Below, one piece after another: positions 1 to 64,000 of a stretch of 64,000 bases of DNA (positions are counted from its first letter, which is position 1; the number at the start of each line of letters is the position of its first letter). Made by a program: the position numbers and the translations under genes. The stretch spans positions 17,253 to 81,252 of the forward strand of contig JAFSCX010000045.1 in the NCBI GenBank assembly GCA_017436525.1, given 5' to 3'. The notes beneath the pieces were generated by a model. The model ran no database searches and was not told the origin of the DNA. It saw only the letters and a program-made list of their open reading frames with translations. The stretch comes from Clostridia bacterium (lineage in GTDB: Bacteria > Bacillota > Clostridia > Oscillospirales > QAKW01).

Positions 1-2009
1 CCCAATTTAATGGTATCAAAAGTTACATTTTTGATGGAGCTGGTTGCAGAAGCATTAAAGAAACCGATTTTCCGGTCTTTATCTCCCTGGGGCAATTCCT
101 TGGTCCAATTTTTGATGGTATGATTCAAGCCATCAAATTTGAAGGCTGCCTCTTTGCCGAAACCGCTGAAATCCACGCCGGTCATATCAAGATCGGCGCC
201 CAGATAAAGGGTCTGCTCTGCTGCAAAGTTGCTTTCATTGCGCTTGGCATAGAGAAGATCTTCCACATTCATGATCACATAGCCTGGGAAATCGGGAAAT
301 TCATCTGCTTTCGTTACAGAAGGAAGATCGGTAGCTTCCACATAGCCCCATTCATTCAGCTCTTTGGTAAGGAGCTGGAGCTCTGCCAAGGTTGCGCCGG
401 AATCATCCTTTACTGCCGCTTCGGCCTCTGCAATCTTTTCAGCAAGGCCTTCTTTATAGTATTTCAGGTCTTTTCCATTATAGCGCCTCAATGCGATTCT
501 CAATTCAGAGCGAGCCACAACAAGGTCATTGACCTCTACCTCAAAAAGAAGATCGCCGGCATCCGAAGGAATGGTATAAACGGGGCCGGTCAACTCATTT
601 CCATTGAGATAGAACTTTGCACCATCATCGCCATCTACAAAGAGCTGAACATCTGTGCCGCCCTCTCTATATTGGGTCTGGAAGATGGTGCCGTTGCTGC
701 GGGATTTGAAATCCGCTCTGCGCATGGATTTTTCTTTGCTCTCTGCCTTTATCAAATTATTAGCAGAATCGATAGTCCAATAAAAATCGGTATTGCCGGA
801 GGCCGTCTTGCTCAGCGCCCAAGCCGCCTCCCCTGCAACGTCTTCGCCCGATGCATCAAGCGAAAGATTGGCGTTGCCTTTTGCAACCACCTTCAAGGGA
901 GCATCGCAATAAAGCTTCTCGCCGGTGGTCTTCGTACCATCGCCCAGCAGATAAACACCATTCGTGATCTCGTTGATCTGCGGCTCATTCGATCCGCTCA
1001 CTTTAACCGTTTCAATCACCTTATTGCCAAGGGCTGCGATTCCCTCTAAGGTGGTGCTGCTTTCCGCTCTGCCGATCAAAGCAGCGGCTTTATTGGGCGC
1101 TTTGGCGACATCGATCGTATTGCCTATCAAAGCAATGTTGCGCAGATTGGCAGTGCCGGCCTCTACAGTACCCACAACCAAGCCGTTGCTGAATTCTTTA
1201 CCGGTTTTAACAGGATAAAGGGTGTTTCCTTCAAGAAGGCAGTTGCTGATGTTATAGGTCATCGATCCGTGAATCTTCCCGACGAGGAATCCTGCATGAT
1301 CCTTTCCGGCCGTCAGCTTTGAATTCTTAACAGTGATATTACTGATAGCGGCCACAGCGCTGGCGCCTGTTACTGCGTAACGGGAAAGCAGCATGCCGAT
1401 CGCTTCCCACCCACCGCTGGTTAATACAGAGCATCCGTCGAAGGAGATATGATCCATGGTAAAATTGGTAGGCAAGCCGATATAACCGGCATTCGTACAA
1501 CCTACAGCGTACACCAATGCAGCGCTGGTGGCACCGGCCTTAGTATGGCAATTTTCGAACTTCACATTTTTAATGAAATTCATGCCGCCGTCGGTAGTTG
1601 TACCCACAACCACATTATCGCTCACATAGAACATCGCTCTTGTACTGATGGGAGCCTCTTCGCTACCCCAATTCTTGATGGTATGGCCATGGCCATCCAA
1701 AGAGAAGGCGGGGTCGGTAAAGCCTTTGAAATCCTTTGCGACATCCTGACTAAGATCGATATCAGCGCCCAGATGGATGGTAATGTTGGGTTTTCTGAAA
1801 ACCTCAAGATTATTGTAGAGATACATCCAATCATCTGTGCTGTTAATCTGATAATCATCAAGGGATGCTTCCGTGCCCGCGCCTGCATCCTGAATCGACG
1901 TATAATTAGGAGCTTCTGCTGCTGCAGGCAGGCAGAATACTGCCATCGAAGAGATTATCATACAGATTGTAGCGATCATGGAGATCATCCGTATTTTCTT
2001 TGTGAACAT
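1..2009 (-). CDS. large secreted cell-surface repeat protein, N-terminal ~669 aa only (3' end lies beyond the window); paralog of 2212..7062
   Basis: Hand translation of the minus strand from ATG 2009 (AGGAGG 10 nt upstream) gives MFTKKIRMISMIATICMIISSMAVFCLPAAAAEAPNYTSIQDAG... The signal peptide follows the same design as the neighbouring gene. The frame stays open to position 1 (...FNASATSSIKNVTFDTIKLG). It has repeated F.DG..HTIKNW modules. Plus-strand ORFs 120..1049 and 1449..2138 are its antisense shadows. Confidence 0.7.
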   Translation of the reverse strand, partial: MFTKKIRMISMIATICMIISSMAVFCLPAAAEAPNYTSIQDAGAGTEASLDDYQINSTDDWMYLYNNLEVFRKPNITIHLGADIDLSQDVAKDFKGFTDPAFSLDGHGHTIKNWGSEEAPISTRAMFYVSDNVVVGTTTDGGMNFIKNVKFENCHTKAGATSAALVYAVGCTNAGYIGLPTNFTMDHISFDGCSVLTSGGWEAIGMLLSRYAVTGASAVAAISNITVKNSKLTAGKDHAGFLVGKIHGSMTYNISNCLLEGNTLYPVKTGKEFSNGLVVGTVEAGTANLRNIALIGNTIDVAKAPNKAAALIGRAESSTTLEGIAALGNKVIETVKVSGSNEPQINEITNGVYLLGDGTKTTGEKLYCDAPLKVVAKGNANLSLDASGEDVAGEAAWALSKTASGNTDFYWTIDSANNLIKAESKEKSMRRADFKSRSNGTIFQTQYREGGTDVQLFVDGDDGAKFYLNGNELTGPVYTIPSDAGDLLFEVEVNDLVVARSELRIALRRYNGKDLKYYKEGLAEKIAEAEAAVKDDSGATLAELQLLTKELNEWGYVEATDLPSVTKADEFPDFPGYVIMNVEDLLYAKRNESNFAAEQTLYLGADLDMTGVDFSGFGKEAAFKFDGLNHTIKNWTKELPQGDKDRKIGFFNASATSSIKNVTFDTIKL

Positions 2010-2087
2010 CTTTCATGTTCCTCCTTCGCAGATGTTATAATCATTCGAAAAGGCCATACTGACCTCAAGAGATTATTATACAAGGAT

Positions 2088-2151
2088 ATTGTATCATATA
2101 AATATAAGAAAAGAAACCACCTTATGTTGTTTTTTTAGCACTATTTGTGAA
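2088..2151 (-). promoter_or_regulatory. putative promoter region of surface-protein gene 1: extended -10 TGATACAAT (2096..2088) plus conserved upstream box (2151..2115)
   Basis: A 37-nt box, TTCACAAATAGTGCTAAAAAAACAACATAAGGTGGTT on the minus strand, is identical to 7210..7174. It sits the same distance (142-148 nt) upstream of the paralogous start codon. A TGnTACAAT motif lies about 20 nt downstream of it in both copies. Confidence 0.4.
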
Positions 2152-2166
2152 TTTTTCATAATTAAA

Positions 2167-2190
2167 AGAGTGTGCCTGCAGGCACACTCT
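2167..2190 (-). terminator. rho-independent terminator after surface-protein gene 2
   Basis: Perfect hairpin AGAGTGTGCC-TGCA-GGCACACTCT, flanked by A-run and T-run, 22 nt after the stop at 2212. Confidence 0.7.
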
Positions 2191-2211
2191 TTTATTGCTT
2201 TTTTGCTTAAT

Positions 2212-5200
2212 TTATTTGCGCAGAAGCTGCTGCAATACCCAGGTTGCATCTGCAACGGTATATTGGCCATCGGATCCAAATGCACCGATCGTATCGTTCC
2301 ATACATCGGCAGCTTCATGCAAGGTAATATTCTCGCCGTTGGCTTTCCGAAGTATGCGGATTACATCGGCAAGGGTTACATTCTTATCGCCATTGGCGTC
2401 GCCCCAAGCATAGGCTGCCACATCGATCAGATTGACCCCGCCATCGAAAGAAATGACCTCAACATTCATCGAGCCATTCAGAATGGCGGAAGAATCATAG
2501 GGGCTTACAGTCATTACGCTCTTGCCGGCAGGAGCATTCTTTGCCACCTTGAAGGGAAGGGTTGCAAAATCACCCATGCCTTCCTCAATATTTTCCGCCC
2601 AGATAAAGGCAATCTTCAATTCACCCGGGTCATCACCGACCACCTTAATCTCATAGCCGGTTGCAACTGTGTTTTCATCATCAAAATCAAAGATCGCAGA
2701 ATCATATTCAATCTTCATGACCAAGGCGTTGCCGGGGGCGACGGGAATTCCTTTCAGATTCACCTTCACCTCTACCTGCTCACCGGCATGAACCAAAGGA
2801 GCAGAAAGGGTAACGGCTGCGCCGGTGAGTGCGGGAATCTCTCTGCTATTAAATCTTCCGCAAACACACTCTTGGCGCTCCTCACCTTTCACATCAAGGG
2901 CTGGTGCTTTTACAATTTCCCATGGACCGAAGGTACAGGAATCAAAGGTATCGCTGCCGCAACGGATGCAATAATGGCGATGCTCCAGCTTTTCATCAGC
3001 TAAGGAATAGCTATATTCGCAATTCTCAACCATACCGGAACCGCAAATACACTTAATAAGATGGCTGCCGTTATCCAATTTCTCTACCTGCGTATATTGG
3101 CATTTCTCTGTAAATTCTCTGCCGCAAGCGCAGTTTTCGGCATGGGTGCCATTCCCATGATCTGCCCATTCGCCATCATGGGTGCAAAGAACCGCTTCTT
3201 CGCCCTTCTTGCAAGCGGAGCAGAACCAGCTATGGGTGGAACCATCCTCATTCATTGTATAGGTAAGGGTGCCGGTATGTCTGCAGTCTACGGAAACAGC
3301 AATTTCCACATCGGTGCCCTGCATGGTCAGGATATGATTGAATTCGCCGCTGACCAAGGCCGATCCGCTTACAACTTCAATATCGGAAATATCGTAATTA
3401 TCAACCAACACCTCAAAAGCGGCATCTCCGTTGACATATCTCTCTTCCAACGTCTCCCCGCCCAGGGTGATGGTCAGCCTGCGTACTGCATTGTCTTTAT
3501 TACCGAATACCGTCATGCCTTCCTCGTTCATGGTCCAATAAACGGGAGCTAAATCGCCATGACGATAAAAATCATTGTTCATGGTATAAGCCATGAAGCC
3601 ATTATCATATTTCCGCCGAGCAAAAGAATGGGTTCTGCTGCACTCTACGATCGCAGCAGAAGGATGGCTTGCATAGCCATAGATCAAGTGCGTACCGATC
3701 GAATAAGTGTTTTGATAGGGAGTGCTTGCAGCCGTGGTCTGGCTCTGATAGCTGCCGCCCTGGCCGATGGCTGTATTATAGCCGGCAGAAGAGCCGGAAG
3801 CCAGCAGGTTATAGCAATTATAGAACCGACCGCCGCCGTTGGAAGCATAGGCGTTCAGGCCATGAACATACTCTTCATTACCGGATACGACACCGATATT
3901 ATAGCAACCATAAAGAATACCTGCACCGCGGCCCACAATACCGCCGATACGGGATCTTGCGCCCTTATTGCTTGCATTGACCGTAAGACCGTTCCAGCAA
4001 TTTGCAATCAAAGAGCCGCTATCGGCAACGCCCGCAAAAGCACCGATACCCTGATCCTGAGAGCAAACGTCTTTGATGTTAACCGTTCCGCTGGCAAGAC
4101 CAATATTCTGAATGACACCGGTGCCTAAGTGGGCCACCAAGCCAAAGCTATTATCGAAAACGGTAGTGCCGCTTTCTGTTGAGCCGAAGCCGTTGGGGTC
4201 TGTTTGGGTTATATTAAAGTTATAGAAATTATAACCATGGCCATCTACCAGACCGTTGAAGGTAGCGCCGTAAGCCAAGGGCCATACAGCCTCATTTTCC
4301 ATATCAATGTCCCCGGCCAGATGCAGCCGCAAAGCAGCAACATCCCGAGGCACCATCTCAGTGGCATAAATCCAATCTTCCTTGCTGCTGATCAGCCAAT
4401 CGGTGAAATGATAATCTGCCAATTCTTTATAGCGGGAAATGGAAGGCAGATAGGGATATTCTGCAGAAAGTTTGCCGTTGCCGATCGCCTCTTTTACAAT
4501 GTTGAAGGCGGCAACTGCCTCATAAATCGCAACGCACTTTTCATCATCACTCGCTACATTTTGAATCTTTACCAATGCATTGCGCAAATTCTCAATGCTT
4601 TCGCCGCCTGCTTCTCCGAAGGTATCCACCAAATCCTCCGCCTCGCCCAGATGGGAAGGATCGGGGCTCACCATGGAGTAGTTTACAGTGGTATAATCTT
4701 TATCCAAGACAACAACATCGGGAGTTTCGTTATCCAGCTCATATCCCGGCAATTTGGGCAACTCGCTCAGCTGATAAGAATCATTTTTATAGCGATAGAG
4801 GCGTTCGGGGGCACCATAAATCTCCCGCCCTCTGCCGAGGCCGGAAAAATCGTCCACATATCTTTGAAGCAGAAGCACAACCGGCTTCTCGCTCTCATCA
4901 AAGGAACGGGTCAATTTCGTCTTACCGTTCTTTCCGATGGTCCAGAATGCACCGTCATCCTCGCCCAGTTTCTGAGCGCTTTCGTTCATCTGATGAGCAA
5001 TTTCGATCTTATGGAAATCCTCAGAGGGAATGCGAAGCTGAAGCTCATCCTTTACCATCGGATTGTTTGCCTCGGTATTCGCCACTTTGCTTCCCTCGGG
5101 CGCAATCCAGAATACATTTTCATACTTTGAGGCGGTTACAGTTGCATTGGAAGAGCCAATTGCGCGCGCCACATAAAAAGCGTCATCGTGAACATAGGTT

Positions 5201-7062
5201 GCGGTCGCTTCACACCAGCTGTTCTTTATGGTCAAGGTATTGCCCCAATGGCGGCCGACCAAGCCGGCATTATTATTGTCGTTTGCGGCAGATTTGGCCA
5301 TAATCCAAATCTTACCGGTAGCCGTTACATCATGGAGATACGTGCTGCCGCTCACACGCTCAACCACCAAGGAGGGATAGGTATATCCCCCGGTGGCTAC
5401 TGCTTTATAATATTGATCATAGCAGGCCTCTGCATTCTCCAAAGAGAGGTTTTTCAAAGAGCCGCCGTTGATCTCGCAGATCAATCCGCCCATGGCATTG
5501 GCTTCGACGGCAGGAAGATAGGCATAGCTCTTCCAGTTATATAGGGTGTGGTTCTTACCGTCGATATTATAATCTACAATGGTATTGGCGCCGATAGGCA
5601 CATAATAATCAACGTCGATAAGAGTGAGGTCATTCATATCCACATTATCGATAAATTGAACTTCCGCTACGCCGAAATTGCTGCTGAGGGCATTGAAGGA
5701 AGAAAAGAGCCCAAAGATAAAGAGATCATCCGCGCTTGCAATTTCCAAAGCCTCGCCGCTGAAATTCAGCACGCCGTTTTTACGGGCAGCTGCGGAAATC
5801 CGGCCAAAAAGGGCATTTTCCTTTGCCCAATCATTGCCCACTACATTCTTTGCATCGGCAGCAGGCAGCCGCTTGGCTACTACTGCATCATCCTTGATAT
5901 AAGTCAATACGGGATAGCCGGCTTCGGAATATTCATATGCCACGCTATACCCATCGGTTTGAGGATCGGAGGAAATATCTTTATTCAGCTTTTTATGGAG
6001 CTCGGAGAATTCTTCAGCAGTAAAGGAGGTAGCGCCGTCGAATGCATTTTCTGCCACAGGGCCGTCTTTCAATGCCCCATCCTTTTCCCAGCCGGGCTTG
6101 CCGATGGTATCAAGGTAGAAGTTGTTGGCACTGGTTTTGGGGATCGCCACTGCTTCCTCTTCGTCGGTCTCTTCATCTGCTTTGATCTGAACCCGCAAAA
6201 TTGCGCCGAAATAATCGGCAGAGGAGGAATCAAGGCCTTTGAAGCCATCGATCAAAGTACCCGCACTGTAGCTATTGGCAATCTGAAGGGTGCACTCTTC
6301 TTCCTGATCACCGCGCACCAGACCAACCAAACCTGCCGCGGCATTTTTATAGTTATAAACCAGCCCCAGATTGTAGCAATTGGTAAGAGTAGCCTTTCCG
6401 TCCAGCACAGTGCCGACCAAGCCGCCTGCTGCATCTCCGCCGCCACCGATGACCGTGGCTGCATTCCAGCAGTTGATCAGCTTGGTATCGCCATGGGCAA
6501 GGCCTACAACCGAGCCGGTGCGATCTGCGCCTACAATAAGACCGCTTGCAATACCTACATTCTTGATGGTGGCATTATAGCAGTTGCCGAAAAGGCCTAC
6601 GCCATAGGAAGAACCAAGATACATGTAAAGATTTGTGAAAACAAACCCATTCCCGTCGAATGTACCGCGGAAGGTATAAAAATCTTCATTGTATGTCAGC
6701 GCAGCATTTGCAGCACTATCAATGTCGTTGAGAGAAACGGCGCCGATTCCTGCAAAGGGCGTGCCGCTCATATCAATATCTTTGGCCATGGTGAAGGAGT
6801 AGCCTTCCATTTTGGTTTTTCTGGCCACCTGCTTCGCGATAATATCCATCCCTTTACGGTCGGTTACTTTATACGCTTTGATACTGCCCTTAAAACCGTC
6901 CCCGATATCAGGCAACGCCGATACATCGACAAGGCCTTTTTCGGGCACGATCTCATCATAGTTGCTTTCTGCGGCTGCAGGCAGGCAGAAGCTTGCCATC
7001 AGCGAAAGAAGCATACATACAATGGCGATAGCGGAAATCACCCGCGTCTTCTTTGTGAACAT
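2212..7062 (-). CDS. giant secreted surface protein (1616 aa) with GLUG-like repeats, a Cys/His-rich repeat region, a cohesin-like module and a C-terminal dockerin-like module
   Basis: ORF 2212..7107, trimmed to ATG 7062 (MFTKKTRVISAIAIVCMLLSLMASFCLPAAA signal peptide; AGGAGG 10 nt upstream). It carries G-L-x-G repeats (GGLVGTV, AGLVGLVRG, NAGLVGRHWG, IGGIVGRGAG). The cohesin-like segment is AVTLSAPLVHAGEQVEVKVNLKGIP...FKVAKNAPAGKSV (about 2422..2820). The dockerin-like pair is GDANGDKNVTLADVIRILRK and SDGQYTVADATWVLQQLL (about 2215..2421). Confidence 0.85.
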   Translation of the reverse strand: MFTKKTRVISAIAIVCMLLSLMASFCLPAAAESNYDEIVPEKGLVDVSALPDIGDGFKGSIKAYKVTDRKGMDIIAKQVARKTKMEGYSFTMAKDIDMSGTPFAGIGAVSLNDIDSAANAALTYNEDFYTFRGTFDGNGFVFTNLYMYLGSSYGVGLFGNCYNATIKNVGIASGLIVGADRTGSVVGLAHGDTKLINCWNAATVIGGGGDAAGGLVGTVLDGKATLTNCYNLGLVYNYKNAAAGLVGLVRGDQEEECTLQIANSYSAGTLIDGFKGLDSSSADYFGAILRVQIKADEETDEEEAVAIPKTSANNFYLDTIGKPGWEKDGALKDGPVAENAFDGATSFTAEEFSELHKKLNKDISSDPQTDGYSVAYEYSEAGYPVLTYIKDDAVVAKRLPAADAKNVVGNDWAKENALFGRISAAARKNGVLNFSGEALEIASADDLFIFGLFSSFNALSSNFGVAEVQFIDNVDMNDLTLIDVDYYVPIGANTIVDYNIDGKNHTLYNWKSYAYLPAVEANAMGGLICEINGGSLKNLSLENAEACYDQYYKAVATGGYTYPSLVVERVSGSTYLHDVTATGKIWIMAKSAANDNNNAGLVGRHWGNTLTIKNSWCEATATYVHDDAFYVARAIGSSNATVTASKYENVFWIAPEGSKVANTEANNPMVKDELQLRIPSEDFHKIEIAHQMNESAQKLGEDDGAFWTIGKNGKTKLTRSFDESEKPVVLLLQRYVDDFSGLGRGREIYGAPERLYRYKNDSYQLSELPKLPGYELDNETPDVVVLDKDYTTVNYSMVSPDPSHLGEAEDLVDTFGEAGGESIENLRNALVKIQNVASDDEKCVAIYEAVAAFNIVKEAIGNGKLSAEYPYLPSISRYKELADYHFTDWLISSKEDWIYATEMVPRDVAALRLHLAGDIDMENEAVWPLAYGATFNGLVDGHGYNFYNFNITQTDPNGFGSTESGTTVFDNSFGLVAHLGTGVIQNIGLASGTVNIKDVCSQDQGIGAFAGVADSGSLIANCWNGLTVNASNKGARSRIGGIVGRGAGILYGCYNIGVVSGNEEYVHGLNAYASNGGGRFYNCYNLLASGSSAGYNTAIGQGGSYQSQTTAASTPYQNTYSIGTHLIYGYASHPSAAIVECSRTHSFARRKYDNGFMAYTMNNDFYRHGDLAPVYWTMNEEGMTVFGNKDNAVRRLTITLGGETLEERYVNGDAAFEVLVDNYDISDIEVVSGSALVSGEFNHILTMQGTDVEIAVSVDCRHTGTLTYTMNEDGSTHSWFCSACKKGEEAVLCTHDGEWADHGNGTHAENCACGREFTEKCQYTQVEKLDNGSHLIKCICGSGMVENCEYSYSLADEKLEHRHYCIRCGSDTFDSCTFGPWEIVKAPALDVKGEERQECVCGRFNSREIPALTGAAVTLSAPLVHAGEQVEVKVNLKGIPVAPGNALVMKIEYDSAIFDFDDENTVATGYEIKVVGDDPGELKIAFIWAENIEEGMGDFATLPFKVAKNAPAGKSVMTVSPYDSSAILNGSMNVEVISFDGGVNLIDVAAYAWGDANGDKNVTLADVIRILRKANGENITLHEAADVWNDTIGAFGSDGQYTVADATWVLQQLLRK

Positions 7063-7146
7063 ATTTGCTGTTCCTCCTTTATAACTTGCCCCACCAAATA
7101 AGGGCATAAAACCCTAATAGATATAATGAGACTATTATTCGATGAT

Positions 7147-7210
7147 ATTGTAACACACCAAGAAAAGAAAATAAACCACCTTATGTTGTTTTTTTAGCAC
7201 TATTTGTGAA
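7147..7210 (-). promoter_or_regulatory. putative promoter region of surface-protein gene 2: extended -10 TGTTACAAT (7155..7147) plus conserved upstream box (7210..7174)
   Basis: Second copy of the 37-nt box seen at 2115..2151, with the same geometry relative to the -10 and the ATG. Confidence 0.4.
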
Positions 7211-7234
7211 ATCTTTCTATTTATAATAAAAGAA

Positions 7235-7263
7235 TTCCCCGCCGCTCTTTGAGCGGCGGGGAA
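7235..7263 (-). terminator. rho-independent terminator after galM
   Basis: Hairpin TTCCCCGCCGCTC-TTT-GAGCGGCGGGGAA, followed on the minus strand by TTCTTTTATTAT. Confidence 0.7.
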
Positions 7264-7268
7264 TGAAA

Positions 7269-8267
7269 TCATTTAGAGAAAATATATTCCGTTACAGACT
7301 TAAATTCCGCTCCCGCTTTTAAGGTTGCGGAAGGGAAAGCGGGATGATTGGGAGAATCGGGATAGAATTGAGTCTCCAGGCAAACACCGGAATGTTTGCC
7401 GATGGGCGCATTTTTCCCTGCGCGATCGCCGGTGCAATTACCGGTATAGATCTGCACACCGGGCAGATCGGTGCGGCAGGTCATGGAGATGCCGGTATCA
7501 GGGGAGGTAAGGACCACCGCTTCCCGAAGTCCTTCGCCGTCCACGCAAAAATTATGATCATAGCCCGCACCCTTGGCCAGCTGCTCATCGGCAGCATCGA
7601 TATCCTTGCCGATGGGCTTTGCCATGCGAAAATCAAAGGGTGTGCCCTCCACGGACCGCAGCTCGCCGAAGGGGATCAGCAGATCATCCATGGGCGTAAA
7701 CGCGGAGGCATTGACCTTCATCAAATGATTTAAGATGGGGGCGCCGGTCTCGCCGTTGAGATTGAAATAGCAATGATTGGTAGGATTAAAGACCGTATCC
7801 CGATCGCTCTTGGCTTCATAGGTCAGCCGCAGGGTATCCTCCTCTACCGTAAAGATCACCGCAATCTCCATATTGCCGGGATAGCCCTCTTCTCCATGGG
7901 CCAATGTATTAGTCATGCGAAGGGCATTCTTCCCTGCCGCTTCTGCCTTCCAGATCTTATGAGAGAGGCCGATCCTGCCGCCGTGAAGATGGCCTCTGCC
8001 CTCTTCATTACAGCCCACATCATATTCCACCCCGTTTAAGGTGAATTTACCGCCTGCGATTCGATTGGCATAGCGGCCGACCGTAGCGCCAAGATAGCCA
8101 TCATTGGTCTCATATTCCTCTAAAGTATTATAGCCAAGCGCTACATCAACACCCTTATAGCGGATGGATTGAAGGGTGGCGCCGAAGGTCAGCACCGTAA
8201 CGCTCAGATCCCCGTTGGTAATGGTATAGGCCTCTGCGCTGCCGAAAATTCTCTTTTCAATGCTCAT
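7269..8267 (-). CDS. galM: aldose 1-epimerase (galactose mutarotase)
   Basis: MSIEKRIFGSAEAYTITNGDLSVTVLTFGATLQSIRYKGVDVALGYNTLEEYE...GRYANRIAGGKFTLNGVEY...HLHGG is the typical mutarotase pattern. Start trimmed to ATG 8267, which has an AAGGAG RBS. Confidence 0.85.
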   Translation of the reverse strand: MSIEKRIFGSAEAYTITNGDLSVTVLTFGATLQSIRYKGVDVALGYNTLEEYETNDGYLGATVGRYANRIAGGKFTLNGVEYDVGCNEEGRGHLHGGRIGLSHKIWKAEAAGKNALRMTNTLAHGEEGYPGNMEIAVIFTVEEDTLRLTYEAKSDRDTVFNPTNHCYFNLNGETGAPILNHLMKVNASAFTPMDDLLIPFGELRSVEGTPFDFRMAKPIGKDIDAADEQLAKGAGYDHNFCVDGEGLREAVVLTSPDTGISMTCRTDLPGVQIYTGNCTGDRAGKNAPIGKHSGVCLETQFYPDSPNHPAFPSATLKAGAEFKSVTEYIFSK

Positions 8268-8283
8268 TTTTCTTTTCTCCTTT

Positions 8284-8940
8284 TTATTCCAATGCCCAAT
8301 CAATGGGCTTATTCAAAAATTCATTGGCCGCCTTAAAATGCCCGCAGCCGAAAAAGCCATTGTAGGCCGATAGGGGGCTGGGGTGTGCCGCCTCTAAAAT
8401 CAGATGGCGGGGATTTTGAATCAGCGCCTTCTTTGCTCTGGCATGGCTGCCCCAAAGGAAAAATACGATTGGCTCGGGGCGGCAATCCAAAAGCTCTATG
8501 ATCCGATCGGTCAGATTTTCCCAGCCCTTTCCCCGATGGGAGGCGGGAGCCCCCGCCCGCACGGTAAGCACCGTGTTGAGAAGAAGCACCCCTTCCTCGG
8601 CCCATTTGGCAAGATAGCCATGGGAGGGAGGCTTGATTCCAAGCTCCGCTTCCAATTCTTTATAAATATTTTTCAGAGAGGGAGGCGGCTCGACCCCTTT
8701 TTGCACTGAAAAGCACATCCCATGGGCCTGATTGGGGCCATGATAAGGGTCCTGCCCCAAAATCACCGCCTTCACCTTTTCATAAGGGGTAGCCTTCAGC
8801 GCATTAAAGATCTCGCCCATGGGCGGATAGACCACATTGGTTTGATATTCTCTTTTCAGAAATTCTCTCAGCTGCAGATAATAATCCGCCGAAAATTGAT
8901 CGGCAAGAAGCGCATCCCAGCTATTCCCCAGCGAGACCAT
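8284..8940 (-). CDS. ung: uracil-DNA glycosylase, family 1
   Basis: [20 protein letters not shown] and HPSPLSA motifs. ATG 8940 overlaps the TGA of the upstream gene (TGATG). Confidence 0.9.
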
Positions 8941-9272
8941 CAAGCCACCTCCTCATTTAATCGCACATATATTATGCAAACGATATACCCGATCACCGTC
9001 CACCCCGCAAGGAGATTCCAAGCGGTAAGCCCTTTTCGCTTCTTCATGCGTTTGCGATGGGCAAAAAAGGCGGGGAGCGTATAAAGCGGCATCAGCGCCG
9101 CAAGGCCGAAAATAAAAGTGGCATAGCCAAACGGAGGGCTCATCCCTTCCAGGCCGGTATTGAGGCTGAAAAAGCTGACCACCAGCGCCATGCCGCCTGT
9201 GGCGATCGCGAAGGCCCAAAGAATCTTCCAAAAGCTGCAGATGGGATTTTCTTTTGCCTTTAATTTTTCCAT
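8940..9272 (-). CDS. small membrane protein, superinfection-immunity (Imm_superinfect)-like family
   Basis: 110 aa with 3 predicted TM segments. C-terminal [39 protein letters not shown] matches the Y.LP..A.R....NLL.GWT.iG pattern of that family as I recall it. GGAGG RBS. Confidence 0.5.
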
Positions 9273-9330
9273 ACACGCGCCTCCTCCGAACTTTTACCCT
9301 CATTGTAACACACTATTTACAAAAATTCCA

Positions 9331-9358
9331 TTGAAATTTCCATAAAAGGGCATATAAT
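9331..9358 (+). promoter_or_regulatory. sigma-A type promoter for the lipid kinase gene
   Basis: TTGAAA, 16-nt spacer, TATAAT, 33 nt upstream of the start at 9391. Confidence 0.5.
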
Positions 9359-9390
9359 AGAGATAGAATGACATTGGAGGTGTTGAACAA

Positions 9391-10275
9391 TTGAATAAAA
9401 AAGCTCTGGTTGTCATCAACCCTTATGCAGGGATGAAAAAATCCAAAAAGAATTTATTTGAAATTGTAGATCGCCTGAGCAAGGCGGGCTTTTCCATCAC
9501 CACCCAAACCACTACCGCCCCGAAAGACGGGACCCGCATGATTCGGGAGCTGGGAGCCGAGCAGGATCTTATTATTTGCTGCGGGGGCGACGGCACCCTC
9601 AACGAGGTTATCAACGGGGTTACCGAGGCAGGAATTTCTTGCCCCATCGGCTATGTGCCCGCAGGCACCACCAACGATTTTGCCCGCACCTTAAAGCTTC
9701 CCAAGCGGGCCGATCGCTGCATGGATTGGATTCTCAACGGCTACCCCCACGATTGCGATATCGGCTCCTTCAACGGCCGCAATTTTACCTATATTGCCTC
9801 TCTGGGCGCCTTTACCAAAGTCTCCTATTCCACACCCCAGAAGCTGAAAAACATATTAGGGCATACCGCCTATCTTCTGGAGGGAGTAAAAGAGGTAACC
9901 TCCCTCTCCCCTTTTCGCGCAGAAATTGCGGTAAACGGCCAGACCTATGAAGGAGATTTTCTCTTCGGCTCCATCTCCAATTCCACCTCCATCGGCGGGC
10001 TTTTCCGCTTAAACGGATTGGAAGTGCGGCTGGACGACGGAGAATTTGAGCTTTTCTTTATTCGCAACCCCAAAAGCCCCATCGATCTCAACCGCACCGT
10101 TCAGGCCATGGTCAAGGGCCGCTACGACCCCGCCTATATTATCTTCACCCACTGCCAAGAGGTCTCCATCCGCACCGAAAAGCCAATGCAATGGACCTTG
10201 GACGGTGAATCCGGCGGGCTGCAGACAGAGGTGCAGATCAAGGTGCAGCCCGATACCATCAAACTACTTTATTGA
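9391..10275 (+). CDS. diacylglycerol kinase family lipid kinase (DagK/YegS-like)
   Basis: GGDGTLNEV motif, VPAGTTNDFAR, and typical length of 294 aa. TTG start preceded by GGAGG. Confidence 0.8.
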   Translation: MNKKALVVINPYAGMKKSKKNLFEIVDRLSKAGFSITTQTTTAPKDGTRMIRELGAEQDLIICCGGDGTLNEVINGVTEAGISCPIGYVPAGTTNDFARTLKLPKRADRCMDWILNGYPHDCDIGSFNGRNFTYIASLGAFTKVSYSTPQKLKNILGHTAYLLEGVKEVTSLSPFRAEIAVNGQTYEGDFLFGSISNSTSIGGLFRLNGLEVRLDDGEFELFFIRNPKSPIDLNRTVQAMVKGRYDPAYIIFTHCQEVSIRTEKPMQWTLDGESGGLQTEVQIKVQPDTIKLLY

Positions 10276-10293
10276 TTTTTTCAAAAATAGTTT

Positions 10294-10326
10294 CCGCTGT
10301 CCTGTTTTTAGGACAGCGGTTTTCTT
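10294..10326 (+). terminator. rho-independent terminator after the lipid kinase gene
   Basis: Hairpin CCGCTGTCC-TGTTTTTA-GGACAGCGG followed by TTTTCTT. Confidence 0.7.
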
Positions 10327-10356
10327 ATAATGAACTCATCAAGAAAAGAAAAGGAG

Positions 10357-10521
10357 ATGAGTTCTGTGAATATTTTATGGTATCTTTTGGTTTGGGTGTT
10401 GTTTTTTGCCTGCGGGTTTGCCATCCATCAAGGCAAGGAAAATCGGCAGCTTCGCAAGGCTCTTGCAACCCCCTGCAAGGAAGAGCAAATTCCCCGCCGA
10501 TTCCGTTCAATTACCGTATAA
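10357..10521 (+). CDS. candidate small membrane protein (54 aa)
   Basis: AAAAGGAG RBS 4 nt before ATG 10357. Product is MSSVNILWYLLVWVLFFACGFAIHQGKENRQLRKALATPCKEEQIPRRFRSITV, with one hydrophobic helix and a basic tail. Its own hairpin terminator lies at 10526..10567. Confidence 0.45.
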   Translation: MSSVNILWYLLVWVLFFACGFAIHQGKENRQLRKALATPCKEEQIPRRFRSITV

Positions 10522-10525
10522 TCAG

Positions 10526-10567
10526 AAAGCCTGCTTTTATCAATGCATGATAATAGCAGGCTTTTTA
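10526..10567 (+). terminator. rho-independent terminator after the small ORF
   Basis: AAAGCCTGCT ... AGCAGGCTTT followed by a T-run. Confidence 0.55.
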
Positions 10568-10593
10568 TTGGTTGCCGCCGCAATCGGCATTTC

Positions 10594-11439
10594 TCATTTC
10601 TTCACCGTGCATTTTGCCATCACTGCAAAATGATCGGAGATGATCACACCATCGGGCTGATCCGTAAGCACCGAATAATAGGATGGCAAAATCTTCTCGG
10701 GAGTCAAAAAGACATAATCGATCACCGCACTTCCCGCTTCACCGGTGAAACCATTAAAGGTGCCGGTGGTTTCCCCAAAGGAATCTGCCAGAAGGAAGGA
10801 ATCCACCAAAAGATCCTCGGCGGTGGTGTTGATATAGCCGCCGCTGCCCACATCGCAATTAATATCCCCCGTAAGAAAGACCGCCTTGCCCATCAGATTC
10901 TCCTTGATATAGCGATAAATCTGCGCGCCGGCATTTTCTTGGCTTTTGAAGGTTAGGCCGTAATGGGTATTGAGATGGGTGAAGTTTACCCCTGTCTTTT
11001 TATCCTTGAAATCGCAGCGGGTTACAATGCGGGCGAATTCATCATCCCAGGATTTTGATTCCTCATGGGGCGTATCGGAAAGCCAAAAATACTCTTCATA
11101 AAGCAGCTCCAGCCGATCGGCATTATAAATAATACCCGTGGCCTCTTGAGAAGCGCTGCTGCGGTATTGCATCGCAATCTCATAGGAGCTCTCTTCATAA
11201 AAGGGCTCCATCATCAAATGCCAGCCGGGGGTATATTCCTGCACTCCCATTACATCCGGCTGATATTTTTCAATTAAGGCAATCAGCCCCTCCGAGCGGT
11301 AAAGCACATCCGGATCGGAAGAGTCGCCGCTTTGCCGCACATTCTGGGTAATGATGGTGATCTCTGCCTCTTTTTTTGCACAGCTGCAGCTGCAAAGCAG
11401 CAAAACAGCTGCCGACAACAATATAAAATATTTCTTCAT
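10594..11439 (-). CDS. endonuclease/exonuclease/phosphatase (EEP) family lipoprotein
   Basis: Lipobox signal MKKYFILLSAAVLLLCSC. EEP motifs are TQNV, GVQEY, FWLSDTP, NTH, GDINCD, IDYVF and SDHFAV. Confidence 0.8.
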   Translation of the reverse strand: MKKYFILLSAAVLLLCSCSCAKKEAEITIITQNVRQSGDSSDPDVLYRSEGLIALIEKYQPDVMGVQEYTPGWHLMMEPFYEESSYEIAMQYRSSASQEATGIIYNADRLELLYEEYFWLSDTPHEESKSWDDEFARIVTRCDFKDKKTGVNFTHLNTHYGLTFKSQENAGAQIYRYIKENLMGKAVFLTGDINCDVGSGGYINTTAEDLLVDSFLLADSFGETTGTFNGFTGEAGSAVIDYVFLTPEKILPSYYSVLTDQPDGVIISDHFAVMAKCTVKK

Positions 11440-11453
11440 AGTTCCTCTCTAAA

Positions 11454-11483
11454 ATAGCGGTGCGGGATCTCCCGCACCGCTAT
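11454..11483 (-). terminator. hairpin terminator between the two EEP lipoprotein genes
   Basis: ATAGCGGTGCGGGA-TC-TCCCGCACCGCTAT perfect 14-bp stem. The U-tract on the minus strand is weak. Confidence 0.5.
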
Positions 11484-11497
11484 TAAAAGTATATTAT

Positions 11498-12760
11498 TTA
11501 AGAAGGGATTACCACCTTGGCATGAATACCAAAGTGATCGGAAACATAATCATCTTCCACATTATAAGCCGAGCCGAATTTCTTCTGCAATACTTCATAA
11601 TGCAAAGGATAGAGGCCGGTGGAATCATAAGAGATCATGACAAAATCGATGATACCTTTTTGATTAATGTATTCGCCATTCTCATCAAAAGCATCAGCAG
11701 GTGTTTTATAACCGCTGCTGGTGGAGTGCTCATCATAGCCGAGATTGAGCTCAAAGTTCAGATCGCCGACCAAGCCCTCTGTCACCAAGGCGTTATACTC
11801 AGGGCTTGAAATATTCATATTATAGTCGCCGACAACAATGATCGGAAGCTTGCGGTTGTTGCTGATTCTCTCCAATTCACTATTCATGACAGCGGCGCTC
11901 TTTTCTCTGGCCTTATTATCCAAAGAATAGTGCACGCTTGCAAAGACAAACTGCTTACCGGTCTCATTATTCTTCAGCTTCACCCAGTTGCAGATACGAT
12001 GCTGATCGGTCTGCCCTGCAAAAATACTTACCGAATTGGGGGTATCGCCCAGCCAGAAATGCCCTGCATCCAGCTTGGTGAAGCGATCCTTCTTCCAGAA
12101 AACAGGCTCGCACTCATCGCCTGCACCACCGCCGGTCTCGGTTCCGCTCTCACGGAAGCAATGATAGTAATCATACTGATCCTTATAATCCTCTTTCAGG
12201 AACTCAAGCCACTTGGGAGTAACCTCCTGGAAGCCCATGACATCGGGATCAAGAGAATCCACCTGATGCTTCAGCCGCAAGTGGCGGTTCTCCAAGGTGG
12301 TGCCGGGATGGGTGCCGGCATCGCTGATGCAGCGAACGTTCTGATCCAGAATGGTGATGATATCGGCATCGGTATACTTTGGAATCCCGCTATCCTCGTC
12401 CCAAATATCTTCATCTTCATCATTATCGTCGGGAATATCTTGATCATTCCCATTATCAATATTCTCGTTGTCATCCGGATCTTCGCTGTTATCATTGGAA
12501 TTGCTGCCGTTAATATCATTATCATTGCCGGTACCACCTTCATTGGTTACATAGATGGTATCGCCGGGGATGGTAACAATATCGATAATAGGATCGCCGG
12601 TATAAGGCACATTCTGCACCTCATCCTTTCCCTCTACCGATACAGCCCCGTAAGATCCGGCAAGATCCTCATAGGTGCGGCCGCCGGCGCAGGATGCAAG
12701 CATTGTAACGCTCATCATCATGACCACCAGCAACGCAATCCATTTATTGCTCTTCTTCAT
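11498..12760 (-). CDS. EEP family lipoprotein with an Asp/Asn-rich low-complexity linker
   Basis: ORF 11498..12877, trimmed to MKKSNKWIALLVVMMMSVTMLASCAGG (lipobox). Linker is GNDNDINGSNSNDNSEDPDDNENIDNGNDQDIPDDNDEDEDIWDEDSG. EEP motifs are LDQNV, GFQEV, FWLGDTP, SVH, GDYN, IDFVM and SDHFGI. Confidence 0.8.
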   Translation of the reverse strand: MKKSNKWIALLVVMMMSVTMLASCAGGRTYEDLAGSYGAVSVEGKDEVQNVPYTGDPIIDIVTIPGDTIYVTNEGGTGNDNDINGSNSNDNSEDPDDNENIDNGNDQDIPDDNDEDEDIWDEDSGIPKYTDADIITILDQNVRCISDAGTHPGTTLENRHLRLKHQVDSLDPDVMGFQEVTPKWLEFLKEDYKDQYDYYHCFRESGTETGGGAGDECEPVFWKKDRFTKLDAGHFWLGDTPNSVSIFAGQTDQHRICNWVKLKNNETGKQFVFASVHYSLDNKAREKSAAVMNSELERISNNRKLPIIVVGDYNMNISSPEYNALVTEGLVGDLNFELNLGYDEHSTSSGYKTPADAFDENGEYINQKGIIDFVMISYDSTGLYPLHYEVLQKKFGSAYNVEDDYVSDHFGIHAKVVIPS

Positions 12761-12968
12761 AATCTGCCTCCTTCCCCCTTGATAGGGGAAATTCCTTCTT
12801 GAGATAGTTTTAGATAATAGTATTATAGCATGCTTCTGTCTACGATTGGATAACGTCATGTTGTTTTTATTTAACACAATGTTGCTAAAACCTCGTTTTT
12901 ATACTTTTTTAATGCAATCCTTTTTTATTTCGTGTATAATAAAGAAAACGACGAATTCGGAGGAAACA

Positions 12969-14462
12969 ATGAACAAACGAGAAAGCGGCGTCTTGCTGCA
13001 TCTTTCATCCTTACACGGCCCCTACGGCACCGGCTGCTTTGGAAAAGAAGCCCGCGCTTTTATTGATTTTCTGCATCAGGCAGGCTTTAAGGTCTGGCAG
13101 GTGCTTCCTTTCTCTCTCCCCGATGAGGGCGGCTCTCCCTATAAAAGCGTAAGTGCCTTTGCGGGCAACCCTTATTTCATTGATCCGGAGCAGCTTTTCG
13201 AGCAGCAGCTCATTACGGAGGAAGAGCTGAAAAGCTGCCGCGGGACCCAGCCTTATACCGTCGATTTCCCTTGGCTGCACGCCCAGCGAACGGCCCTTTT
13301 CCATCGCGCCTATTTAAGGTGCTCCCAAGAGCTGCTGGCTCAGGTCGATCAATTTGCTTCGGAGCAGCCTTGGGCGGAGGATTTCGCCCTTTATACCGCA
13401 TTGCAGCAAAAGAGCGGCAAGGATTGGTACGATTGGGAGCCGGCGCTGAAAAACCGAGAGCCGGAGGCCCTTGCAAAAGCAAAAAGTGAATTGCGCGCAG
13501 AAATGCAAGAGATTCTCTTCATTCAATATCTCTTTTTCAGCCAATGGGCTGCTCTTAGGGCCTATGCCAATGAGCGGGGCATCCAAATCATCGGCGATAT
13601 GCCCATCTATGTATCCTTGGAAAGCGCCGATGTATGGAGCAATCGGCGTCTTTTTCAGCTGGATGATGAGGGGCAGCCTCGCAGCGTAGCAGGAGTGCCG
13701 CCCGATTTCTTCAGCGAGGACGGCCAGAGATGGGGGAATCCGCTCTATGATTGGGATAAAATGGAGCAGGAGGATTTTCTTTGGTGGCGCAGGCGTATCC
13801 GCTCTGCCCTCACCCTCTATGATCGGGTAAGAATCGACCATTTTCGCGGTCTTTCCGCTTATTGGGCAGTCCCCGCTAAAGCCGAGACTGCCAAAGAAGG
13901 GCATTGGATTCAAGGCCCCGGTATGAAACTGCTGGAGCGGCTTTTCAAGGAATTTTCACCCGATGCTCTGATCGCCGAGGATTTAGGGGTCCGCGATAAG
14001 GAGCTGGAAACCCTGCTCAAGGAAAGCGGCTTGCCGGGGATGCGGGTCTTTCAGTTTGCTTTTCCCTCCCAAGACGGCGGCCTGCATTTGCCCCATAATT
14101 ACCCCGAAAACACCCTTTGCTATACCGGCACCCACGATAATAATACCCTCCTTGCCTACCTTTGGGAGCTGCCCCCTGAGCAGCGAAGAGAAGCCTTGGA
14201 ATATTGCGGTTTTTTGGGAGAAGATTGGCAGAGCGGCGGAGCGGAAAATGCCGCTATTCGCGCTATTTTACGCTGCCTTTGGTGCTCGGCCGCACGAACG
14301 GTCGTTGTACCGGTGCAGGATCTTCTCGGCTATGGGGGCGATACCAAAATGAACCGGCCGGGCGTGGCGGAGGGCAACTGGCAATTCCGCCTTACCTCCA
14401 TCGGTTTTTCTCAATTAAATCCCGCCACCTATCGAAAATTAAACCGTATATACGAGCGATAA
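12969..14462 (+). CDS. malQ: 4-alpha-glucanotransferase (amylomaltase, GH77)
   Basis: MNKRESGVLLHLSSLHGPYGTGCFGKEARAFIDFL..., IGDMPIYV, RIDHFRG, IAEDLG and GTHDN motifs. Start trimmed to ATG 12969 with a GGAGG RBS. Confidence 0.9.
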   Translation: MNKRESGVLLHLSSLHGPYGTGCFGKEARAFIDFLHQAGFKVWQVLPFSLPDEGGSPYKSVSAFAGNPYFIDPEQLFEQQLITEEELKSCRGTQPYTVDFPWLHAQRTALFHRAYLRCSQELLAQVDQFASEQPWAEDFALYTALQQKSGKDWYDWEPALKNREPEALAKAKSELRAEMQEILFIQYLFFSQWAALRAYANERGIQIIGDMPIYVSLESADVWSNRRLFQLDDEGQPRSVAGVPPDFFSEDGQRWGNPLYDWDKMEQEDFLWWRRRIRSALTLYDRVRIDHFRGLSAYWAVPAKAETAKEGHWIQGPGMKLLERLFKEFSPDALIAEDLGVRDKELETLLKESGLPGMRVFQFAFPSQDGGLHLPHNYPENTLCYTGTHDNNTLLAYLWELPPEQRREALEYCGFLGEDWQSGGAENAAIRAILRCLWCSAARTVVVPVQDLLGYGGDTKMNRPGVAEGNWQFRLTSIGFSQLNPATYRKLNRIYER

Positions 14463-14468
14463 ATAAGA

Positions 14469-14498
14469 AGAGCTGTGAAAAAACTCACAGCTCTTTTT
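14469..14498 (+). terminator. rho-independent terminator after malQ (hairpin usable from both strands)
   Basis: AGAGCTGTGA-AAAAAAC-TCACAGCTCT followed by TTTT. On the minus strand it is followed by CTTATTTAT. Confidence 0.7.
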
Positions 14499-14514
14499 GT
14501 GTCTTATTTAATTG

Positions 14515-14670
14515 AATACTGTATTTTGAGATGGCAAAGGATTTGTTACAGATTTGCACCTGCTTTTTGCTCTTCGCCTGACGACGCCTCCACGCCGAAG
14601 GAACTTCCGCCGAATCTTTCGATGATTCCTTTCCTCGTCGCCTGCGGTCGATTTTGCAGGTCGGGCGCTT
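14515..14670 (-). ncRNA. glmS-type (glucosamine-6-phosphate) self-cleaving ribozyme-like element, not followed by glmS
   Basis: Minus strand reads AAGCGCCCGA CCTGC-AAAATCGACC-GCAGG CGACGAGG AAAGGAA TC ATCGAAAGATTCGGCGGAAG TTCCTT CGGCG... This matches the remembered glmS core blocks: A^GCGCCAGA, P1 hairpin, GACGAGG, P2.1 strand, AUCGAA..UUCGGCGGAUG, and the complementary P2.1 strand. Predicted cleavage lies between A14669 and G14668. I did not assign the 3' P3/P4 part, so the 3' boundary is approximate. Confidence 0.6.
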
Positions 14671-14703
14671 GACTTTATCCTTTCTTTTCCTCCATTGCCC
14701 AAA

Positions 14704-14732
14704 AGTATAACATTTTAACCCGATTTTGTCAA
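14704..14732 (-). promoter_or_regulatory. near-consensus sigma-A promoter driving the ribozyme-like RNA
   Basis: TTGACA (14732..14727), 17-nt spacer, TATACT (14709..14704). The predicted start is about 30 nt upstream of the ribozyme cleavage site. Confidence 0.65.
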
Positions 14733-14758
14733 TACCGCTTCTGAAAAACTTTATAAGA

Positions 14759-14795
14759 AAGAAGCCTTGGGTGCAGAAAAAGCGCCCAAGGCTTC
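14759..14795 (-). terminator. terminator after the thyX-to-CPBP operon
   Basis: Imperfect hairpin GAAGCCTTGGGTGC-AGAAAAA-GCGCCCAAGGCTTC directly after the stop at 14802. Confidence 0.6.
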
Positions 14796-14801
14796 TTCAA
14801 A

Positions 14802-15689
14802 TTAAAAAAATCCGTTGTAAACCATTTTACCGATGCAAAGAGCGGCAAAAGCCCAAATCCAAGGGCTCATCAAAGGATCTCCATAGGCCAAAGAGCGGGT
14901 AGATCGCTTGGCGATCTTGCCCTTGCCCAAGCGTTGCTCCACAACCGTCTCCAGCATTTTCAAGGTGAAAATCAAAATCAAAAAGCAGACCACAACCGTG
15001 ATAATCATGAAAAGGCGGTCCTGCAAAATATAGCGCACATAATCCTGATTTTTGGCAATATACAGCGCCACACCATTATTGATGGCATGGGCAAGCACCG
15101 CCGGCCATACACTCTTGAAAATCAAGGTCAATACGCCGTAGCAGACTCCCGCCACGAATAAAGAGGGAATATGCATGGGATTGGTATGGAAGAGGGCAAA
15201 GATCATCGCTGTCAGCAACACCCCTACTGTCGGCCCGTATTTTTCATACTCCCCTTGAGTCAGCCCCCGCAGCAAAAGCTCCTCCGATAGGGCAGGGAGC
15301 AGCACCGAGGTGAAGAAAAGAGCCGCCGCACTTTTTCCGCTCAAATCCACAATGGAATTTTCAAAAGATACATGAAAGACCGCCTTAAAAAGCGCATTGG
15401 TCCCCAAATTAATCAAGCTGCAGATCAAGCAGACGGAAAGGCCGAAAAGCAGGATAAACAGCCAATATTTCGGATGAACCATCTTTAATCGCAGGGCATG
15501 GCGCAGCTTATAGCGATGGGTTTTGGAATAGATCACCATCGGCAAAATATAGATCAATATGTAGATCAGCACCGTAAGCCCTGCGCCCATCTTCGGCAGC
15601 CATTGGCTTACAATGCTGAGCCCCAAAAGCATACCAAGGATCACCACCAGCAGGGCGGAAATTTCCTTGGAAACATCTCTTCTGCTCAT
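14802..15689 (-). CDS. CPBP family intramembrane glutamic endopeptidase (CAAX protease/Abi family)
   Basis: Polytopic membrane protein with EELLLRG, FALFH and HAINN motifs. Confidence 0.8.
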   Translation of the reverse strand: MSRRDVSKEISALLVVILGMLLGLSIVSQWLPKMGAGLTVLIYILIYILPMVIYSKTHRYKLRHALRLKMVHPKYWLFILLFGLSVCLICSLINLGTNALFKAVFHVSFENSIVDLSGKSAAALFFTSVLLPALSEELLLRGLTQGEYEKYGPTVGVLLTAMIFALFHTNPMHIPSLFVAGVCYGVLTLIFKSVWPAVLAHAINNGVALYIAKNQDYVRYILQDRLFMIITVVVCFLILIFTLKMLETVVEQRLGKGKIAKRSTRSLAYGDPLMSPWIWAFAALCIGKMVYNGFF

Positions 15690-16234
15690 AGCATTACAAT
15701 CCCCCGCCGCAGCTCCTCTGCCTTCTCGCGGCCCGCAAGGCGCGCCACCAAGGCAAGGGAAAATTCAAGGGCAGTCCCTGCCCCGCGGGAGGTGATAAAG
15801 GGGCCATCCTCCACGACAGCGTCCATGGAATGAGCGCAGCCCAAAAGCGGCTCCATACCGGGATAGCAGGTCGCCACTCTTCCTTCCAGCAGCCCCAACC
15901 CGCCAAGGACAGAAGGTGCGCCGCAAATGGCCGCAATATCCAGCCCTTCGGCGACCGCTTTTTTCAAAAGGGCTGCCACCCGCTCATCCTTGCCTAAATT
16001 TTCATAGCCGGGATAGCCGCCGGGCAGAATCACCATCTTCATTTTTTCTTCTTCTAATTCTTCAAAAAGAAGATCGGCCACCACCGAAACACCTCGGGCG
16101 CCGGTTACGACGCGCTCTTTTTCTATGGAGACGGTAACCGTCTCTATCCCTGCGCGGCGCAGAAGATCCACAGGCGCCAGCGCCTCCACCTCTTCAAAGC
16201 CTTCCGCCAAAAGGGTATATACAATGGTTCTCAT
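15686..16234 (-). CDS. DJ-1/PfpI family protein
   Basis: 182 aa. VILPGG and AAICGAPSVLG (nucleophile-elbow Cys) motifs. 4-nt overlaps with both neighbours. Confidence 0.8.
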   Translation of the reverse strand: MRTIVYTLLAEGFEEVEALAPVDLLRRAGIETVTVSIEKERVVTGARGVSVVADLLFEELEEEKMKMVILPGGYPGYENLGKDERVAALLKKAVAEGLDIAAICGAPSVLGGLGLLEGRVATCYPGMEPLLGCAHSMDAVVEDGPFITSRGAGTALEFSLALVARLAGREKAEELRRGIVML

Positions 16235-17094
16235 TTCATTACCTCCGCGGTATATTTCATCAATAACTCCATAGGGCGATAGCTAAGCTTTGCCTTCCGC
16301 AAGCCTTCATCCCCCGTATCGTCCTCCCGATTGATCCATCGAATTGCGGGATCCAGCCGCTTTACCAGCTCTCGATTGACCATTGGATAAGCGCCCCGAA
16401 GATCTGCATTGGCCTTTTCCACATGGACGCAAAAGCCCTCTTTTCCCATCGGCTCGCCATAAGAAAAAGCGCAGGGAGCGCCATCGGCATAAAGGATGAT
16501 TCCGAAAAATCCAAGCTCCTTAAAATGGCGAAGCCCTCTCCGCACAGCGCACCCTTCCCGCATCAAAGAAGACTCTGCGCCGCAATCGTTTTCGGCGCAC
16601 CACCAATCATTGAAGCGGGCGGCATCCTCCAAGGTCCCATCATCCAGGAGCTTGACCTCCCAGCGGCAGTTATTTTCAAAGAAATTAATATGATTGCGCT
16701 TGGCGGCAAGCTTTTTCCCCTTTAGGGTTTCCAGCGCTTTTCGATCGTAAATATAATCGGCGCCCGCTCTTCGCTCCTTGAAGGAAAAGCGCCCCTCAAA
16801 CTGCTCTTCCAGCCATTTTTTATAAGGCTCATCAATACCGATCAGCCGCTCCGCTCCCTCTGCCAAAAGCCCTTCGATCAACTCTTTTCGCTGAGGGCCT
16901 TGGGGCGCGGCGATCATGCCGTGCCATTTTGATACAAAGGTATTTTTATAGATTGCAAGCTGCGCATCGGCAACTTTTGCCCAGCAAAAGATATTGCCGA
17001 AGGTCTGATCACACATCCTGACCCCTTGCTCCGCTACAATGCGATCTACCGCCTCTTTTTGAGAGAGGCTCGGCTGCTCAAAATTCAAGATCAT
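16231..17094 (-). CDS. DUF2156 (MprF C-terminal/LPG_synthase_C-like) domain protein
   Basis: MILNFEQPSLSQKEAVDRIVAEQGVRMCDQTFGNIFCWAK... is the typical opening of stand-alone DUF2156 proteins as I recall them. 287 aa. Confidence 0.55.
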   Translation of the reverse strand: MILNFEQPSLSQKEAVDRIVAEQGVRMCDQTFGNIFCWAKVADAQLAIYKNTFVSKWHGMIAAPQGPQRKELIEGLLAEGAERLIGIDEPYKKWLEEQFEGRFSFKERRAGADYIYDRKALETLKGKKLAAKRNHINFFENNCRWEVKLLDDGTLEDAARFNDWWCAENDCGAESSLMREGCAVRRGLRHFKELGFFGIILYADGAPCAFSYGEPMGKEGFCVHVEKANADLRGAYPMVNRELVKRLDPAIRWINREDDTGDEGLRKAKLSYRPMELLMKYTAEVMK

Positions 17095-17758
17095 GGTATA
17101 CCTCTCTGATCTGCTTCAAAATGATCTCAAAATTCTCCTCTTTGCTTCTGGGGACCTGCTGCTCATCATACATCGGCACCATCCGCCAGCCCAACTTTTC
17201 TGCCACATAAAGGGCGCAGCGCCGGCTTTGCTTGAGATAATCCACATCCAGCTCATGAATATCCTTTTTGGAAAGATCTCCCCGATACCGCCGCTCGATC
17301 AGCCGCTGAGAAATCTCCGGCAGCATATCCAGATAGATCACTCCGTCGGGGCGGGGCAGCTCCAGCTTATGATATTCAAAATCCGAAAGCCACTCGATAA
17401 AGGAATCCCATTCCTCTTGGGGCAGCTTGCTCATTTGATGGACAATATTGGAGGTGGTATAGCGATCCGCCACCAAAATCACGCCCTCATCATAGGGCTT
17501 TTGATATTTGGTGCGAAAGCCTGCGAACCGATCGGCGGCAAAAAACATGGAGGCCGCATAGGCATTTACATCCGAAGCATGCGCACCGAAGTCTCCCTTC
17601 AAATACATCTGCAAAAGAGCGCTGGAGGGGGATTCATAATCGGGAAAGGAGATGCGCATGGCGGGAATACCGTGGTCGTTGAGCCACTCCGTTACCCGCT
17701 TGGAATGGGTCCCCTTCCCGCTTCCGTCCAATCCGTCTATTACAATCAATCTACCCAT
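17078..17758 (-). CDS. tmk: thymidylate kinase family protein
   Basis: MGRLIVIDGLDGSGKGT P-loop and VADRYTTSN (DRY) motif. It lies directly after thyX. ATG 17758 is preferred over GTG 17767 because AGGTGA sits 5 nt upstream. Confidence 0.65.
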   Translation of the reverse strand: MGRLIVIDGLDGSGKGTHSKRVTEWLNDHGIPAMRISFPDYESPSSALLQMYLKGDFGAHASDVNAYAASMFFAADRFAGFRTKYQKPYDEGVILVADRYTTSNIVHQMSKLPQEEWDSFIEWLSDFEYHKLELPRPDGVIYLDMLPEISQRLIERRYRGDLSKKDIHELDVDYLKQSRRCALYVAEKLGWRMVPMYDEQQVPRSKEENFEIILKQIREVYHDLEF

Positions 17759-17759
17759 A

Positions 17760-18497
17760 TTATTCACCTAAAAAACGCGCTTTCATTTCTTTTGCTTTGC
17801 CGCAGGTCATCTTCCCCTCGGGGCAGCCGCCCTTTACGCAAGGCGGACCTGCATAACGGAATACCGTGGGGCAAATCTCCTTCACCAATTCCAGCATTTG
17901 AGTGGCCAGCTCCCGAATCTCCCATTGAGCGCGGCTGCAGCAGCGCAGACGGAAGAAATTCAGCAGGCTTCTTGCATTCATGGTTACCATCATTTTGGTG
18001 GTGCAGCCATTGGGCAGGACAAAGCGGGCATCCTCAATGGCTTTCTTTTTATCGGCAGTTGCCCCTTCCGTACCCTCCATCAGCAGATCAGTCAGGGCCG
18101 TATAGCGGCGGGAGAGCTCTTCCATCGTCTCTATGTAGAGCGCCTTTGCCTGCTCATTGGCTTCAATGGCGGGAGGGAGAATGAAATCAAAGCCATCCTC
18201 CGCCACATAGCGCTGGCTCTGCACGCTGAAGGAGGCAATCCGATGGCGGGTAATCTGCGCCAGCAAAGCGCGGGATACATTTTCAATCCCGAAGGTAAAA
18301 GAGATATGCTCAATGGGGCTCTCATGGCCCAAGGAGCTGAGCATTTCCAAAAATTGCTCTGTCTTCTCAGGGGTGAGCCCGTCCATAACCGTATCAATAT
18401 CCGCTCTTGCGTAGCAAAGCTTTGCGGCAGATGCGATCACCTTTTCCGCATCGGGGGTATGGCTGATCAGCCGCACTTTTAAGGTTGCCTTTTCCAT
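17760..18497 (-). CDS. thyX: FAD-dependent thymidylate synthase
   Basis: ThyX signature RHRIASFSVQSQRY. 245 aa. Confidence 0.9.
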   Translation of the reverse strand: MEKATLKVRLISHTPDAEKVIASAAKLCYARADIDTVMDGLTPEKTEQFLEMLSSLGHESPIEHISFTFGIENVSRALLAQITRHRIASFSVQSQRYVAEDGFDFILPPAIEANEQAKALYIETMEELSRRYTALTDLLMEGTEGATADKKKAIEDARFVLPNGCTTKMMVTMNARSLLNFFRLRCCSRAQWEIRELATQMLELVKEICPTVFRYAGPPCVKGGCPEGKMTCGKAKEMKARFLGE

Positions 18498-18517
18498 CTT
18501 CTCTCTCCTCTTTCAAA

Positions 18518-18539
18518 AAGCGGCAGAGATCTGCCGCTT
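18518..18539 (-). terminator. terminator after the TagA-like gene
   Basis: AAGCGGCAG-AGAT-CTGCCGCTT, followed on the minus strand by TTTTGAAAG. Confidence 0.6.
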
Positions 18540-18547
18540 ATTTATTT

Positions 18548-19273
18548 TTAATCTTGACTGCGCTTCTTGATACTCATCAAAAAGAAGGGCAGCTCCATCA
18601 CCCGCTTTAAGCGCCATGGCTCCTTGCAGATGCGGTAAAGCCATTCCAGCCCCAAGCGAATCATCCAGCGAGGGGCACGCTTGACCGTCCCCGCAAAGAC
18701 ATCCAGCGAGCCGCCCAGCCCCAGCATGACCCCCACCTTCAGAAGATGGCGGTGCTCCACCATCCAGATCTCTTGGCGGGGCGCACCCAAGCAGACAAAC
18801 AGCATGTCCACATTCAAAGAATTGATCTCTTCAATGATCTGAGGCTCGTCCTCCGGCTGAAAATATCCGTCCCGCAGGCCGGCCACGATCAGCTTGGGAT
18901 GCTTTTTCAAAAAATTCGCCTTGGCAAGCTCTGCTACCCCCGGCTTTGCGCCCAGAAAATAGACCCTCTTGCCATCCCTCTCGCAGCGGGCGATCAGATG
19001 GGCAGCAAGCTCCACCCCCGCCACCTTTTCCTTCAGGGGCGTGCCCAATTTGCGGGAGGCAAGGACCACGCCGATCCCATCGGGGATCACATAATCCGCC
19101 TGCAGCAAGGTCTCATGGACCTTGGGATCGGTGGCATAGGCTTGCAAAATCTCCGCATTGGGGGTTACCACAATGCGGTTTTTCCGCTCGCTGAGAAAAG
19201 GATATACATCCTCTACCGCCTCGGCCATTGTTACATTTTGAATGGGAAGACCCAAAATTGATACTGTACTCAT
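18548..19273 (-). CDS. WecB/TagA/CpsF family glycosyltransferase
   Basis: MSTVSILGLPIQNVTMAEAV..., VTPNAEIL and LGAPRQEIWM motifs. Start trimmed to ATG 19273 with an AGGAG RBS. Confidence 0.8.
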   Translation of the reverse strand: MSTVSILGLPIQNVTMAEAVEDVYPFLSERKNRIVVTPNAEILQAYATDPKVHETLLQADYVIPDGIGVVLASRKLGTPLKEKVAGVELAAHLIARCERDGKRVYFLGAKPGVAELAKANFLKKHPKLIVAGLRDGYFQPEDEPQIIEEINSLNVDMLFVCLGAPRQEIWMVEHRHLLKVGVMLGLGGSLDVFAGTVKRAPRWMIRLGLEWLYRICKEPWRLKRVMELPFFLMSIKKRSQD

Positions 19274-19340
19274 CCAAAATCTCCTATAATACTCAATCAT
19301 AAAAATTATATCATTTTACAAATAATAATGCAATAAAAAC

Positions 19341-19369
19341 TTGCAGTTTTCTTCACCCTTTGCTAAAAT
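19341..19369 (+). promoter_or_regulatory. sigma-A type promoter for trmK-nif3-rqcH
   Basis: TTGCAG, 17-nt spacer, TAAAAT. Confidence 0.45.
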
Positions 19370-19406
19370 GGGATAAAAGGAATTTTTTGGGGAGTGTATA
19401 TTTACC

Positions 19407-20072
19407 ATGCGTCTTTTAGATACACGTCTTTCTGCAGTCCTTTCCCAGATCCCAAGGGGAAGCTGCCTTTTGGATATCGGCACCGATCATTGCAAACTGC
19501 CCGCCGAAGGGCTGCTCTCCGGCAGGCTTTCCGCCGCTTTTGCCGCCGATCTTCGGGAAGGCCCGCTGGAGGCCGCCCGCAGGCAGCTTTCTGCCGAAGG
19601 GCTTTTGGAGCAGGTGCCCCTCTTTTTATCCGACGGGCTGAAGGAAATCCCAAGGGAGGTTTTGCAAAAGGTCGATTGCGTCTGCATTGCGGGGATGGGC
19701 GGAGAGGTTATCGCCTCTATTATTGAAAATGCGCCCCTTGAGCCGCCCCTTTGGGTGCTGCAGCCCATGAGCGCCGTCTATGAATTGATGGATTATCTGA
19801 GCCAAAAGGGCTACCGCCTTTTATCGGGCGCGCTGGCGGCAGATAAAGAGAAGATCTACCGCATCTTTACTGTGTGCAAAACCGATACTCCTTATACGCC
19901 CGATTATTTTTCAATTTATCGGGGAGATCCTTTATATGAGACCCTTCTGGATAAAGAAGAGCGGCGGGTAACCCTTGCGCTGCAGGGCTTGCGAAGCGCA
20001 AAAAATCCGCCGAAAGATCGTATTTCGGAAGAAGAACGTTTATTAAAACTGATCAGAAAGGCAAGATTATGA
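19407..20072 (+). CDS. trmK: tRNA (adenine22-N1)-methyltransferase
   Basis: LDIGTDHCKLP and CIAGMGGEVIASII resemble B. subtilis TrmK/YqfN. It is adjacent to a Nif3 homolog, as in Bacillus. Confidence 0.75.
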   Translation: MRLLDTRLSAVLSQIPRGSCLLDIGTDHCKLPAEGLLSGRLSAAFAADLREGPLEAARRQLSAEGLLEQVPLFLSDGLKEIPREVLQKVDCVCIAGMGGEVIASIIENAPLEPPLWVLQPMSAVYELMDYLSQKGYRLLSGALAADKEKIYRIFTVCKTDTPYTPDYFSIYRGDPLYETLLDKEERRVTLALQGLRSAKNPPKDRISEEERLLKLIRKARL

Positions 20073-20821
20073 ATACCATCCATGAAATTTTAGAATATCT
20101 CAACCAAGTATGCCCCTTTGAGCTGGCCGAGGAATGGGATAATGTGGGCCTGAATGTGGGCCGAGGCAATGCAGAGGTCAAGACGGTGCTGCTGGCGCTG
20201 GATCTCTGCGAAGAGGCCATCCAAGCCGCCAAGGAGCAGGGCTGCCAATTGATTATTACCCATCATCCCCTGCTGTTCGATGGACCGCGGCAGATCAACG
20301 ACAGCCATTTGGACGGCCGCCGCATTTTGGCCCTTGCCGAAAACGGAATCGCCCATATCGCCTGCCATACCAATCTGGACGCCGCCCCCGGAGGAATCAA
20401 CGATTTTATCGCCTCCCTTTGCGATATGCAAGAGATTGAAGCGCTCGACGGGCTTGGAAGAATGGGCAAAATTCCCCATTCCCTTTCGGAATTGGCCACC
20501 CTCCTCAAAAAGCGCATCCCTGCCAAGACCTGCCTTGGCGTAGCGGACCATGAGCAGATCGGCAAGGCCGCCATTGTAGGCGGAAGCGGCGGCAGCATGA
20601 TGGAGGCCGCTTATCGCGCAGGTTGCGATACCTTTATTACGGGAGAAGCCAAGCATCATCATGCCCTGATGGCAAGAGATCTTCATATGAATCTGCTGAT
20701 GTTTGGCCATTATGAGACAGAATATCTCATTATCGAGCATCTTGCCGCCCTTTTGCAGGAGCAGTTCCCCGAACTCACCGTTCATACCCTTCCCCATCAC
20801 CCTGTATTGGAGCAATTATAA
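20069..20821 (+). CDS. Nif3-like dinuclear metal center protein (YqfO family)
   Basis: WDNVGL, ITHHPLLF, YACHTNLD-like (IACHTNLD) and GHYETE motifs. 250 aa. Confidence 0.8.
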   Translation: MNTIHEILEYLNQVCPFELAEEWDNVGLNVGRGNAEVKTVLLALDLCEEAIQAAKEQGCQLIITHHPLLFDGPRQINDSHLDGRRILALAENGIAHIACHTNLDAAPGGINDFIASLCDMQEIEALDGLGRMGKIPHSLSELATLLKKRIPAKTCLGVADHEQIGKAAIVGGSGGSMMEAAYRAGCDTFITGEAKHHHALMARDLHMNLLMFGHYETEYLIIEHLAALLQEQFPELTVHTLPHHPVLEQL

Positions 20822-20823
20822 TT

Positions 20824-22569
20824 ATGGCACTGGACGCATGCTTTCTAACCCATCTGACCCATCAGATCAACAGCCTTGCAAGCGGCGCGAGGGTGGAGAA
20901 GATCCACCAGCCGGGGAAGGATGAAATCCTCCTGCACCTGCGCGCACCCGGCTTTAAGAGCAAGCTGCTCTTTTGCTGCACCCCTAATTGCGCCCGCATC
21001 ACCCTGACGGACAAGGATGCAGAGAATCCCGCTCAGCCGCCGCTCTTTTGCATGGTGCTCCGCAAGCATCTTACGGGCGCCAAGCTGGAGCGGGTTTATA
21101 TGCCCGCTTTTGAGCGGGCGGTGTTTGTGGAATTCACCGCCAAAAATGATTTCTTCGAGCCGGTTAAAAAGCGGCTGGTATTGGAAATCTTAGGCCGCAC
21201 CTCCAACCTTCTTTTATTGGAGGAAAACGGCAAGATTATTGATGCCATCCGCCATGTGGATCTCACCGTAACCACCGGCCGCCAGATGCTGCCGGGGCTT
21301 CTTTATGAGCCGATTGTCCCCCAGGATAAAAAAGCGTTTATTGAAGGGGGAGAGGAGGATCTTGAGCAGATCCTTTCTACCGACAAGCCCCTTTGGAAAG
21401 CGATCATGGATACCTATAGCGGCATCTCGCCGGTGGTGGCAAGGGAGCTTGCTTTTTCTGCCGCCGGAAAGATCGATTCTGCCGCATGCTCCCTTACCCC
21501 CAATCAAAAAAATGCCCTTGCAGAGGCACTTTGCGAGGCGGTGAGCAGCCTTTCAAAGAAGCGCTGCAGCCCCTGCGCCGTGCGGGAGAGGGCAAGCGGG
21601 AAATGGATTGATTTTTCCTTCCTTCCCCTGCGGCAATATGGAGAAAGCGGAGAGCAGATTCCCTATTCCGATCCTCTTGCGCTGATCGAAGATTATTATG
21701 AAAAAAGCGCCGAGGCCATTCGCTTTAAGCAAAAGACCCGCGATATTGAGCTTTTGCTCTCCCGCACCTGCGCCCGCATTGAGCGGACCATGGGGGTGCG
21801 GATGAAAGAGCTGGAGGAGGGCAAAAAAGCCGATCACTACCGCATCTGCGGCGAGCTTTTGCAGGCCAATCTCCATCGTGCTAAGACCGGTATGCGGGAA
21901 ATTACGGTGGAAAATTATTATGATAACTGCGCCCCCTTTACCATCCCCTTGCGGCCCGATCGCTCCCCCCAGCAAAATGCGCAGCTTTATTTCAAAAAGT
22001 ATAATAAGGCGAAAACCTCCTCCAAGGTAGTAGCCGAGCTGATCGCCAAGGATCGGGAGGATCTTCGCTATCTGGAGAGCGTATTCCTCTCTCTTTGCGA
22101 TTGCGAAAACGGCGCAGATATCGATCAGATCCGCGAAGAGCTGATCCGCACCGGCTTTTCCAAAAATAAGCGGAAAACCACTGCGCGTTCCGGGGCGCCC
22201 TCCAAGCCCCGCCGCTTTGTTTCCTCGGGGGGATTTCCCATTTTGGTGGGCCGCAATAATATGCAAAATGATCAACTGACCGTAAAGATGAGCCGCAAGG
22301 ATGATCTTTGGCTTCATACCAAGAATATCCATAGCGCCCATGTCTTGATTGTCAGCGGCGGAAGGGAGATCGACGATCAGACCATCCTGGAAGCCGCCGC
22401 CATCTGCGCCTACTACAGCAAGGGAAAAGACGCACCCAAGGTGGAGGTGGATTATTGCCCCGTCTCCCATGTAAAGAAGCCGGTAGGCTCCCGCCCCGGA
22501 ATGGTGGTCTATGAGGGCCATTGGTCGGTCTTGGTGGAGCCGAAATTGCTCCTCAAGCAAGAAAACTAA
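20824..22569 (+). CDS. rqcH: ribosome quality control factor RqcH (NFACT / FbpA-like)
   Basis: 581 aa. N-terminal NFACT-N (MALDACFLTHLTHQIN...KIHQPGKDE) and C-terminal GRNNMQNDQLT...DLWLHTKNIHSAHVLI (DUF814). Confidence 0.8.
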   Translation: MALDACFLTHLTHQINSLASGARVEKIHQPGKDEILLHLRAPGFKSKLLFCCTPNCARITLTDKDAENPAQPPLFCMVLRKHLTGAKLERVYMPAFERAVFVEFTAKNDFFEPVKKRLVLEILGRTSNLLLLEENGKIIDAIRHVDLTVTTGRQMLPGLLYEPIVPQDKKAFIEGGEEDLEQILSTDKPLWKAIMDTYSGISPVVARELAFSAAGKIDSAACSLTPNQKNALAEALCEAVSSLSKKRCSPCAVRERASGKWIDFSFLPLRQYGESGEQIPYSDPLALIEDYYEKSAEAIRFKQKTRDIELLLSRTCARIERTMGVRMKELEEGKKADHYRICGELLQANLHRAKTGMREITVENYYDNCAPFTIPLRPDRSPQQNAQLYFKKYNKAKTSSKVVAELIAKDREDLRYLESVFLSLCDCENGADIDQIREELIRTGFSKNKRKTTARSGAPSKPRRFVSSGGFPILVGRNNMQNDQLTVKMSRKDDLWLHTKNIHSAHVLIVSGGREIDDQTILEAAAICAYYSKGKDAPKVEVDYCPVSHVKKPVGSRPGMVVYEGHWSVLVEPKLLLKQEN

Positions 22570-22580
22570 ACCATCAAAAA

Positions 22581-22608
22581 ATGCGAAGAAGCATTTGCTT
22601 CTTCGCAT
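22581..22608. terminator. bidirectional terminator between rqcH and sigA
   Basis: ATGCGAAGAAGCA-TT-TGCTTCTTCGCAT, flanked by AAAAAA and TTTTT. Confidence 0.75.
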
Positions 22609-22668
22609 TTTTTATGCACCATTTAAGATTTTTTCAACAAAGCGGAAGATGCGCCGTTTTCGGCGGTC

Positions 22669-23913
22669 TTAATTGTCCAAAAAGTCTTTGAGCTTGCGGC
22701 TTCTGCTGGGATGGCGCAGTTTCCGCAATGCCTTGGATTCGATCTGACGAATCCGCTCACGGGTTACATCAAAGACCTTGCCCACCTCTTCCAGGGTGCG
22801 CTGACGGCCGTCCCGCAAACCAAAACGCAGCTCCAGCACCTTTGCCTCTCTGGGAGTGAGGGTGTCCAACACTTCCGCAAGCTGCTCCTTGAGCATGATC
22901 TGCGAGGTAGCCTCCACAGGGGCAGGGATATCCTCATCGGGGATAAAATCGCCCAGATGGCTATCCTCCTCTTCGCCGATGGGCGTCTCCAAAGAGACAG
23001 GGTCCAAAGCAATTTTCAAAATCTCTCGGACCTTCTCCTCCGGCTGATTGATCTCTCTTGCAATCTCCTCGCTGGTGGGATCTCTTCCCAGCTCCTGCAC
23101 CAGCTGGCGGGAAACCCGCATCACCCGATTGATGGTCTCCACCATATGCACGGGGATCCGGATGGTTCTTGCCTGATCGGCAATGGCACGGGTGATGGCC
23201 TGCCGAATCCACCATGTGGCGTAGGTGGAGAATTTATAGCCCTTTTCATAGTCGAATTTTTCAACCGCCTTGATCAGGCCCAGATTTCCCTCTTGGATCA
23301 GATCCAGAAAATGCATTCCGCGGCCCACATACCGCTTTGCAATCGAAACCACCAAGCGCAGGTTGGCCTCGGAAAGGCGCTGCTTGGCTCTCTGGCCTGC
23401 AGAAATCGTCTTATTGAGCGCTGCCAGCTCCTCCTCGGAGAAGCGCTCGGGAAGGGATTCCAGCATCATTTGAAGCTCTTCATCCTCAATAGGCTCGCCC
23501 TCGTCTCTCATCTTCATCAGATCCAAGGTCTTTTGCGCCTCGGTGCCGCTGAGCATCTTTTTAGCAAGCTCTACTTCTTCTTCACCGCTGAGCAAAGGCA
23601 CTTTGCCGATCTCTTTCAGATAGACCTTTACAGGGTCATCCACCAGCGTATGCTCCCCTGCATCAATCTGGCTGCCCTCTTCGTCCTTGGACTCTACCTG
23701 CTCCGCAATCTGCTCCAGATCATCCATATCCTCATTGGAATCCTCGATGATCTCGATGCCCTGCTCCTCCAGCATATCATAAAGCTTTTCAATCTGCTCC
23801 GGATCAAGGCTCACCTCATCCAGAATATCCATAATCTCCCGATTGGAGAGAGAACCTTTGCTTTTCCCAAGCTCCAGCAGTTCTTTGTAAAATGATTTCT
23901 TTTCAATATTCAT
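22669..23913 (-). CDS. sigA: RNA polymerase primary sigma factor
   Basis: Acidic N-terminus. Region 2 reads [19 protein letters not shown] and region 4 reads [20 protein letters not shown]. It follows dnaG. Confidence 0.95.
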
Positions 23914-23915
23914 CC

Positions 23916-25661
23916 TTAATCTCCTTTTAATCGTTTCATGATTTCCTCGGGAGAAAGCGCCCCCAAATCAATCTTTTTCGCCCCTTCTTCTTTTATGATG
24001 CGGATGCAATCCTCCATCTGCGCCGCCGGCACCCCGCTCAGAATGGGGGTATTGATGAAAAAGGAAATTCTTGCCATCTCCTTATCATCGAATGCCTTGG
24101 CAAATACCGGCATGGCGGTATCGGATGCTTCTCCGTATTCATCCAAAATAAACTGATAGACCCTACGGTTGAAGGTGGTAAGAAATTCCTCGGGCCGAAG
24201 CCTTTCTTTTGCTTTTCCTGCCAAATCGGGATGCTTGCAAAGGAGCGCCATCAGCATTTCCTCGGCTTTTGCCCCGCGCAGCTCGCCTGCCCGCTCGGGA
24301 TTGACCCGATCGTAGGTCCCCTTCAGCTCCTGCTCGCCGCTTTTCAGCTCCTGCCGCCTCTGCGCCGATGCCTTGCGCTTGCGGGCACGCTCCACCTCAT
24401 CCCGCACAGCCTCTGAGCGGATCTCCACCTCTCTTGCCAGCTTGCTGATATAGACATCCCGCTCCACCGCGCTTGCGACTCCCGCCACCACGCCGACCGC
24501 CTTGCGAAGATATTCCACCTTCATGGCCGTATCCTTCAGATCCAAGCCTGCCTTAAGCTTGTCCAACTCAAATTCAACGGGGGTTTTGGAGCTTTTCAAG
24601 AGCATCTCGAATCGCTCTTTTCCATAGGTCTTAATAAATTCATCGGGATCCTTGGCACCGCTCATCTGCAGCACCCGCACGGGGATTCCGTTTTCTTCCA
24701 AGAAACGAATGGCCTTCTCTGTCGCCTTCAGGCCTGCAGAGTCATTATCAAAAGCCACCACAACCGTCTTGGCGTATTTGGCCAAAATCCTTGCCTGCTC
24801 CTTGGTAAAGGCGGTGCCCAAGGGCGCCACCGCCCCTTCAAAGCCTGCCTGCACCAGAGAGACCACATCCAGGTTGCCCTCGCAAAGGATCAAAAGGCCG
24901 TCCTTTTGATTTTTGGCAAGATGCAGCCCGAAGACGCAATTGCCTTTGGTATAAATATCCGTCTCGGGCGAGTTGAGGTATTTCGGCTGCCCGTCTCCTA
25001 AAATACGGCCGGAAAAAGCCACTACATTCCCCCTCAGATCAAAGACGGGGAACATCACCCGATTGCGGAATTTATCGTAAGGATGGCGGCTGCGCTCGTT
25101 TTTCGCTAAAAGCCCTGCCTCCAGCATCTCATCCCAGCTATAGCCTTCCTTTTGCAGATGATTCTTCAAAGCATCAAAGGAATCGGGGGCAAAGCCCAGC
25201 CCGAATTTCTTGATCGCTTCTATGCCGATTCCGCGGTTGGTCAGATAAGCAAGGCCTTCTTTGCCGCCCTCGCTCATGAGGGTTTTATAGAAGAAGCGGG
25301 CGGCAAGCTTATGCATCTCATACTGCCGCTCTCTTTTTTTGCGGCGGAAATTTCCGGCCCGATCTTCCTCCTCCGGCAATGCAAGCCCTGCCCGCTCGGC
25401 AAGGGAACGCACCGCCTCCAGATAATCCAAATTATTATATTTCATGGTGAAGGTGATGACATCTCCACCTGCGCCGCATCCGAAGCAATAATAAGAGGCG
25501 GTCTCTTCAAACACCGTGAAAGAAGGGGTTTTCTCTCCATGGAAGGGGCAAAGCCCCACATGGCGGGTGCCGTTTCTTTTCAGCCCCACATAAAGGCCGA
25601 TTACCTCTGCGATCGGATTGCGGCCCTTCAGCTCCGCTAAAAAGCGGCTGTCGAATGCCAT
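23916..25661 (-). CDS. dnaG: DNA primase
   Basis: Zinc finger [13 protein letters not shown]...[13 protein letters not shown] and TOPRIM segment [11 protein letters not shown]. Confidence 0.95.
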
Positions 25662-26669
25662 TTACAATTCCCATCCTTTCGGCAGGTATATTTCTTTATA
25701 AACTTTTACAACATAAGTATCGCTCATTCCGGCCAGATAATCCAAAACCGCCCGCTCTTTTCCCTCTTGCTCCATCACAGCCCCATACTCGGCGGGAACT
25801 TGCTGCGGATTTTCCATAAAATGCCGATATAGCCGTTGCATCAGGCGCTCCGCCTTGGCTTCTTCCTCTTTCGCCTTGGAGCTTGTATAAACCCGCTCAA
25901 ACATAAAGGCCCGCAAAAGATCCATCGCCTCGCCCACCTCGGGATCAATCTGCACCTCGGGGCACAAAGAGACCTGATTATGATCCAAACTATGATCGAC
26001 TACACCGCGGACCAGCGTATTGATCCGTTCTCCATGGCTTGCGCCCAAGACCCTTACCACCTGCTCCGGCAGGTCCTCAGGGCGGATGATTCCCCCTCGC
26101 AGAGCATCGTCGATATCATGGTTAATATAGGCAATGCGGTCGGAAAGCCGCACCACCTTTCCTTCATAGGTTTCGGGGAGTTTGGGGCCGGTATGGCAGC
26201 CCATTCCGTCCAATACCTCTACGGTCAGATTCAGCTTTTCCAGCACTCTTGCCACCCGCACACTCTGCTCATTATGAGAAAAATGCAGGCTGCTCACCTC
26301 ATTGAGCGCCCGCTCGCCCGCATGGCCGAAGGGGGTATGCCCCAGATCATGGCCCATAGCGATGGCTTCTGTAAGATCCTCATTGAGCCGCAAGGCTCTT
26401 GCAATGGTGCGGGCGATTTGGGAGACCTCCAAGGTATGGGTCAGCCGCGTGCGATAATGATCGCCGCTGGGGCTTAAGAAAACCTGCGTCTTATGCTTTA
26501 AGCGGCGAAAGGCCTTAGAATGGACGATTCGATCCCGATCCCGACTGTAGCAGGTGCGCAGCGGGCAGGGCTCTTGAGGAAACTGGCGCCCCTTACTCTC
26601 GGCAGAAAGAGCCGCAAAAGGGGAAAGGTAGTCGCGCTCAAATTGTTGTTGCTGTTCACGAAAATTCAT
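25662..26669 (-). CDS. dgt: dGTP triphosphohydrolase-like HD-domain protein
   Basis: HSKAFRRLKHKTQVF, RLTHTLEVSQIAR and GHDLGHTPFGH motifs. It lies immediately upstream of dnaG. Confidence 0.85.
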   Translation of the reverse strand: MNFREQQQQFERDYLSPFAALSAESKGRQFPQEPCPLRTCYSRDRDRIVHSKAFRRLKHKTQVFLSPSGDHYRTRLTHTLEVSQIARTIARALRLNEDLTEAIAMGHDLGHTPFGHAGERALNEVSSLHFSHNEQSVRVARVLEKLNLTVEVLDGMGCHTGPKLPETYEGKVVRLSDRIAYINHDIDDALRGGIIRPEDLPEQVVRVLGASHGERINTLVRGVVDHSLDHNQVSLCPEVQIDPEVGEAMDLLRAFMFERVYTSSKAKEEEAKAERLMQRLYRHFMENPQQVPAEYGAVMEQEGKERAVLDYLAGMSDTYVVKVYKEIYLPKGWEL

Positions 26670-26740
26670 CCTTCAAGTCCTCCTATTATACTAATACAGA
26701 AAAAAAGACAAAATACCTTTATTTTTCTCCAAAAAATTTC

Positions 26741-26769
26741 TTGACCTTTCTCTTTGGCCCTTCTATAAT
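26741..26769 (+). promoter_or_regulatory. sigma-A type promoter for the YgjV-like gene
   Basis: TTGACC, 17-nt spacer, TATAAT. Confidence 0.55.
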
Positions 26770-26794
26770 ACTAAAAAAGAAAGGAGATTTTCCC

Positions 26795-27352
26795 ATGCCC
26801 GCTATCCCAATCTTCGCCCAGATCCTCAGCATCATCGCCATGACCATCGCCCTGCTTTCCTTTCAGCAAAAGACGCAAAAGAGGATTGTACTTTTCCAAT
26901 TTTGCTCTTCCTTTCTCTTTGCAGTGCATTTTCTTTTATTGGGCGCCATCACCGGCGCACTCTTAAATTTCATGGCCGCAGGCCGTGCGCTGATCTATTC
27001 CAAGCGAGATCAAAAATGGGCCGCTTCCCCCTTTTGGATCCTTCTTTTTTCGATTCTGCCCTTTGGGATCTACGGCGCAAGCTTTGCCTTTTTCGGCATC
27101 GCGCCCACGCTTTCCAATCTTCTGCTGGAGCTGCTCCCCACCCTCGGCATGATCTCCACCACCATCTCCTTCCGGATGAAGCAAGCGGCGCAGGTGCGGC
27201 TGTTTTCCCTGATCAGCTCTCCCCTTTGGTTAATTTATAATATTTTTAATTTCTCCATCGGCGGGATCCTGACCGAAAGCTTTTCCTTAATTTCCATCTT
27301 GATCGGCATCCTGCGATTAGATCTTAAAAAAGAACAAAGAAAAAGCAGGTAA
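26795..27352 (+). CDS. YgjV family inner membrane protein
   Basis: MPAIPIFAQILSIIAMTIALLSFQQKTQKRIVLFQ... is a YgjV-like pattern. Start trimmed to ATG 26795 (AAGGAG RBS). The stop TAA lies inside the terminator stem. Confidence 0.65.
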   Translation: MPAIPIFAQILSIIAMTIALLSFQQKTQKRIVLFQFCSSFLFAVHFLLLGAITGALLNFMAAGRALIYSKRDQKWAASPFWILLFSILPFGIYGASFAFFGIAPTLSNLLLELLPTLGMISTTISFRMKQAAQVRLFSLISSPLWLIYNIFNFSIGGILTESFSLISILIGILRLDLKKEQRKSR

Positions 27353-27372
27353 CTTCGGTTACCTGCTTTTTT
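27344..27372 (+). terminator. terminator of the YgjV-like gene (hairpin H1)
   Basis: AGCAGGTAAC-TTCG-GTTACCTGCT followed by TTTTT. It has the same stem as H2 (27514..27537) and H3 (27684..27707), but the tetraloop is reverse-complemented. Confidence 0.7.
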
Positions 27373-27710
27373 GGTGATCCATCGGAGACTCGAACTCCGG
27401 CAATGCTCGCTTCGCGCCTTGCCGAAAAAATGGCCGACTCGTTCGCCGCTAAAGCGGCAACCACTCGCCATTGGCCAAAGGGTTCGGAGTTCTTTTGATT
27501 TTCATATTAAGAAAGCAGGTAACCGAAGTTACCTGCTTTTTTGGTGATCCATCGGAGACTCGAACTCCGGCAATGCTCGCTCCGCGCCTTGCCGAAAAAA
27601 TGGCCGACTCGTTCGCCGCTAAAGCGGCAACCACTCGCCATTGGCCAAAGGGTCCGGAGTTCTTTTGATTTTCATATTAAGAAAGCAGGTAACCGAAGTT
27701 ACCTGCTTTT
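27371..27710 (-). repeat. two tandem 170-bp units (27371..27540 and 27541..27710) downstream of tRNA-Lys, each carrying a copy of the tRNA 3' end
   Basis: Each unit holds an exact copy of the last 29 nt of tRNA-Lys (CCGGAGTTCGAGTCTCCGATGGATCACCA, minus strand). It also holds a GC-rich insert of about 110 nt that ends in an inverted 17-nt copy of tRNA positions ~38-54 (GAACTCCGGACCCTTTG), and a terminator hairpin. The units differ at 2 positions. Confidence 0.85.
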
Positions 27711-27711
27711 T

Positions 27712-27787
27712 TGGTGATCCATCGGAGACTCGAACTCCGGACCCTTTGATTAAAAGTCAAATGCTCTGCCAACTGAGCTAATGGATC
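27712..27787 (-). tRNA. tRNA-Lys (anticodon UUU)
   Basis: GATCCATTAGCTCAGTTGGCAGAGCATTTGACTTTTAATCAAAGGGTCCGGAGTTCGAGTCTCCGATGGATCACCA. Acceptor stem is GATCCAT/ATGGATC, the T-arm is CGGAG-TTCGAGT-CTCCG, the anticodon loop is CTTTTAA, and the CCA is encoded. Confidence 0.9.
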
Positions 27788-27811
27788 ATTGCTTTTGAAT
27801 AATGCTTGTTT

Positions 27812-27840
27812 ATTATACAAGGTAGTTTTTATTTTGTCAA
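27812..27840 (-). promoter_or_regulatory. consensus sigma-A promoter for tRNA-Lys
   Basis: TTGACA (27840..27835), 17-nt spacer, TATAAT (27817..27812), about 25 nt upstream of the tRNA 5' end. Confidence 0.7.
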
Positions 27841-27930
27841 GAAAAAAATAGAAATATTCCAAAGGGGTCATATGAATGGCCCACTTTCATTATTAAGGCA
27901 GAGAAAACAAAATGTTTTCTCTGCCTCTTT

Positions 27931-28134
27931 TTATTCATTATCAATGAATTCAGCAATATCCTCCAGCTTACAACCTAAAACCTTACATAGCTTATCTAAG
28001 GTTTTCGTCTCCATGTTTTCATTGGCTCTTAATCTACGGATCGTTTTACTGTCGATCCCGCATTTTTCCCGCAACCAATAGGTTGAAACTCCCTTTTGCT
28101 CCATTATCTTCCAAAGCCGATCAAATATAATCAC
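27931..28134 (-). CDS. XRE-family helix-turn-helix transcriptional regulator (short, HTH_26-like)
   Basis: ...IIFDRLWKIMEQKGVSTYWLREKCGIDSKTIRRLRANENMETKTLDKLCKVLGCKLEDIAEFI. GTG 28134 with an AGGAGG RBS is preferred over the ATG at 28155. Confidence 0.7.
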   Translation of the reverse strand: MIIFDRLWKIMEQKGVSTYWLREKCGIDSKTIRRLRANENMETKTLDKLCKVLGCKLEDIAEFIDNE

Positions 28135-28148
28135 TCTATAACCCCTCC

Positions 28149-28177
28149 TTGACATTTTTTATTATGGGGGTTATAAT
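28149..28177 (+). promoter_or_regulatory. consensus sigma-A promoter for the SLOG/DUF1273 gene, overlapping the 5' end of the XRE gene region
   Basis: TTGACA, 17-nt spacer, TATAAT. Inverted repeats bracket the -10: TATGGGG (28164..28170) with CCCCATA (28201..28207), and GGGGA-N5-TCCCC (28190..28204). Confidence 0.6.
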
Positions 28178-28222
28178 CTCAAATATTAAGGGGATATATT
28201 CCCCATATCGAGAGGTGATTAT

Positions 28223-28663
28223 ATGAAGGCCTGCACCTTTTTTGGGCATAGGGATACTCCGGAAAAAGCCGAAGCATCTTTACGCATGGCATTAATTCAT
28301 TTAATTGAGCATCATAATGCTTCTCTCTTCTATGTGGGTAATCAGGGAAATTTTGATCGAATGGTCCGAAAAGTGTTAAAGCAACTGCAATTGATTTATC
28401 CCCACATTTCCTATTATGTAGTTCTTGCCTACCTGCCCTGTTCCTTCCAAGAGGGCTATGGTGATACGATTTATCCCGACGGGTTGGAGCGTATCCCGCC
28501 GAGGTTTGCCATTGATAAGCGAAACCGATGGATGCTGGATCGATGTGATTATGTAATTACTTACGTAGAATACCCTTTCGGCGGTGCCGCAAAATTCAAA
28601 GCACTTGCAGAAAAAAGAGGCAAGACGGTAATCAATCTTCCCTCCTTTTCAGCCCTACAATAG
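28223..28663 (+). CDS. SLOG-fold DUF1273 (YpsA-like) family protein
   Basis: MKACTFFGHRD...FYVGNQGNFDRMV...YVVLAYLPC...DKRNRWMLDRCDYVITYV...GGAAKFKALAEKRGKTVINL matches the CFTGHR / G..GfD / RNr.mvd / GGt pattern of DUF1273 as I recall it. Confidence 0.65.
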   Translation: MKACTFFGHRDTPEKAEASLRMALIHLIEHHNASLFYVGNQGNFDRMVRKVLKQLQLIYPHISYYVVLAYLPCSFQEGYGDTIYPDGLERIPPRFAIDKRNRWMLDRCDYVITYVEYPFGGAAKFKALAEKRGKTVINLPSFSALQ

Positions 28664-28701
28664 AAGAAGCTCCTTTCGGAAAAAACCGAAAGGAGCATTT
28701 T

Positions 28702-29775
28702 TTATGCAAAATAATTTTTAGTTGCAAGAGCAACCAGATAAGTAAGGAGGCCTGCCACTGTGGGAGAGCTGACCCACGCAATGGCGATATTCTTGAAGAC
28801 CCCGAAATGGACATTCCGAACCCCCTTCACAAGCCCTGCGCCCATGACAGCGCCGACCACTGCCTGAGAGGTGGAGACGGGAATATGCATCCATTCGCCC
28901 ATAATCACAATCGTCAAGGACATGGCGATAATCACCACAAATCCCTCGACCTGGCTGATTTCGGCAATGCTGCTGCCGACGGTCATCATGACCCGCTTAG
29001 AGAAGGTAAGGACCCCGATGGCAATCGCGACGCCGCCGATCAGAGCGGTGATGCGGGCATCGGTAAGAATATTGGCGGCCACGCCGGTCTTGGAAAAATA
29101 TGGATCATAATAAAGAGCGGTTACATTGGCAGAACTATTCAGGCCGATACTATAAGAGGCAAACGTTCCTGCCGCCAGATAGCCGATCTTGATGATAATA
29201 TCATAAGACCGCAGGGTAGTGATCCACTTTTCAAAAAACTTATCTACAATAAAGACCAAAACAAAAGAAATAACGGCGGCGCCCAAAGGATTGAGCAGCC
29301 AAGTGGAGGCGAATTTCCCGATCTGGGGCAGATTCACCGCCAGCACATTCGGGTCGCCGTAATCCGCGTGGAATAATCCCCATCCGATAATGGCACCGGT
29401 GATGGATTGATTGGCAGAGACGGGGAATTTTAAGTAGCTCATGATAAATACGGTGATTCCCGCGCAAGCAAAGATGATAAAGGCCTTCAGCGCGCTTTTC
29501 AGCCGAAGCGCATCTTCCTCGCCCGCTTCAACGGCCTCCTCCACCTCCGCAAATGAGGCGGTTACCCGATTGCTTTCGGAAAGCTCTGCAATCTTATCGA
29601 TATTATTCTGCCCGCCGATAAAAGCGCCCAGGGTAACCAAGACCGCGATGATTGCAACTGCATGGCGATATTTCACCACCCGAGTCGCCACCGCAGTGCC
29701 GAAGGCATTGGCGGCATCATTGGTCCCCAAGGACCAACCCATAAAAACGCCGCCCAACAGCAATAGATATATCAT
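28702..29775 (-). CDS. inorganic phosphate transporter, PiT family
   Basis: GTNDAANAFGTAV motif at the N-terminus and a second repeat PVSTSQAVVGAVMG. Polytopic, 357 aa. Confidence 0.85.
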   Translation of the reverse strand: MIYLLLLGGVFMGWSLGTNDAANAFGTAVATRVVKYRHAVAIIAVLVTLGAFIGGQNNIDKIAELSESNRVTASFAEVEEAVEAGEEDALRLKSALKAFIIFACAGITVFIMSYLKFPVSANQSITGAIIGWGLFHADYGDPNVLAVNLPQIGKFASTWLLNPLGAAVISFVLVFIVDKFFEKWITTLRSYDIIIKIGYLAAGTFASYSIGLNSSANVTALYYDPYFSKTGVAANILTDARITALIGGVAIAIGVLTFSKRVMMTVGSSIAEISQVEGFVVIIAMSLTIVIMGEWMHIPVSTSQAVVGAVMGAGLVKGVRNVHFGVFKNIAIAWVSSPTVAGLLTYLVALATKNYFA

Positions 29776-29781
29776 GTCATC

Positions 29782-30435
29782 TTACGCCTTTCTTGTAATC
29801 AGCATAATCTGGATTTTATCGGCAATATTCTCGATAATATCGGAAAGATCGCAAAGGGTCTCAATAAAATAAGCCAACTGCTGCTTCTGAGCAAGATCCA
29901 AATCGGCTCTGGAATAGGCATCTTCAAAGAGTTTCAACTCGATCTTATCCACCTTGGATTCCAAATCACGGATTTCATAGAGAATACCATGATCCTTCAA
30001 CATATCACCGAATTTAGAAAAAAGCTTATGAACGCTCTTCTCCAACAACTCAAACTGCTCATGGGTGATGGTTAAAATCCCTTTGATATCTTCTTTATAA
30101 TCGGCAGGAAAACGAAACTGCTGCATGACCATCATCACGGCAAGGTGCTCGCATTTATTGGCCACGCTATCGCAGCTGGTGCCGATGGTAATAAGATCCT
30201 GACGGGTAGCAGGCAGGAGAGAAGGAGTCTGCCCCAAGGATTCGATCATTCTGCTCAAAGAACGGTCGGCAGCCGCCTCCATCTGCACCACGCCGCTCTC
30301 CAGCGCACGCAGAGTCTCGGGCACTGCTTCCGGAGTAGCTGCAGCACGCATAAAATTCTCAAAATTGATCAAGCAGCCCTCCACATCCTTCAGCTGCTCC
30401 ATGATCAGATTGGTTACATTGCTTCTCTTAAACAT
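29782..30435 (-). CDS. DUF47 family protein (PhoU-like partner of PiT transporters)
   Basis: 217 aa helical protein directly upstream of PiT, which is the typical DUF47-PiT pairing. Confidence 0.7.
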   Translation of the reverse strand: MFKRSNVTNLIMEQLKDVEGCLINFENFMRAAATPEAVPETLRALESGVVQMEAAADRSLSRMIESLGQTPSLLPATRQDLITIGTSCDSVANKCEHLAVMMVMQQFRFPADYKEDIKGILTITHEQFELLEKSVHKLFSKFGDMLKDHGILYEIRDLESKVDKIELKLFEDAYSRADLDLAQKQQLAYFIETLCDLSDIIENIADKIQIMLITRKA

Positions 30436-30492
30436 ATCCGCTCTCCTTTTTATGATTTTATATATTCAGTATATCTTTTGGTAAATTCTTTG

Positions 30493-32307
30493 TCAATTTT
30501 TCTTCATTATATGCTTCAAAAACAATCCGTAGCCCTCCGGCAAGACCATTCCATCGGCGCATCCTTCGCCGATCAGAAGCGTTCCTTGGATGGGAACGGG
30601 GGTTTTTCCGAAATTCATCAAGAGAGAAAGCGCATCGCCCCGCTCATAGCAAAGTACACCCTTTTCATGGGAAATAAAACGAAATTCCCCTGCAAAGGCT
30701 TCGCGATACTGCTTGCGAAGAGCACCCAGGCTTTTATAGAAGCCCAGCAGCTCCCCATCGCCTCCGCCCCAAGGATAGGTGCCGCGGCAATAAGGATCTC
30801 CATAGCCCTCCATTCCAAGCTCGTCTCCATAGAAAATACAAGGAATTCCCGGCAGGGTAAATTGCAGCAGCGCCGCTTTTTTCATAAGAGCGATGCCTTT
30901 TTTCCGCTGCTCTGCCGATAGATAATTATCCGCTTGGAATTCTCTGGGCGGGATCGTCTCTGCGCCCAGCCGATTGAGGATTCTCGGAATATCATGGGTG
31001 GAAAGGATATTCATCAAGCACCGCAACGCAGGCTGAGGATAGCTTTCCAAAAGCTCTGTGATGCTCTCATAAAAGGCATTCGTATCGCCCTTTTTGAGCA
31101 ACGCCGCAATGGCATCCAGCCAAGGATAATTCATCACTGTATCGCATTGGCGGCCCAGCAGGAATTTACGGCGCTTGCCGTAGCTGACCTTCTCTACCGC
31201 ATTTTCCCAGACCTCGCCGATAATAATGCTTTGGGGATTTTGCGCCTTGACCCGCTTGCGAAAAGCTTCCAAAAAGGCATCAGGCAGCTCATCTGCCACA
31301 TCCAGCCGCCAGCCATAGGCGCCCCGCTCCATCCACAGGGCGGCGATCCCCTGCTCCCCGTTGATATAGCCCATAAAATCCGGAGCGGTCTCATCTACGC
31401 AGGGCAGGGCGGGGAACCCCCACCAGCAATCATATTTCTCGGGAAATTTTTCAAATTTATACCAATGATAAAAGGGACTTTCCTTGCTCTGATAAGCCCC
31501 CAATTCGGGATAAAGGCCTTCTTTATTAAAATAGCGGCTATTGGCGCCGGTATGAGAAAAAACCCCATCCAAGACAATGCGGATTCCCAGCTTCTTTGCC
31601 TCTTCGCAAAGGGCCGAAAAATCCTCATTTTCTCCTAAAAGGGGGTCGATCTGCTCATAATCGGCCGTACTGTAGCGGTGATTTTCCCCACTCTCAAAAA
31701 TGGGATTGAGATAAATGAGATCCACCCCAAGCTCTGCAAGATAAGGGAGCTTTTCTTGGATTCCTTTGAGATTTCCGCCAAAGAAATCATTGCCCTTAAA
31801 ATCGGCGCGATCTTGGGTAAAAAGAGGGCGCTCATCCCAGCGCTCATGATAGATTCTTGCCCCTTTTTCTTTTCTTTTTTGGGTATAATCGCCTTTATAA
31901 AAGCGATCGGGGAAGATCTGATACCAGATTCCTCCCGCCAACTCCTCGGGGGTATCAAAATCCTGATCATAGACCGTAAGCCGCCATTCGGGCAGCCAAT
32001 CGCCGATGGTAGCCTGATGGCCGTCGGCAGTGCCGATAAAGAGCAAGCCGCCCGCCGCTGTCTCTGCTTCAAAGCGATAGAAGCAAAGGCCCGCCCTCGG
32101 AAGGGTGAAACGCCCCTCAAAGGTTTCCTCGTCCACTCGCTCTAAAAAACGCACCTCCTGCGCTCCCTCTTCATAGCGAAAGACGGCGCGAATCCGCTTG
32201 CAGCAAGGCTCTTCCTTCAGGATCAACCGCAAGGTCATCGGCTCCCCCGCCCGCAGGGCACCGAAGGGGGTTTTATATTCTGTTTTTCTGCTGTCATAAT
32301 AAACCAT
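30493..32307 (-). CDS. GH13 alpha-amylase family glycoside hydrolase (neopullulanase/cyclomaltodextrinase-like)
   Basis: GH13 conserved regions VLDGVFSHTG, GWRLDVADEL, IIGEVWE and LSTHD, with an N-terminal beta-domain. Confidence 0.85.
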   Translation of the reverse strand: MVYYDSRKTEYKTPFGALRAGEPMTLRLILKEEPCCKRIRAVFRYEEGAQEVRFLERVDEETFEGRFTLPRAGLCFYRFEAETAAGGLLFIGTADGHQATIGDWLPEWRLTVYDQDFDTPEELAGGIWYQIFPDRFYKGDYTQKRKEKGARIYHERWDERPLFTQDRADFKGNDFFGGNLKGIQEKLPYLAELGVDLIYLNPIFESGENHRYSTADYEQIDPLLGENEDFSALCEEAKKLGIRIVLDGVFSHTGANSRYFNKEGLYPELGAYQSKESPFYHWYKFEKFPEKYDCWWGFPALPCVDETAPDFMGYINGEQGIAALWMERGAYGWRLDVADELPDAFLEAFRKRVKAQNPQSIIIGEVWENAVEKVSYGKRRKFLLGRQCDTVMNYPWLDAIAALLKKGDTNAFYESITELLESYPQPALRCLMNILSTHDIPRILNRLGAETIPPREFQADNYLSAEQRKKGIALMKKAALLQFTLPGIPCIFYGDELGMEGYGDPYCRGTYPWGGGDGELLGFYKSLGALRKQYREAFAGEFRFISHEKGVLCYERGDALSLLMNFGKTPVPIQGTLLIGEGCADGMVLPEGYGLFLKHIMKKN

Positions 32308-32608
32308 GCTTATACCTTATTCGATTTTTTTGGTTTTGTCAAGTAGGATACCCAATCACATTTGTCGAATGTTCCAATTTATCTTATTCTAAACAAATGA
32401 TTTTGGTTATTTTGAACAATTTTTTGATAAAAATTTTATGCAAATAATGGAATTTTAGAAAATACGTCAAATTTCCCTACCGATTTTATAATAAATGAGT
32501 TATACTAAAAAGTAGAAAAATATCCTTGCCGCTCATTTTTGAGGGAAGCTTGTCATAGACTGTCTCAAAAAGCGCGATGAAGATGAAATTTTAGGAGGAA
32601 CATTCAAG

Positions 32609-33823
32609 ATGAAAAACAAAGAAGCCCTCGCGATGCTTTTGGCAGGCGGGCAGGGAAGCCGTCTCTATGTCCTGACCCAAGAGACCGCAAAGCCTGCAAT
32701 TCCCTTCGGGGGAAAATACCGTATTATCGACTTTCCGTTGTCCAACTGCGTCAATTCCGGAATCGATACGGTCGGTGTATTGACCCAATACCGCCCCTTG
32801 GAGCTTCATTCCTACATCGGCAACGGCCAGCCTTGGGATCTTAATCGGATGAACGGTGGGGTACATATCCTTCCCCCCTATGTCTCCGGTGCTACCGGCG
32901 AGTGGTATAAGGGGACTGCAAATGCCATCTATCAGAATATCGAATTTATTGAAAAATATGATCCCGAATATGTCGTCATCCTTTCCGGCGACCATATTTA
33001 TAAAATGGACTACAATAAAATGATTGAGTTCCATAAAGAGAAAAAGGCGGATGCCACCATCGCCACCTTAAGCGTTCCCATGGAGGAGGCAAGCCGCTTT
33101 GGTATTGTCAACGCCGATGAGGACGATAAGATTTATGAATTCGAGGAGAAGCCTCCCGTACCCAAGTCCAATCGGGCCTCCATGGGGGTCTATACCTTTA
33201 CCTGGAAGAAGCTGCGCCATTATCTGATCGAAGATGAAAAGACCGAAGGCAGCAGCAACGATTTCGGCAAGAATGTCCTGCCCGCCATGCTGGAGGCAGG
33301 TGAGCGGATGTTTGCTTATCCTTTTGATGGCTATTGGAAGGACGTGGGCACCATCGAAAGCCTTTGGGAGGCCAATATGGATCTGCTCAACCCCAATATC
33401 CCCTTGAATCTTTCGGATCCGGATTGGAAGATCTATGCCCGCCACGGCCATAGCCTGCTGCCCCAATATATCGGCAAGGATGTGGAGATCGGCGAATCGG
33501 CTGTTACTGAAAATTGCTCCTTGAAGGGTTGCTCTCTTTGGTATAGCGTCCTCTTCTCCGGCGTCGAAGTGGAGGAAGGCTCCAAGCTGAATTCCGCTGT
33601 CGTTATGGAAAATACCAAGATTGGTAAAAACTGCACCATTAAATATGCCATCATCGCCCCCGATGCCATCATTGAGGATGGCGCGATCATCGGCGCAGAG
33701 CCCGAAAATTATGATGGAGAATGGGGCATTGCGGTCGTCGGCTCCGGCGCGACTGTAAAAGCAGGGCAGAAGGTGCTCCCCAAAGAAATGATCAAACCCA
33801 ATACTGTAAAGGAGGCGGAATAA
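32609..33823 (+). CDS. glgC: glucose-1-phosphate adenylyltransferase, catalytic subunit
   Basis: [24 protein letters not shown] and [12 protein letters not shown] motifs, with a C-terminal left-handed beta-helix. Confidence 0.95.
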
Positions 33824-33825
33824 TC

Positions 33826-34941
33826 ATGAACGCACTTGGCATTATTTTCTCCGATCACTATAGCGAAAGCGGTCTTTTCAATTCCCTGACCGCCATCCGC
33901 ACCCCGGCATCCCTGCCTTATGCAGGCCGTTATCGTACCATCGATTTCACCCTCTCCGCCATGGTCAACGCCCAGATCACCAATGTGGGCATCATTGCCA
34001 AGGAAAATTACGGCTCTTTGGTAGATCATCTGGGAAGCGGCGAGGATTGGGATCTCAACCGCCGCAAAGGCGGCCTTACCATGCTCTCCCCCTTGGCCCG
34101 CCCCGATTCTCATACCATCGCCGCCCGCGGCAGATTGGATGCTTTGCGTTCCATTAAGGGATATATTGAAGATCAGCAGCAAAAATATGTAGTAATGGCC
34201 TTCGGCGGCGCAGTGGCAAATGTGGATCTGGATGAAATGCTCCGCTTCCATGAGCAATCCGGCTCTTATCTCACCATCGCTTATGCCGATATCCCCGCCA
34301 ATAAAGGGGAAATGACCCTCTCCATCGATCAAGACGGCCGGATCAATGATCTTGCTTATCTTCCCGCAGAGACGGAGAAGCCCTGCCCCTGCTCCTTGAG
34401 CATTTATCTGATGAGCCGAAAGGATCTTCTGGACTTTTTGGAAGAGGCTTATAATAAGGATTATACTCATATGAATCGGGAGCTGGTCCAGAAGAATCTT
34501 TCGAATAAAAAGATCTGCGCATATCATCATAAGGAATATGCCCGCATCATCCGCACCGCAGAGGATTACTTTGCTGCAGGAATGGAGATTCTGGAGCCGG
34601 CAGTGCAGAAGGGGCTTTTCCCCAAGGACCGCCCGGTTTATACAAAGGTTAAGGACTCTGTCCCCACCTTCTATGGCTACCATGCCAAGGTGGAAAACAG
34701 CCTGATTGCCGATGGCTGCACCATTAAAGGCACGGTCAAAAATTCCATCCTCTTCCGCGGCGTAACCGTAGAAGAAGGGGCAGTGGTAGAAAACGCCATC
34801 CTGATGCAAAAGAGCAAAATCGGCGCGGATAGCAAGGTTTCATATGTCATCACCGATAAAAATGTAACCATCGGTGCAAACAACGATCTCAAGGGTACCC
34901 CCAAGGCACCTTTTGTCATCGGAAAGGATAAAGAGGTATAA
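33826..34941 (+). CDS. glgD: glucose-1-phosphate adenylyltransferase, GlgD subunit
   Basis: MNALGIIFSDHYSE...RTPASLPYAGRYRTIDFTLS. Start trimmed to ATG 33826 (GGAGG RBS), 3 nt after the glgC stop. Confidence 0.85.
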   Translation: MNALGIIFSDHYSESGLFNSLTAIRTPASLPYAGRYRTIDFTLSAMVNAQITNVGIIAKENYGSLVDHLGSGEDWDLNRRKGGLTMLSPLARPDSHTIAARGRLDALRSIKGYIEDQQQKYVVMAFGGAVANVDLDEMLRFHEQSGSYLTIAYADIPANKGEMTLSIDQDGRINDLAYLPAETEKPCPCSLSIYLMSRKDLLDFLEEAYNKDYTHMNRELVQKNLSNKKICAYHHKEYARIIRTAEDYFAAGMEILEPAVQKGLFPKDRPVYTKVKDSVPTFYGYHAKVENSLIADGCTIKGTVKNSILFRGVTVEEGAVVENAILMQKSKIGADSKVSYVITDKNVTIGANNDLKGTPKAPFVIGKDKEV

Positions 34942-34946
34942 AATTT

Positions 34947-36365
34947 ATGCGAATTCTCTATGTAGCCAGTGAGGCTTCCCCCTTCATTAAGGTGGGCGGC
35001 CTTGGGGATGTGGCAGGAGCGCTTCCGAAGGCCCTCTGCCGTGCAGGGGACGATGTTCGGGTGATTCTCCCCTACTATGGCGCCATTCCTCAAAAGCTGA
35101 AGGATCTTTGCACCTATAAAATGTTTTTCTTCTTCAATAATTCTTGGAGAAGCCAATATTGCGGCATCTTTGAGGCGAATATCGACGGGGTAACCTATTA
35201 TCTTTTGGATAATGAATATTATTTCAATCGCCCCGAGATCTACGGCGCTTATGACGACGGCGAGCGCTTCGCCTTCTTTTCCAGAGCCGTTTTGGAGGCT
35301 CTGCCGCTGATCGATTTTATCCCCGATATCCTCCATTGCAACGATTGGCATACCGCCTTGATCCCCGTATTGCTGGATACCCAATTCAGAGAGCGGGCAG
35401 GCTACGGCAATATCCGGACGGTTTATACCATTCATAATATTGAATTCCAAGGAAAATACGATCCCTATATTCTGGGCAATGTATTCGGCTTGGACGAGCA
35501 GGCAAAGCCCCTGCTTTTCTATGGAGATTGCTTAAATCTCATGAAAGGAGCCATTGAATGCTCCGATCGGGTAACCACCGTCTCCCCCCGTTATGCGCAG
35601 GAGATCCTCTCGCCCCCCAAATCCTGCGGGCTGGAGCATATTCTCAACGCACGCTCCTATAAGCTGCATGGCATCCTCAACGGCATCGATACCGATCTTT
35701 TCGATCCTGCCGCCGATCCCCGTATCCCCGCCAATTTCTCGGCAGAGGATATGGCCAATAAAGCAGAAAATAAGCGGGCCCTTCAGCAGGAGCTGGGCCT
35801 GCCCCAAGAAAAGGAGCTTCCCCTCTTCGGAATGGTTACCCGCCTGACCCATCAAAAGGGCTTGGATCTTTTGGTCAATAAGCTGGATTGGCTGATGAGC
35901 CAGGAGGTGCAGGTAGTAGTCTTGGGTACGGGAGATGCCCAATATGAGCAATTCCTCCAAGAGGCCGCCGCGCGGCATCCTGAGAATCTCAGGGTGATCC
36001 TCGCTTTTGATGGCGCTCTTGCCCAGCGGATCTATGCCGCCTGCGATTTCTTCCTGATGCCCAGCGAATTTGAACCCTGCGGGCTGGCCCAGATGATTGC
36101 CATGCGCTATGGCACACTGCCCATTGTCCACACGACCGGCGGCCTTGCCGATACGGTTGTGCCTTATAACCCGGAGGAAAAGAGCGGGCGGGGCATCACC
36201 TTCCAAAGCTTCAATGCGGAAGATTTCTCCAACGCCCTTTGGCGCAGCATCGAGCTTTTCCATGATCGGGAAAACTTTACTTGCGCTCGTCTGAATGCCA
36301 TGGCAGGAGACTACAGTTGGGGCCCCAGCGTAGAAGCTTATCAGGCTCTTTATCGCAATATCTGA
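34947..36365 (+). CDS. glgA: glycogen synthase (ADP-glucose type)
   Basis: MRILYVASEASPFIKVGGLGDV and PSEFEPCGLAQM motifs. Confidence 0.95.
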   Translation: MRILYVASEASPFIKVGGLGDVAGALPKALCRAGDDVRVILPYYGAIPQKLKDLCTYKMFFFFNNSWRSQYCGIFEANIDGVTYYLLDNEYYFNRPEIYGAYDDGERFAFFSRAVLEALPLIDFIPDILHCNDWHTALIPVLLDTQFRERAGYGNIRTVYTIHNIEFQGKYDPYILGNVFGLDEQAKPLLFYGDCLNLMKGAIECSDRVTTVSPRYAQEILSPPKSCGLEHILNARSYKLHGILNGIDTDLFDPAADPRIPANFSAEDMANKAENKRALQQELGLPQEKELPLFGMVTRLTHQKGLDLLVNKLDWLMSQEVQVVVLGTGDAQYEQFLQEAAARHPENLRVILAFDGALAQRIYAACDFFLMPSEFEPCGLAQMIAMRYGTLPIVHTTGGLADTVVPYNPEEKSGRGITFQSFNAEDFSNALWRSIELFHDRENFTCARLNAMAGDYSWGPSVEAYQALYRNI

Positions 36366-36495
36366 GTATAATTTCAAAAAAATAAGCACATAATAGAGGA
36401 AAAAAACATTTTTTCTATTGTGTGCTTCTTTTTTTTATGATATAATACCTTTATTGTTTTTTAATAATAATATTATTTAATTATAGGAGAAACCC

Positions 36496-38895
36496 ATGAC
36501 ACAGCAAGAAATCAAAGAAAGATTACAACGGGTCGTAGCAGAAAAATTTGCTTGCGACATTGAAAACGCCACCACACGGCAGATGTATGAAAGCGTCGTA
36601 GCCTTGGTTACCAAGGAACTCGGCAAGCGCAGAAAAGATGCTTCCAAAATGATCAAGGAGCAGCAGGCCAAGCAGGTCTACTATATGTCGATGGAATTTT
36701 TGATCGGCCGCTCCTTAAAAAATAATCTCTATAATATGGGCATTGAAAAGGAGGTCCGTGAGGTTCTTCAATCCTTCAATACCGATTTGGAGGAGCTCTA
36801 TGCCATGGAGCCCGATGCAGGCCTCGGCAACGGCGGTCTGGGCAGATTGGCCGCCTGCTATCTGGATTCCCTCACCGCCTGCAATTATCCTGCCGTCGGC
36901 TTTTCCATTCGCTATGAATTCGGCATCTTCAAGCAGGTCATCATCGATGGCTGGCAGATGGAATTCCCCGATAACTGGCTGGAGCTTGGCGGCGGTTGGC
37001 TGGTGCCCCGCCCCGATGAAGCGCAGGAGATTCATTTCGACGGTCAGGTCGAAGAAATCTGGAGCAAGGATGGTCTCAAGACCGTTCATAAGAATTATTA
37101 TAAGGTATTGGCTGTGCCCTATGATTTGATGATCTCGGGCCATGATTCCAAGATTGTCAATAAGCTGCGTCTTTGGGGCGCCAAGAGCCTTGAGAATTTC
37201 GATATGTCCCTCTTCTCCCGCGGGGAGTACCTCAAGAGCTGTGAGGGAGATGCCAAGGCCGAGGCCATCAGCCGCGTCCTTTACCCTGCCGACGATCATG
37301 AGGAAGGCAAAAACCTTCGCCTGCGCCAGCAATATTTCTTTGTAAGCGCTTCTTTGCAGAATATCCTGCAAAGCCATATCAAAAATTATGGTTCCTTGGA
37401 TTCTCTGCCCGATAAGGTCGTTATCCATATCAACGACACCCATCCCGCTCTTTGCGTACCCGAGTTGATGCGTCTTTTGATGGATGAGCATGATTATTCT
37501 TGGGATGATGCATGGGATATCACCTGCCGCACCTTGGCTTATACCAACCATACCGTTATGAGCGAGGCGCTGGAAAAATGGTCGGTGGGCCTTTTCTCCG
37601 GCAGATTGCCCCGTATCTATACCATTGTGCAAGAAATCAATCGCCGCTTCTGCGAGGCGGTCTATCGGGATCATCCCGAAAAGCGGGACGCCATCGACCG
37701 CATGGCAATTATCGGCGACGGCATGGTGCGGATGGCCAATCTTTGCGTAGCCAGCTGCTATAGCGTCAACGGCGTTTCTGCGCTCCACAGCGATATTCTC
37801 AAGGCCGATCTTTTCAAGGATTACCATGAGATTTATCCCAATAAGCTGACCAATGTTACCAATGGTATCGTTCACCGCCGCTGGCTTTGCGAATCCAACC
37901 CTTGGCTTACCGATATGCTTCGCGAGCTGATCGGCGATGGATTTATCAAGGATGGCGCTCAGCTGGAAAAGCTGCTGCAATTTAAGGACGATCCCAATGT
38001 CCTCTCCCGCCTGCCCGAGATTAAGAAACAGAATAAGCTGCGCCTTGCCGCCTATATTGAGCGGACCGCAGGCATTAAGGTCAACCCCGATTCCATTTTT
38101 GATGTGCAGGCCAAGCGCCTTCATGAGTATAAGCGCCAGCTGCTCTGCGCTCTTTATATCTATGATCTTTATCGTCAGATCAAAAAAGAGGGCAAAAAGA
38201 TCTATCCCCATACCTTTATCTTCGGCGCGAAGGCCTCTGCCGGCTATGTCATGGCCAAGGAGATTATCCGCTTTATCTGCGCCCTCGGTGATATGATCAA
38301 TAATGATCCCGATGTGGGCGATATGCTCAAGGTGGTCTTCCTTTCCGATTATAAGGTTTCTCTGGCAGAGATTCTGATCCCCGCCGCCGATGTGAGCGAG
38401 CAGATTTCTTTGGCAGGGAAGGAAGCAAGCGGTACCGGCAATATGAAATTCATGATCAACGGCGCGCTGACCATCGGTACCTTGGATGGCGCCAATGTGG
38501 AGATCCATCAGCAGGTAGGCGACGACAATATGTTCCTCTTCGGCCTCACCACCCCCGAGGTCAATCAATGGAAGGCCGATGGCTATTGCCCCGATCAGCT
38601 TTATCGCAATGATCCCCACTTAAGAGACCTTCTGGATTCCATTCTGAAAGAAGGAATCGGTGGAAAGAGCTTCGAATCCATTGTCCGCTATCTGATCGGC
38701 CCCGATCCCTATATGGTTCTTGCCGATTTCAAGGCCTATAGCGAGGCGCAGGCCCGTATCGAGGAAACCTATAAGGATCAAGAGCGTTGGAGCAGAATGT
38801 CCCTGACCAATATTGCAAAGGCCGGCATCTTCGCTTCCGACCGCGCCGTTACCGAATACGCCGAAAACATTTGGAATACCAAACCCATCAAATAA
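36496..38895 (+). CDS. glgP: glycogen/maltodextrin phosphorylase (GT35)
   Basis: 799 aa. GNGGLGRLAAC and the pyridoxal-phosphate site EASGTGNMKFMINGA. Confidence 0.95.
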   Translation: MTQQEIKERLQRVVAEKFACDIENATTRQMYESVVALVTKELGKRRKDASKMIKEQQAKQVYYMSMEFLIGRSLKNNLYNMGIEKEVREVLQSFNTDLEELYAMEPDAGLGNGGLGRLAACYLDSLTACNYPAVGFSIRYEFGIFKQVIIDGWQMEFPDNWLELGGGWLVPRPDEAQEIHFDGQVEEIWSKDGLKTVHKNYYKVLAVPYDLMISGHDSKIVNKLRLWGAKSLENFDMSLFSRGEYLKSCEGDAKAEAISRVLYPADDHEEGKNLRLRQQYFFVSASLQNILQSHIKNYGSLDSLPDKVVIHINDTHPALCVPELMRLLMDEHDYSWDDAWDITCRTLAYTNHTVMSEALEKWSVGLFSGRLPRIYTIVQEINRRFCEAVYRDHPEKRDAIDRMAIIGDGMVRMANLCVASCYSVNGVSALHSDILKADLFKDYHEIYPNKLTNVTNGIVHRRWLCESNPWLTDMLRELIGDGFIKDGAQLEKLLQFKDDPNVLSRLPEIKKQNKLRLAAYIERTAGIKVNPDSIFDVQAKRLHEYKRQLLCALYIYDLYRQIKKEGKKIYPHTFIFGAKASAGYVMAKEIIRFICALGDMINNDPDVGDMLKVVFLSDYKVSLAEILIPAADVSEQISLAGKEASGTGNMKFMINGALTIGTLDGANVEIHQQVGDDNMFLFGLTTPEVNQWKADGYCPDQLYRNDPHLRDLLDSILKEGIGGKSFESIVRYLIGPDPYMVLADFKAYSEAQARIEETYKDQERWSRMSLTNIAKAGIFASDRAVTEYAENIWNTKPIK

Positions 38896-38902
38896 TAAAC
38901 CC

Positions 38903-38940
38903 ACAATCCCGCAGATCCAATCTGCGGGATTGTTCTTTCC
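38903..38940 (+). terminator. rho-independent terminator after glgP
   Basis: ACAATCCCGCAGA-TCCAA-TCTGCGGGATTGT followed by TCTTTCC. Confidence 0.65.
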
Positions 38941-38959
38941 CTCTCCTTTCAAGATTTCC

Positions 38960-39231
38960 CAACACAATTCATTTGTGTTACCTGTCTCAGAAGAAGCTTC
39001 CAACACAATTCATTTGTGTTACCTCATTCCAAGAGAACCTCTCAACACAATTCATTTGTGTTACCCGTCTCTAAAGAGACTATCAACACAATTTATTTGT
39101 GTTACCTCATTCCAAGAGAACCTTTCAACACAATTCATTTGTGTTACCTGTCTCAAAAGAGGCTTCCAACACAATTCATTTGTGTTGCCCCATTCCAAGA
39201 AAACCTCTCAACACAATTCATTTGGGTTGAG
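38960..39231. repeat. array of 7 palindromic 23-nt repeats at alternating 41/42-bp spacing (83-bp higher-order unit x3.3)
   Basis: CAACACAATTCATTTGTGTTACC starts at 38960, 39001, 39043, 39084, 39126, 39167 and 39209 (the last copy is degenerate). The core is AACACAA-TTCAT-TTGTGTT. Spacers alternate between type A (TGTCTCAGAAGAAGCTTC-like) and type B (TCATTCCAAGAGAACCTCT-like). Confidence 0.9.
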
Positions 39232-39265
39232 GAAGTGAACAGTTTGTAAAATCAAGGCAAGGCGG

Positions 39266-39294
39266 TTGCAAAAGGCGGGAGATTATGGTAAGAT
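39266..39294 (+). promoter_or_regulatory. putative sigma-A promoter of the second CPBP protease gene
   Basis: TTGCAA, 17-nt spacer, TAAGAT, 35 nt downstream of the last palindrome and 28 nt upstream of ATG 39322. Confidence 0.45.
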
Positions 39295-39321
39295 AAACCT
39301 ATCAACAAGAAAGGAGCCGCT

Positions 39322-40323
39322 ATGATGGAGCAAGGTTTTCATCCCCATTTCTTTTTACCGCCGGAGCAAGATCCGATTGTGCGGAGAAGAGAAAGAAAAA
39401 ATTTTTCTCGTATTTTCATTTCGCTCTGCCTCTATATCCTGCTGGCCACCTTTCTTCAAAACGCCCTCACCTACGGAGCGGCAACATTCTTTCCTGCATT
39501 TTATAAAAGCGAGGCTTTTCTTTGGGTCTCTTATATCGTGCCATCCTATCTGATCGCAATGCCCCTGATTTGGCTGATGCTCTCGGCTGTGCCGAAAAAA
39601 GTGCCGGAAAAGAAGCGTCTTTCTCCTCGGGAAGCGATTCTTTTCTTCTCCATTTCTTATGCATTTGTCTATATGGGCCAGCTTATCTCCAACTATCTTT
39701 CAAAGGTGCTGAAGCTGGTTAAGGGCAATGAAATTCATGAGCCTCTGCAGCAATATATGGAAAATTTTTCACCCCTCATGATCCTTGTTGTCATGGTCAT
39801 TCTTGCCCCCATTTTTGAAGAGTTGCTCTTCCGCAAGTTGATAATTGATCGTCTTCTGCCCTATAGCAAGCGGCTTGCCATGGTCGTAAGCGGCTTGGTC
39901 TTCGGAATAATTCACGGCAATTTTCAGCAATTTTTTTATGCATTCTTTGTGGGGATTATCTTCGGCTATGTCTATATTAAGACCGGGCGGCTGATTTATA
40001 CTATCCTCATGCATATGATCATCAATTTCAACGGTTCATTTGTTGTCGATTCCTTCCGTTCATTGATCAATAGCGAATCAGCCCTTTCCAATTCCATTAA
40101 TCCCTGGCAGCTTCTCTCAAGCCTTTATAACAGCGGAATGTTTATTTTGGTGGTAGCCGGAATGATCCTCTTTATCCTCAACATAAAATCCTTCCGCATG
40201 AAAGAGAATGAGGAGCAAGGCCTTCCTCTTAAAACCCAATTTGAGCTTGCCTTCAGCAATACCGGCATGATCCTCTTGCTGATTCTCACAGGCTTTACCT
40301 TCATCACAAATATAATTATATAG
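39322..40323 (+). CDS. CPBP family intramembrane glutamic endopeptidase
   Basis: Polytopic. EELLFRKL, FGIIHGN and HMIINF motifs. AAGGAG RBS. Confidence 0.8.
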   Translation: MMEQGFHPHFFLPPEQDPIVRRRERKNFSRIFISLCLYILLATFLQNALTYGAATFFPAFYKSEAFLWVSYIVPSYLIAMPLIWLMLSAVPKKVPEKKRLSPREAILFFSISYAFVYMGQLISNYLSKVLKLVKGNEIHEPLQQYMENFSPLMILVVMVILAPIFEELLFRKLIIDRLLPYSKRLAMVVSGLVFGIIHGNFQQFFYAFFVGIIFGYVYIKTGRLIYTILMHMIINFNGSFVVDSFRSLINSESALSNSINPWQLLSSLYNSGMFILVVAGMILFILNIKSFRMKENEEQGLPLKTQFELAFSNTGMILLLILTGFTFITNIII

Positions 40324-40335
40324 GAGGTTTTTTCC

Positions 40336-40806
40336 ATGATTGAAATTACCATGAAAGACGGCGGCGTGATCAAGCTGGAGCTTTATCCCGAGAAGGCGCC
40401 CAAAACAGTCGCCAATTTTGAAAAGCTGGTAGGAGAAGGCTTTTACGATGGCCTTACCTTCCATCGAGTCATCAGCGGCTTTATGATCCAGGGAGGCGAT
40501 CCCTTAGGCAACGGCATGGGCGGAAGCGATGAAAACATCCCCGGCGAATTTGCCGCCAACGGATTTCCCAATCCCATCCGCCATGAGAGAGGCGTCATCT
40601 CCATGGCACGGGCGCAAGATCCCAATTCTGCCAGCAGCCAATTCTTTATCATGCATGCCGACGGCTTCTTCTTAGACGGGCAATATGCCGCCTTCGGCAA
40701 GGTGGTAGAAGGAATGGAGACGGTCGATAAAATCGCCGCAGTGGCCACTAATCCTTTGGATATGCCTACCACTCCTCAAGTAATTGATACTATTAAAATT
40801 GTTTGA
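40336..40806 (+). CDS. ppiB: peptidyl-prolyl cis-trans isomerase, cyclophilin type
   Basis: FHRVISGFMIQGGDP, SMARAQDPNSASSQFFI and FGKVVEGMETVDKI motifs. Confidence 0.9.
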   Translation: MIEITMKDGGVIKLELYPEKAPKTVANFEKLVGEGFYDGLTFHRVISGFMIQGGDPLGNGMGGSDENIPGEFAANGFPNPIRHERGVISMARAQDPNSASSQFFIMHADGFFLDGQYAAFGKVVEGMETVDKIAAVATNPLDMPTTPQVIDTIKIV

Positions 40807-40936
40807 TCAAAGAAAAAACTACAACGAAATGTGTGTTGTTCTTATCGGGGAATTTGAAATCACTGTTAAGAACCACCATCGCATTTGTCTGTACAAACGC
40901 AGTTGGGCGGTAGCCCAACCCCACAGAGCAACAGAA

Positions 40937-40987
40937 AAGAGCAAGAGTAAAAGGAAAGAATCCTTCTATTCTTGCTCTTGCTTTTTT
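40937..40987 (+). terminator. rho-independent terminator 130 nt downstream of ppiB
   Basis: AAGAGCAAGA ... TCTTGCTCTT followed by GCTTTTTTCTT. Confidence 0.6.
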
Positions 40988-41069
40988 CTTCTGTCGATAT
41001 GTCAACTTTTGTTAACTCGATGCGTGCTATCCGTTAAGGATAACACGCTAAGTGTTGCAGTTTTCTTTA

Positions 41070-42128
41070 TTATGGTTCGTTTTGCTGCGGGAGCTCCTTC
41101 TTTTCCGGAAGCTCGCTTTTATAGACAAAATCTCTCAAATGGACCGGCATGGTCTCTTTATTAAAGGTCAGATAATAGACCCCGCCATACATGCGACCGC
41201 CGTAGCCCTCCAGATCCTGCGCCAGGGGGAAGACCTCCTGCTTAATGGTATATCCACCGGTCAGCACCTTAATGCCAAGCTCGGTAACCTCCGAGGAGGA
41301 GAGGGTTGTCTTCACCAGCTTCAGCATGGATTTTGCAATATTGGGATATTCCAAAACACTCTTTTTCTTTACCTTTTCAAAGCAGGCATCAAGCAGAATT
41401 TCATGCATGGAGCTTCTCTGGCCCACACCGCCTACCTTTTTGCGGCAGCGCATCATACCAAGGACCTGCATACCGGAAAGATTTTGCTTACCGGTGCTTT
41501 GGATCAATTTGGGAGAAATACCGCGGACTTTAGCCAATTCCGATATATGGTGATTGGCCTCTGAGCGATAAGCGGAGCTGACCTCCAGCTCAATTCCGCC
41601 CAGAATATCCACCACCTTTTCCATGTTGGTAAAATTGATAACCACATAATCCTGAATATCCAAGCCGAAATTCTTATTGAGCGTTTTTACCGCCAGCTTG
41701 GGGCCGCCATAAGCATGAGCATGGTTAATTTTATCATCGATGGTGCCACGCTTGGGATGCTCCATCTCCACATAAGAATCCCGCTGAATGGCAGAAAGGC
41801 GAATTTCTTTTCGCTCATCATCCAGCGTGAGGATAATGATGCTATCGCTTCTGCCCACCATTTCCTTATTCAATGCATCAATACCGAAAAGGGCAATATT
41901 TCTTACTTTATTGGAGAAATATTCTTCCTCTTTTTCAATACCAACCTCTTCATCGACCAAGGCGATTTCCTGCTCCATGTCGCTAAAGATATATTGATAG
42001 ATCACCAAGATCCCTGTCCCGAAGATCAGCAGGGTAGCGATCATCGAAATAAAAAAGCGGAGAAGAAACGGCTTTTTGGCTTGAATGATCTTTTTGGCAT
42101 GTTTAGAATGTTTGGAGTGTTTACTCAT
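41070..42128 (-). CDS. LCP (LytR-CpsA-Psr) family protein
   Basis: N-terminal TM anchor. RSDSIIILTLDDERKEIRLSAIQRDSYV is the typical LCP core. Confidence 0.8.
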   Translation of the reverse strand: MSKHSKHSKHAKKIIQAKKPFLLRFFISMIATLLIFGTGILVIYQYIFSDMEQEIALVDEEVGIEKEEEYFSNKVRNIALFGIDALNKEMVGRSDSIIILTLDDERKEIRLSAIQRDSYVEMEHPKRGTIDDKINHAHAYGGPKLAVKTLNKNFGLDIQDYVVINFTNMEKVVDILGGIELEVSSAYRSEANHHISELAKVRGISPKLIQSTGKQNLSGMQVLGMMRCRKKVGGVGQRSSMHEILLDACFEKVKKKSVLEYPNIAKSMLKLVKTTLSSSEVTELGIKVLTGGYTIKQEVFPLAQDLEGYGGRMYGGVYYLTFNKETMPVHLRDFVYKSELPEKKELPQQNEP

Positions 42129-43318
42129 TTAGAAATAACCTTCAACGTCTGCTGCGCGATTGCCAATTCCTCGTTGGTGGGAATGACGCAAACCTGCACG
42201 CGGCTGCCTTCTTCAGATACCACCTGAGCAAATCCACGCTGAGCGTTCTTTTCCGCATCCAGCTTGGTGCCCAAGAATTCCACATTCTTGATGATCTTCT
42301 CGCGGATGACACCGTTGTTCTCCCCGATACCGGCGGTAAATACAATAGCGTCCACACCGCCCATAGCGGCAGCATAGGCACCGATATACTTGCTCACCTG
42401 ATAGCAGAACATATCCAGCGCCAGCTTGCAACGCTCGTTGCCTTTTTCAGCCTCGGCAGCAAGATCTCTGAAATCGGAGGAAACGCCGCTGACACCCAGA
42501 GCACCGCTCTTCTTATTCATGATATCGCTCATCTGATCGGGGGTGAGGCCTTCTTTATTCATGATAAAGGTGGCCACGGCGGGATCGATATCGCCGCAGC
42601 GGGTGCCCATCATGAGACCGGCCAAGGGAGTGAAGCCCATGGAGGTGTCTACGCACTTGCCGCCCTTCACTGCTGCAATGGAGGAACCGTTGCCCAGATG
42701 GCAGGTTACGATATTGAGCTCCTCGGGCGCCTTGCCCAGCAGCTTTGCACACTCGCCGGCCACAAAGCCATGAGAGGTACCATGGAAGCCATAGCGGCGG
42801 ATGCCGTATTTCTCATAATATTCATAGGGAATGGGGTAGATGGCCGCTGTCTTGGGCATGCCATAATGGAAAGCGGTATCATATACGCCTACCTGAGGTA
42901 CATCCTCGCCCATCACCTCCATGCAAGCACGAATGCCTACGACAGAAGGGGGGTTATGCAGAGGAGCAAACTCGGCAAGGCTATCCATAATTGCCAGCTT
43001 CTCCTCGTCCATCAAAGTGGCCTCTACAAATTTCTCGGCGCCGTGAACAGCCCGATGACCTACTGCAGAAATCTCGGAAATATCGGAGATTACGCCCCAC
43101 TTTTCGTCGGTCAAATACTTCATTACCAGCTTAATTGCCTCGGAATGATTGTTCATGGTCTCTTCCAGAACCAGCTCCTCCCCCTTTGCCTTATGGGTAA
43201 AGCAACCGTCCAGACCAATTCGCTCGCAAAGACCCTTTGCCAGCACCTCGCTCCGATCCATATCAAAAAGCTGATATTTCAAAGAGGAACTTCCTGCGTT
43301 AATAACTAAGATTTTCAT
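42125..43318 (-). CDS. ackA: acetate kinase
   Basis: MKILVINAGSSSLKYQLF, GHRAVHG, FDTAFH-like (YDTAFH) and IVFTAGIGEN motifs. Confidence 0.95.
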   Translation of the reverse strand: MKILVINAGSSSLKYQLFDMDRSEVLAKGLCERIGLDGCFTHKAKGEELVLEETMNNHSEAIKLVMKYLTDEKWGVISDISEISAVGHRAVHGAEKFVEATLMDEEKLAIMDSLAEFAPLHNPPSVVGIRACMEVMGEDVPQVGVYDTAFHYGMPKTAAIYPIPYEYYEKYGIRRYGFHGTSHGFVAGECAKLLGKAPEELNIVTCHLGNGSSIAAVKGGKCVDTSMGFTPLAGLMMGTRCGDIDPAVATFIMNKEGLTPDQMSDIMNKKSGALGVSGVSSDFRDLAAEAEKGNERCKLALDMFCYQVSKYIGAYAAAMGGVDAIVFTAGIGENNGVIREKIIKNVEFLGTKLDAEKNAQRGFAQVVSEEGSRVQVCVIPTNEELAIAQQTLKVISK

Positions 43319-43422
43319 GATTATTTATGCTCCTTTCAAAAAAACCTTTTATTTCATACTATTTTATTATATAATAGGATTTGGAAAGTTTCAACATTTT
43401 TTTCAGAAAGGAGGGCAAGGTA

Positions 43423-44541
43423 TTGATTTATGCGGTAATCAGTGAGTTTAATCCCTTCCACAACGGCCATCGCTATCTACTGAGCAGTCTGCCCAAGAAG
43501 GATGGGGACTATACCGTCTGCATCATGAGCGGTAGCTTTGTGCAGCGGGGAGAACCTGCGGCCTTTGATAAATGGAGCCGCGCGGCTGCCGCTGCCGAAA
43601 ACGGTGCAGACCTTGTGGTGGAGCTGCCCCTGCCCTTTGCCCTCTCCGACGGTGATCGCTTTGCCGCCAAGGGTGTGGAGATGGCGGCTTCTTTCGGCCT
43701 GCCTGTTACCATGGCTTTTGGCACCGAATGTGAGAATCTCGATGGTTTATCCGCCCTGGCCGCCATCGATGAGCAAGCCCTCTCCGCCCCTCTGCGGGCC
43801 GCGCTGGAGCATGGCCTTTCCTACGGGGAAGCCCGTCAGCGCGCCTATGAGACCCTTCTTCCTCAAGAAAGCGCCCTTCTGCGCTCTCCCAACAATCTTT
43901 TGGCTTTGGGATATATCAGAGAATGCCTTAAAAGAGGGATTCCCTATCTGGGCATCCGCCGCACCTCTCCTCACGACAGCGCACCCCAAGGTTCCTTTGC
44001 CTCCGCTTCCTATATCCGCGCCCATCAAGAGCAAATGGCGCAGTTTTGCCCCATCTCCCAAGGCCCTGCCCTTGATTCCCGCGCCGCCGAGATCGGCATT
44101 CTTTCTCTTTTGAAAGCCAAAGATCCTGCCCTCTTTGCAGGTTACGCCAATATCAGCGAAGGCTTGGAAAACCGCATCGGCGCCGCCCTAACAAAAGCAA
44201 CCGGCCTGCAAAATCTTTATGAATTGATCAAAACCAAGCGCTATTCCATGGCTAAGCTGCGCCGCGCCGTTATGGCATGCGCGCTGGAGCTGCCCCGCGA
44301 ACTGCCCTTGCAGCCGCCCCCTTACCTGCATCTTCTTGCCATCGGCCCCCGCGGGCGGGCATTGCTCCGAGAAGCAAAGCCCCTCATTCCCATTGCGGGC
44401 AGCGGAAAGGAATGTGAGCAAATTGCCCCCGACTTTTTCCAAAAGGAGCGCCTTGCCACCGATCTTTGGAATAGCTGGAGCAAGCAACCCCTCCCCGCAG
44501 GAGAGGAGTATCGCAGAGGCGCCGCACGGTGCTTTGAATAA
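43423..44541 (+). CDS. tmcAL: tRNA(Met) cytidine acetate ligase (UPF0348/YlbM family nucleotidyltransferase)
   Basis: IYAVISEFNPFHNGHRYLL motif. TTG 43423 (AGGAGG 8 nt upstream) is preferred over the upstream TTG 43381. Confidence 0.7.
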   Translation: MIYAVISEFNPFHNGHRYLLSSLPKKDGDYTVCIMSGSFVQRGEPAAFDKWSRAAAAAENGADLVVELPLPFALSDGDRFAAKGVEMAASFGLPVTMAFGTECENLDGLSALAAIDEQALSAPLRAALEHGLSYGEARQRAYETLLPQESALLRSPNNLLALGYIRECLKRGIPYLGIRRTSPHDSAPQGSFASASYIRAHQEQMAQFCPISQGPALDSRAAEIGILSLLKAKDPALFAGYANISEGLENRIGAALTKATGLQNLYELIKTKRYSMAKLRRAVMACALELPRELPLQPPPYLHLLAIGPRGRALLREAKPLIPIAGSGKECEQIAPDFFQKERLATDLWNSWSKQPLPAGEEYRRGAARCFE

Positions 44542-44545
44542 AAAC

Positions 44546-44574
44546 TTGTATTTTTACCTATAATAGAGTATAAT
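44546..44574 (+). promoter_or_regulatory. putative sigma-A promoter of rnj
   Basis: TTGTAT, 17-nt spacer, TATAAT. This gives a leader of about 150 nt containing three hairpins. Confidence 0.45.
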
Positions 44575-44732
44575 AGATTACATTGAACGGAACGGAGGGA
44601 GCAAAACGCTTTTTGCTCCAATTAAAATGAAGCTTTCGGACCGCCGTGGGAAGCTTCTATTATTCCCCCTTTTTATAAGGGGTCGTTATTTCGTTGCCAA
44701 ATACATTTTATATTGATATAAAGGAGTTTTGA

Positions 44733-46754
44733 GTGGAAAAGACAAAGAAAGAAACCATCAACCGCACCGCCGTGCGGAAAGAAAAATTCAAGCGCCCTGC
44801 CGAAAGAGGGCTCACCTTAGAAGAGCTGCTTTCCAGCAATGATCTGCTTCAAGCGGCAGACGGAAAGCGCGGCAGTGCCGAGAGCAGGCCTGCGCCCCGC
44901 CGAAAGAGCGCACCCCCTGCCCGCAAGAGTACAAGCGGCCCGCAAAAGAAGGCAGCTGCCCCTAAAAAACCTGCAGAGCCCAAGGAGAAAAAGGCGGCCT
45001 CTCAACCGGCCGCAAAGCGCCCCGCCCCCAAGGCCAATTCGCAAAAGGCGGCCTCTTCCAGACCTTCGGCCCCTAAGCGGGCGCCCAAGAAGCCTTTGAG
45101 CAAATTGAAGATTATTCCTTTGGGCGGCCTTGATGAGATCGGCAAGAATATGACCGTCTTCGAATATGAAGAGGATATCATCATTGTAGATTGCGGCCTT
45201 GCCTTTCCGGGGAGCGATATGCTGGGGGTTGATCTGGTCATCCCCGATATCTCATATCTGAGAAAAAATATGCAAAAGATCCGCGGCATCTTCTTAACCC
45301 ACGGCCATGAGGATCATATCGGCGCACTGCCTTATGTACTAAAGGAATTCAATGTGCCGATCTTCGGCAATAAGCTGACCCTCGGCCTTGTGCGCCGCAA
45401 GCTGGCAGAGCATCGCATGGATAAGACCGCCCAGCTGCATGAGACCGCTCCGGGGACGATTATCACCCGCGGATGCTTCAAGGTGGAATTCATCAAGGTA
45501 AACCATTCCATCCCCGATGCGGCAGGCTTTGCGATTACAACGCCTGTTGGAATCATCCTCCATACCGGCGATTTCAAAATCGATACCACCCCCATCCACG
45601 GCCGCCCCATCGACCTTGCCCGCTTCGGCGTGCTTGGGAAAGAAGGGGTCCTGCTGCTGATGGCTGATTCTACCAATGCCGGCCGGCCGGGCATGGCGTC
45701 CTCCGAAAAGAAGGTGGGGAAAGCGCTGCTGCAGATCTTTGAGAGCGCAGGCGATCGGCGGGTCATTGTGGCCTCCTTTGCCTCCAATGTCCATCGGGTG
45801 CAGCAGATCGTGGATGCCTCGGTAAAGCATGGCAGAAAGGTGGCCGCCTCCGGCCGCTCAATGGAAAGCGTCATTGCAGTGGCGCAGGAATTGGGCTATC
45901 TGAAGATGCCCAAAGGGACGCTCATCCCCTTGGAGCAGGTCTCCAAATACCCCCACGACCGCGTTACCCTCATTACCACCGGCTCCCAAGGCGAGCCCAT
46001 GAGTGCCCTTTATCGGATGGCGTTTTCCGATCACCGGACCATCTCGGTCAGTCAGAATGATTTGATTATTATCTCCGCCTCCCCCATCCCCGGCAACGAG
46101 CGGCTGGTGGGCAGAGTGGTCAACGAGCTGGAAAAGCTGGGCGCAACGGTTGTCGATAATAAGATGGCGGATGTCCATGTCTCGGGCCATGCCTGCCAAG
46201 AAGAGCTGAAGCTGATCTTGGGGCTGGTGAAGCCTAAATTCTTTATGCCGGTCCATGGCGAATTTCATCATCTTTCCGCTCACGCTCAATTGGCGCAGGA
46301 GGCCGGCATGAGCGAAGAGCAGATCATCATGGGCGAAAACGGCAGTGTGCTGGAGCTGGATCGGGATCATGCCAAAATCACCGGTTCTGTCCAGGCAGGG
46401 GCTATCATGGTGGACGGCATCGGCGTAGGCGATGTAGGCAACATTGTCTTGCGGGATCGCCGCATCCTCTCTCAGGAAGGCATTATTCTGGCGGTTGCCG
46501 CGGTCAATAAGCTGACCAAAGAGATTGTAAGCGGTCCCGATATCATCACCCGCGGCTTCATCTATGTGCGGGAGAATGAAGATCTGATGGAAGAGACCCG
46601 CTTTGTGGCAGAGACGGCCCTCAAAAAAAGCCTTGCAAAGGGAAATTTGGATTGGGCCTCGCTGAAAAGCGATGTGCGGGATGCCCTTGGCAGCTATATC
46701 TCCTCCAAGACCAAGCGCGCACCGATGATTATCCCTGTAATTATGGATGTATAA
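44733..46754 (+). CDS. rnj: ribonuclease J with a Lys/Ala/Pro-rich N-terminal extension of about 115 aa
   Basis: Metallo-beta-lactamase HGHEDHIG, beta-CASP region, HVSGHACQEEL. GTG start with an AAAGGAG RBS. The N-terminus is KKAAAPKKPAEPKEKKAASQPAAKRPAPKANSQKAASSRPSAPKRAPKKP. Confidence 0.9.
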   Translation: MEKTKKETINRTAVRKEKFKRPAERGLTLEELLSSNDLLQAADGKRGSAESRPAPRRKSAPPARKSTSGPQKKAAAPKKPAEPKEKKAASQPAAKRPAPKANSQKAASSRPSAPKRAPKKPLSKLKIIPLGGLDEIGKNMTVFEYEEDIIIVDCGLAFPGSDMLGVDLVIPDISYLRKNMQKIRGIFLTHGHEDHIGALPYVLKEFNVPIFGNKLTLGLVRRKLAEHRMDKTAQLHETAPGTIITRGCFKVEFIKVNHSIPDAAGFAITTPVGIILHTGDFKIDTTPIHGRPIDLARFGVLGKEGVLLLMADSTNAGRPGMASSEKKVGKALLQIFESAGDRRVIVASFASNVHRVQQIVDASVKHGRKVAASGRSMESVIAVAQELGYLKMPKGTLIPLEQVSKYPHDRVTLITTGSQGEPMSALYRMAFSDHRTISVSQNDLIIISASPIPGNERLVGRVVNELEKLGATVVDNKMADVHVSGHACQEELKLILGLVKPKFFMPVHGEFHHLSAHAQLAQEAGMSEEQIIMGENGSVLELDRDHAKITGSVQAGAIMVDGIGVGDVGNIVLRDRRILSQEGIILAVAAVNKLTKEIVSGPDIITRGFIYVRENEDLMEETRFVAETALKKSLAKGNLDWASLKSDVRDALGSYISSKTKRAPMIIPVIMDV

Positions 46755-46760
46755 ACACAA

Positions 46761-46794
46761 GGGCTGTAAAAAATCTTCCGATTTTTTACAGCCC
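46761..46794. terminator. bidirectional terminator between rnj and the GH99-like gene (copy 1 of a dispersed hairpin)
   Basis: GGGCTGTAAAAAATC-TTCC-GATTTTTTACAGCCC. Nearly the same hairpin recurs at 52036..52067. Confidence 0.7.
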
Positions 46795-46802
46795 CTTCTT
46801 TT

Positions 46803-47900
46803 TTATTTTTCTAAAAATACTTTCTTGATCGCTTCCAGATATCCATAGCCATAAAGATCATCAGGCTGAAGATAACTGGTCTCGGTCCATTCATTCCATG
46901 AATTCACCGTAATCAGCGGAGCAGGGAGCTCGGGATGATCATCAATGTATTTTTTGGCAATTTCAAATGCTTTTTGCACATTCTCCGGTGTATTATCAAA
47001 GCAGACATCATCGTGAAATTGATTATACCGCGGGTTGGAATCCCAGCCCACCGAAACATGCGGATACGCCTTGAAATTGAGCGTATTCTCGATTCTTTTC
47101 CCTTCCTTCAGGGCATCCTCTAAAAGCTCCGGATAGGCCCGATTGGTGGCGACAAGATCCCGATATTGGTAAAAAGAGCCGCTATCAAAGCCCAGCTGGT
47201 TGATGGCCTCCGTAACCGTCAGCCCCTCTTCCATCACCACATCCATCTTTCGGCTTCCCTTTATGCAAACCTGCAGTTCCAGCCCCGGGAATCCTGCCTC
47301 AACGGTCTTTTCCCTGAAATAAGCCAGCGCTTTCTTGGCATTTTCCATACCCCCAAGCCCGCGGACAAAATTCGGGATATCAAAAAGCATATAGACCGGT
47401 TTTCCATCAATTTTATAATAGCAAGGATGAGAGAAATATTTTTGGATGGTGCGCTCCACAATGAAATCAAAGGTCTTGCGATCCACCGCTCCATCCCAGA
47501 CGGGGATGCGAAGATCTGCAGTTCTCTTATCCCACATGGTATCGGCCGTATGATTGGCCCACATGAGATAGAATTTCATTTTATGATTGTTGCGCGCTTT
47601 CAAAAAGCCGTTATCAAGGCATTGCTCCAAAAAGGGCTGATCATCAAACCAATACCAATCATAGATAAAGACATTCACCCCATGGCTGACCGCCGCCTCA
47701 ATCTCCATCTCCATTACATAAGGATCAGCTTCGTTGACATATCCCCATAACGGCTTGCGCGGCCAAAGATGCCCCTCAAATTTCGGCTGCATTTTCTTCA
47801 CAGTCTGCCATTCGCCATAGCCTTCTTCCCAAAAGATTCTGGCTCTCGGTTCGTCTCCCGTATAAGAAGGCCATACATAGGCGGCTATATCATACTTCAT
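46803..47900 (-). CDS. GH99-like / WbsX-like domain protein
   Basis: AAYVWPSYTGDEPRARIFWEEGYGEWQTV and FIYDWYWF resemble the WbsX/GH99-like family as I remember it. There is no signal peptide. Confidence 0.45.
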   Translation of the reverse strand: MKYDIAAYVWPSYTGDEPRARIFWEEGYGEWQTVKKMQPKFEGHLWPRKPLWGYVNEADPYVMEMEIEAAVSHGVNVFIYDWYWFDDQPFLEQCLDNGFLKARNNHKMKFYLMWANHTADTMWDKRTADLRIPVWDGAVDRKTFDFIVERTIQKYFSHPCYYKIDGKPVYMLFDIPNFVRGLGGMENAKKALAYFREKTVEAGFPGLELQVCIKGSRKMDVVMEEGLTVTEAINQLGFDSGSFYQYRDLVATNRAYPELLEDALKEGKRIENTLNFKAYPHVSVGWDSNPRYNQFHDDVCFDNTPENVQKAFEIAKKYIDDHPELPAPLITVNSWNEWTETSYLQPDDLYGYGYLEAIKKVFLEK

Positions 47901-48000
47901 TTTTTCATCCTCCGATTAAATTTTAATCTATTTTAGCATGACCGCAGAAAAAAAGCAAGCATTTCCCCATTGCTTTTTCTGAAAAGTGCGATTATAATAT

Positions 48001-48246
48001 TTAACAACAACGGTCGTCCACGTCTTTGCAGACCCAGATGACATCCTCTCCGATTCGCTCCACCTCGCACCAAGGAATACGGCGCTCTTTCTTGCCAAAA
48101 AGCGAAAGCCCCTTGCAGCAGAGGACCAGCGCCTCCAGCTTGCCGCAGGTGCAATCAAAAAGCAAATCCTTCGGGTAACCCAGCTTTTTACCGGAGCAGG
48201 CGACGATGACCTCCTTTTCCTTCAGACATTCAAAGGAAATTTCCAT
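48001..48246 (-). CDS. YlmC/YmxH family PRC-barrel sporulation protein
   Basis: MEISFECLKEKEVIVACSGKKLGYPKDLLFDCTCGKLEALVL...RRIPWCEVERIGEDVIWV. ORF 48001..48462 trimmed to ATG 48246. Confidence 0.6.
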   Translation of the reverse strand: MEISFECLKEKEVIVACSGKKLGYPKDLLFDCTCGKLEALVLCCKGLSLFGKKERRIPWCEVERIGEDVIWVCKDVDDRCC

Positions 48247-48289
48247 AAAAATACCCCCATTCCCTATATCATATGAAAGGATGATTTTC

Positions 48290-48841
48290 ATGAGTACAGC
48301 ATTGATCCAAGACGCAAAAAATGCCACCCTCCAGCTGATTGAAGCAGCAAAGCTGCAAGCGGGCGATCTTTTGGTGGTCGGCTGCTCCTCCAGCGAAATT
48401 TTAGGAGAGAAAATCGGCACCCATTCTGCCGAAGAGATCGGCGAGCAGGTCTTCTGCGCCATTCAAGAGATCTGCATCAATAAGGGAATCGCCCTTGCCG
48501 CCCAATGCTGCGAGCATCTCAATCGGGCGCTGATCTTAGAAGAAGCAGTTGCCAAAGAGCGTGGCTATGAGATTGTCAACGCGCAGCCCTTCCCCAAGGC
48601 GGGAGGCTCTTTCGCTACCGCCGCATGGAAGCATCTGGAGCGGCCTGCCGCAGTTGAGCATATCAAGGCCGAAGCCGGCATGGATATCGGCGGCACCCTG
48701 ATCGGAATGCACCTTCGGGAGGTGGCGGTCCCCGTCCGCTTATCCTTGGACCATGTAGGCTCCGCCCTGCTCCTTGCCGCCCGCACCCGCCCCAAATTCA
48801 TCGGCGGCGAGCGCGCCCATTATGTAGATGAATTAAAATAA
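48290..48841 (+). CDS. TIGR01440/UPF0340 (YwlG) family protein
   Basis: LLVVGCSSSEILGEKIGT and AAQCCEHLNRALILE motifs. Start trimmed to ATG 48290. Confidence 0.65.
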   Translation: MSTALIQDAKNATLQLIEAAKLQAGDLLVVGCSSSEILGEKIGTHSAEEIGEQVFCAIQEICINKGIALAAQCCEHLNRALILEEAVAKERGYEIVNAQPFPKAGGSFATAAWKHLERPAAVEHIKAEAGMDIGGTLIGMHLREVAVPVRLSLDHVGSALLLAARTRPKFIGGERAHYVDELK

Positions 48842-48843
48842 AG

Positions 48844-48877
48844 AAAGCTTCGTTTGAACAAATTCAAACGAAGCTTT
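48844..48877. terminator. bidirectional terminator between the YwlG-like gene and mntP
   Basis: AAAGCTTCGTTTGAA-CAAA-TTCAAACGAAGCTTT followed by a T-run. Confidence 0.7.
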
Positions 48878-48881
48878 TTAA

Positions 48882-49445
48882 TTAGAAAAACAAATGCTCA
48901 ATTAGAATCTTCGTGCCGATTCCGATCAGAATCAGCCCGCCGAAGATCTGAGCCTTATCCTTCAGCATCCCGCCGAAGAGGCGCCCGATATAGACACCGG
49001 CAGTGCTGATGATAAAGGTGCTGATTCCGATGATGGCCACAGTACGATAAGCCTCGCTATAGCTTGCGATATCGGCGGTCATTCCAATCCCTACCGCCAG
49101 CGCATCAATGCTGGTGGCCACCCCTTGGATCAAAAGATTTTTTGCGCAAAAGGGATTGGCCGCTTGCTCCTCTTCCTCTTTTTTCAATACTCCTCGGATC
49201 ATATTGATGCCGATCCCTGCCAGCAGGATAAAGCCGATCCAATGGTCTACAGCGGAGATATACTTCATAAAGCTCATCCCCAAAAAGAGGCCGATAAGAG
49301 GCATGGCTGCCTGAAAGAGGCCGAAGGTGAGCCCATCGACCAGCGCATGGCGAGGCTTGAGCCTTCCGCCGCACATTCCGTTGGTAATGGATACCGCAAA
49401 AGCATCCATCGCAAGCCCGATTCCTAAGATCATAGCTGTCCACAT
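48882..49445 (-). CDS. mntP: manganese efflux pump MntP
   Basis: MWTAMILGIGLAMDAFAVSITNGM, SIDALAVGIGM and GGLILIGIGTKIL motifs. ATG 49445 overlaps the stop of the upstream gene (TAATG). Confidence 0.8.
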   Translation of the reverse strand: MWTAMILGIGLAMDAFAVSITNGMCGGRLKPRHALVDGLTFGLFQAAMPLIGLFLGMSFMKYISAVDHWIGFILLAGIGINMIRGVLKKEEEEQAANPFCAKNLLIQGVATSIDALAVGIGMTADIASYSEAYRTVAIIGISTFIISTAGVYIGRLFGGMLKDKAQIFGGLILIGIGTKILIEHLFF

Positions 49446-50176
49446 TACTTTATCAGCGCTCCTATCCCTTCCCAAGTGGCCTCGGCGGCCTCTGCTCTCT
49501 TCAAAAGTGCGGCCGCTGCAGAGGCGGTCTCTTGAAGGGCGGCGGAATCCACCCTCTCAAAGCCCTTTTCCTTAAAATAAGAAGCATCGCCGCGCCCTGC
49601 GGCGTTTTTTAATTGATCCTTCATTCCGCTCAATACGGTTGCAGGAGAATAGCCGGCTTCTTTTCCTCGCTCCAAAAGAGCGCTCTTATAATCCTCAAGG
49701 CTTCCGCATAAAGCACGCTGCTCCTCTTCCATGGCATAGGCCTTTTCCTCTTTGAGCTCAGGGAGGGAAGAATAGAAGGTGGGCAGCAAGAAGATGGGCT
49801 CCTCGCCCTCCATCCAGAGAGCGGCCTCAAAGAGATATTCCTTTCCCTTTTCCAAGGAAACCCGATCAGGAAAGGTCTCACTGTTGCCCAATATACAGAC
49901 CGTAATATTCCGCTCCGGCATACAGCCGAAAAAATCCTGCGTTACCCGCACGCTATAGAAGGTATTCTCCCCCATCGGGGCATCATAATAAGAGATGATC
50001 CGTTGATCATTTTTAATACCCAGCACCTGCCCGCCGAAAAAGAATCTGCCCATCTGAAAGGAGGATTCGGCGGTGGAAAAAAGGCTTTCAAAATCGCCTT
50101 TTCCTTCCTGCTTGCTGCATCCGCAGAGCAGAAAAAGAATCAGCAAGAGGGCTGCAATCCAATTATGCTTCTTCAT
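49445..50176 (-). CDS. hypothetical lipoprotein (243 aa)
   Basis: Lipobox MKKHNWIAALLLILFLLCGCS. I recognise no family. It is translationally coupled to both neighbours. Confidence 0.6.
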   Translation of the reverse strand: MKKHNWIAALLLILFLLCGCSKQEGKGDFESLFSTAESSFQMGRFFFGGQVLGIKNDQRIISYYDAPMGENTFYSVRVTQDFFGCMPERNITVCILGNSETFPDRVSLEKGKEYLFEAALWMEGEEPIFLLPTFYSSLPELKEEKAYAMEEEQRALCGSLEDYKSALLERGKEAGYSPATVLSGMKDQLKNAAGRGDASYFKEKGFERVDSAALQETASAAAALLKRAEAAEATWEGIGALIK

Positions 50177-51662
50177 CCATCGTTGCTCCGTAAAGATTAT
50201 TTAGCTGATTATAAAATAATTTTTGCCGCTGATAGAAATCAAATTTGCTGAAATACATGCTATATGCCACGTCCGAAAGCTGCATGCCGAATCTTCCCTC
50301 GATCTCTTCTTTCAGCCCTTCCGGCTGGGCATATTGGGCGGTAAGATCAAAGATCAGCGGGTTCAGATCTGTCTCGATCAGGCCTTTACCGAATACGCCG
50401 CTGCCTCGGGCCGCGGTCAAAGTGGTATCGGTAAAGCGGGCAAGCTCCAATAAAGTACCGTAATCGGTCTTCATATAAAGGCGCATCATCCGCGGCGCCC
50501 AATAATCCCTCGGATTTTCCACCAAAAGCTCCGCCTGATATACATCGAATAGGCAAAGCCCCTCCGGCATGGTCATCTCGAAGGTAGAGGCAGAGCCCAG
50601 CTCAAAATCATCCTTGCCCAAGGTATCCAGATCATAATCCTTATAGTAAGACCCGCCTGCATCGGTATAGAAATACAGCCGCAGGGCCATCTTCCCGTTA
50701 TAGCTGAGCATCTCATGCTCCGGAATCTTTTGATCCTTCAAAAGGGCGCTCAAAATGCTATTCTGATTTTCGATGCTCAAGGTCTCTATATCAAGATATA
50801 ACGTATCGCCCGCCGAAAGGCCAAGTTCCTTCAGCGCCGCTCTCTTCATCGCTGTCTCATGAACGGTGGTCTTCTCATTTTTGCAGATATTGAGCACATA
50901 CGGATAAAGCGCTCTCACCTGCTCAAGATAAACATTCCCCTCTGCCTTTTGGAGAGAATAGCTTTCATTCTCTTTTGAAAAGATAAACGGCTCTTCCCAT
51001 TGGTCCTTTGCCAAAAGGGTGCGCTTTCCCCCTAAAAGGAAAGAAACCTGCGCCCAGCGGCAATGCCAGCGCCCGAATCTCCCTTCTGCATCGGGGAGAA
51101 GCGTCAGCTTATAGTCGGTGATATCAAAGGGCGATACAGAAGAGGGCAAAATCAAGGTGAATTGATCGGTATTGCCGCTCTCAAAATTATCAATATTGCG
51201 ATTTTGAAGGGTATATTCTAAATATTTCCCATCCTGCAGGGTCAATACCAAATTAATATTGCCCCGATCCAGATCCACCCGCTCCTCCGAGCGAAGGTTT
51301 TGATAATCCTCGGTGCGCAGGGTAACCTGCAGGCGGTTGGTGGAGCCAAAGCAATTCAACGCCGCAAGGACCGGCTGCTTTTCATCAAAATCCGGATCGG
51401 AAAGGCGCCGCACCAATACCGCCTCATCGGTCAGATAAGAGGCACTCAAAGAGGCTGAAACGAAACAGAGCCCACCGATCAGCCCGATCAAAAGCAGCAT
51501 CACATAAAGCCGCCTTGCATAGCTGCCCCAAAGCCGCTTGCCGAATTGCTCTCGGCGGAAAAAGCGCCGCACCCGCCGCGCACCCCACCGAAGCTGGATA
51601 CGGATTCCTCTCCAAAAGCGCTTCGGTCTTTTATTCTCTTTTCGACGACCCAATTTTCTCAA
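50163..51662 (-). CDS. hypothetical membrane-anchored protein (about 499 aa) with two beta-sandwich (PLAT-like?) repeats
   Basis: Arg/Lys-rich N-terminus followed by one TM (YVMLLLIGLIGGLCFVSASL). Two similar segments are present: FESGNTDQFTLILP...FDITDYKLTLL...GRWHCRWAQVSF and FELGSASTFEMTMP...FDVYQAELLVEN...WAPRMMRLYM. The TTG start is uncertain. Confidence 0.55.
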   Translation of the reverse strand: MRKLGRRKENKRPKRFWRGIRIQLRWGARRVRRFFRREQFGKRLWGSYARRLYVMLLLIGLIGGLCFVSASLSASYLTDEAVLVRRLSDPDFDEKQPVLAALNCFGSTNRLQVTLRTEDYQNLRSEERVDLDRGNINLVLTLQDGKYLEYTLQNRNIDNFESGNTDQFTLILPSSVSPFDITDYKLTLLPDAEGRFGRWHCRWAQVSFLLGGKRTLLAKDQWEEPFIFSKENESYSLQKAEGNVYLEQVRALYPYVLNICKNEKTTVHETAMKRAALKELGLSAGDTLYLDIETLSIENQNSILSALLKDQKIPEHEMLSYNGKMALRLYFYTDAGGSYYKDYDLDTLGKDDFELGSASTFEMTMPEGLCLFDVYQAELLVENPRDYWAPRMMRLYMKTDYGTLLELARFTDTTLTAARGSGVFGKGLIETDLNPLIFDLTAQYAQPEGLKEEIEGRFGMQLSDVAYSMYFSKFDFYQRQKLFYNQLNNLYGATMDEEA

Positions 51663-51808
51663 CCGTCTTTTGCTCCTTTTTTGAAAAATGGTTATAATAT
51701 ATCATATCATAAATTTATGAAAAAAAATAGTTTTTTTCAAAGTTTTATGAATAATCTCCCTTCCGCACACTTATACTATTCACATCACTAATATAAGGAG
51801 AGACGAAT

Positions 51809-52021
51809 ATGAATAAAATCGCATTGGCTTTGTCTATCATCGGCTCTATCAACTGGGGCTTGATCGGTCTTTTCAAATTTGATCTGGTGGGCTGGCTGTT
51901 TGGCGGAATGGATTCGATCGTAAGCCGCATCATTTTTGTGATTGTGGGCTTGGCGGGTCTTTGGTGCATCACTCTGCTCTTTAAGGATCTGGATGGTGCT
52001 CGCCACGATTCCGTACGATAA
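51809..52021 (+). CDS. DUF378 family small membrane protein
   Basis: MNKIALALSIIGSINWGLIGLFKFDLVGWLFGG is the typical DUF378 opening. 70 aa. Confidence 0.75.
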   Translation: MNKIALALSIIGSINWGLIGLFKFDLVGWLFGGMDSIVSRIIFVIVGLAGLWCITLLFKDLDGARHDSVR

Positions 52022-52035
52022 GAACGATGCAAAAA

Positions 52036-52067
52036 GGCTGTAAAAAATCTTGCGATTTTTTACAGCC
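52036..52067. terminator. bidirectional terminator between the DUF378 gene and prs (copy 2 of the dispersed hairpin)
   Basis: GGCTGTAAAAAATC-TTGC-GATTTTTTACAGCC, flanked by AAAAA and TTTTT. Confidence 0.7.
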
Positions 52068-52074
52068 CTTTTTA

Positions 52075-53253
52075 TTATGCTTTCTTTTTGCCCTTTTTGA
52101 TCAAAAGATTGTTGATCTTGGTATGGGGATCCAAAAGACCGCTGATGGAGGAATCATGGTTGATGGTATCCATGATATAAGAAATATACTTAGAGAGATC
52201 GACCGAGCAATACCACTCGCGAGAGAGCAGCTCGGGAGCAGAATAAATTCCGTTGGTGGTAAAGACCTTCTTGAAATATCCTGCTTTATATGCTTCATCG
52301 AAATGCTCCAGACCATTGCAGAAGAGGCCGAAGGTGGTGCAGACATAAATATTGCGGGCATGGAGCTCCTTGAGCTTTTTGCCAAGATCCAATACACTGT
52401 CTCCGGAGGAGATCATATCGTCTACAATAATGATATCCTTCCCTGCCACATCGGCGCCCAGATATTCATGGGCCACAATGGGGTTGCGCCCGTTTACAAC
52501 GCGGCTGTAATCTCTTCTCTTATAGAACATTCCAAGATCTACGCCCAATACAGAGGAGAAATAGATGCCTCTTGCCATGGCGCCTTCATCAGGGCTGATG
52601 ATCATCAGGTGCTCAGGATCAATCTCGATATCGGGCACATTATTCACCAGCGCCTTAATCATCTGATACGTGGGCATTACATTATCAAAGCCATGGGCAG
52701 GGATGGCATTTTGGATACGGGGATCATGGGCATCGAAGGTGATGATATTGGTTACGCCCATCGATACCAGCTCCTGCAGAGCGGTAGCGCAGTCCAGAGA
52801 TTCGCGGCTGCTGCGGCGGTGCTGGCGCCCTTCATAAAGCATCGGCATGATGACATTGACCCGCCGCGCCTTGCCTGCAGATGCGCCGATAATACGCTTC
52901 AGATCAGCATAATGATCGTCGGGGCTCATGGGCACCTTGCGGCCGTACATGGTATATTCAACACCGTAGTTAAAGCAATCGGTAACGATATAAAGATCCA
53001 TCCCGCGGACAGAATCCTTGATCAAGCCCTTTGCCTCACCGCTTCCGAAACGAGGGCAGATAACATCGATCAAAAAGCTCTCCCGCTCATAGCCTCTGAA
53101 ATCGAGATCTGCCTTATGCTCGTGCTCCCGCTCCTTGCGCCATTTGACCATATAGTAATCGATTTTTTTGCCAAGTTCTTCGCAACCGGGCATTGCGATA
53201 ATCCCCAAGGGGGCTACCGGCACGTCCACCAATTCCTCTAAATAATCCGCCAT
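52075..53253 (-). CDS. prs: ribose-phosphate pyrophosphokinase (long form)
   Basis: TFDAHDPRIQNAIP and the PRPP-binding loop IIIVDDMISSGDSVLD. 392 aa. Confidence 0.8.
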   Translation of the reverse strand: MADYLEELVDVPVAPLGIIAMPGCEELGKKIDYYMVKWRKEREHEHKADLDFRGYERESFLIDVICPRFGSGEAKGLIKDSVRGMDLYIVTDCFNYGVEYTMYGRKVPMSPDDHYADLKRIIGASAGKARRVNVIMPMLYEGRQHRRSSRESLDCATALQELVSMGVTNIITFDAHDPRIQNAIPAHGFDNVMPTYQMIKALVNNVPDIEIDPEHLMIISPDEGAMARGIYFSSVLGVDLGMFYKRRDYSRVVNGRNPIVAHEYLGADVAGKDIIIVDDMISSGDSVLDLGKKLKELHARNIYVCTTFGLFCNGLEHFDEAYKAGYFKKVFTTNGIYSAPELLSREWYCSVDLSKYISYIMDTINHDSSISGLLDPHTKINNLLIKKGKKKA

Positions 53254-53495
53254 CTTTGCATCCTCCTCGAATATTAAAAATAACAGTTTTATTTTACTAT
53301 ATTTTTATCCTCTTGCATAGACTTTTTTCAAAATTCTCTAAATATTGACAATTTGCCGAAAACAACCTCAAAATATTGGCAAAATTTATTAATGGAGTCT
53401 ATTTTTCTTGAAAAATACTCTTTTGAAGAATATAACGATGGCAGAATTCTTTAGTTCTCTTATTTTCTGCGGTCTGTGCCTTTTTTGACAGTCTG

Positions 53496-53537
53496 AAAAA
53501 GCGGTTGCGAAGGGAATTCCCTTCGCAACCGCTTTTT
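53496..53537 (-). terminator. terminator after rhaA
   Basis: AAAAAGCGGTTGCGAAGGG-AATT-CCCTTCGCAACCGCTTTTT. Confidence 0.7.
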
Positions 53538-53542
53538 ATAGA

Positions 53543-54787
53543 TTAGTTTCTCTTCATTAAAACTTCTTTTTCGTATTGCTCGACCGTCTCCAACCATTCG
53601 ATACCGGCAGGGACATTCTCGCTCTCGCAGTAGGCGGCCCAGATATCGCCCAAAGGCGCAAGCTTGAGCGCCTCCCGCTCTGCCATCAGGCGGGTGAAAT
53701 TGCCCTGATCCTGCAGCCCCTTAAAGGAAGCGGCCGGCTCAAGCAGAGCAGAAAGAAGGGCTTTTTGCATATTGCGGGTTCCTACAACCCATGCGGCCAC
53801 ACGATTGATGGAGGCATCGAAATAATCCAGGCCGATCATGACCTTCTTCAAGCCATCGCAACGCACGATCTCTTTCGCGATCTCCTTCAGCTCATCATCC
53901 AAAAGGACCACATGGTCGCTATCCCAGCGCATGGGGCGGGTAACATGAAGGGGGACACGATCAAAGAATGCCAGCAGAGCAGGAATCTTATCGCTGACCA
54001 TCTCGGTGGGGTGATAATGGCCGTTATCCAAAAGATTATAAACGCCCTCATGCTTTGCGGCATAGGCCATATAGAATTCATTAGAGCCTACGGTATAGGC
54101 CTCAACACCAATCCCGAACACCTTGCTCTCTACGCAATCCACGACACCCTCAAGCTTCTCGGCAAAGATCTGATCCAAGCTATCCTTCAGGCGAAGGCGG
54201 GGACCTAAACGATCGGCGGGGATTTCTTTATAGCCATCGGGGATCCATACATTGCAAAGGCTCTCTCCGCCCAGCTCCTTGGCAAAATAAGCAGCGATGC
54301 GGCGGCAAGCTTGCCCATGGCGCACCCAGAAAGCGCGGATTTCCTCATCGGGATGGCTCAAAGTAAGGCCATCGGCGGCCTTGGGATGGCTAAAGAAGGT
54401 GGGATTAAAATCCAAGCCGATATTGCGGGCTTTGGCATAATCGACCCATGCCTTGAAATGCTCGGGCTTCAGCGCATCCCGATCCACCTTATTCCCATCG
54501 AAGATGGCATAGCTTGCATGAAGATTGATCCGCTTTTTGCCGGGAATCAGCTTCAGCGCCACATCCAGATCGGCCATCAGCTCCTCGGGGGTGCGGGCAC
54601 GGCCTGGATAATTACCGGTGGTCTGAATCCCGCCGGAAAGGGCCTCGCCTGCGCTCTCAAAGCCGATCACATCATCCCCCTGCCAGCAATGGATGCTGAT
54701 GGGCACATCCTTTAAGATCTCCATTGCCGCCTTGGTTTCAACTCCGAATTTTTCATATAATTTTACTGCAGATTCATAACGCTCCAT
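53543..54787 (-). CDS. rhaA: L-rhamnose isomerase
   Basis: VPISIHCWQGDDVIGFE near the N-terminus, as in E. coli RhaA. 414 aa. Confidence 0.8.
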   Translation of the reverse strand: MERYESAVKLYEKFGVETKAAMEILKDVPISIHCWQGDDVIGFESAGEALSGGIQTTGNYPGRARTPEELMADLDVALKLIPGKKRINLHASYAIFDGNKVDRDALKPEHFKAWVDYAKARNIGLDFNPTFFSHPKAADGLTLSHPDEEIRAFWVRHGQACRRIAAYFAKELGGESLCNVWIPDGYKEIPADRLGPRLRLKDSLDQIFAEKLEGVVDCVESKVFGIGVEAYTVGSNEFYMAYAAKHEGVYNLLDNGHYHPTEMVSDKIPALLAFFDRVPLHVTRPMRWDSDHVVLLDDELKEIAKEIVRCDGLKKVMIGLDYFDASINRVAAWVVGTRNMQKALLSALLEPAASFKGLQDQGNFTRLMAEREALKLAPLGDIWAAYCESENVPAGIEWLETVEQYEKEVLMKRN

Positions 54788-54897
54788 GGGGAAACCTCCT
54801 CAAACGATTTATTATCTTTATTCTAAAATATATGGGGATTTTTTCAAGTTTTCCCAAAAAAGACCTTAAATTCACCTACCAAATTTGAAAATAAGCC

Positions 54898-57800
54898 CTA
54901 TAAAACGATGGTTTTTTCCAAAGAAAAGCTATAAATTTCGCATCTTACCACCTTCAACCCCTTGATTCTTTTAAGGGCTTCGGCATAAAGCTCCATCTGC
55001 ACCCCATAGCGGCGGATCAGCTGCTCCTCGCTCTCTACATGATCGGTCTTATAATCTAAAATGACCGCCTCATTTCCCCGCACACTATAGCAATCCAGCA
55101 CGCCCTGAATCAAAATTTCACCTTCTGCTTTTTCTCCAAAGAGATCGGAGGCCGGCAAGGGGAAGAGGAATCGCTCCTCCTTACTATAATAATCAGCTGT
55201 CAAAAGCGCGGTAAAAGAGGGGCTTTCGGTAAAGCGGCGCAGTTTTTTCAGATCGATCAGCTTTCGCTGCTTTTCCAAGATAAATCCTTCTTGCACCAAG
55301 CGGGCAAGCTCCTGCTCCGGATCCTTCATCAGCTTTTCAAAATCGCAAAACTGCAACGCTTGATGGATGGCATTGCCCACCTCATTGCCCATGGGGGCAA
55401 AGTGATTGAGGAATCGGGGGCGCTGCGGGCGGATCTGCTCCTCCAAAAGCGGCTCCGCCTCCTCATCGGCTTCTCGCATTCCCTTCAGCTCCGAAACGGA
55501 AAGTTTGGCAGGCAAACGGACACTTTCGCCGTATGGATAGCGCCATTCCATGCGCTCCCGCAGCGCTTGCCGATCAAAGGGCGGCGCTTTTTTCTCGCTC
55601 TTTTTTTCGGGCAAGGTCTCCTGCAGGGCGACCCGATGATAGGTGATTCCCAACGGCGAAAAATCGCCCTCCAATAAACCGAATCGCTGCCGCAACGCTT
55701 CTCCTTCTGCGCGGCCTGCAAGCTGCGTTAAGATCCAGCGGGCATAGGAAGCATCCTTTCCTCGAATCATGCGGATGGGCATGGGGCCCTTAAGCCCAAC
55801 GCCGTCCATCACCCAGCTTTCAATCCGCTCATCGGGGACCGTGGCAATCAAAAGCAGGCGGCTTTGGGCACGCGTCAGCGCCACATAAAGCACCCGCTCC
55901 TCCTCGCTGATATTATCGGTGATGGATTGAGCAGCCAAGACCCTCTGCCCCAAAGAGCGGCATCGGGAGAACAGCTCCGGCCGAATCTGCTCTACCGCCG
56001 CTCCATAGCGGGGATGGAAGAGGATCTTGCCATCCTTATCCTGAAGATTAAAATGCTTCTGCAGATCCGCCAGAATACAGATCGGAAATTCCAGCCCCTT
56101 TGAGCGGTGGATCGACATCATCTGCACGCAATTTTGCTCCGCTTTAATCTTTACGCCCTTTCGGCTGCCCTTTCGGCTTAAGCGAATATGCTCAATGAAG
56201 GCATAAAGGCCTTGATAGCCCTCCTGCTCAAAGGCTCGCGCCTCTTCGGAAAATTCCTCTAAGCAGGCCTGCTTTTCGGCGCCCCGCTCCCCTCTCAGAT
56301 AATATTCCATGATTCCGCTTTCCGAGAGGATCCGCTCCAGAAGCTCATATACATAAAGGGAGCCGCTGAGCTTGCGATAGCCCTCGATCTTCTCAAGGGC
56401 CTCTCTTGCGCGGGAATTTTTCTTGCTATACTCCTTGAGATCATCAAAAAGGAAGGTGTTTTGACGGCGCATGGCCGCAAGCTCACCCACAGTGAATCGG
56501 AAATAATCGCCATAGAGCAGAGAAACCATTGCCACATCGTCATATGGATTATTCAAGACCATCAGATAGGAAAGAAGGCTCTGCACCTCCCAAAGATCAT
56601 AAAAAGGAGTAGCATCCCGATCGTTGGTTACGGGGATTCCCAAGCGAAGCAGCTCCCGCTCAAAAATGGGCGCACTGCCCTTCATGGTATGCAGCAGGAC
56701 GGCAAAATCCTTATATTCTGCAGGGCGGCTTCCGCCGCCGGGCAGATCGATGGTTTTCTTTTGGGCCACATAATCCTTAATCCATGCCGCCGTATAGCGC
56801 GCATTCTGAAGGGTGGTATCTAATTTTTTGCCGCTTTTGGGATCGATTTCCGGCTGAAGGTGGTGCAGCTGGGCCACCGGCTGCTCCCGCCGATCATATG
56901 CGCGGCGGGCATTCATGCGCTCCCGCTCATCATAGACCACCCCGCCAAGCTCCATGCTCATCAGCGCACCAAACAATTCATTTACCAAATGAATGATATC
57001 GGGATGGGAGCGATAATTATCATTCAATTCCAATACAGTAGGCTTCTTTAGCGCGCTCTGCGAAAAGCGCTCTGCGCCCGCCCGCTTTTCGGCAAAAATC
57101 TCCGGCTCTGCGCCGCGGAACCGATAGATGCTCTGCTTAATATCGCCCACCATAAAAAGATTCTTCCCCTCTTGGGAGAGGGCGCGGAAGATCAGATCCT
57201 GCGCACGGTTGCTATCTTGGAATTCATCAATAATGATCTCATCATAATCCTTCCGCAATTCCATTGCCAAGGGAGTGGGGGTCAGCTGATCGGTGGTGGG
57301 ATCATAATGCGCCACCAAAAGCTGCACCGCCATCTGCTCCATATCCTGATAAGAGATCAGCGCCCCCTTGCGGCGGGCAGCAAGCAGCCGATCCTTTAAT
57401 TCCATTGCAGCAGAAAAATAAGCGGAGAGCAGTTTTTGCTGCTGCTCCAAGCGGGAGAGCTCTTCCGCCTCCTCCTCTGCCACACTCTCGATCAGCTTTC
57501 CGAGATTTTTCTTAAATCGATCGCGGCGGGCCTTCAGCCGCTCCTTTTCTTCCGCCCCGCCTTCCTTTTCGGCAAGGGAATCAAATCGCAAGGTCCCAAG
57601 GCGCACCTGCAGCACCCCGTTCCGAAAGTCCGTATAATCCCGCTGCTCCAAAAGGGGGCGCAAGGCCGCAATTTTCTGATATTCTTCCTCTAAAAAGGCA
57701 AGTAATTTAGGGAAGCGGGAAAGATAGCGCTCCCCTTGCGCCCATCGATAAAGATGGGCATATTCTCCCATCAGCTCCTCTACCTGCTGCAGATAATATT

Positions 57801-58443
57801 GATATAAACCATCCTCACAAAAGCAGGCAAAAAGCCCTTCCCTTCGCCGCTCATAGGGAGCGAGGGCACGGGCGATATAATCCTCGGGCAGGGGCTGCTT
57901 TTCCAAAAAGCGCATTCCCTCGATCAGCAATGCCTTCAGCCCCTCATCGCTTCTGCCCCCTGCAAAGCAGGAGAGCAGAAGCTCACTCGCCGGATCTCCT
58001 CTTCCGTAAAGCTCTTCGATCAGCGCTTCCGCCTGCTCCTCTACCATCTGCTGATCGGCACTCTCATCGATCAGCCTGCAGCGCGGATCCAGCTCCAGCT
58101 GCTCAAAATGGCGGAGAATCAAATCCAGGCAGATGCTATGGATGGTGCCGATCTGGGCACTCTCGATGAGGGCACTCTGCTTCATCAGATGATCGCCCCC
58201 CTCTGCCGCCACTGCAGCATCCACCGCCCGCTTGATCTTCATCCGCATCTCCTCGGCGGCAGCGCGGGTATAGGTCATAATAATCAGCCGGCGAATATCA
58301 CCCTTTTGCTCCTTCAAATAGCGAAGAACCCGCTCCACCAATACAGTGGTCTTGCCGCTTCCTGCGGCGGCGGATACCAGAAGGGCGTCGCCTCGGCTAT
58401 GGATCGCATTTTGCTGATCGGGCGAAAATTGAATGGTGCTCAT
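54898..58443 (-). CDS. addA: ATP-dependent helicase/nuclease subunit A
   Basis: UvrD-like helicase motifs (SAAAGSGKTTVL, IIIDEFQDSN, VALTRAQ) and a C-terminal RecB-type nuclease (ILDYKTD). 4-nt overlap with addB. Confidence 0.9.
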   Translation of the reverse strand: MSTIQFSPDQQNAIHSRGDALLVSAAAGSGKTTVLVERVLRYLKEQKGDIRRLIIMTYTRAAAEEMRMKIKRAVDAAVAAEGGDHLMKQSALIESAQIGTIHSICLDLILRHFEQLELDPRCRLIDESADQQMVEEQAEALIEELYGRGDPASELLLSCFAGGRSDEGLKALLIEGMRFLEKQPLPEDYIARALAPYERRREGLFACFCEDGLYQYYLQQVEELMGEYAHLYRWAQGERYLSRFPKLLAFLEEEYQKIAALRPLLEQRDYTDFRNGVLQVRLGTLRFDSLAEKEGGAEEKERLKARRDRFKKNLGKLIESVAEEEAEELSRLEQQQKLLSAYFSAAMELKDRLLAARRKGALISYQDMEQMAVQLLVAHYDPTTDQLTPTPLAMELRKDYDEIIIDEFQDSNRAQDLIFRALSQEGKNLFMVGDIKQSIYRFRGAEPEIFAEKRAGAERFSQSALKKPTVLELNDNYRSHPDIIHLVNELFGALMSMELGGVVYDERERMNARRAYDRREQPVAQLHHLQPEIDPKSGKKLDTTLQNARYTAAWIKDYVAQKKTIDLPGGGSRPAEYKDFAVLLHTMKGSAPIFERELLRLGIPVTNDRDATPFYDLWEVQSLLSYLMVLNNPYDDVAMVSLLYGDYFRFTVGELAAMRRQNTFLFDDLKEYSKKNSRAREALEKIEGYRKLSGSLYVYELLERILSESGIMEYYLRGERGAEKQACLEEFSEEARAFEQEGYQGLYAFIEHIRLSRKGSRKGVKIKAEQNCVQMMSIHRSKGLEFPICILADLQKHFNLQDKDGKILFHPRYGAAVEQIRPELFSRCRSLGQRVLAAQSITDNISEEERVLYVALTRAQSRLLLIATVPDERIESWVMDGVGLKGPMPIRMIRGKDASYARWILTQLAGRAEGEALRQRFGLLEGDFSPLGITYHRVALQETLPEKKSEKKAPPFDRQALRERMEWRYPYGESVRLPAKLSVSELKGMREADEEAEPLLEEQIRPQRPRFLNHFAPMGNEVGNAIHQALQFCDFEKLMKDPEQELARLVQEGFILEKQRKLIDLKKLRRFTESPSFTALLTADYYSKEERFLFPLPASDLFGEKAEGEILIQGVLDCYSVRGNEAVILDYKTDHVESEEQLIRRYGVQMELYAEALKRIKGLKVVRCEIYSFSLEKTIVL

Positions 58444-61400
58444 CCTTCCTTCTCCTCCTTTCTCCGCCAGCCGAAGGGCTCCTCCGACCAGCCTCTTGGC
58501 TCATCTTTTTGCTCATCATAACCGCAGATTCCTTGAAAATCGCAATATTTGCAGGCATCATGGTCCTTCCCCTTCAAAGGCAAGGCGCGCACGTTTCCGT
58601 CGAAAATTCCTTGGGCGGTCTCTTTCAGCACCGCCTCCATATGATCGACCATCTCTTCCATCAGCTCCGGCTCATAGGCCTTCACATGATAGCCCAAAGC
58701 GCCGCCTTTATTATAGGTGATCTTGAAATGGCGGCTTCCGCCCTCACCATCCAACGCGTTGAGCGCCTCGGGATCCTTAGTGAACGCCCCGCCGCGGCGA
58801 TAGAACGCACGAATCTGCTCGGGCAGCTCCTCTTTTGGGAAAGACCCTTGAAAATCGGGGGTATGGGCCTCCATATAGCAAGCGGCGGCAGAGCGGGGGT
58901 TTTGAAATTTCCCGCTCTTCTTGAGGCCATAGAGATAGATGGGCAGCTGCACGCCGGTGCGATTGGTGATCCCTCGCATATCAAATTTTTGAGAGCCGGT
59001 CTTATAATCGGTAACCTTCAGATAGGTTACCCCATCCTTTTCATAGGTATCGACCCGATCGATATAACCGATCAGCTCGACCTCCTTTCCCCCTTCCAAA
59101 GCAAGGGGATTTCCGCCCAAAGAGACCTCCGCTCCGTAAGGCTCAAATTTTCCTTCCGAAAGCTCCTCTAATACATTCTCTGCCACATAGCAGAAAAGCT
59201 TGGTCATCCGCCGATAAAGGGCATGAAAGCGATTGGAGCGGTCCATATCCTTTAGCTGCTCCGAAAGATAGCGCTCTGCCATGGCGGCGCCGAATTCCAT
59301 AATCCTCTCGGGGGTATAGGCTTTATAATTCAGATTCTCTTGCCGGAGGGAATGGATCAACTGCTCCATTCCATCGTGAATAAAGGTGCCGATATTGGCC
59401 GCATCAAAGCGGATGGGCTCATTGGGCTTAATCCGCAAGGTTTTTTCCATAAAATAATGGAACGGGCAATTTTGATAAAGGCTGATCTGGCTATAGCTCA
59501 GCCGCAGGCGGTCGCCAAACATTTTTTGGACCACCGCCTCCTCCAGCGGCGCCTGCTGATCCTGCAAAGAGGGCATGGTGCTGCCGATCTCTTTTGCAAT
59601 CTGCGCGCTTAATTCCGGCGCAAAGGCCATCAGCTCCCGTGCACCATCCTTTGTAGCGGCAAAATCATAAAGATTCATCTGCTCCCTTAAGATGGGCTCC
59701 TTTTGGCTGATCGCGCATAATTTCTGATAATAAACCGAAGGCAGCAGAGGCGAGCCATCCATCTCGAACGCACTGCAGGAGAAGGTCAGCCCGCAGGAGG
59801 CGGAAAAGAGGGCAGAATAAAAGCGATATTGCCCCTGCAGAGTATTTTGCTGCAGAGTGGCATTGCAAGGCAGATCATGCTCCAAAAAGAGCCGCCGCTC
59901 CCGATCTCCGATCAAGCCCCCATCCGCCGCCGGCATGGGAAGCAGGCCTTGATTGGCGCCTACAACATAAAGATGCTTGATCCCCTCCAACCGGCTATGG
60001 GCCACCTCGCCCATGCAGACCGCGTCCATCGATTGAGGGGCCACATTCAAAGCGGTCTCCTCGCCGCAAAGGCCTACCAGCTCCTCCAATGCATAAAGAG
60101 AAATCTTCTCTTTTCCAAATACCAAGAAGAGATCATCCAGAATCTCTACCATTGCCGCATAATGCTGCATATATTCGCGGCTCATTCGCCGATAGTGCTG
60201 AGCCGACCAATGATCCTCCGCGCTCTTAGCCAGCAAAAGATATTCTTTTGCCCGCGCCGAGATCTGCTCTTCTACCTTAAAATCGGAAAGCAGCTGATAG
60301 ATTCCTTTCGCAAAGGCTTCGCCGCTTCCTTCCTCTGCCGCTCTCTTGAAAGCGATCAGAGGCAAGCGAACCCGCTCCCGCAGCCCATTGAGAGAAGCAA
60401 GAAGGGCCTCTCCCTCCTCGGTGGGCGCACGAAGACCGCCCGGATTTTGGGTAAAGGGCTGCTCTCGGATCCATTTTTCCCCATGAATCTGCCAGCTGAT
60501 GCAATAGCTTTCCAATCGGCTGATCAGATCGGGATCTTCTCCTGCCATGCCGGTCTTCAAAAAGCTGAGCATATCCTCACTGCGAAAATAGCGCTCGGGG
60601 CTAATGAGCCGCAGAGCACTGCGCACAAAGGAAAAGATCGGCTTTGAGACCGATTGCTGCCCCCGATCCAAAAAGAGCGGAATATGATAACGCTGAAAAA
60701 TCACCTGGCTGATGGGCCCATAGGAATCCAAGGAGCCGGCAATGACCGCGATCTCCCGATACCGAAGCCCCTCTTCCCGCACACGGCGATTGATATCCGC
60801 CGCCACCATGGTCAGCTCTTCCCGCACATTTTTGCCCATCATCAAAGAAAGATGGGGCATCTCCCCTTCATATGGTTTGGGGCAGGGATGGAAAAGCTGC
60901 TGCTCCAAATATTGAAGATCCTCGAATAAAAGCCGCTTGGAGGGGCCTTGAAGAAACTGCTCTCTCTGCTCCACGCCCTTAGCTTTTGCCGCCCTTTTCA
61001 AAAGAGCAAGCTCCTCCTTGGCGGTGGAGAAGAGCAAGGAAGAATCATTGGGGTCCAGCGTGAGGGCCAAGAGCAAATCCTCCGCCTGCTCCATCATCAG
61101 CTCGATCAGCGCCCTCTGGCCGCCGGTGAAGCCGAAAAAGCCATCAATGATTACCGCGCTTCCCTTGAAAAACGCATGGGCTTTGGCAAGCTCTGCCGCC
61201 GCGGAAAGTTCCTTGGCTGCAGAGCGATTTTCTTCGTTAAGCTGCGCGCAATAGGCCGAATAGAGCAGAAAGAGATCCTTATATTTTTCCAGCCAATCCT
61301 GCCGCCCGCTTTGCTCCAGAAGAGGGATTACCCCCTCCTCTTGGAGGCCGGAGAGGGAGAATTCCTCAAAAACTTGGGAAAGCTTGGCAATAAAGCCCAT

Positions 61401-61724
61401 GGTGGGCCGCGCCTTTCTATAATAACCCAACTTTTTCTGCTGAGAAAGGAGGGTTCGATAAATCAGCGCCGTCTCGCGGGTTTTGGTCATATAAGAGCCT
61501 GCCACCCCGCCCAAAGCGCGGAAGATGACATTGGTAAGCCTGCGAAAAGAGACCACCTGCACACCCTCCAGCCCCAAATTACCGATGGCTCGCTCCAGCG
61601 CCATGGAGCTCTGCTCCGGCACCAGATAATAGACTGCTCTCCCCTCCCCGCAAAGGGAAGACAGGCGGTTTTTCAGATATTCGGTTTTGCCGACGCCGCT
61701 GCGCCCCAAGACCCATGTGATCAT
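58440..61724 (-). CDS. addB: ATP-dependent helicase/nuclease subunit B
   Basis: MITWVLGRSGVGKT Walker A. The C-terminal nuclease has an Fe-S cysteine cluster (CKYCDFQGICGY). Start trimmed to ATG 61724 (AAGGAG 8 nt upstream) from ORF start 61745. Confidence 0.85.
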   Translation of the reverse strand: MITWVLGRSGVGKTEYLKNRLSSLCGEGRAVYYLVPEQSSMALERAIGNLGLEGVQVVSFRRLTNVIFRALGGVAGSYMTKTRETALIYRTLLSQQKKLGYYRKARPTMGFIAKLSQVFEEFSLSGLQEEGVIPLLEQSGRQDWLEKYKDLFLLYSAYCAQLNEENRSAAKELSAAAELAKAHAFFKGSAVIIDGFFGFTGGQRALIELMMEQAEDLLLALTLDPNDSSLLFSTAKEELALLKRAAKAKGVEQREQFLQGPSKRLLFEDLQYLEQQLFHPCPKPYEGEMPHLSLMMGKNVREELTMVAADINRRVREEGLRYREIAVIAGSLDSYGPISQVIFQRYHIPLFLDRGQQSVSKPIFSFVRSALRLISPERYFRSEDMLSFLKTGMAGEDPDLISRLESYCISWQIHGEKWIREQPFTQNPGGLRAPTEEGEALLASLNGLRERVRLPLIAFKRAAEEGSGEAFAKGIYQLLSDFKVEEQISARAKEYLLLAKSAEDHWSAQHYRRMSREYMQHYAAMVEILDDLFLVFGKEKISLYALEELVGLCGEETALNVAPQSMDAVCMGEVAHSRLEGIKHLYVVGANQGLLPMPAADGGLIGDRERRLFLEHDLPCNATLQQNTLQGQYRFYSALFSASCGLTFSCSAFEMDGSPLLPSVYYQKLCAISQKEPILREQMNLYDFAATKDGARELMAFAPELSAQIAKEIGSTMPSLQDQQAPLEEAVVQKMFGDRLRLSYSQISLYQNCPFHYFMEKTLRIKPNEPIRFDAANIGTFIHDGMEQLIHSLRQENLNYKAYTPERIMEFGAAMAERYLSEQLKDMDRSNRFHALYRRMTKLFCYVAENVLEELSEGKFEPYGAEVSLGGNPLALEGGKEVELIGYIDRVDTYEKDGVTYLKVTDYKTGSQKFDMRGITNRTGVQLPIYLYGLKKSGKFQNPRSAAACYMEAHTPDFQGSFPKEELPEQIRAFYRRGGAFTKDPEALNALDGEGGSRHFKITYNKGGALGYHVKAYEPELMEEMVDHMEAVLKETAQGIFDGNVRALPLKGKDHDACKYCDFQGICGYDEQKDEPRGWSEEPFGWRRKEEKEG

Positions 61725-61788
61725 CTGTTTCGCTCCTTTTAACATTCTGATTTCATTATACCTTTTTTCTTCCCCTTTGTAAAGAAAA

Positions 61789-61812
61789 AGCAGGAAGCAA
61801 ACGCTTCCTGCT
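61789..61812 (-). terminator. terminator after the cytoplasmic EEP gene cluster
   Basis: AGCAGGAAGC-AAAC-GCTTCCTGCT, followed on the minus strand by TTTTCTTT. Confidence 0.65.
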
Positions 61813-61817
61813 TTAGA

Positions 61818-62582
61818 TTAGTTAATCTCAAAATCATAGATCATGCCAAAGTGATCCGAGGCATACTTGCCGTCAAAATCCTTGGTAACCACTTCATAGC
61901 CCACCGCATCAATTCCGTTTCCGCTATAGAAGCAATGGTCGATAATCCATTCCGGCTTATCACCGATGGGCTGATAGCCGCAAAGGGTGGCCTGGCGACT
62001 CTCGGGAGCGATCTCTTGCCGCACTTCGCGGAAATAGCTCTTCATCACCTTATCCGCCTCGGAATCGGGGGCGAAATTATAATCGGCGATGCAGATGGCA
62101 ATCTCCCCTTCTCCCAGCGCCTTTACCTTCTTAATCATCAGCTCTGCGCTCTTGGGCATGGCGGAAGGGATATAATCAAAATGGGTAGAATGGGCATGGA
62201 TCAGCCTGCCGCTCTCCTTATCCTTTAAGGTTACTCTGATGCAATGGCGGACATGATCAGCGCCCCAGCCCTTAATATGGGGGCGATCAGGGGTATCGTT
62301 GAACCAGAATTGCTCGCAGGAAACATATTCAAACCGATCTTTTTTCCAAAAAACAGGAGCTCCCTCTTGAAAATCGGTATCCCGAAAGAAGATGACATGG
62401 TCATACTTTTCGTCGAGCTGATGCAGAGGCTTGATCCAGATGGGAGTTACCTCCTGCAAGCAAAGGATCGCAGGATCATATTCCTCGATCAGCTGAAAAA
62501 GCCGCGGAGCACGCTCTGCCACCGAATGACCGTTGGCATCATCCACACACCGTACGTTGAAGCCCATTGTTCTCAATTTCAT
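61818..62582 (-). CDS. EEP family protein (no signal peptide)
   Basis: GFNVR, CLQEV, FWFNDTPD, STH, ADYNF, IDHCF and SDHFGM motifs. Confidence 0.8.
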   Translation of the reverse strand: MKLRTMGFNVRCVDDANGHSVAERAPRLFQLIEEYDPAILCLQEVTPIWIKPLHQLDEKYDHVIFFRDTDFQEGAPVFWKKDRFEYVSCEQFWFNDTPDRPHIKGWGADHVRHCIRVTLKDKESGRLIHAHSTHFDYIPSAMPKSAELMIKKVKALGEGEIAICIADYNFAPDSEADKVMKSYFREVRQEIAPESRQATLCGYQPIGDKPEWIIDHCFYSGNGIDAVGYEVVTKDFDGKYASDHFGMIYDFEIN

Positions 62583-62600
62583 AATGATTCTCCTTTTTCA

Positions 62601-63953
62601 TTATTCCAAAGTGAATTTTGCGCAGATCGAAACATGGTCGGAAAGCTCTTTTTCTCCGGAAACAACGTCTGCAGTCTTATAGGCATAAGGCACCAGTTCC
62701 TCGCCCTTATAGAAGAGATAATCCTCTATGGAGGGAATTACTCCCTCCTGATACCGTCCATGATAGGTGGGCGACAAATCCTTGGGGAAGAGGGTAACGC
62801 GGGTATCCTGATACTCTTTTCTGAGCGCGGCATATTCCTCGGAACCATAAGTTACACCGGTTACCGCGTTAAAGACAGACATCCCTTCAGGTGCTTTCCC
62901 ACCCTTAATGACGGCAACCTTCCGCTCGCCGATCTTCAAGATGACACCATTCTCCAGCTTCTCCACCAAGGAGATCCGCTTGGGTCGCCAGAAGATGCCG
63001 CAGGCGGTCTCATAGCGCTTCAGATTCATCAGCCTCTCTTCCAAAACCCCATCGCAATGATGGACAATGGCGATATCGCTATTGAGATCATTGATGCGAT
63101 TGCGAATGCTTCTCATTCTGGCAAGATGCGCCTCTTCATCCTCTAAAAGGCCCTTGGCCTCTGCGTTGGTTACGCTTACCTTAAGAGGCTCTAAAATCTC
63201 CAGCTCCAAAAGCAGGCCGTAATGGTCGGAGGGGAATTTGCCGTCGAAGGTCTCATCGATCCGATGGTAAGAAACGGGCTTCACCGTATCGGGAGAGATA
63301 AAGCAAAAATCGATGGGCGTGCCGCCTTGGCAGTTGATATCGTAGCCATGGCAGGTGAGGCGTCTATCATTGGCTGTCTTCATATTAAGATCTACTAAAA
63401 AATCAGTCAGTGCCTTGTAACCGGGATAATCATAGGACAGATTGAAATCTCCTACCAACACCAAATTCTTCGCATCCAGCGCTTTGGCATAATCCCGAAT
63501 CAGCCGCGTGCTATCGAGATGGCACTGATCGCCGAATCCATAATGGGTATCAAAGAAATGGAATTCTCTGCCGGTTTTCAGCTCCTTGAGCTTTGCCCAG
63601 ATGCAGAAGCGATAGTGGCCCCAATCGCACCAGCCCTTGGAAGGAATATCGGGGGTATCGGAATACCAGAACCAGCCCTTATCCAAAAGCTCATAGGCGC
63701 CCTTTCTCCAAAGAATGGAGCAGCCCTCAATATCGGTGCGCTCATCACGATATTTATGGAAAATCTCATATTTATCGGAATAATCTTCCAAAATATAAGG
63801 CAGAAGGCCGGGTACTACTTCTTGAAAACCGATGATATCGGGATCATATTGATCCATCAAGGCCTTGATGCGAGGGGTACGCTCCTCAAAAGAATGGCCG
63901 CTGGCCTTATCGTTGCCGCTTCGAATATTAAAAGATACAACTTTCATTTTCAT
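62601..63953 (-). CDS. EEP family protein fused to a degenerate second EEP-like domain
   Basis: The N-half has SFNIR, GFQEV, FWYSDTPD, DTH, GDFNL, IDFCF and SDHYGL. The C-half keeps VSVTN, IEDYLFY and LSDHVSI but has HHCDG where QEV is expected, and lacks the TH and GDxN motifs. Confidence 0.8.
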   Translation of the reverse strand: MKMKVVSFNIRSGNDKASGHSFEERTPRIKALMDQYDPDIIGFQEVVPGLLPYILEDYSDKYEIFHKYRDERTDIEGCSILWRKGAYELLDKGWFWYSDTPDIPSKGWCDWGHYRFCIWAKLKELKTGREFHFFDTHYGFGDQCHLDSTRLIRDYAKALDAKNLVLVGDFNLSYDYPGYKALTDFLVDLNMKTANDRRLTCHGYDINCQGGTPIDFCFISPDTVKPVSYHRIDETFDGKFPSDHYGLLLELEILEPLKVSVTNAEAKGLLEDEEAHLARMRSIRNRINDLNSDIAIVHHCDGVLEERLMNLKRYETACGIFWRPKRISLVEKLENGVILKIGERKVAVIKGGKAPEGMSVFNAVTGVTYGSEEYAALRKEYQDTRVTLFPKDLSPTYHGRYQEGVIPSIEDYLFYKGEELVPYAYKTADVVSGEKELSDHVSICAKFTLE

Positions 63954-63961
63954 CTACCTCC

Positions 63962-64000
63962 TCAGATCGTAAAACTTACCGTCAACGCATCGTGCTCGGA
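63962..64000 (-). CDS. C-terminal end of a further EEP family gene (5' part beyond the window)
   Basis: The minus strand reads ...SEHDALTVSFTI-stop, which is the S(D/E)H C-terminal motif of the family. The stop lies 9 nt upstream of the next gene's start. Confidence 0.5.
   Translation of the reverse strand, partial: SEHDALTVSFTI

Follow-up and report, generated by a model that had tools for sequence, protein, structure and literature searches.

The glmS ribozyme is the textbook metabolite-dependent ribozyme, described purely as a cis-acting feedback element of glmS and thereby an antibiotic target. McCown and colleagues are said to have compiled 463 representatives in 2011, all but two of them in glmS mRNAs. 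Metabolite sensors of another kind are known to act in trans: EutX/Rli55 is a small RNA with an AdoCbl riboswitch that sequesters EutV and releases it in response to B12, and the SAM riboswitches SreA/SreB of Listeria act in trans. In the GlmY/GlmZ small RNA system of Enterobacteria, GlcN6P is sensed indirectly through proteins. In Bacillus, as reported by Collins et al. (2007), GlcN6P-dependent cleavage by the glmS ribozyme leaves a 5'-OH end that is degraded by RNase J1. An HDV-like ribozyme upstream of glmM in Faecalibacterium prausnitzii is reportedly modulated by GlcN6P (cited in PMC6765202). Barrick and Breaker (PMC2258182) found few riboswitch matches away from cognate genes and considered that such matches may be trans-acting or pseudo-regulatory.

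The window analyzed here, a stretch of 64,000 nucleotides from a Clostridia bacterium, contains an RNA that shares with the canonical glmS ribozymes of B. subtilis, T. tengcongensis and B. anthracis the family, the cleavage-site sequence, the core nucleotides, a core compatible with the double pseudoknot and a P3-P4 domain with GNRA L4 and IL4 adenines, and presumably also the GlcN6P cofactor chemistry and the decay of the 5'-OH product by RNase J. Whereas the canonical ribozyme resides in the 5' UTR of glmS, the unit in the window is apparently an autonomous gene at a non-glmS locus, found among its relatives in either orientation. Like EutX/Rli55 and SreA/SreB, its closest functional analogues, it places a metabolite sensor in a non-coding transcript with its own promoter and terminator, so that the ligand would determine the amount of functional RNA, but those RNAs use ligand-induced termination where the window unit would use a self-cleaving ribozyme and RNA decay, and they have a partner or target, whereas none was found for the window unit among 12 neighbor genes. 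GlmY/GlmZ provide a possible analogy only, that of a small RNA whose abundance falls at high GlcN6P in amino-sugar feedback; they are unrelated to the unit in sequence and structure (at the gathering threshold their Rfam families find nothing in the window, and at E <= 5 nothing in the unit), and in the window unit the RNA itself would sense GlcN6P. The F. prausnitzii ribozyme resembles the unit in being self-cleaving, in coming from a gut Clostridia relative and in its link to GlcN6P metabolism, but it belongs to another class and is situated in the 5' region of its cognate gene rather than standing alone. The locus thus places a known ribozyme class in a genetic architecture that is new and has been maintained in evolution; in the literature searched, stand-alone glmS ribozyme genes are not described as a conserved family.

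An earlier note on this DNA had proposed a stand-alone glmS-type ribozyme with its own promoter and no glmS gene downstream, and the proposal is fully upheld by the RF00234 match and the promoter match described below, by family scans and by tblastn. The glmS model RF00234 matches the minus strand at 14680..14523 with 84.1 bits against a gathering threshold of 37 (E = 7e-18, cmscan with Rfam 15), the match is untruncated (model positions 1-167 of 167), and no second match to the model is found within the 64-kb window. The GlcN6P-dependent ribozyme so delimited (14523..14680, minus strand) comprises the P1, P2, P2.1 and P2.2 core and a P3-P4 domain with GNRA L4. Alignment to the RF00234 consensus aAGCGCC puts the predicted self-cleavage site between A14669 (A-1) and G14668 (G1), exactly where the earlier note had expected it, and the core blocks that it had matched to the glmS ribozyme are all present within the full-length model match: AGCGCC, GACGAGG (including the general-base G), AUCGA and UCGGCGG-A are in place. 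Across the related units that likewise stand without glmS (hereafter orphan units), AGCGCC after the cleavage position is invariant; A14669/G14668 followed by CGCC, and UUCGGCGGAAG downstream, are both invariant in 10/10 aligned units. The GGC partner in UCGGCGG can form the P2.2 pseudoknot with the cleavage-site A^GCGCC, and P2.2 shows no covariation because both of its strands are invariant. The element at 14680..14523 is far beyond chance, as the sole match in the window and one that recurs in the same slot of related genomes.

The bases of the B. subtilis ribozyme that tolerate no substitution (G42, C65, G66, G77 and G78) are unchanged in the window ribozyme according to a comparison with k-seq data, as are the IL4 adenines and the GNRA L4 loop; across all orphan units L4 is GCAA, GUAA, GCGA or GUGA, and GCAAAA and ACA(A/G)A are invariant. 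Saturation mutagenesis of the B. subtilis ribozyme found the GNRA L4 and the IL4 adenine runs to be important (PMC11602151). The sole deviation from the consensus is GGAAG for GGAUG, the equivalent of U69A in B. subtilis numbering (rebuilt from the k-seq table as G36-ACGAGG42 ... C62-GGCGG67-A68-U69-G70). In the B. subtilis k-seq data the U69A mutant has a yield of 0.81 and a k_obs of 0.075 s-1 versus ~0.36 s-1 for the wild type, and U69G is dead (PMC11602151). A scan of 185,579 species-representative genomes found the core pattern carrying the U69A-type base in 15 species, five of which (L010, L012, L013, L018 and L023) have glmS directly behind the ribozyme; the base is therefore compatible with ordinary glmS control. 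It was rejected as a sign of inactivation, being natural in glmS-linked ribozymes and active in k-seq. By every feature testable from sequence the RNA belongs to the glmS ribozyme family, failing only in its location outside a glmS 5' UTR; it is almost certainly a glmS ribozyme, and probably a catalytically competent one.

The promoter recognized in the earlier note, TTGACA-17-TATACT on the minus strand, was recovered by the promoter scan at 14732..14704 with 11/12 matches, and consists of the -35 hexamer TTGACA (14727..14732), a 17-nt spacer and an extended -10 element TGTTATACT (14704..14712, with TG at 14712-14711 and TATACT at 14709-14704), the TG being an addition to the earlier reading. 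The ribozyme match starts ~35 nt downstream of the promoter. The -35 hexamer and the spacing are identical in 11/11 orthologous units, and the block AAAATGYTATACTTTT is kept in every unit. A scan of metagenome contigs with TTGACA-N10-AAAATGYTATACTTTT returned 34 matches, none of them with a ribozyme and all of them strong promoters of an ordinary kind, in front of mRNAs or a tRNA; the block was accordingly rejected as a signature of the family, and given its generic use, its conservation indicates only a strong sigma-A promoter.

From a start predicted from the -10 element at ~14698-14696, a 5' leader of ~30 nt (14669..14698, minus strand) runs to A-1 and holds the SD-like sequences GGAGG (14692-14688) and AAGGA. 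The distance from the promoter to GGAG(G) is the same in nearly all units and in the ribozyme-less locus L007. An SD-like GGAGG is also found in the leaders of the glmS-linked ribozymes L010, L013 and L014. The layout of the unit resembles that of an ordinary glmS gene, with its promoter, leader and ribozyme, in which a short tail and a terminator stand in place of the coding part.

The A/C-rich, single-stranded tail (..CAGUAUUCAAUUAAAUAAGACACAAAA; 14496..14522, minus strand) is ~27 nt long, and its motif, UAAUAA..(G)MACACAA, recurs in every unit regardless of orientation, and also in L007, which lacks the ribozyme. The A-richness of the tail may partly reflect the A-tract of the two-way terminator that follows. 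The transcript is predicted to end at this terminator, ~60 nt past the ribozyme: a hairpin at 14495..14468 with a U-rich run (together 14458..14495, minus strand; terminator scan of both strands), common to the unit and the convergent malQ (scan extent 14463..14500). As the earlier note had described, nothing codes downstream of the ribozyme before the malQ hairpin and the 3' end of malQ in antisense (terminator scan and Pfam), and the U-tract of the hairpin is weak in the orientation of the unit (CUUAUUUAUC). In orthologous units, hairpins of unrelated sequence occupy the same place, most of them with clear U-tracts, including UUUUAAUUU in L015, UUUUUGG in L001 and UUUUUUUU in L003, three relatives with the orientation of the window. 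The hairpin behind the tail in L006 has no U-tract on the strand of the unit, and the 3' ends of the units may therefore vary. On the upstream side, a hairpin GAAGAAGCCTTGGG...CCCAAGGCTTCTTTC with a T-run (14758..14798, minus strand), read from the letters and missed by the terminator scan because its loop is longer than 8 nt, is the probable terminator of the Rce1-like operon and probably insulates the unit from upstream read-through. The insulating terminator after malQ was detected by the scan in L004, which has the inverted arrangement, and terminators lie on both sides of the unit in the window, L004 and L006. A permissive Rfam scan of the unit (E <= 5) found nothing credible from other families in the leader or tail.

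An ORF of 64 codons with a TTG start, already listed in the earlier note, overlaps the unit (14508..14702, minus strand). Among the relatives compared, no ORF in the unit is conserved. A frame beginning VTRKGIIE... recurs in relatives and is the invariant ribozyme core read in frame; this frame is anywhere from 19 to 74 codons long, with an unconserved C-terminus and no SD, and the window lacks its GTG start. On these grounds a hidden ORF was rejected. The unit thus combines its own promoter and its own terminator with no coding sequence, as a stand-alone regulatory RNA would.

The slot occupied by the unit is bounded by malQ (12969..14462, plus strand; Pfam PF02446, E = 3.5e-157), which encodes a GH77 4-alpha-glucanotransferase of 497 aa, is convergent with the unit and lies outside it, and by an Rce1-like CAAX protease gene (14802..15689, minus strand; Pfam PF02517), the last of the upstream operon. 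A 497-aa protein 100% identical to the window MalQ is present in a public collection. Neither family scans nor tblastn with a GlmS protein found glmS in the 64-kb window, where the sole glmS-sized ORF encodes a GH13 enzyme, and what lies downstream of the ribozyme is a terminator and the convergent malQ rather than glmS. No glmS was found by tblastn with GlmS at any orphan locus, and the same search finds the glmS of L010, L012, L013, L018 and L023. A protein search with the GlmS of L018, which has the canonical ribozyme most like the orphans, met a broad plateau at ~55% identity and did not reach the glmS of the clade itself, and three GlmS candidates labeled 'Clostridia bacterium' are in accession blocks that differ from those of the orphan-bearing MAGs. 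A genome scan with a narrow core pattern found no second ribozyme in the orphan-bearing assemblies.

The synteny comparison suggested in the earlier note was carried out by fetching contigs that encode MalQ homologues of falling identity and scanning them with Rfam, and it showed that the unit recurs in 11 distinct lineages of uncultured gut Clostridia, each time between malQ and the Rce1-like gene. With one exception, the ribozyme is present in this slot at every synteny-keeping locus with 61-95% MalQ identity (synteny is kept in L001-L007, L011, L015-L021, L024 and L061). Counted as distinct sequences, the units number 11 (window, L015, L001, L003, L061, L016, L011, L004/L017, L024, L006/L019/L021 and L020), 8 of which belong to GTDB species representatives; the GTDB representatives with the unit are annotated only as Eubacteriales or Clostridia MAGs, several of them from roe-deer gut. 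The orthologous units score 83-90 bits with RF00234, and the order of parts is constant: TTGACA-17-TATACT with TG, a ~30-nt GGAG(G) leader, the ribozyme, the UAAUAA..(G)MACACAA tail and a terminator. At the edge of the clade, the MalQ loci (61%, 57% and 54-55% identity) differ in synteny and lack the ribozyme, and the ancestral arrangement of ribozyme and glmS was therefore not recovered.

Five of the 11 lineages, namely the window and its nearer relatives L015, L001, L003 and L061 (MalQ identity >= 73%), have the unit oriented toward malQ; in the other six, which are all of the deeper relatives, it faces the Rce1-like gene. This pattern would fit a single event that inverted the module as a whole. 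Where the unit is inverted, its promoter starts 16 nt past the strong terminator of malQ itself. Promoter, ribozyme, tail and flanking terminators have been kept through the inversion, which argues that the module is an independent transcription unit. The exception among the synteny-keeping loci, L007, belongs to a distinct species (~80% MalQ identity to its nearest relatives) and has lost exactly the ribozyme, retaining an intact promoter, GGAGG leader, tail motif and terminator; in L060 the slot is rearranged. Judging by these two loci, the unit is dispensable in some lineages.

Of the three explanations offered in the earlier note, namely an orphan in decay after loss of glmS, a GlcN6P-controlled antisense transcript into malQ and a trans-acting RNA of metabolite-gated stability, the last is the best reading, an inferred one. 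The best explanation of the unit, with about an even chance of being correct, is a GlcN6P-gated, independent non-coding RNA gene of ~235 nt that acts in trans. Taken separately, gating of the stability of the RNA by GlcN6P is rather probable, and regulation in trans by the RNA is plausible at somewhat under even chances. The 5'-OH decay known from Bacillus and the RNase J family gene in the window (44733..46754, found by a family scan and noted earlier as rnj) are the grounds on which inverse gating by GlcN6P is proposed. The strong sigma-A promoter would yield a transcript of ~30-nt leader, ribozyme, ~27-nt tail and intrinsic terminator. At low GlcN6P, the full-length RNA would build up, protected by its triphosphate end and by the SD-like leader, which might bind 30S subunits in the manner of Stab-SD elements. 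At high GlcN6P, the ribozyme would cut between A14669 and G14668, removing the leader and leaving a 5'-OH body open to 5' to 3' decay by RNase J, so that the level of the RNA would vary inversely with GlcN6P. The output, on an mRNA or a protein, would come from the intact RNA acting in trans by way of the conserved tail or the folded body. In vivo cleavage, decay by RNase J, stabilization by the leader and action in trans are what we infer for the unit. An output by the tail or body in trans is supported by L007, which keeps promoter, leader, tail and terminator without the ribozyme.

Targets were sought by computing duplex z-scores of the tail and leader against orthologous 5' regions, and complementarity to the 5' regions of 12 syntenic neighbor genes gave no consistent signal in up to 10 species. 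One gene, wecG, had mildly but consistently negative z-scores and was rejected as a target, the duplexes being long, AU-rich and on promoter DNA. A more specific form of trans action, in which the GlcN6P sensor of this clade has become uncoupled from glmS and, as a self-cleaving small RNA, controls glmS or other amino-sugar and cell-wall genes remotely through its tail, with a half-life set by cleavage and RNase J, is tentative and, at this level of detail, rather unlikely. A role directed at protein, in which the intact RNA would bind or sequester a regulator, Hfq, the 30S subunit or RNase J until GlcN6P-induced cleavage releases it, much as B12 frees EutV from EutX/Rli55, is unlikely to a greater degree. 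The lack of complementarity to the neighboring mRNAs is consistent with it, proteins or ribosomes could bind the GGAGG of the leader and the (AN)n-like, A/C-rich tail, and riboswitch-controlled sequestering RNAs are an established precedent; the motifs, however, are short and of low complexity, the basis is one of analogy, and at none of the loci is the unit linked to a gene for a candidate partner.

Read-through of the terminator could instead yield antisense RNA, gated by GlcN6P, to whichever gene converges on the unit, in the window malQ. In every lineage the unit runs toward the 3' end of a gene, and the weak minus-strand U-tract in the window and the lack of one behind the L006 hairpin would permit such read-through. 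Against this, the unit is bracketed by terminators throughout, L015, L001 and L003 share the orientation of the window yet have good U-tracts, and only the extreme 3' end of the neighbor would be covered unless read-through were extensive. Moreover, the convergent gene is malQ in five lineages and the Rce1-like gene in six, which leaves no single conserved target. Because the orientation switches between lineages, with the unit pointing away from malQ in 6/11, a conserved malQ-antisense role of the kind suggested in the earlier note is ruled out, and cis-antisense action in general is very unlikely.

That the unit is a pseudo-regulatory relic, a functionless promoter and ribozyme left behind when glmS moved or was lost, is an explanation of the type raised by Barrick and Breaker in 2007 (PMC2258182) for riboswitch matches away from cognate genes; the resemblance of the GGAGG leader to those of the glmS-linked L010, L013 and L014 fits an origin in a glmS 5' UTR, and loss of the ribozyme in L007 and rearrangement of the slot in L060 speak for it as well. 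The pattern of substitution contradicts it. Between the window and the other lineages, four-fold sites of malQ are only 30-47% identical, which is saturation, whereas the ribozyme core is 89-100% identical; the P3-P4 domain has diverged to 43-68% identity with its helices retained, and the sequences of the terminator hairpins have turned over fully. Standard pairs make up 98.7% of the 316 pair cells of the orphan family alone, versus 30-54% with slid partners, and 11 of 32 helix pairs have compensatory changes on both sides. The observed covariation score is never attained in 500 column shuffles, and covariation supports the helices P1, P2, P2.1 and P3 and the P4 domain. The saturated malQ sites, the conserved core and the compensatory changes together indicate that the unit is under selection and has not decayed, contrary to the suggestion of an orphan in decay. 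A functionless RNA of 160 nt is not expected to hold its fold for so long, nor would a relic account for near-consensus promoters and terminators in 11/11 units and a module intact after inversion. The relic explanation is therefore highly improbable, and the unit is very probably an autonomous RNA gene kept by selection. The remaining alternatives, the leader of an unrecognized small protein gene (for which the 64-codon TTG ORF and the recurring VTRKGIIE... frame might speak, had the frame not proved to be ribozyme core of 19 to 74 codons with no SD and with a GTG start that the window lacks) or a misassembled locus (against which >15 contigs of separate studies, each assembled on its own, show this architecture), have a negligible probability.

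For annotation, the locus illustrates that matches to covariance models of cis-regulatory RNAs need a check of their context before the next gene is annotated as regulated. The unit is also a compact, testable system of one ~235-nt RNA, a known ligand and a known nuclease, and a natural template on which ligand-degradable synthetic RNAs can be modeled. That the ribozyme is kept as a gene of its own, where it has nothing to regulate in cis, implies that the glmS ribozyme fold has a second use, most plausibly the metabolite-gated stability of a regulatory RNA, and the unit probably has a previously undescribed regulatory job. If this is correct, the concept of riboswitch-controlled small RNAs would extend to self-cleaving ribozymes; and if the RNA does control glmS or other amino-sugar and cell-wall genes in trans, these Clostridia would have a Gram-positive counterpart of GlmY/GlmZ made of RNA alone, as well as the first small RNA in nature to be gated by a ribozyme.

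The slot between malQ and the Rce1-like gene that holds the stand-alone glmS ribozyme gene takes another form in a relative that is a separate species (locus L007, 11533-11671; JGI Ga0318466_10017519), where the same promoter, the GGAGG leader, the UAAUAA..(G)MACACAA tail motif and the terminator are all kept, and the ribozyme is precisely missing. The remnant is predicted to be an RNA of ~100 nt. Two other relatives with this slot share an extra block of ~200 nt that borders the Rce1-like gene at its 3' end (L003, ~6060-6228; L006, ~11895-12101), which contains a CAGACTGTCAAAAAAG..CCGACCGCAGAA ... AATCCGCATAA.AATGCGGATTT hairpin and is common to both despite the opposite orientation of the ribozyme unit in these loci.

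Shine-Dalgarno-like leaders were also identified in glmS-linked ribozymes (coordinates given with the ribozyme on the plus strand): L010 (~7010-7038), L013 (~330-356) and L014 (~7745-7774, glmS linkage presumed only, as the locus stops 72 nt past the ribozyme) each have AGGAGG or GAGGAGG ~10-30 nt 5' of the cleavage site. Such a leader may be a general 5' stabiliser that is lost on cleavage. The conserved GGAUG core has A in place of U (U69A in B. subtilis numbering) in L010, L012, L013, L018 and L023, which have glmS directly downstream, and in L014 and L022. Natural ribozymes of this type occur in metagenome-assembled genomes of Erysipelotrichales, Synergistaceae and Oscillospiraceae; in B. 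subtilis, according to published k-seq data, U69A slows cleavage ~five-fold and does not lower its yield.

The window encodes an RNase J (44733-46754, plus strand) with ~124 residues N-terminal to the start of the family match; most probably these are spurious and result from placing the start codon at the first GTG upstream, but they could be a real N-terminal extension. At E <= 1e-5, Pfam matches none of three consecutive ORFs (49445-50176 and 50163-51662, minus strand; 52027-53241, plus strand).

Two tandem Exo_endo_phos paralogues (10594-12877, minus strand) lie immediately upstream of malQ, as in all relatives, and a glycogen and alpha-glucan cluster (30493-38895: a GH13 enzyme, glgC, glgD-like, glgA and glgP) lies 16 kb from malQ. 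An ORF of 1631 aa with a cohesin domain (2212-7107, minus strand) resembles a cellulosome scaffoldin, and L007 has a giant cohesin/dockerin ORF in the equivalent place; thus, the clade may be fibrolytic.

Follow-up and report, generated by a model that had tools for sequence, protein, structure and literature searches.

Folded single-strand recombination sites include integron attC and the attP(+) of CTX-phi, in which the IntI or XerCD sequences are fixed, as is the single target. IS608 has a short guide on the 5' side of its hairpin foot, which pairs with the site of cleavage, and the guides of IS200/IS605 elements are 4 nt long and are not known to be accompanied by long target repeats. For elements that target tRNA genes by means of a tyrosine integrase, the attL and attR sites and their T-loop sublocation were reportedly described by Williams in 2002. 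Streptococcus salivarius has gene-less microCIMEs, which measure 130-220 bp and in some cases are found two in tandem, and both tRNA-Lys and the 3' end of rpsI are standard targets of the tyrosine integrases of Firmicute IMEs and ICEs (Lao et al., 2020; PMC7563491). Finally, the RtT RNA (rttR, RF00391; Bosl and Kersten, 1991) is described in PMC4986893 as an expressed product of tRNA operons, liberated from their transcripts and visible on Northern blots.

The DNA analyzed here is a stretch of 64,000 nucleotides (the window) from the genome of a Clostridia bacterium (designated G000; 1.75 Mb in 60 contigs, a metagenome-type assembly). Its sole tRNA gene is a tRNA-Lys(UUU) gene on the minus strand, which was recognized by both ARAGORN and Rfam (71.9 bits) and which, as an earlier note made from the letters alone had stated, is intact and strongly promoted. 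Immediately downstream are two units of 170 bp (Table 1; TRF period 170, 2.3 copies, 27342-27740). These units differ at two of 170 positions, both G to A, in agreement with the identity of about 99% that had been claimed for them, and their composition of a UUCG-loop terminator, a GC-rich segment, and an exact 29-nt tRNA end had been described correctly in every detail. On the minus strand, each unit is composed of the terminator (T*), a 16-nt A/T spacer (S), a segment termed I, hairpin C, a second hairpin V, and O', which is an exact duplicate of the last 29 nt of tRNA-Lys. Hairpins C (47 nt) and V (29 nt) make up the GC-rich part of about 76 nt. The sequence of I is GAACTCCGGACCCTTTG, a 100% reverse complement of 17 nt of the tRNA (tRNA positions 38-54), with 69 nt between the two arms. 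The match is exact in unit 1, and folding recovers the pairing by which this inverted copy had been proposed to enclose a long hairpin. The direct repeats that bound the units comprise 29 nt of the tRNA-Lys 3' end, or 59 nt when the terminator is counted. The only open reading frames in the units are repeat-spanning ones that lack conservation.

Table 1. Features of the tRNA-Lys locus, in positions of the window.
Feature	Position	Strand	Remarks
tRNA-Lys promoter, TTGACA-17-TATAAT	27812-27840	minus	12/12 consensus positions
Intact tRNA-Lys(UUU)	27712-27787	minus	
Identity block O of the tRNA	27712-27740	minus	
Segment X of the tRNA	27732-27748	minus	complementary to I
Unit 1, 170 bp	27542-27711	minus	R1 65.4 bits; three-way-junction fold z -3.5
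Unit 1, T*	27679-27711	minus	UUCG loop
Unit 1, spacer	27663-27678	minus	
Unit 1, I	27646-27662	minus	
Unit 1, hairpin C	27600-27646	minus	
Unit 1, hairpin V	27571-27599	minus	
Unit 1, O'	27542-27570	minus	
Unit 2, 170 bp	27372-27541	minus	2 G-to-A changes compared with unit 1
Unit 2, T*	27509-27541	minus	
Unit 2, I	27476-27492	minus	one mismatch
Unit 2, hairpin C	27430-27476	minus	
Unit 2, hairpin V	27401-27429	minus	
Unit 2, O''	27372-27400	minus	
Native terminator of the locus (third, last)	27340-27371	minus	loop CGAA on the minus strand, UUCG on the plus strand

The native terminator that follows unit 2 has the same stem as T*, with the loop inverted to CGAA, and is common to tRNA-Lys and a convergent gene for a YgjV-like membrane protein that ends at 27352. 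Among the three terminators, it is the only one that passes a U-tract scan as strong. The U-tracts of T* are weaker than that of the native terminator, so transcription from the strong tRNA promoter probably also reads through and gives rise to RtT-like RNAs. We consider that the two units are probably tandem copies of a gene-less integrative micro-element of about 170 bp, which is of the microCIME kind, belongs to a structured family, and was integrated or duplicated twice.

The comparison with related genomes revealed an empty site. In G005, the closest relative of G000, the tRNA-Lys gene and its promoter are 100% identical to those of G000 and are followed directly by a CGAA-loop terminator, identical to the native terminator of G000, and by the same downstream sequence, with 340 bp being absent. 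When these 340 bp are removed from G000 in silico, the two loci share 96.5% identity over 1128 nt across the junction. The existence of the same locus without the 340 bp indicates an insertion/deletion polymorphism, for which a loss from G005 by recombination between the repeats is as good an explanation as a gain in G000; the two cannot be distinguished.

Other relatives have one or more units at tRNA-Lys. One unit is present at the syntenic tRNA-Lys locus of G008, and one each in G003 and G026. In the latter two genomes, the first terminator is unlike the native second one (that of G003 has a stem of the G000/G008 type), and the direct repeat is formed by the tRNA end alone, roughly 30 nt. 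The combination of a foreign terminator with a repeat limited to this tRNA end indicates horizontal arrival. At least two to three units are present in G017 and G027, in which the contigs break inside the arrays. Because the arrangement recurs in independent assemblies of other species, it is far beyond what chance would produce. The variable loop of tRNA-Lys differs by species (AGGGTC, GGTTGTC, or GGTGTC), and I changes along with the loop. In 11 tRNA-Lys elements, the repeat starts at CCGGAG|TTCG, and the equivalent place is used in tRNA-Pro and tRNA-Arg. The identity block extends from the T-loop/T-stem to the 3' end of the tRNA, which is restored by the element. The empty site in G005 and the units with foreign terminators in other species support the suggestion in the earlier note that a miniature non-autonomous element, or its remnant, is present twice. 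The contrary possibility, namely random filler with no kin elsewhere, clearly does not apply given the related elements in other species. As a separate observation, tRNA-Lys is a hot spot in these bacteria, where further species have different inserts.

The units belong to a widespread, hitherto undescribed family in gut Clostridia. The conserved top of hairpin C reads GG-TTGCCGC-N4-GCGGCGA-G, and this core pattern is enriched in the genomes of the bacterial family (25 matches, compared with two for the reversed control). A covariance model, R1, was built from an alignment of 28 hairpins. Among 85 distinct R1 matches, 88.9% of the cells are paired, compared with 74.7% after shuffling. Double-sided changes account for 199 compensated cells in these 85 sequences versus 58 in shuffled ones, and none of 500 shuffles gave a value as high. 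Such changes are found in 16 of the 18 pairs of hairpin C, and all slid controls are far lower. The covariation that the earlier note had proposed to look for is thus present in the stem of hairpin C. No variation is seen in the top of the hairpin, which includes a U.G pair, and G.T is far more frequent than A.C in the main helix (helix 2; 21 versus 2). Taken together, this excess and the invariant U.G pair indicate that the hairpin folds on one strand, which is the sense strand of the neighboring gene.

R1 matches were found in 33 of the 49 genomes of the bacterial family, where a single genome has up to 20 copies and tandem arrays of hairpin copies (period 110-175 bp) are numerous. Beyond this family, they were found in six of 30 sampled families of the order and sporadically elsewhere in the class (three of about 145 genomes). 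An exact-pattern scan of genome contigs returned at least eight real copies in Oscillospiraceae/Clostridiales, most of the listed matches being chance occurrences in GC-rich genomes, and in a scan of metagenomes the at least 120 matches listed were all due to chance, with no true copy among them. The non-tRNA part of the unit has no further occurrence in G000. Of the hairpin, the genome has at least four additional copies, in a form of 138-147 bp (type D), which are located on three other contigs. One of these type D copies (147 bp) is 98% identical to a copy in G005 that is located in unrelated flanks. That the GC-rich part of the units is a member of a large dispersed hairpin family, and that the inverted piece of tRNA recurs generally and is matched to the target, was not visible from the window by itself.

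One and the same module is present behind tRNA-Lys(UUU), tRNA-Pro (UGG, CGG, and GGG), tRNA-Arg(CCG), and the last 30-34 nt of rpsI. In all 23 elements compared, the segment just 5' of the hairpin foot is the reverse complement of the local target (mean local score 13.9, compared with 6.2 for shuffled sequences). This match between I and the target is always located at -110 to -84 from the hairpin, where it spans the left border of the direct repeat. Irrespective of the target, the repeat itself begins near -96 (-85 to -104) from the hairpin and for a second time at +27 to +39. In nearly all of the 21 elements for which a minimum-energy fold was computed, a three-way junction, P1(I:O')/C/V, was obtained; in this fold, I is paired with the beginning of the gene-end copy located downstream, with hairpins C and V enclosed. 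There is no conserved sequence in V, yet it forms a hairpin (mean z -3.1; 20 of the 23 elements below -1.5). The rpsI loci are found in three states, namely occupied, with the terminator and I alone (G000 is among these), and with neither. Because C and V are missing from some rpsI loci that keep the terminator and I, the latter could be native at these loci. The reading as a miniature element also fits the module at the five other gene ends, the identity blocks that begin at the T-stem/T-loop, which together with the targets tRNA-Lys and rpsI are classic sites of Firmicute tyrosine integrases, and the published microCIMEs of 130-220 bp.

An alternative that we regard as possible, though unlikely, is close to the second option of the earlier note (structured RNAs made by read-through), in that the module would primarily constitute a family of RNA genes akin to RtT. 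Transcripts that read through from the promoter of the tRNA or of rpsI, or that start at an own promoter in the type D copies, would then be processed to a structured RNA of about 170 nt. The junction, hairpin C, and the complementarity to the parent gene would serve an RNA function (processing, stability, or factor sponging), and the DNA copies would spread only by duplication or homologous recombination. The strand-specific covariation, with G.U far commoner than A.C, speaks for such a role, as do the weaker U-tracts of the unit terminators and a TGnTATAAT box that is located 5-7 nt before the hairpin foot in nearly all dispersed copies. The E. coli RtT locus, which has the same architecture, is annotated as the small RNA RttR. 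However, an RNA gene family provides no account of the full replacement 3' end and terminator of the target in each copy, nor of the foreign terminators in G003 and G026 or the identical elements in unrelated flanks. Moreover, an Rfam cmscan of 27000-28200 with E values up to 10 listed no RtT match, the tRNA was the only feature that Rfam matched, and no family was matched by any type of hairpin copy. An RNA role and mobility are not mutually exclusive.

The results for enzymes speak against the reading as a mobile micro-element that we favor, as no recombinase was linked to the elements or co-occurred with them. The contig of the window has no match to tyrosine recombinases, which extends to the whole contig the earlier statement that the window has no integrase, and no integrase or conjugation gene adjoins the units in G000. 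The PF00589 matches of this genome, which are two Xer-like genes and two other recombinase fragments, are all on other contigs and have no tRNA-Lys-like sequence nearby. The two Xer-like genes are present in five of five genomes examined, with no link to the unit sites. Clustering of 767 ORFs around 74 loci gave no recurrent neighbor genes beyond the syntenic rplM/rpsI, and a comparison of nine tyrosine recombinases against 176 hairpin, tRNA-Lys, and rpsI loci (456 kb) gave a match in G027 alone. In that genome, an integrase-bearing insert adjoins the units, the two being joined in a terminator loop. This integrase was rejected as the cognate enzyme, its family being found in nine of the 49 genomes and being absent from G000, G008, G017, and G003.

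Several other origins were considered and rejected. For a derivative of IS200/RAYT, the PF01797 family is absent from G000, G004, and G017 (7-8 copies of the hairpin each) and present in G010, G012, and G013 (0 copies); the Y1 genes of G064 and G007 are not flanked by the hairpin. A reverse transcriptase as partner does not track copy number, as G007 has 19 copies and no reverse transcriptase. For a diversity-generating arrangement (DGR, with VR/TR), there is no reverse transcriptase on the contig, and the repeats are identical or differ at non-A positions. A coding remnant was set aside because the stems covary and the lengths of V differ. As for possible parents, the module had no match in the limited collections of phages, plasmids, and viral contigs searched, and neither these collections nor the relatives contained a full-length relative of the unit. 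A bare hairpin C was found in viral or phage-like contigs beside a phage DGR reverse transcriptase, and the rpsI/tRNA-Pro type of hairpin was not found in viral contigs. Second copies of the tRNA-Lys 3' end that would mark large islands were not found in five relatives.

Less likely still is that the units are inert scars, i.e., decayed microCIME remnants of larger ICEs, IMEs, or prophages at tRNA-Lys. The hairpin and the inverted copy would then be leftover arms of an attP family, and the second copy would be a local duplication. The microCIMEs of 130-220 bp, those with two in tandem included, have been described as decayed elements (PMC7563491), and the hot spot at tRNA-Lys, the integrase-bearing insert next to the units of G027, and the bare hairpin C in phage-like contigs are all consistent with such scars. 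However, independent decay would not give the same order and lengths (about 96, 47, and 30 nt) at six targets, nor would stems that covary and an I that fits its target persist in this way across families of the order, and the searches above yielded no full-length parent. Finally, it is very improbable that the repeat was produced by faulty assembly, or that the 3' region of the tRNA was merely duplicated locally by slippage, with no relation to any element family: although the assembly is a metagenome-type one of 60 contigs and the contigs of several relatives break in such arrays, there are two SNPs between the units, the loop of the third terminator differs, independent assemblies have one, two, or at least three units, and the same module is found at other genes.

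For tandem copies of an integrative micro-element, the following course may be envisaged, which would be compatible with what was observed here, namely a polymorphic insertion, a family of dispersed copies, a fold that covaries and is strand-specific, an I that is matched to its target, and a geometry that stays constant. The element would comprise, in this order, a replacement for the 3' end of the tRNA (O), a terminator of its own (T*), the spacer, the crossover region of the target in inverted copy (I), and hairpins C and V. We infer a free form, probably circular and possibly single-stranded, that would recombine with the tRNA-Lys gene at the border of the T-stem and T-loop. The element-borne O and T* would complete tRNA-Lys, and the chromosomal 3' end and native terminator would be pushed downstream. 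The second copy may have arisen through a second integration into the regenerated site or through unequal crossing-over between the repeats of 59-70 bp. On the sense strand, I would pair with the start of the next O to form the three-way junction, in which a duplex replica of the target would be displayed beside hairpin C. This junction with its target replica may be the structure that a putative trans-acting enzyme recognizes, presumably on a single strand.

If active, the units would be among the smallest site-specific mobile elements known (about 170 bp and no gene), and, as their own sequence appears to specify the target, they would represent a natural insertion system that can be retargeted. 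They also offer a testable explanation for two neglected puzzles, namely the nature of the tyrT/RtT repeats of E. coli, whose function has been debatable for decades, and the persistence of gene-less microCIMEs. In practice, the modules cause metagenome assemblies to break at tRNA and rpsI loci, lead to duplicate terminators and promoters, and may alter the 3'-end processing of highly expressed genes.

Compared with the known systems, the hairpin family resembles REP/RAYT and IS200/IS605 sequences in consisting of dispersed intergenic hairpins that are often located after gene ends, and on paper I pairs like a guide. However, I is 13-20 nt long in comparison with the 4-nt guides of IS200/IS605, and Y1 genes do not co-occur with the hairpin family. 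With attC and the attP(+) of CTX-phi, the units share a conserved structure with a largely free sequence and a strand-specific fold. Further similarities are the stem that mimics the chromosomal target, the tandem arrays, the regenerated target site, and an enzyme supplied in trans, which is putative for the units. In contrast to those sites, the mimic here changes with the target and is found at six gene ends, there is no R box or dif-like core, and recombination of a single strand is a conjecture. The att sites of tyrosine-integrase elements are similar in the identity block from the T-stem/T-loop to the CCA end, the restored tRNA, the old 3' end located downstream, and the tandem accretion. 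The units differ from such elements in having no integrase or other genes, and a whole unit is about the size of one attP.

With microCIMEs and CIMEs (cis-mobilizable elements), the units share the absence of genes, a size within 130-220 bp, boundaries at which the 3' end of a housekeeping gene is directly repeated, and the possible occurrence of two in tandem. The streptococcal microCIMEs are defined as decayed remnants of ICEs or IMEs in accretion with an ICE or IME, and are always distal to the target gene (PMC7563491). In contrast, the units of G000 have no adjoining ICE, IME, or integrase, and they abut the tRNA. To our knowledge, a conserved covarying hairpin, a target-matched inverted copy, and a fixed geometry have not been reported for microCIMEs.

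The RtT locus of E. coli has the same layout as that of G000: units of about 170-180 bp follow one another behind a tRNA gene, and each of them ends in the 3' end of the tRNA, an inverted copy of the T-arm closing the unit. In NC_000913, tyrV is followed by three tandem units of 178 bp, each ending in the 3' end of tRNA-Tyr. An inverted T-arm copy of 22 nt (86%) is located 67 nt after the T-arm (69 nt in G000) and spans the border of the repeat. It pairs with the next copy of the tRNA end and encloses GC hairpins, one of which is GTTGCC-loop-GGCAAC. However, no homology in sequence or profile was found between the two loci. The two share an architecture, but RF00391 misses the window and R1 misses E. 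coli, so that a common family is no more than a possibility. The E. coli units, which belong to another phylum, also have no terminator of their own, and their predicted fold is no better than that of shuffled sequences (z -0.9). With low confidence, we put forward a broader reading in which the units, the RtT repeats of E. coli, and the streptococcal microCIMEs would be of the same kind. They would form a phylum-spanning class of gene-less modules guided by structure and complementarity, in which the target is self-specified through an inverted copy beside a conserved hairpin and probably read on a folded single strand. A trans-acting and possibly host-encoded enzyme would move these modules, each of which would always carry a replacement gene end.

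The native terminator at the tRNA-Lys(UUU) locus has a UUCG loop on the plus strand, which reads CGAA on the minus strand. The terminator copies borne by the elements have the loop in the opposite orientation, with UUCG on the minus strand. Other species of the genus have a second family of small elements behind tRNA-Lys, which is unrelated to the 170-bp units. These elements are arranged in tandem as units of about 250 bp, and each starts immediately past the terminator, where the tRNA-Lys 3' end is repeated in inverted orientation (TGGTGATCC...CGAACC). After this segment come a GAACC/GGTTC hairpin and GC-rich hairpins, and then copies of part of the T-arm and of the terminator.

At the rpsI locus of G000 (the genome that contains the window), a MITE-like insert of about 240 bp with terminal inverted repeats (GGGCACATTCGCAAAG / CTTTGTGAATGTGCCC) interrupts the loop of the terminator. 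In addition, downstream of the terminator, the rpsI 3' end is present as an isolated inverted copy that lacks the conserved GC-rich hairpin of the units (hairpin C).

A tyrosine recombinase gene was found in the related genome G027, inside an insert whose junction lies within the loop of the unit terminator. The unit array of this genome continues on a different contig, where it adjoins the dGTPase-dnaG genes. Homologs of this recombinase are present in nine of the 49 genomes of the family (55–87% identity). A tyrosine recombinase fragment is also borne by contig C36 of G000 (3323 bp, outside the window); the ends of this contig overlap by about 150 bp, so it is probably circular.

Features noted within and outside the window.
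Feature	Location	Remarks
Native terminator	Window 27340-27371	Common to tRNA and convergent YgjV-like gene
Insert in rpsI terminator loop (~240 bp)	G000:C20, ~10180-10430	Outside window
Second-family loci	L042, L051, L053-L057, L062, L063	Also L052 (G003) and L053 (G026), after the unit
Tyrosine recombinase (280 aa)	L254:1303-2145 (G027:C28)	
"Type D" copies, hairpin C family	G000:C5:8765-8825, C49:32192-32390, C3:44698-44758	Outside window
Sole reverse transcriptase gene in G000	C38:28162-28764	PF00078, 63 bits; outside window
Bare hairpin C	L238:3846-3905 (IMG/VR contig)	Antisense to neighboring genes

Within the hairpin C family, the "type D" units of G000 are 138–147 bp long and have a TGGTATAAT box at each end. 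The left box is probably the promoter of the neighboring leftward gene or tRNA, because it faces outward and is located 10–50 nt ahead of that gene. The copy on C3 shares 98% identity with a copy in G005, the closest relative, that lies in unrelated flanks. The bare hairpin C of L238 is flanked by a phage avd/reverse transcriptase pair of the DGR type and a Hoc-like/tail-fiber gene. The same hairpin was found again, with an identical score, in L235, L240, and L249.

Follow-up and report, generated by a model that had tools for sequence, protein, structure and literature searches.

What kind of element is a run of seven almost identical palindromes, regularly spaced in an intergenic region? We met this question in a 64-kb stretch of DNA from an uncultured Eubacteriales genome (the window), where the palindrome AACACAA-N5-TTGTGTT occurs seven times at 38961–39228, between the gene for a glycogen/starch phosphorylase (glgP) and one for a CPBP-type protease. 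A first-pass annotation had likened the array to scaffolds of the iteron, centromere or cooperative-operator kind or, if transcribed, to a sponge RNA. The explanation that we prefer, with confidence about evenly divided between it and everything else, is that a palindrome next to a terminator was amplified in tandem in this lineage, to a copy number that varies among its relatives, in a manner comparable to minisatellites (VNTRs) and to BOX- or BIME-like repeats.

The geometry itself is beyond dispute. Allowing up to two mismatches, AACACAANNNNNTTGTGTT is found at 38961, 39002, 39044, 39085, 39127, 39168 and 39210, always on the + strand and with start-to-start steps of 41, 42, 41, 42, 41 and 42 bp, a count of seven for which 0.07 is expected by chance and which was reached in none of 100 shuffles. 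Tandem Repeats Finder (TRF) reports a period of 83 bp with 3.2 copies (89% matches), and also a period of 42 bp with 6.5 copies. Pattern search, TRF, an inverted-repeat scan and a covariance model place an array of seven 23-nt units, CAACACAATTCATTTGTGTTACC, at 38960–39231 on the + strand, with unit starts at 38960, 39001, 39043, 39084, 39126, 39167 and 39209. Within it the spacers alternate between an 18-nt A type (TGTCTCAAAAGAGGCTTC-like) and a 19-nt B type (TCATTCCAAGAGAACCTCT-like), which align at 10 of 19 positions, or about half. Pattern search and TRF reproduced the seven palindromes, the 41/42-bp spacing and the 83-bp unit of the first-pass annotation, and its two alternating spacer types are real. 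Six of the seven copies are perfect palindromes, and one carries an A.G mismatch; the loop of copy 4 is changed to TTTAT, the flank of copy 6 to GCC, and copy 7 has TTGGGTT. The promoter-proximal copy, CTCAACACAA-TTCAT-TTGGGTTGAG (39207–39231, + strand), has 10-bp arms with one A.G mismatch and the fold (((((.(((.....))).))))). Comparison of units of the same type gives 4 differences in 138 positions of the 23-mer but 20 in 111 positions of the spacers (Fisher p = 6e-5).

The array is not an assembly artefact, because seven independent assemblies share the 426-bp glgP–CPBP intergenic sequence at 100% identity; their contigs are 99.97–100% identical to the window throughout, and all seven represent one clone, whose agreement establishes that the array is real and nothing beyond that. 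A coding reading was rejected: the overlapping open reading frames begin inside glgP in another frame and differ in the orthologous locus L001, and lengths of 41, 42 and 83 bp do not preserve a frame as a set. A spacer-A hairpin, GTCTC-AAAA-GAGGC, was likewise discarded as an element, being conserved neither between copies nor between genomes.

The surroundings are as the first-pass annotation described them, with the glgP terminator on one side and the CPBP gene on the other. glgP (36496–38895, + strand; Pfam PF00343, E = 0) is the last gene of a glgC/D–glgA–glgP cluster and is followed at 38903–38933 by a terminator hairpin with 14-bp arms and a 3-nt loop, located by inverted-repeat search with no strand assigned. 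An A-rich run precedes the stem and TTCTTT follows it, a consensus scan calls the terminator on the − strand, and it looks bidirectional, as do comparable terminators in the related loci L029, L035 and L002. Beyond the array lie the genes for a CPBP/Rce1-like intramembrane protease (39322–40323, + strand; Pfam PF02517) and a cyclophilin-type peptidylprolyl isomerase (PPIase; 40336–40806, + strand; Pfam PF00160), a pair that is kept in relatives.

The sigma-70-type promoter of this CPBP–PPIase operon (39266–39294, + strand) consists of a −35 element TTGCAA (39266–39271), a 17-nt spacer and an extended −10 element TGgTAAGAT (39286–39294), and begins about 36 bp downstream of the array end. It scores below the threshold of the consensus scan, which reports no promoter-like site on either strand within 38500–39800, and its earlier proposal as TTGCAA-17-TAAGAT is supported by conservation: in an alignment of nine CPBP relatives, the −35 element TTG(C/A)AA, the 17-nt spacer and the extended −10 element TGnTA(A/T/C)(G/A)AT are all maintained. 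The same alignment brings out an upstream box, GAACAGTTTGTAAAA (39237–39251, + strand), 14–16 bp upstream of the −35 element, with the consensus AAAC(A/G)nnTTGTAAA. This box is found even where the palindrome is absent (L026, L030, L036 and L039), and we take it to be a putative UP-element-like or factor site of the CPBP promoter and not part of the array. Two other promoter readings were set aside. A sigma-54 −24/−12 interpretation of AGGCAAGGCGGTTGCA (39256–39271) was rejected because its GG is lost in L024 and the sigma-70 elements are conserved in the nine relatives. A divergent − strand promoter that uses the TTGTAAA box as its −10 element fails the consensus scan, and is also countered by the box tracking the CPBP promoter in L026, whose upstream gene is served by a separate promoter.

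Elsewhere the window consists of ordinary chromosomal sequence, with sigA–dnaG, addAB, RNase J, ackA, pit/phoU, rhaA and a gene for a cohesin-domain protein. Pfam annotation of all long open reading frames in the 64 kb revealed no par, rep, dnaA, cas or transposase gene, and no transcription-factor gene besides sigA. GC skew is uniformly negative over the window, with no origin or terminus signal, so the window is neither an origin nor a terminus.

These features bear on the architectures that the array calls to mind. Nearest in geometry is sopC of the F plasmid, with 12 direct 43-bp repeats that each contain a 16-bp inverted repeat (PMC3177203), to be compared with direct 41/42-bp units that each contain a 7-5-7 dyad. 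However, sopC is a plasmid site beside sopAB to which a ParB-family protein binds, whereas the window array is chromosomal, has no partition genes nearby, varies in number and is represented by a single copy in relatives; a sopC-like centromere was therefore rejected, every contextual feature of that family being missing. An iteron-type origin, which would come with a neighbouring initiator gene, an AT-rich unwinding element and a skew switch, was also discarded, there being no nearby rep or dnaA gene and no switch in strand skew. With CRISPR arrays, the locus shares partly palindromic direct repeats of 23 nt and a regular spacing. In CRISPR arrays, identical repeats are separated by unique spacers at least about 26 nt long, and cas genes or a leader are present; here, the spacers are 18–19 nt long and of two types about 50% alike, with neither leader nor cas genes.

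How widespread, then, is the palindrome? A covariance model built from 15 palindrome variants and run without filters recovered all seven copies in the 64-kb window at 33–40 bits, with the next best match at 11 bits (E = 0.8); neither it nor the pattern search found a further copy there, and over about 62 kb of related loci the model returned only sites already known. Among 185,579 species-representative genomes, the exact 23-mer occurs in just two Eubacteriales metagenome-assembled genomes (MAGs), on one contig each: L001, which is the orthologous locus, and L002, a different locus in another MAG. The motif is accordingly not a common dispersed REP-like element, the circumstance that the first-pass annotation had named as fatal to its proposal, with no further copy in 64 kb and only two MAGs that carry the 23-mer. 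Its failure to place the array in a repeat family was borne out by Rfam, which gives no credible match at the array either at the gathering threshold or at E <= 10, the best sub-threshold match being rliI (20 bits against a gathering score of 45). A distant-mode BLAST search of the array against plasmids and phages returned nothing, and single 19/20-mer matches in IMG/VR and JGI metagenomes were dismissed as chance, falling in phage coding sequence or in longer palindromes of AT-rich genomes. We know of no regulator consensus that the palindrome fits among Rex, CcpA cre, the Spo0A box, TnrA, Fur, the ARG box, CopY/BlaI, WalR and parS/NBS.

The evidence that carries our interpretation comes from the orthologous glgP–CPBP locus in relatives, gathered through homologues of the CPBP protein and GlgP. 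L035, whose glgP is about 82–83% identical to that of the window at the nucleotide level, has one palindrome, CCCCAAATCATTTGGGG, followed by GATTTTTT; L029, at about 82–83% nucleotide identity, has two that lie 24 bp apart, ACCCAAACCATTTGGGT and ACCCAATTCATTTGGGT. L022 (about 90% identical to the window and about 95% to L001) has three, L023 (99.7% identical to L022) at least three, and L024 (CPBP protein 71% identical) at least one, its contig stopping inside the array. The window has seven, and L001, 95.3% identical to it over 7.5 kb, has 11, all direct. These counts all come from metagenome assemblies, where short repeats may be put together with the wrong number of copies. They show that the locus first had one or two palindromes, which were expanded to 3, 7 and 11 copies in close lineages. 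Conversely, the palindrome is absent where the glgP or CPBP gene has other neighbours (L026, L030 and L036–L039), and three GlgP relatives (81–85% identical) with a different downstream gene have none.

The internal make-up of the arrays adds to this picture. In L029, the sequence after the second palindrome, GCCATTCCAAAA, is similar to the beginning of the B spacer, and part of that spacer, CCATTCCAA, is already there; the unit thus grew out of local sequence. The L001 array has mostly A-type spacers, a period of mostly 41 bp and an internal multi-unit duplication, and the A/B alternation, the 41/42 alternation and the 83-bp super-unit are found in the clone of the window only. Unit length is 41–42 bp in all arrays; unit order differs between lineages, with the first and last units kept. 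The last, promoter-proximal unit is kept in the window, L001, L022, L023 and L024, and is probably the ancestral one. The claim that all sites face the same side of the helix holds roughly in the window, where 41.5 bp corresponds to 3.95 turns, but not in L001, whose 41-bp period drifts by about one full turn over the array. On the strength of the comparative copy series, we regard the array as a recent, labile expansion of an older single element, not as a conserved architecture.

Among known systems, the closest kind is represented by pneumococcal BOX elements, with their tandem 45-bp boxB modules, and by VNTRs such as MIRUs, which are intergenic and differ in copy number between related strains (PMC1315331, PMC3049150). 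Like these, the array consists of intergenic, structure-forming tandem units of around 40–45 bp in variable number, with 1, 2, 3, 7 and 11 copies at the orthologous locus of close relatives. Unlike BOX, which is dispersed and has boxA and boxC ends, it occupies one locus in 64 kb, has no terminal modules and shares no sequence similarity. The array is therefore best filed under intergenic palindromic-unit VNTRs in general, and in no named family.

What persists through this turnover is the hairpin. In an alignment of 15 distinct variants, the inner three stem pairs (C-G, A-T and A-T) and the loop CAT are invariant, and the four outer stem pairs change on both sides at once, from A-T to C-G, from C-G to T-A and from A-T to G-C or C-G. 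The covariation score of 0.236, to be read with the caveat that the aligned sequences were chosen because they are palindromic, compares with 0.104 ± 0.022 for shuffles, none of 500 of which reach it; slid controls score no higher than 0.105. Across 132 kb of sequence from the clade, where about one occurrence is expected by chance, the core CAA-NN-CATTTG is confined to the palindromes with two exceptions, a degenerate copy within an array and a site in the promoter of the L002 XRE gene. The outer arms of two adjacent L002 units read ACACAA and GTACAA, differing from one another yet each perfectly self-complementary, which speaks for pairing into a hairpin, of RNA or of single-stranded DNA, rather than for a dimeric protein that reads the sequence.

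Complementarity of this kind need not imply strong selection. In L001, 5 of the 11 copies carry an A.G mismatch, against 1 of the 7 in the window, and constraint is relaxed in the internal copies of arrays. Furthermore, the whole 19-mer is inverted within unchanged flanks in copy 1 of L022 and between the two 97-bp repeats of L002. Both the mismatches and the inversions speak against a purely selective account of stem conservation. Template switching between the arms of inverted repeats causes both arm homogenization and spacer inversion (PMC8604942, PMC8794818), and since it is documented for both, it could maintain the palindrome with little or no selection. The quasipalindromes left by that process resemble our units in the simultaneous changes in both arms and in a loop that can face either way while its flanks stay fixed (PMC8794818, PMC8604942). 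Template switching is, however, a mutational mechanism and not a functional class, and it explains the upkeep of the palindrome but not its amplification.

A second constant is position. The first palindrome lies 16–33 nt past the terminator stem in the window, L029, L035 and L002, whereas the gap between the −35 element and its nearest palindrome (49, 59 and about 135 bp) is not conserved; the element is thus tied to terminators and not to the CPBP promoter. In L002, at loci non-homologous to the window, a DUF6809-like/XRE gene pair is framed by direct repeats of a 97-bp module made up of one terminator and two palindromes. The palindromic unit stands at two loci there and at one locus in the 64-kb window. 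One L002 unit matches that of the window at 28 of 30 nt, asymmetric flanks included, in the opposite orientation relative to the terminator; the four L002 units, in both orientations, are always beside a terminator and sit between the stop codons of − strand genes and the terminator of those genes. The element works, or at any rate persists, in either orientation. This, together with the link to terminators, argues against a classical operator and against an RNA that depends on its loop sequence.

Taking together the series of copy numbers, the rearranged units, the stem changes that come in pairs, the inverted loops and the lack of partner genes in the window, we propose the following course of events. 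An ancestral palindrome would have been present once, 16–33 nt beyond the bidirectional glgP terminator. Units of 41/42 bp would then have been gained and lost by slipped-strand mispairing or unequal recombination, and hairpin-mediated polymerase template switching would have kept the arms complementary and flipped the loop, with selection for the stem-loop, perhaps weak, as a possible additional force. Judged by its position beside the terminator, the ancestral palindrome probably has its effect on the DNA or on the 3′ end; in L035, the sole version with a T-tail, a run of T6 makes it resemble an intrinsic terminator, and this form may be a back-up terminator or insulator hairpin. The chief effect of the extra copies would be to move the CPBP promoter further from the terminator of glgP, and they would at most modulate expression. 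The regularity of the array, scaffold-like as it looks, would then be a by-product of recent tandem duplication.

Two observations sit less easily with this proposal. The palindrome is clearly more conserved than the spacers and is perfect in six of the seven copies, so that each copy may be needed for a structure or for binding of a protein; the constant unit of 41–42 bp, about four turns, could be explained by selection for phasing. The first-pass annotation had argued from the former for selection on the palindrome rather than recent slippage, and part of that argument stands, in that the palindrome is more constrained than its spacers and its stem changes are compensatory, but the array itself reads as a recent amplification.

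The same observations could be read as those of an operator or activator array, in which a dimeric protein would bind each 19-bp double-stranded palindrome, cooperatively on one face at intervals of about four turns, and copy number would tune or insulate the CPBP–PPIase promoter. A perfect 7-5-7 dyad more conserved than its spacers, a unit length kept in all arrays and an array end 36 bp upstream of a conserved promoter would all suit such a site, and inversion of the 19-mer within fixed flanks leaves a double-stranded site unchanged; moreover, at the unrelated loci of the other MAG, the unit identical at 28 of 30 nt adjoins the gene of a small XRE-family regulator. We nevertheless consider this account unlikely. 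The distance between palindrome and promoter varies, and relatives with the conserved promoter but another upstream gene have no palindrome. Neighbouring L002 sites differ in their outer arms while each stays perfectly complementary, and conservation is highest in the asymmetric centre, which is the reverse of a typical dimer operator. In L001, the dyad is broken in about half of the copies. No regulator gene is present in the 64-kb window.

If the hairpin were instead formed in RNA, by read-through from glgP or in an unannotated − strand transcript ending at the bidirectional terminator, its 7-bp stem-loops might stabilize a 3′ end, prevent read-through or act as a sink for an RNA-binding protein. 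The compensatory stem changes, with their conserved closing pairs and loop, are what such a molecule would leave behind; the array folds far better than shuffled sequences on both strands (z = −7.9 and −4.9), with predicted unit hairpins of −6 to −12 kcal/mol that would be stable enough. The call of the terminator on the − strand, the T6 tail of L035 and the location of the L002 units between − strand stop codons and terminator point the same way. Yet no promoter-like site exists on either strand within the scanned 38500–39800, and on the + strand the array sits past a 14-bp terminator hairpin. The element occurs in both orientations relative to terminator and flanks (window against L002, and copy 1 of L022), which turns the loop UUCAU into AUGAA; spacer hairpins are not conserved; and the Rfam search was without a match. 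We judge a transcribed hairpin array to be improbable. The sponge RNA of the first-pass annotation fares poorly for the same reasons, given an array with no promoter or terminator of its own and units that face both ways.

More speculatively, the CAA-(T/A)(T/C)CAT-TTG hairpin may be recognized by a putative protein of this Eubacteriales clade that binds DNA or RNA by its structure, with a domesticated hairpin-binding HUH-type enzyme and a terminator-associated factor among the candidates. Many molecules of that protein would then be loaded by the phased array beside the CPBP–PPIase promoter, with copy number as a heritable tuning knob for the operon. We would give this possibility little weight.

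A low-copy mobile family of the REP or MITE kind would have a unit of at least 30 nt moved by a hairpin-recognizing HUH/Y1-type enzyme encoded elsewhere, with a preference for terminator-adjacent sites and a tendency to form BIME-like clusters. In its favour is the unit in the other MAG, which recurs at non-homologous loci four times, in both orientations and beside terminators. BIMEs are characterized by alternating spacer motifs, variable copy number and a location at gene 3′ ends near terminators (PMC2817692), and the array shares with them a short extragenic palindrome so placed, alternating spacers and a changing number of units (PMC2817692). REPs, however, occur in more than 100 copies per genome, in alternating orientation, with a GTAG/CGTC tag and with RAYT genes, none of which was found for the window array: all seven of its units are direct, only copy 1 of L022 among the arrays has an inverted core, no GTAG/CGTC tag lies beside the units, and the 64-kb window has no Y1 or other transposase gene. 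The unfiltered covariance model added no copies in the 64 kb or in the related loci, the 23-mer is confined to single contigs of two MAGs, and one or two copies at the same position in 82%-identical relatives point to vertical inheritance. We hold such a family to be very doubtful.

Despite a geometry close to F sopC and a regular repeat–spacer layout, a sopC-type centromere, iteron origin or CRISPR-like array is rejected as highly improbable, with no parA/parB, rep, dnaA or cas gene in 64 kb, a chromosomal housekeeping context of uniformly negative GC skew, no plasmid or phage similarity, spacers of 18–19 nt in two recurring types, and relatives that carry one or two copies.

The designed scaffold of the first-pass annotation, whether iteron, centromere or cooperative operator, is not supported by these comparisons: copy number ranges from 1 to 11 in relatives, the 83-bp unit is private to one clone, the promoter distance is not conserved, and there are neither partner genes nor an origin or terminus skew. 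The interesting part of the locus is the small conserved terminator-adjacent hairpin, and not the regularity of the array. The locus would gain greater importance only if a protein or RNA partner of the conserved hairpin were found. Its practical value may lie in strain typing, as a VNTR of an uncultured lineage. If our preferred reading of the array as a local repeat expansion is true, its superficial mimicry of centromeres, iterons and CRISPRs is a caution for genome scans. The locus would also offer a small bacterial example of hairpin upkeep and loop inversion consistent with template switching, and a clean natural series of 1, 2, 3, 7 and 11 copies that leads from a single terminator-adjacent palindrome to a regular array.

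Upstream of the promoter of the CPBP-PPIase operon, a box of the form AAAC(A/G)nnTTGTAAA lies at 39237-39251 of the window, 14-16 bp 5' of the -35 hexamer. The same box is found in two relatives that carry one or two palindromes at the glgP-CPBP locus (L029 and L035) and in four that have the CPBP promoter with other neighbours and no palindrome (L026, L030, L036 and L039). It is kept among relatives whose CPBP identity is only 41-56%, and its presence does not depend on the palindrome array. An UP element or a putative regulator site are possible roles for it. In two of these more distant relatives, htpG is divergent from the CPBP-PPIase operon (L026, 3820-4000; L036, 620-835), and the htpG promoter region contains a perfect CIRCE element, TTAGCACTC-N9-GAGTGCTAA.

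At L002, a different locus in another Eubacteriales MAG with a near-identical palindrome unit, a 97-bp direct repeat (6248-6350 and 7006-7110) flanks a DUF6809-like/XRE-HTH gene pair on either side. Each repeat is made up of a terminator hairpin, the palindrome GTACAA-ATGAA-TTGTAC and a second palindrome, AACACAA-loop-TTGTGTT. The 9-10 nt separating the two palindromes have diverged between the copies, the loop of the second palindrome has opposite orientations in the two, and in copy 1 this palindrome is lengthened by its flanks into a 17-bp stem. Two TCATT-N6-AATGA dyads lie in the gene pair's divergent promoter, and one of them matches the palindrome core (CAAGTCATTTGT) at 12 of 13 nt.

The 19-mer of the window element is also present in an AT-rich, unrelated metagenome contig (L010, identical to L012; around 3390-3520), where it forms the middle of a palindrome with 12-bp arms, TTGACAACACAA-TTCAT-TTGTGTTGTCAA. 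Direct repeats of TTGACAACAC and further dyads are grouped around this palindrome, in a layout resembling an operator or iteron cluster. It probably has no relation to the element in the window.

Elsewhere in the window, a tandem repeat within 27342-27787 (170-bp unit, 2.3 copies, 97% identical) adjoins a tRNA-Lys(UUU) gene (27712-27787, - strand). Every unit contains a terminator hairpin and a second copy of the final 28 nt of the tRNA, joined to roughly 110 nt of sequence that is unrelated and looks structured; the only Rfam match in this region is the tRNA itself. The repeats could be what is left of integration at the tRNA, or they could be small RNA genes that resemble a tRNA. A 1631-aa ORF (2212-7107, - strand), whose sole Pfam match is a C-terminal cohesin domain, may encode a scaffoldin-like surface protein.

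A second CPBP/Rce1-like gene (14802-15689, - strand) appears to share an operon (14802-17094, - strand) with genes for a DJ-1/PfpI protein and a protein with an LPG_synthase_C domain. Directly downstream lies an orphan glmS ribozyme site (14462-14732, - strand), with a full-length ribozyme at 14523-14680 (- strand; Rfam RF00234, 84 bits) and no glmS gene downstream. The ribozyme has its own near-consensus promoter on the - strand (TTGACA 14732-14727, 17 nt, TATACT 14709-14704) and leads directly into a terminator that also serves the GH77 4-alpha-glucanotransferase gene (12846-14462, + strand), which converges on it. The ribozyme seems to be a transcription unit in its own right.
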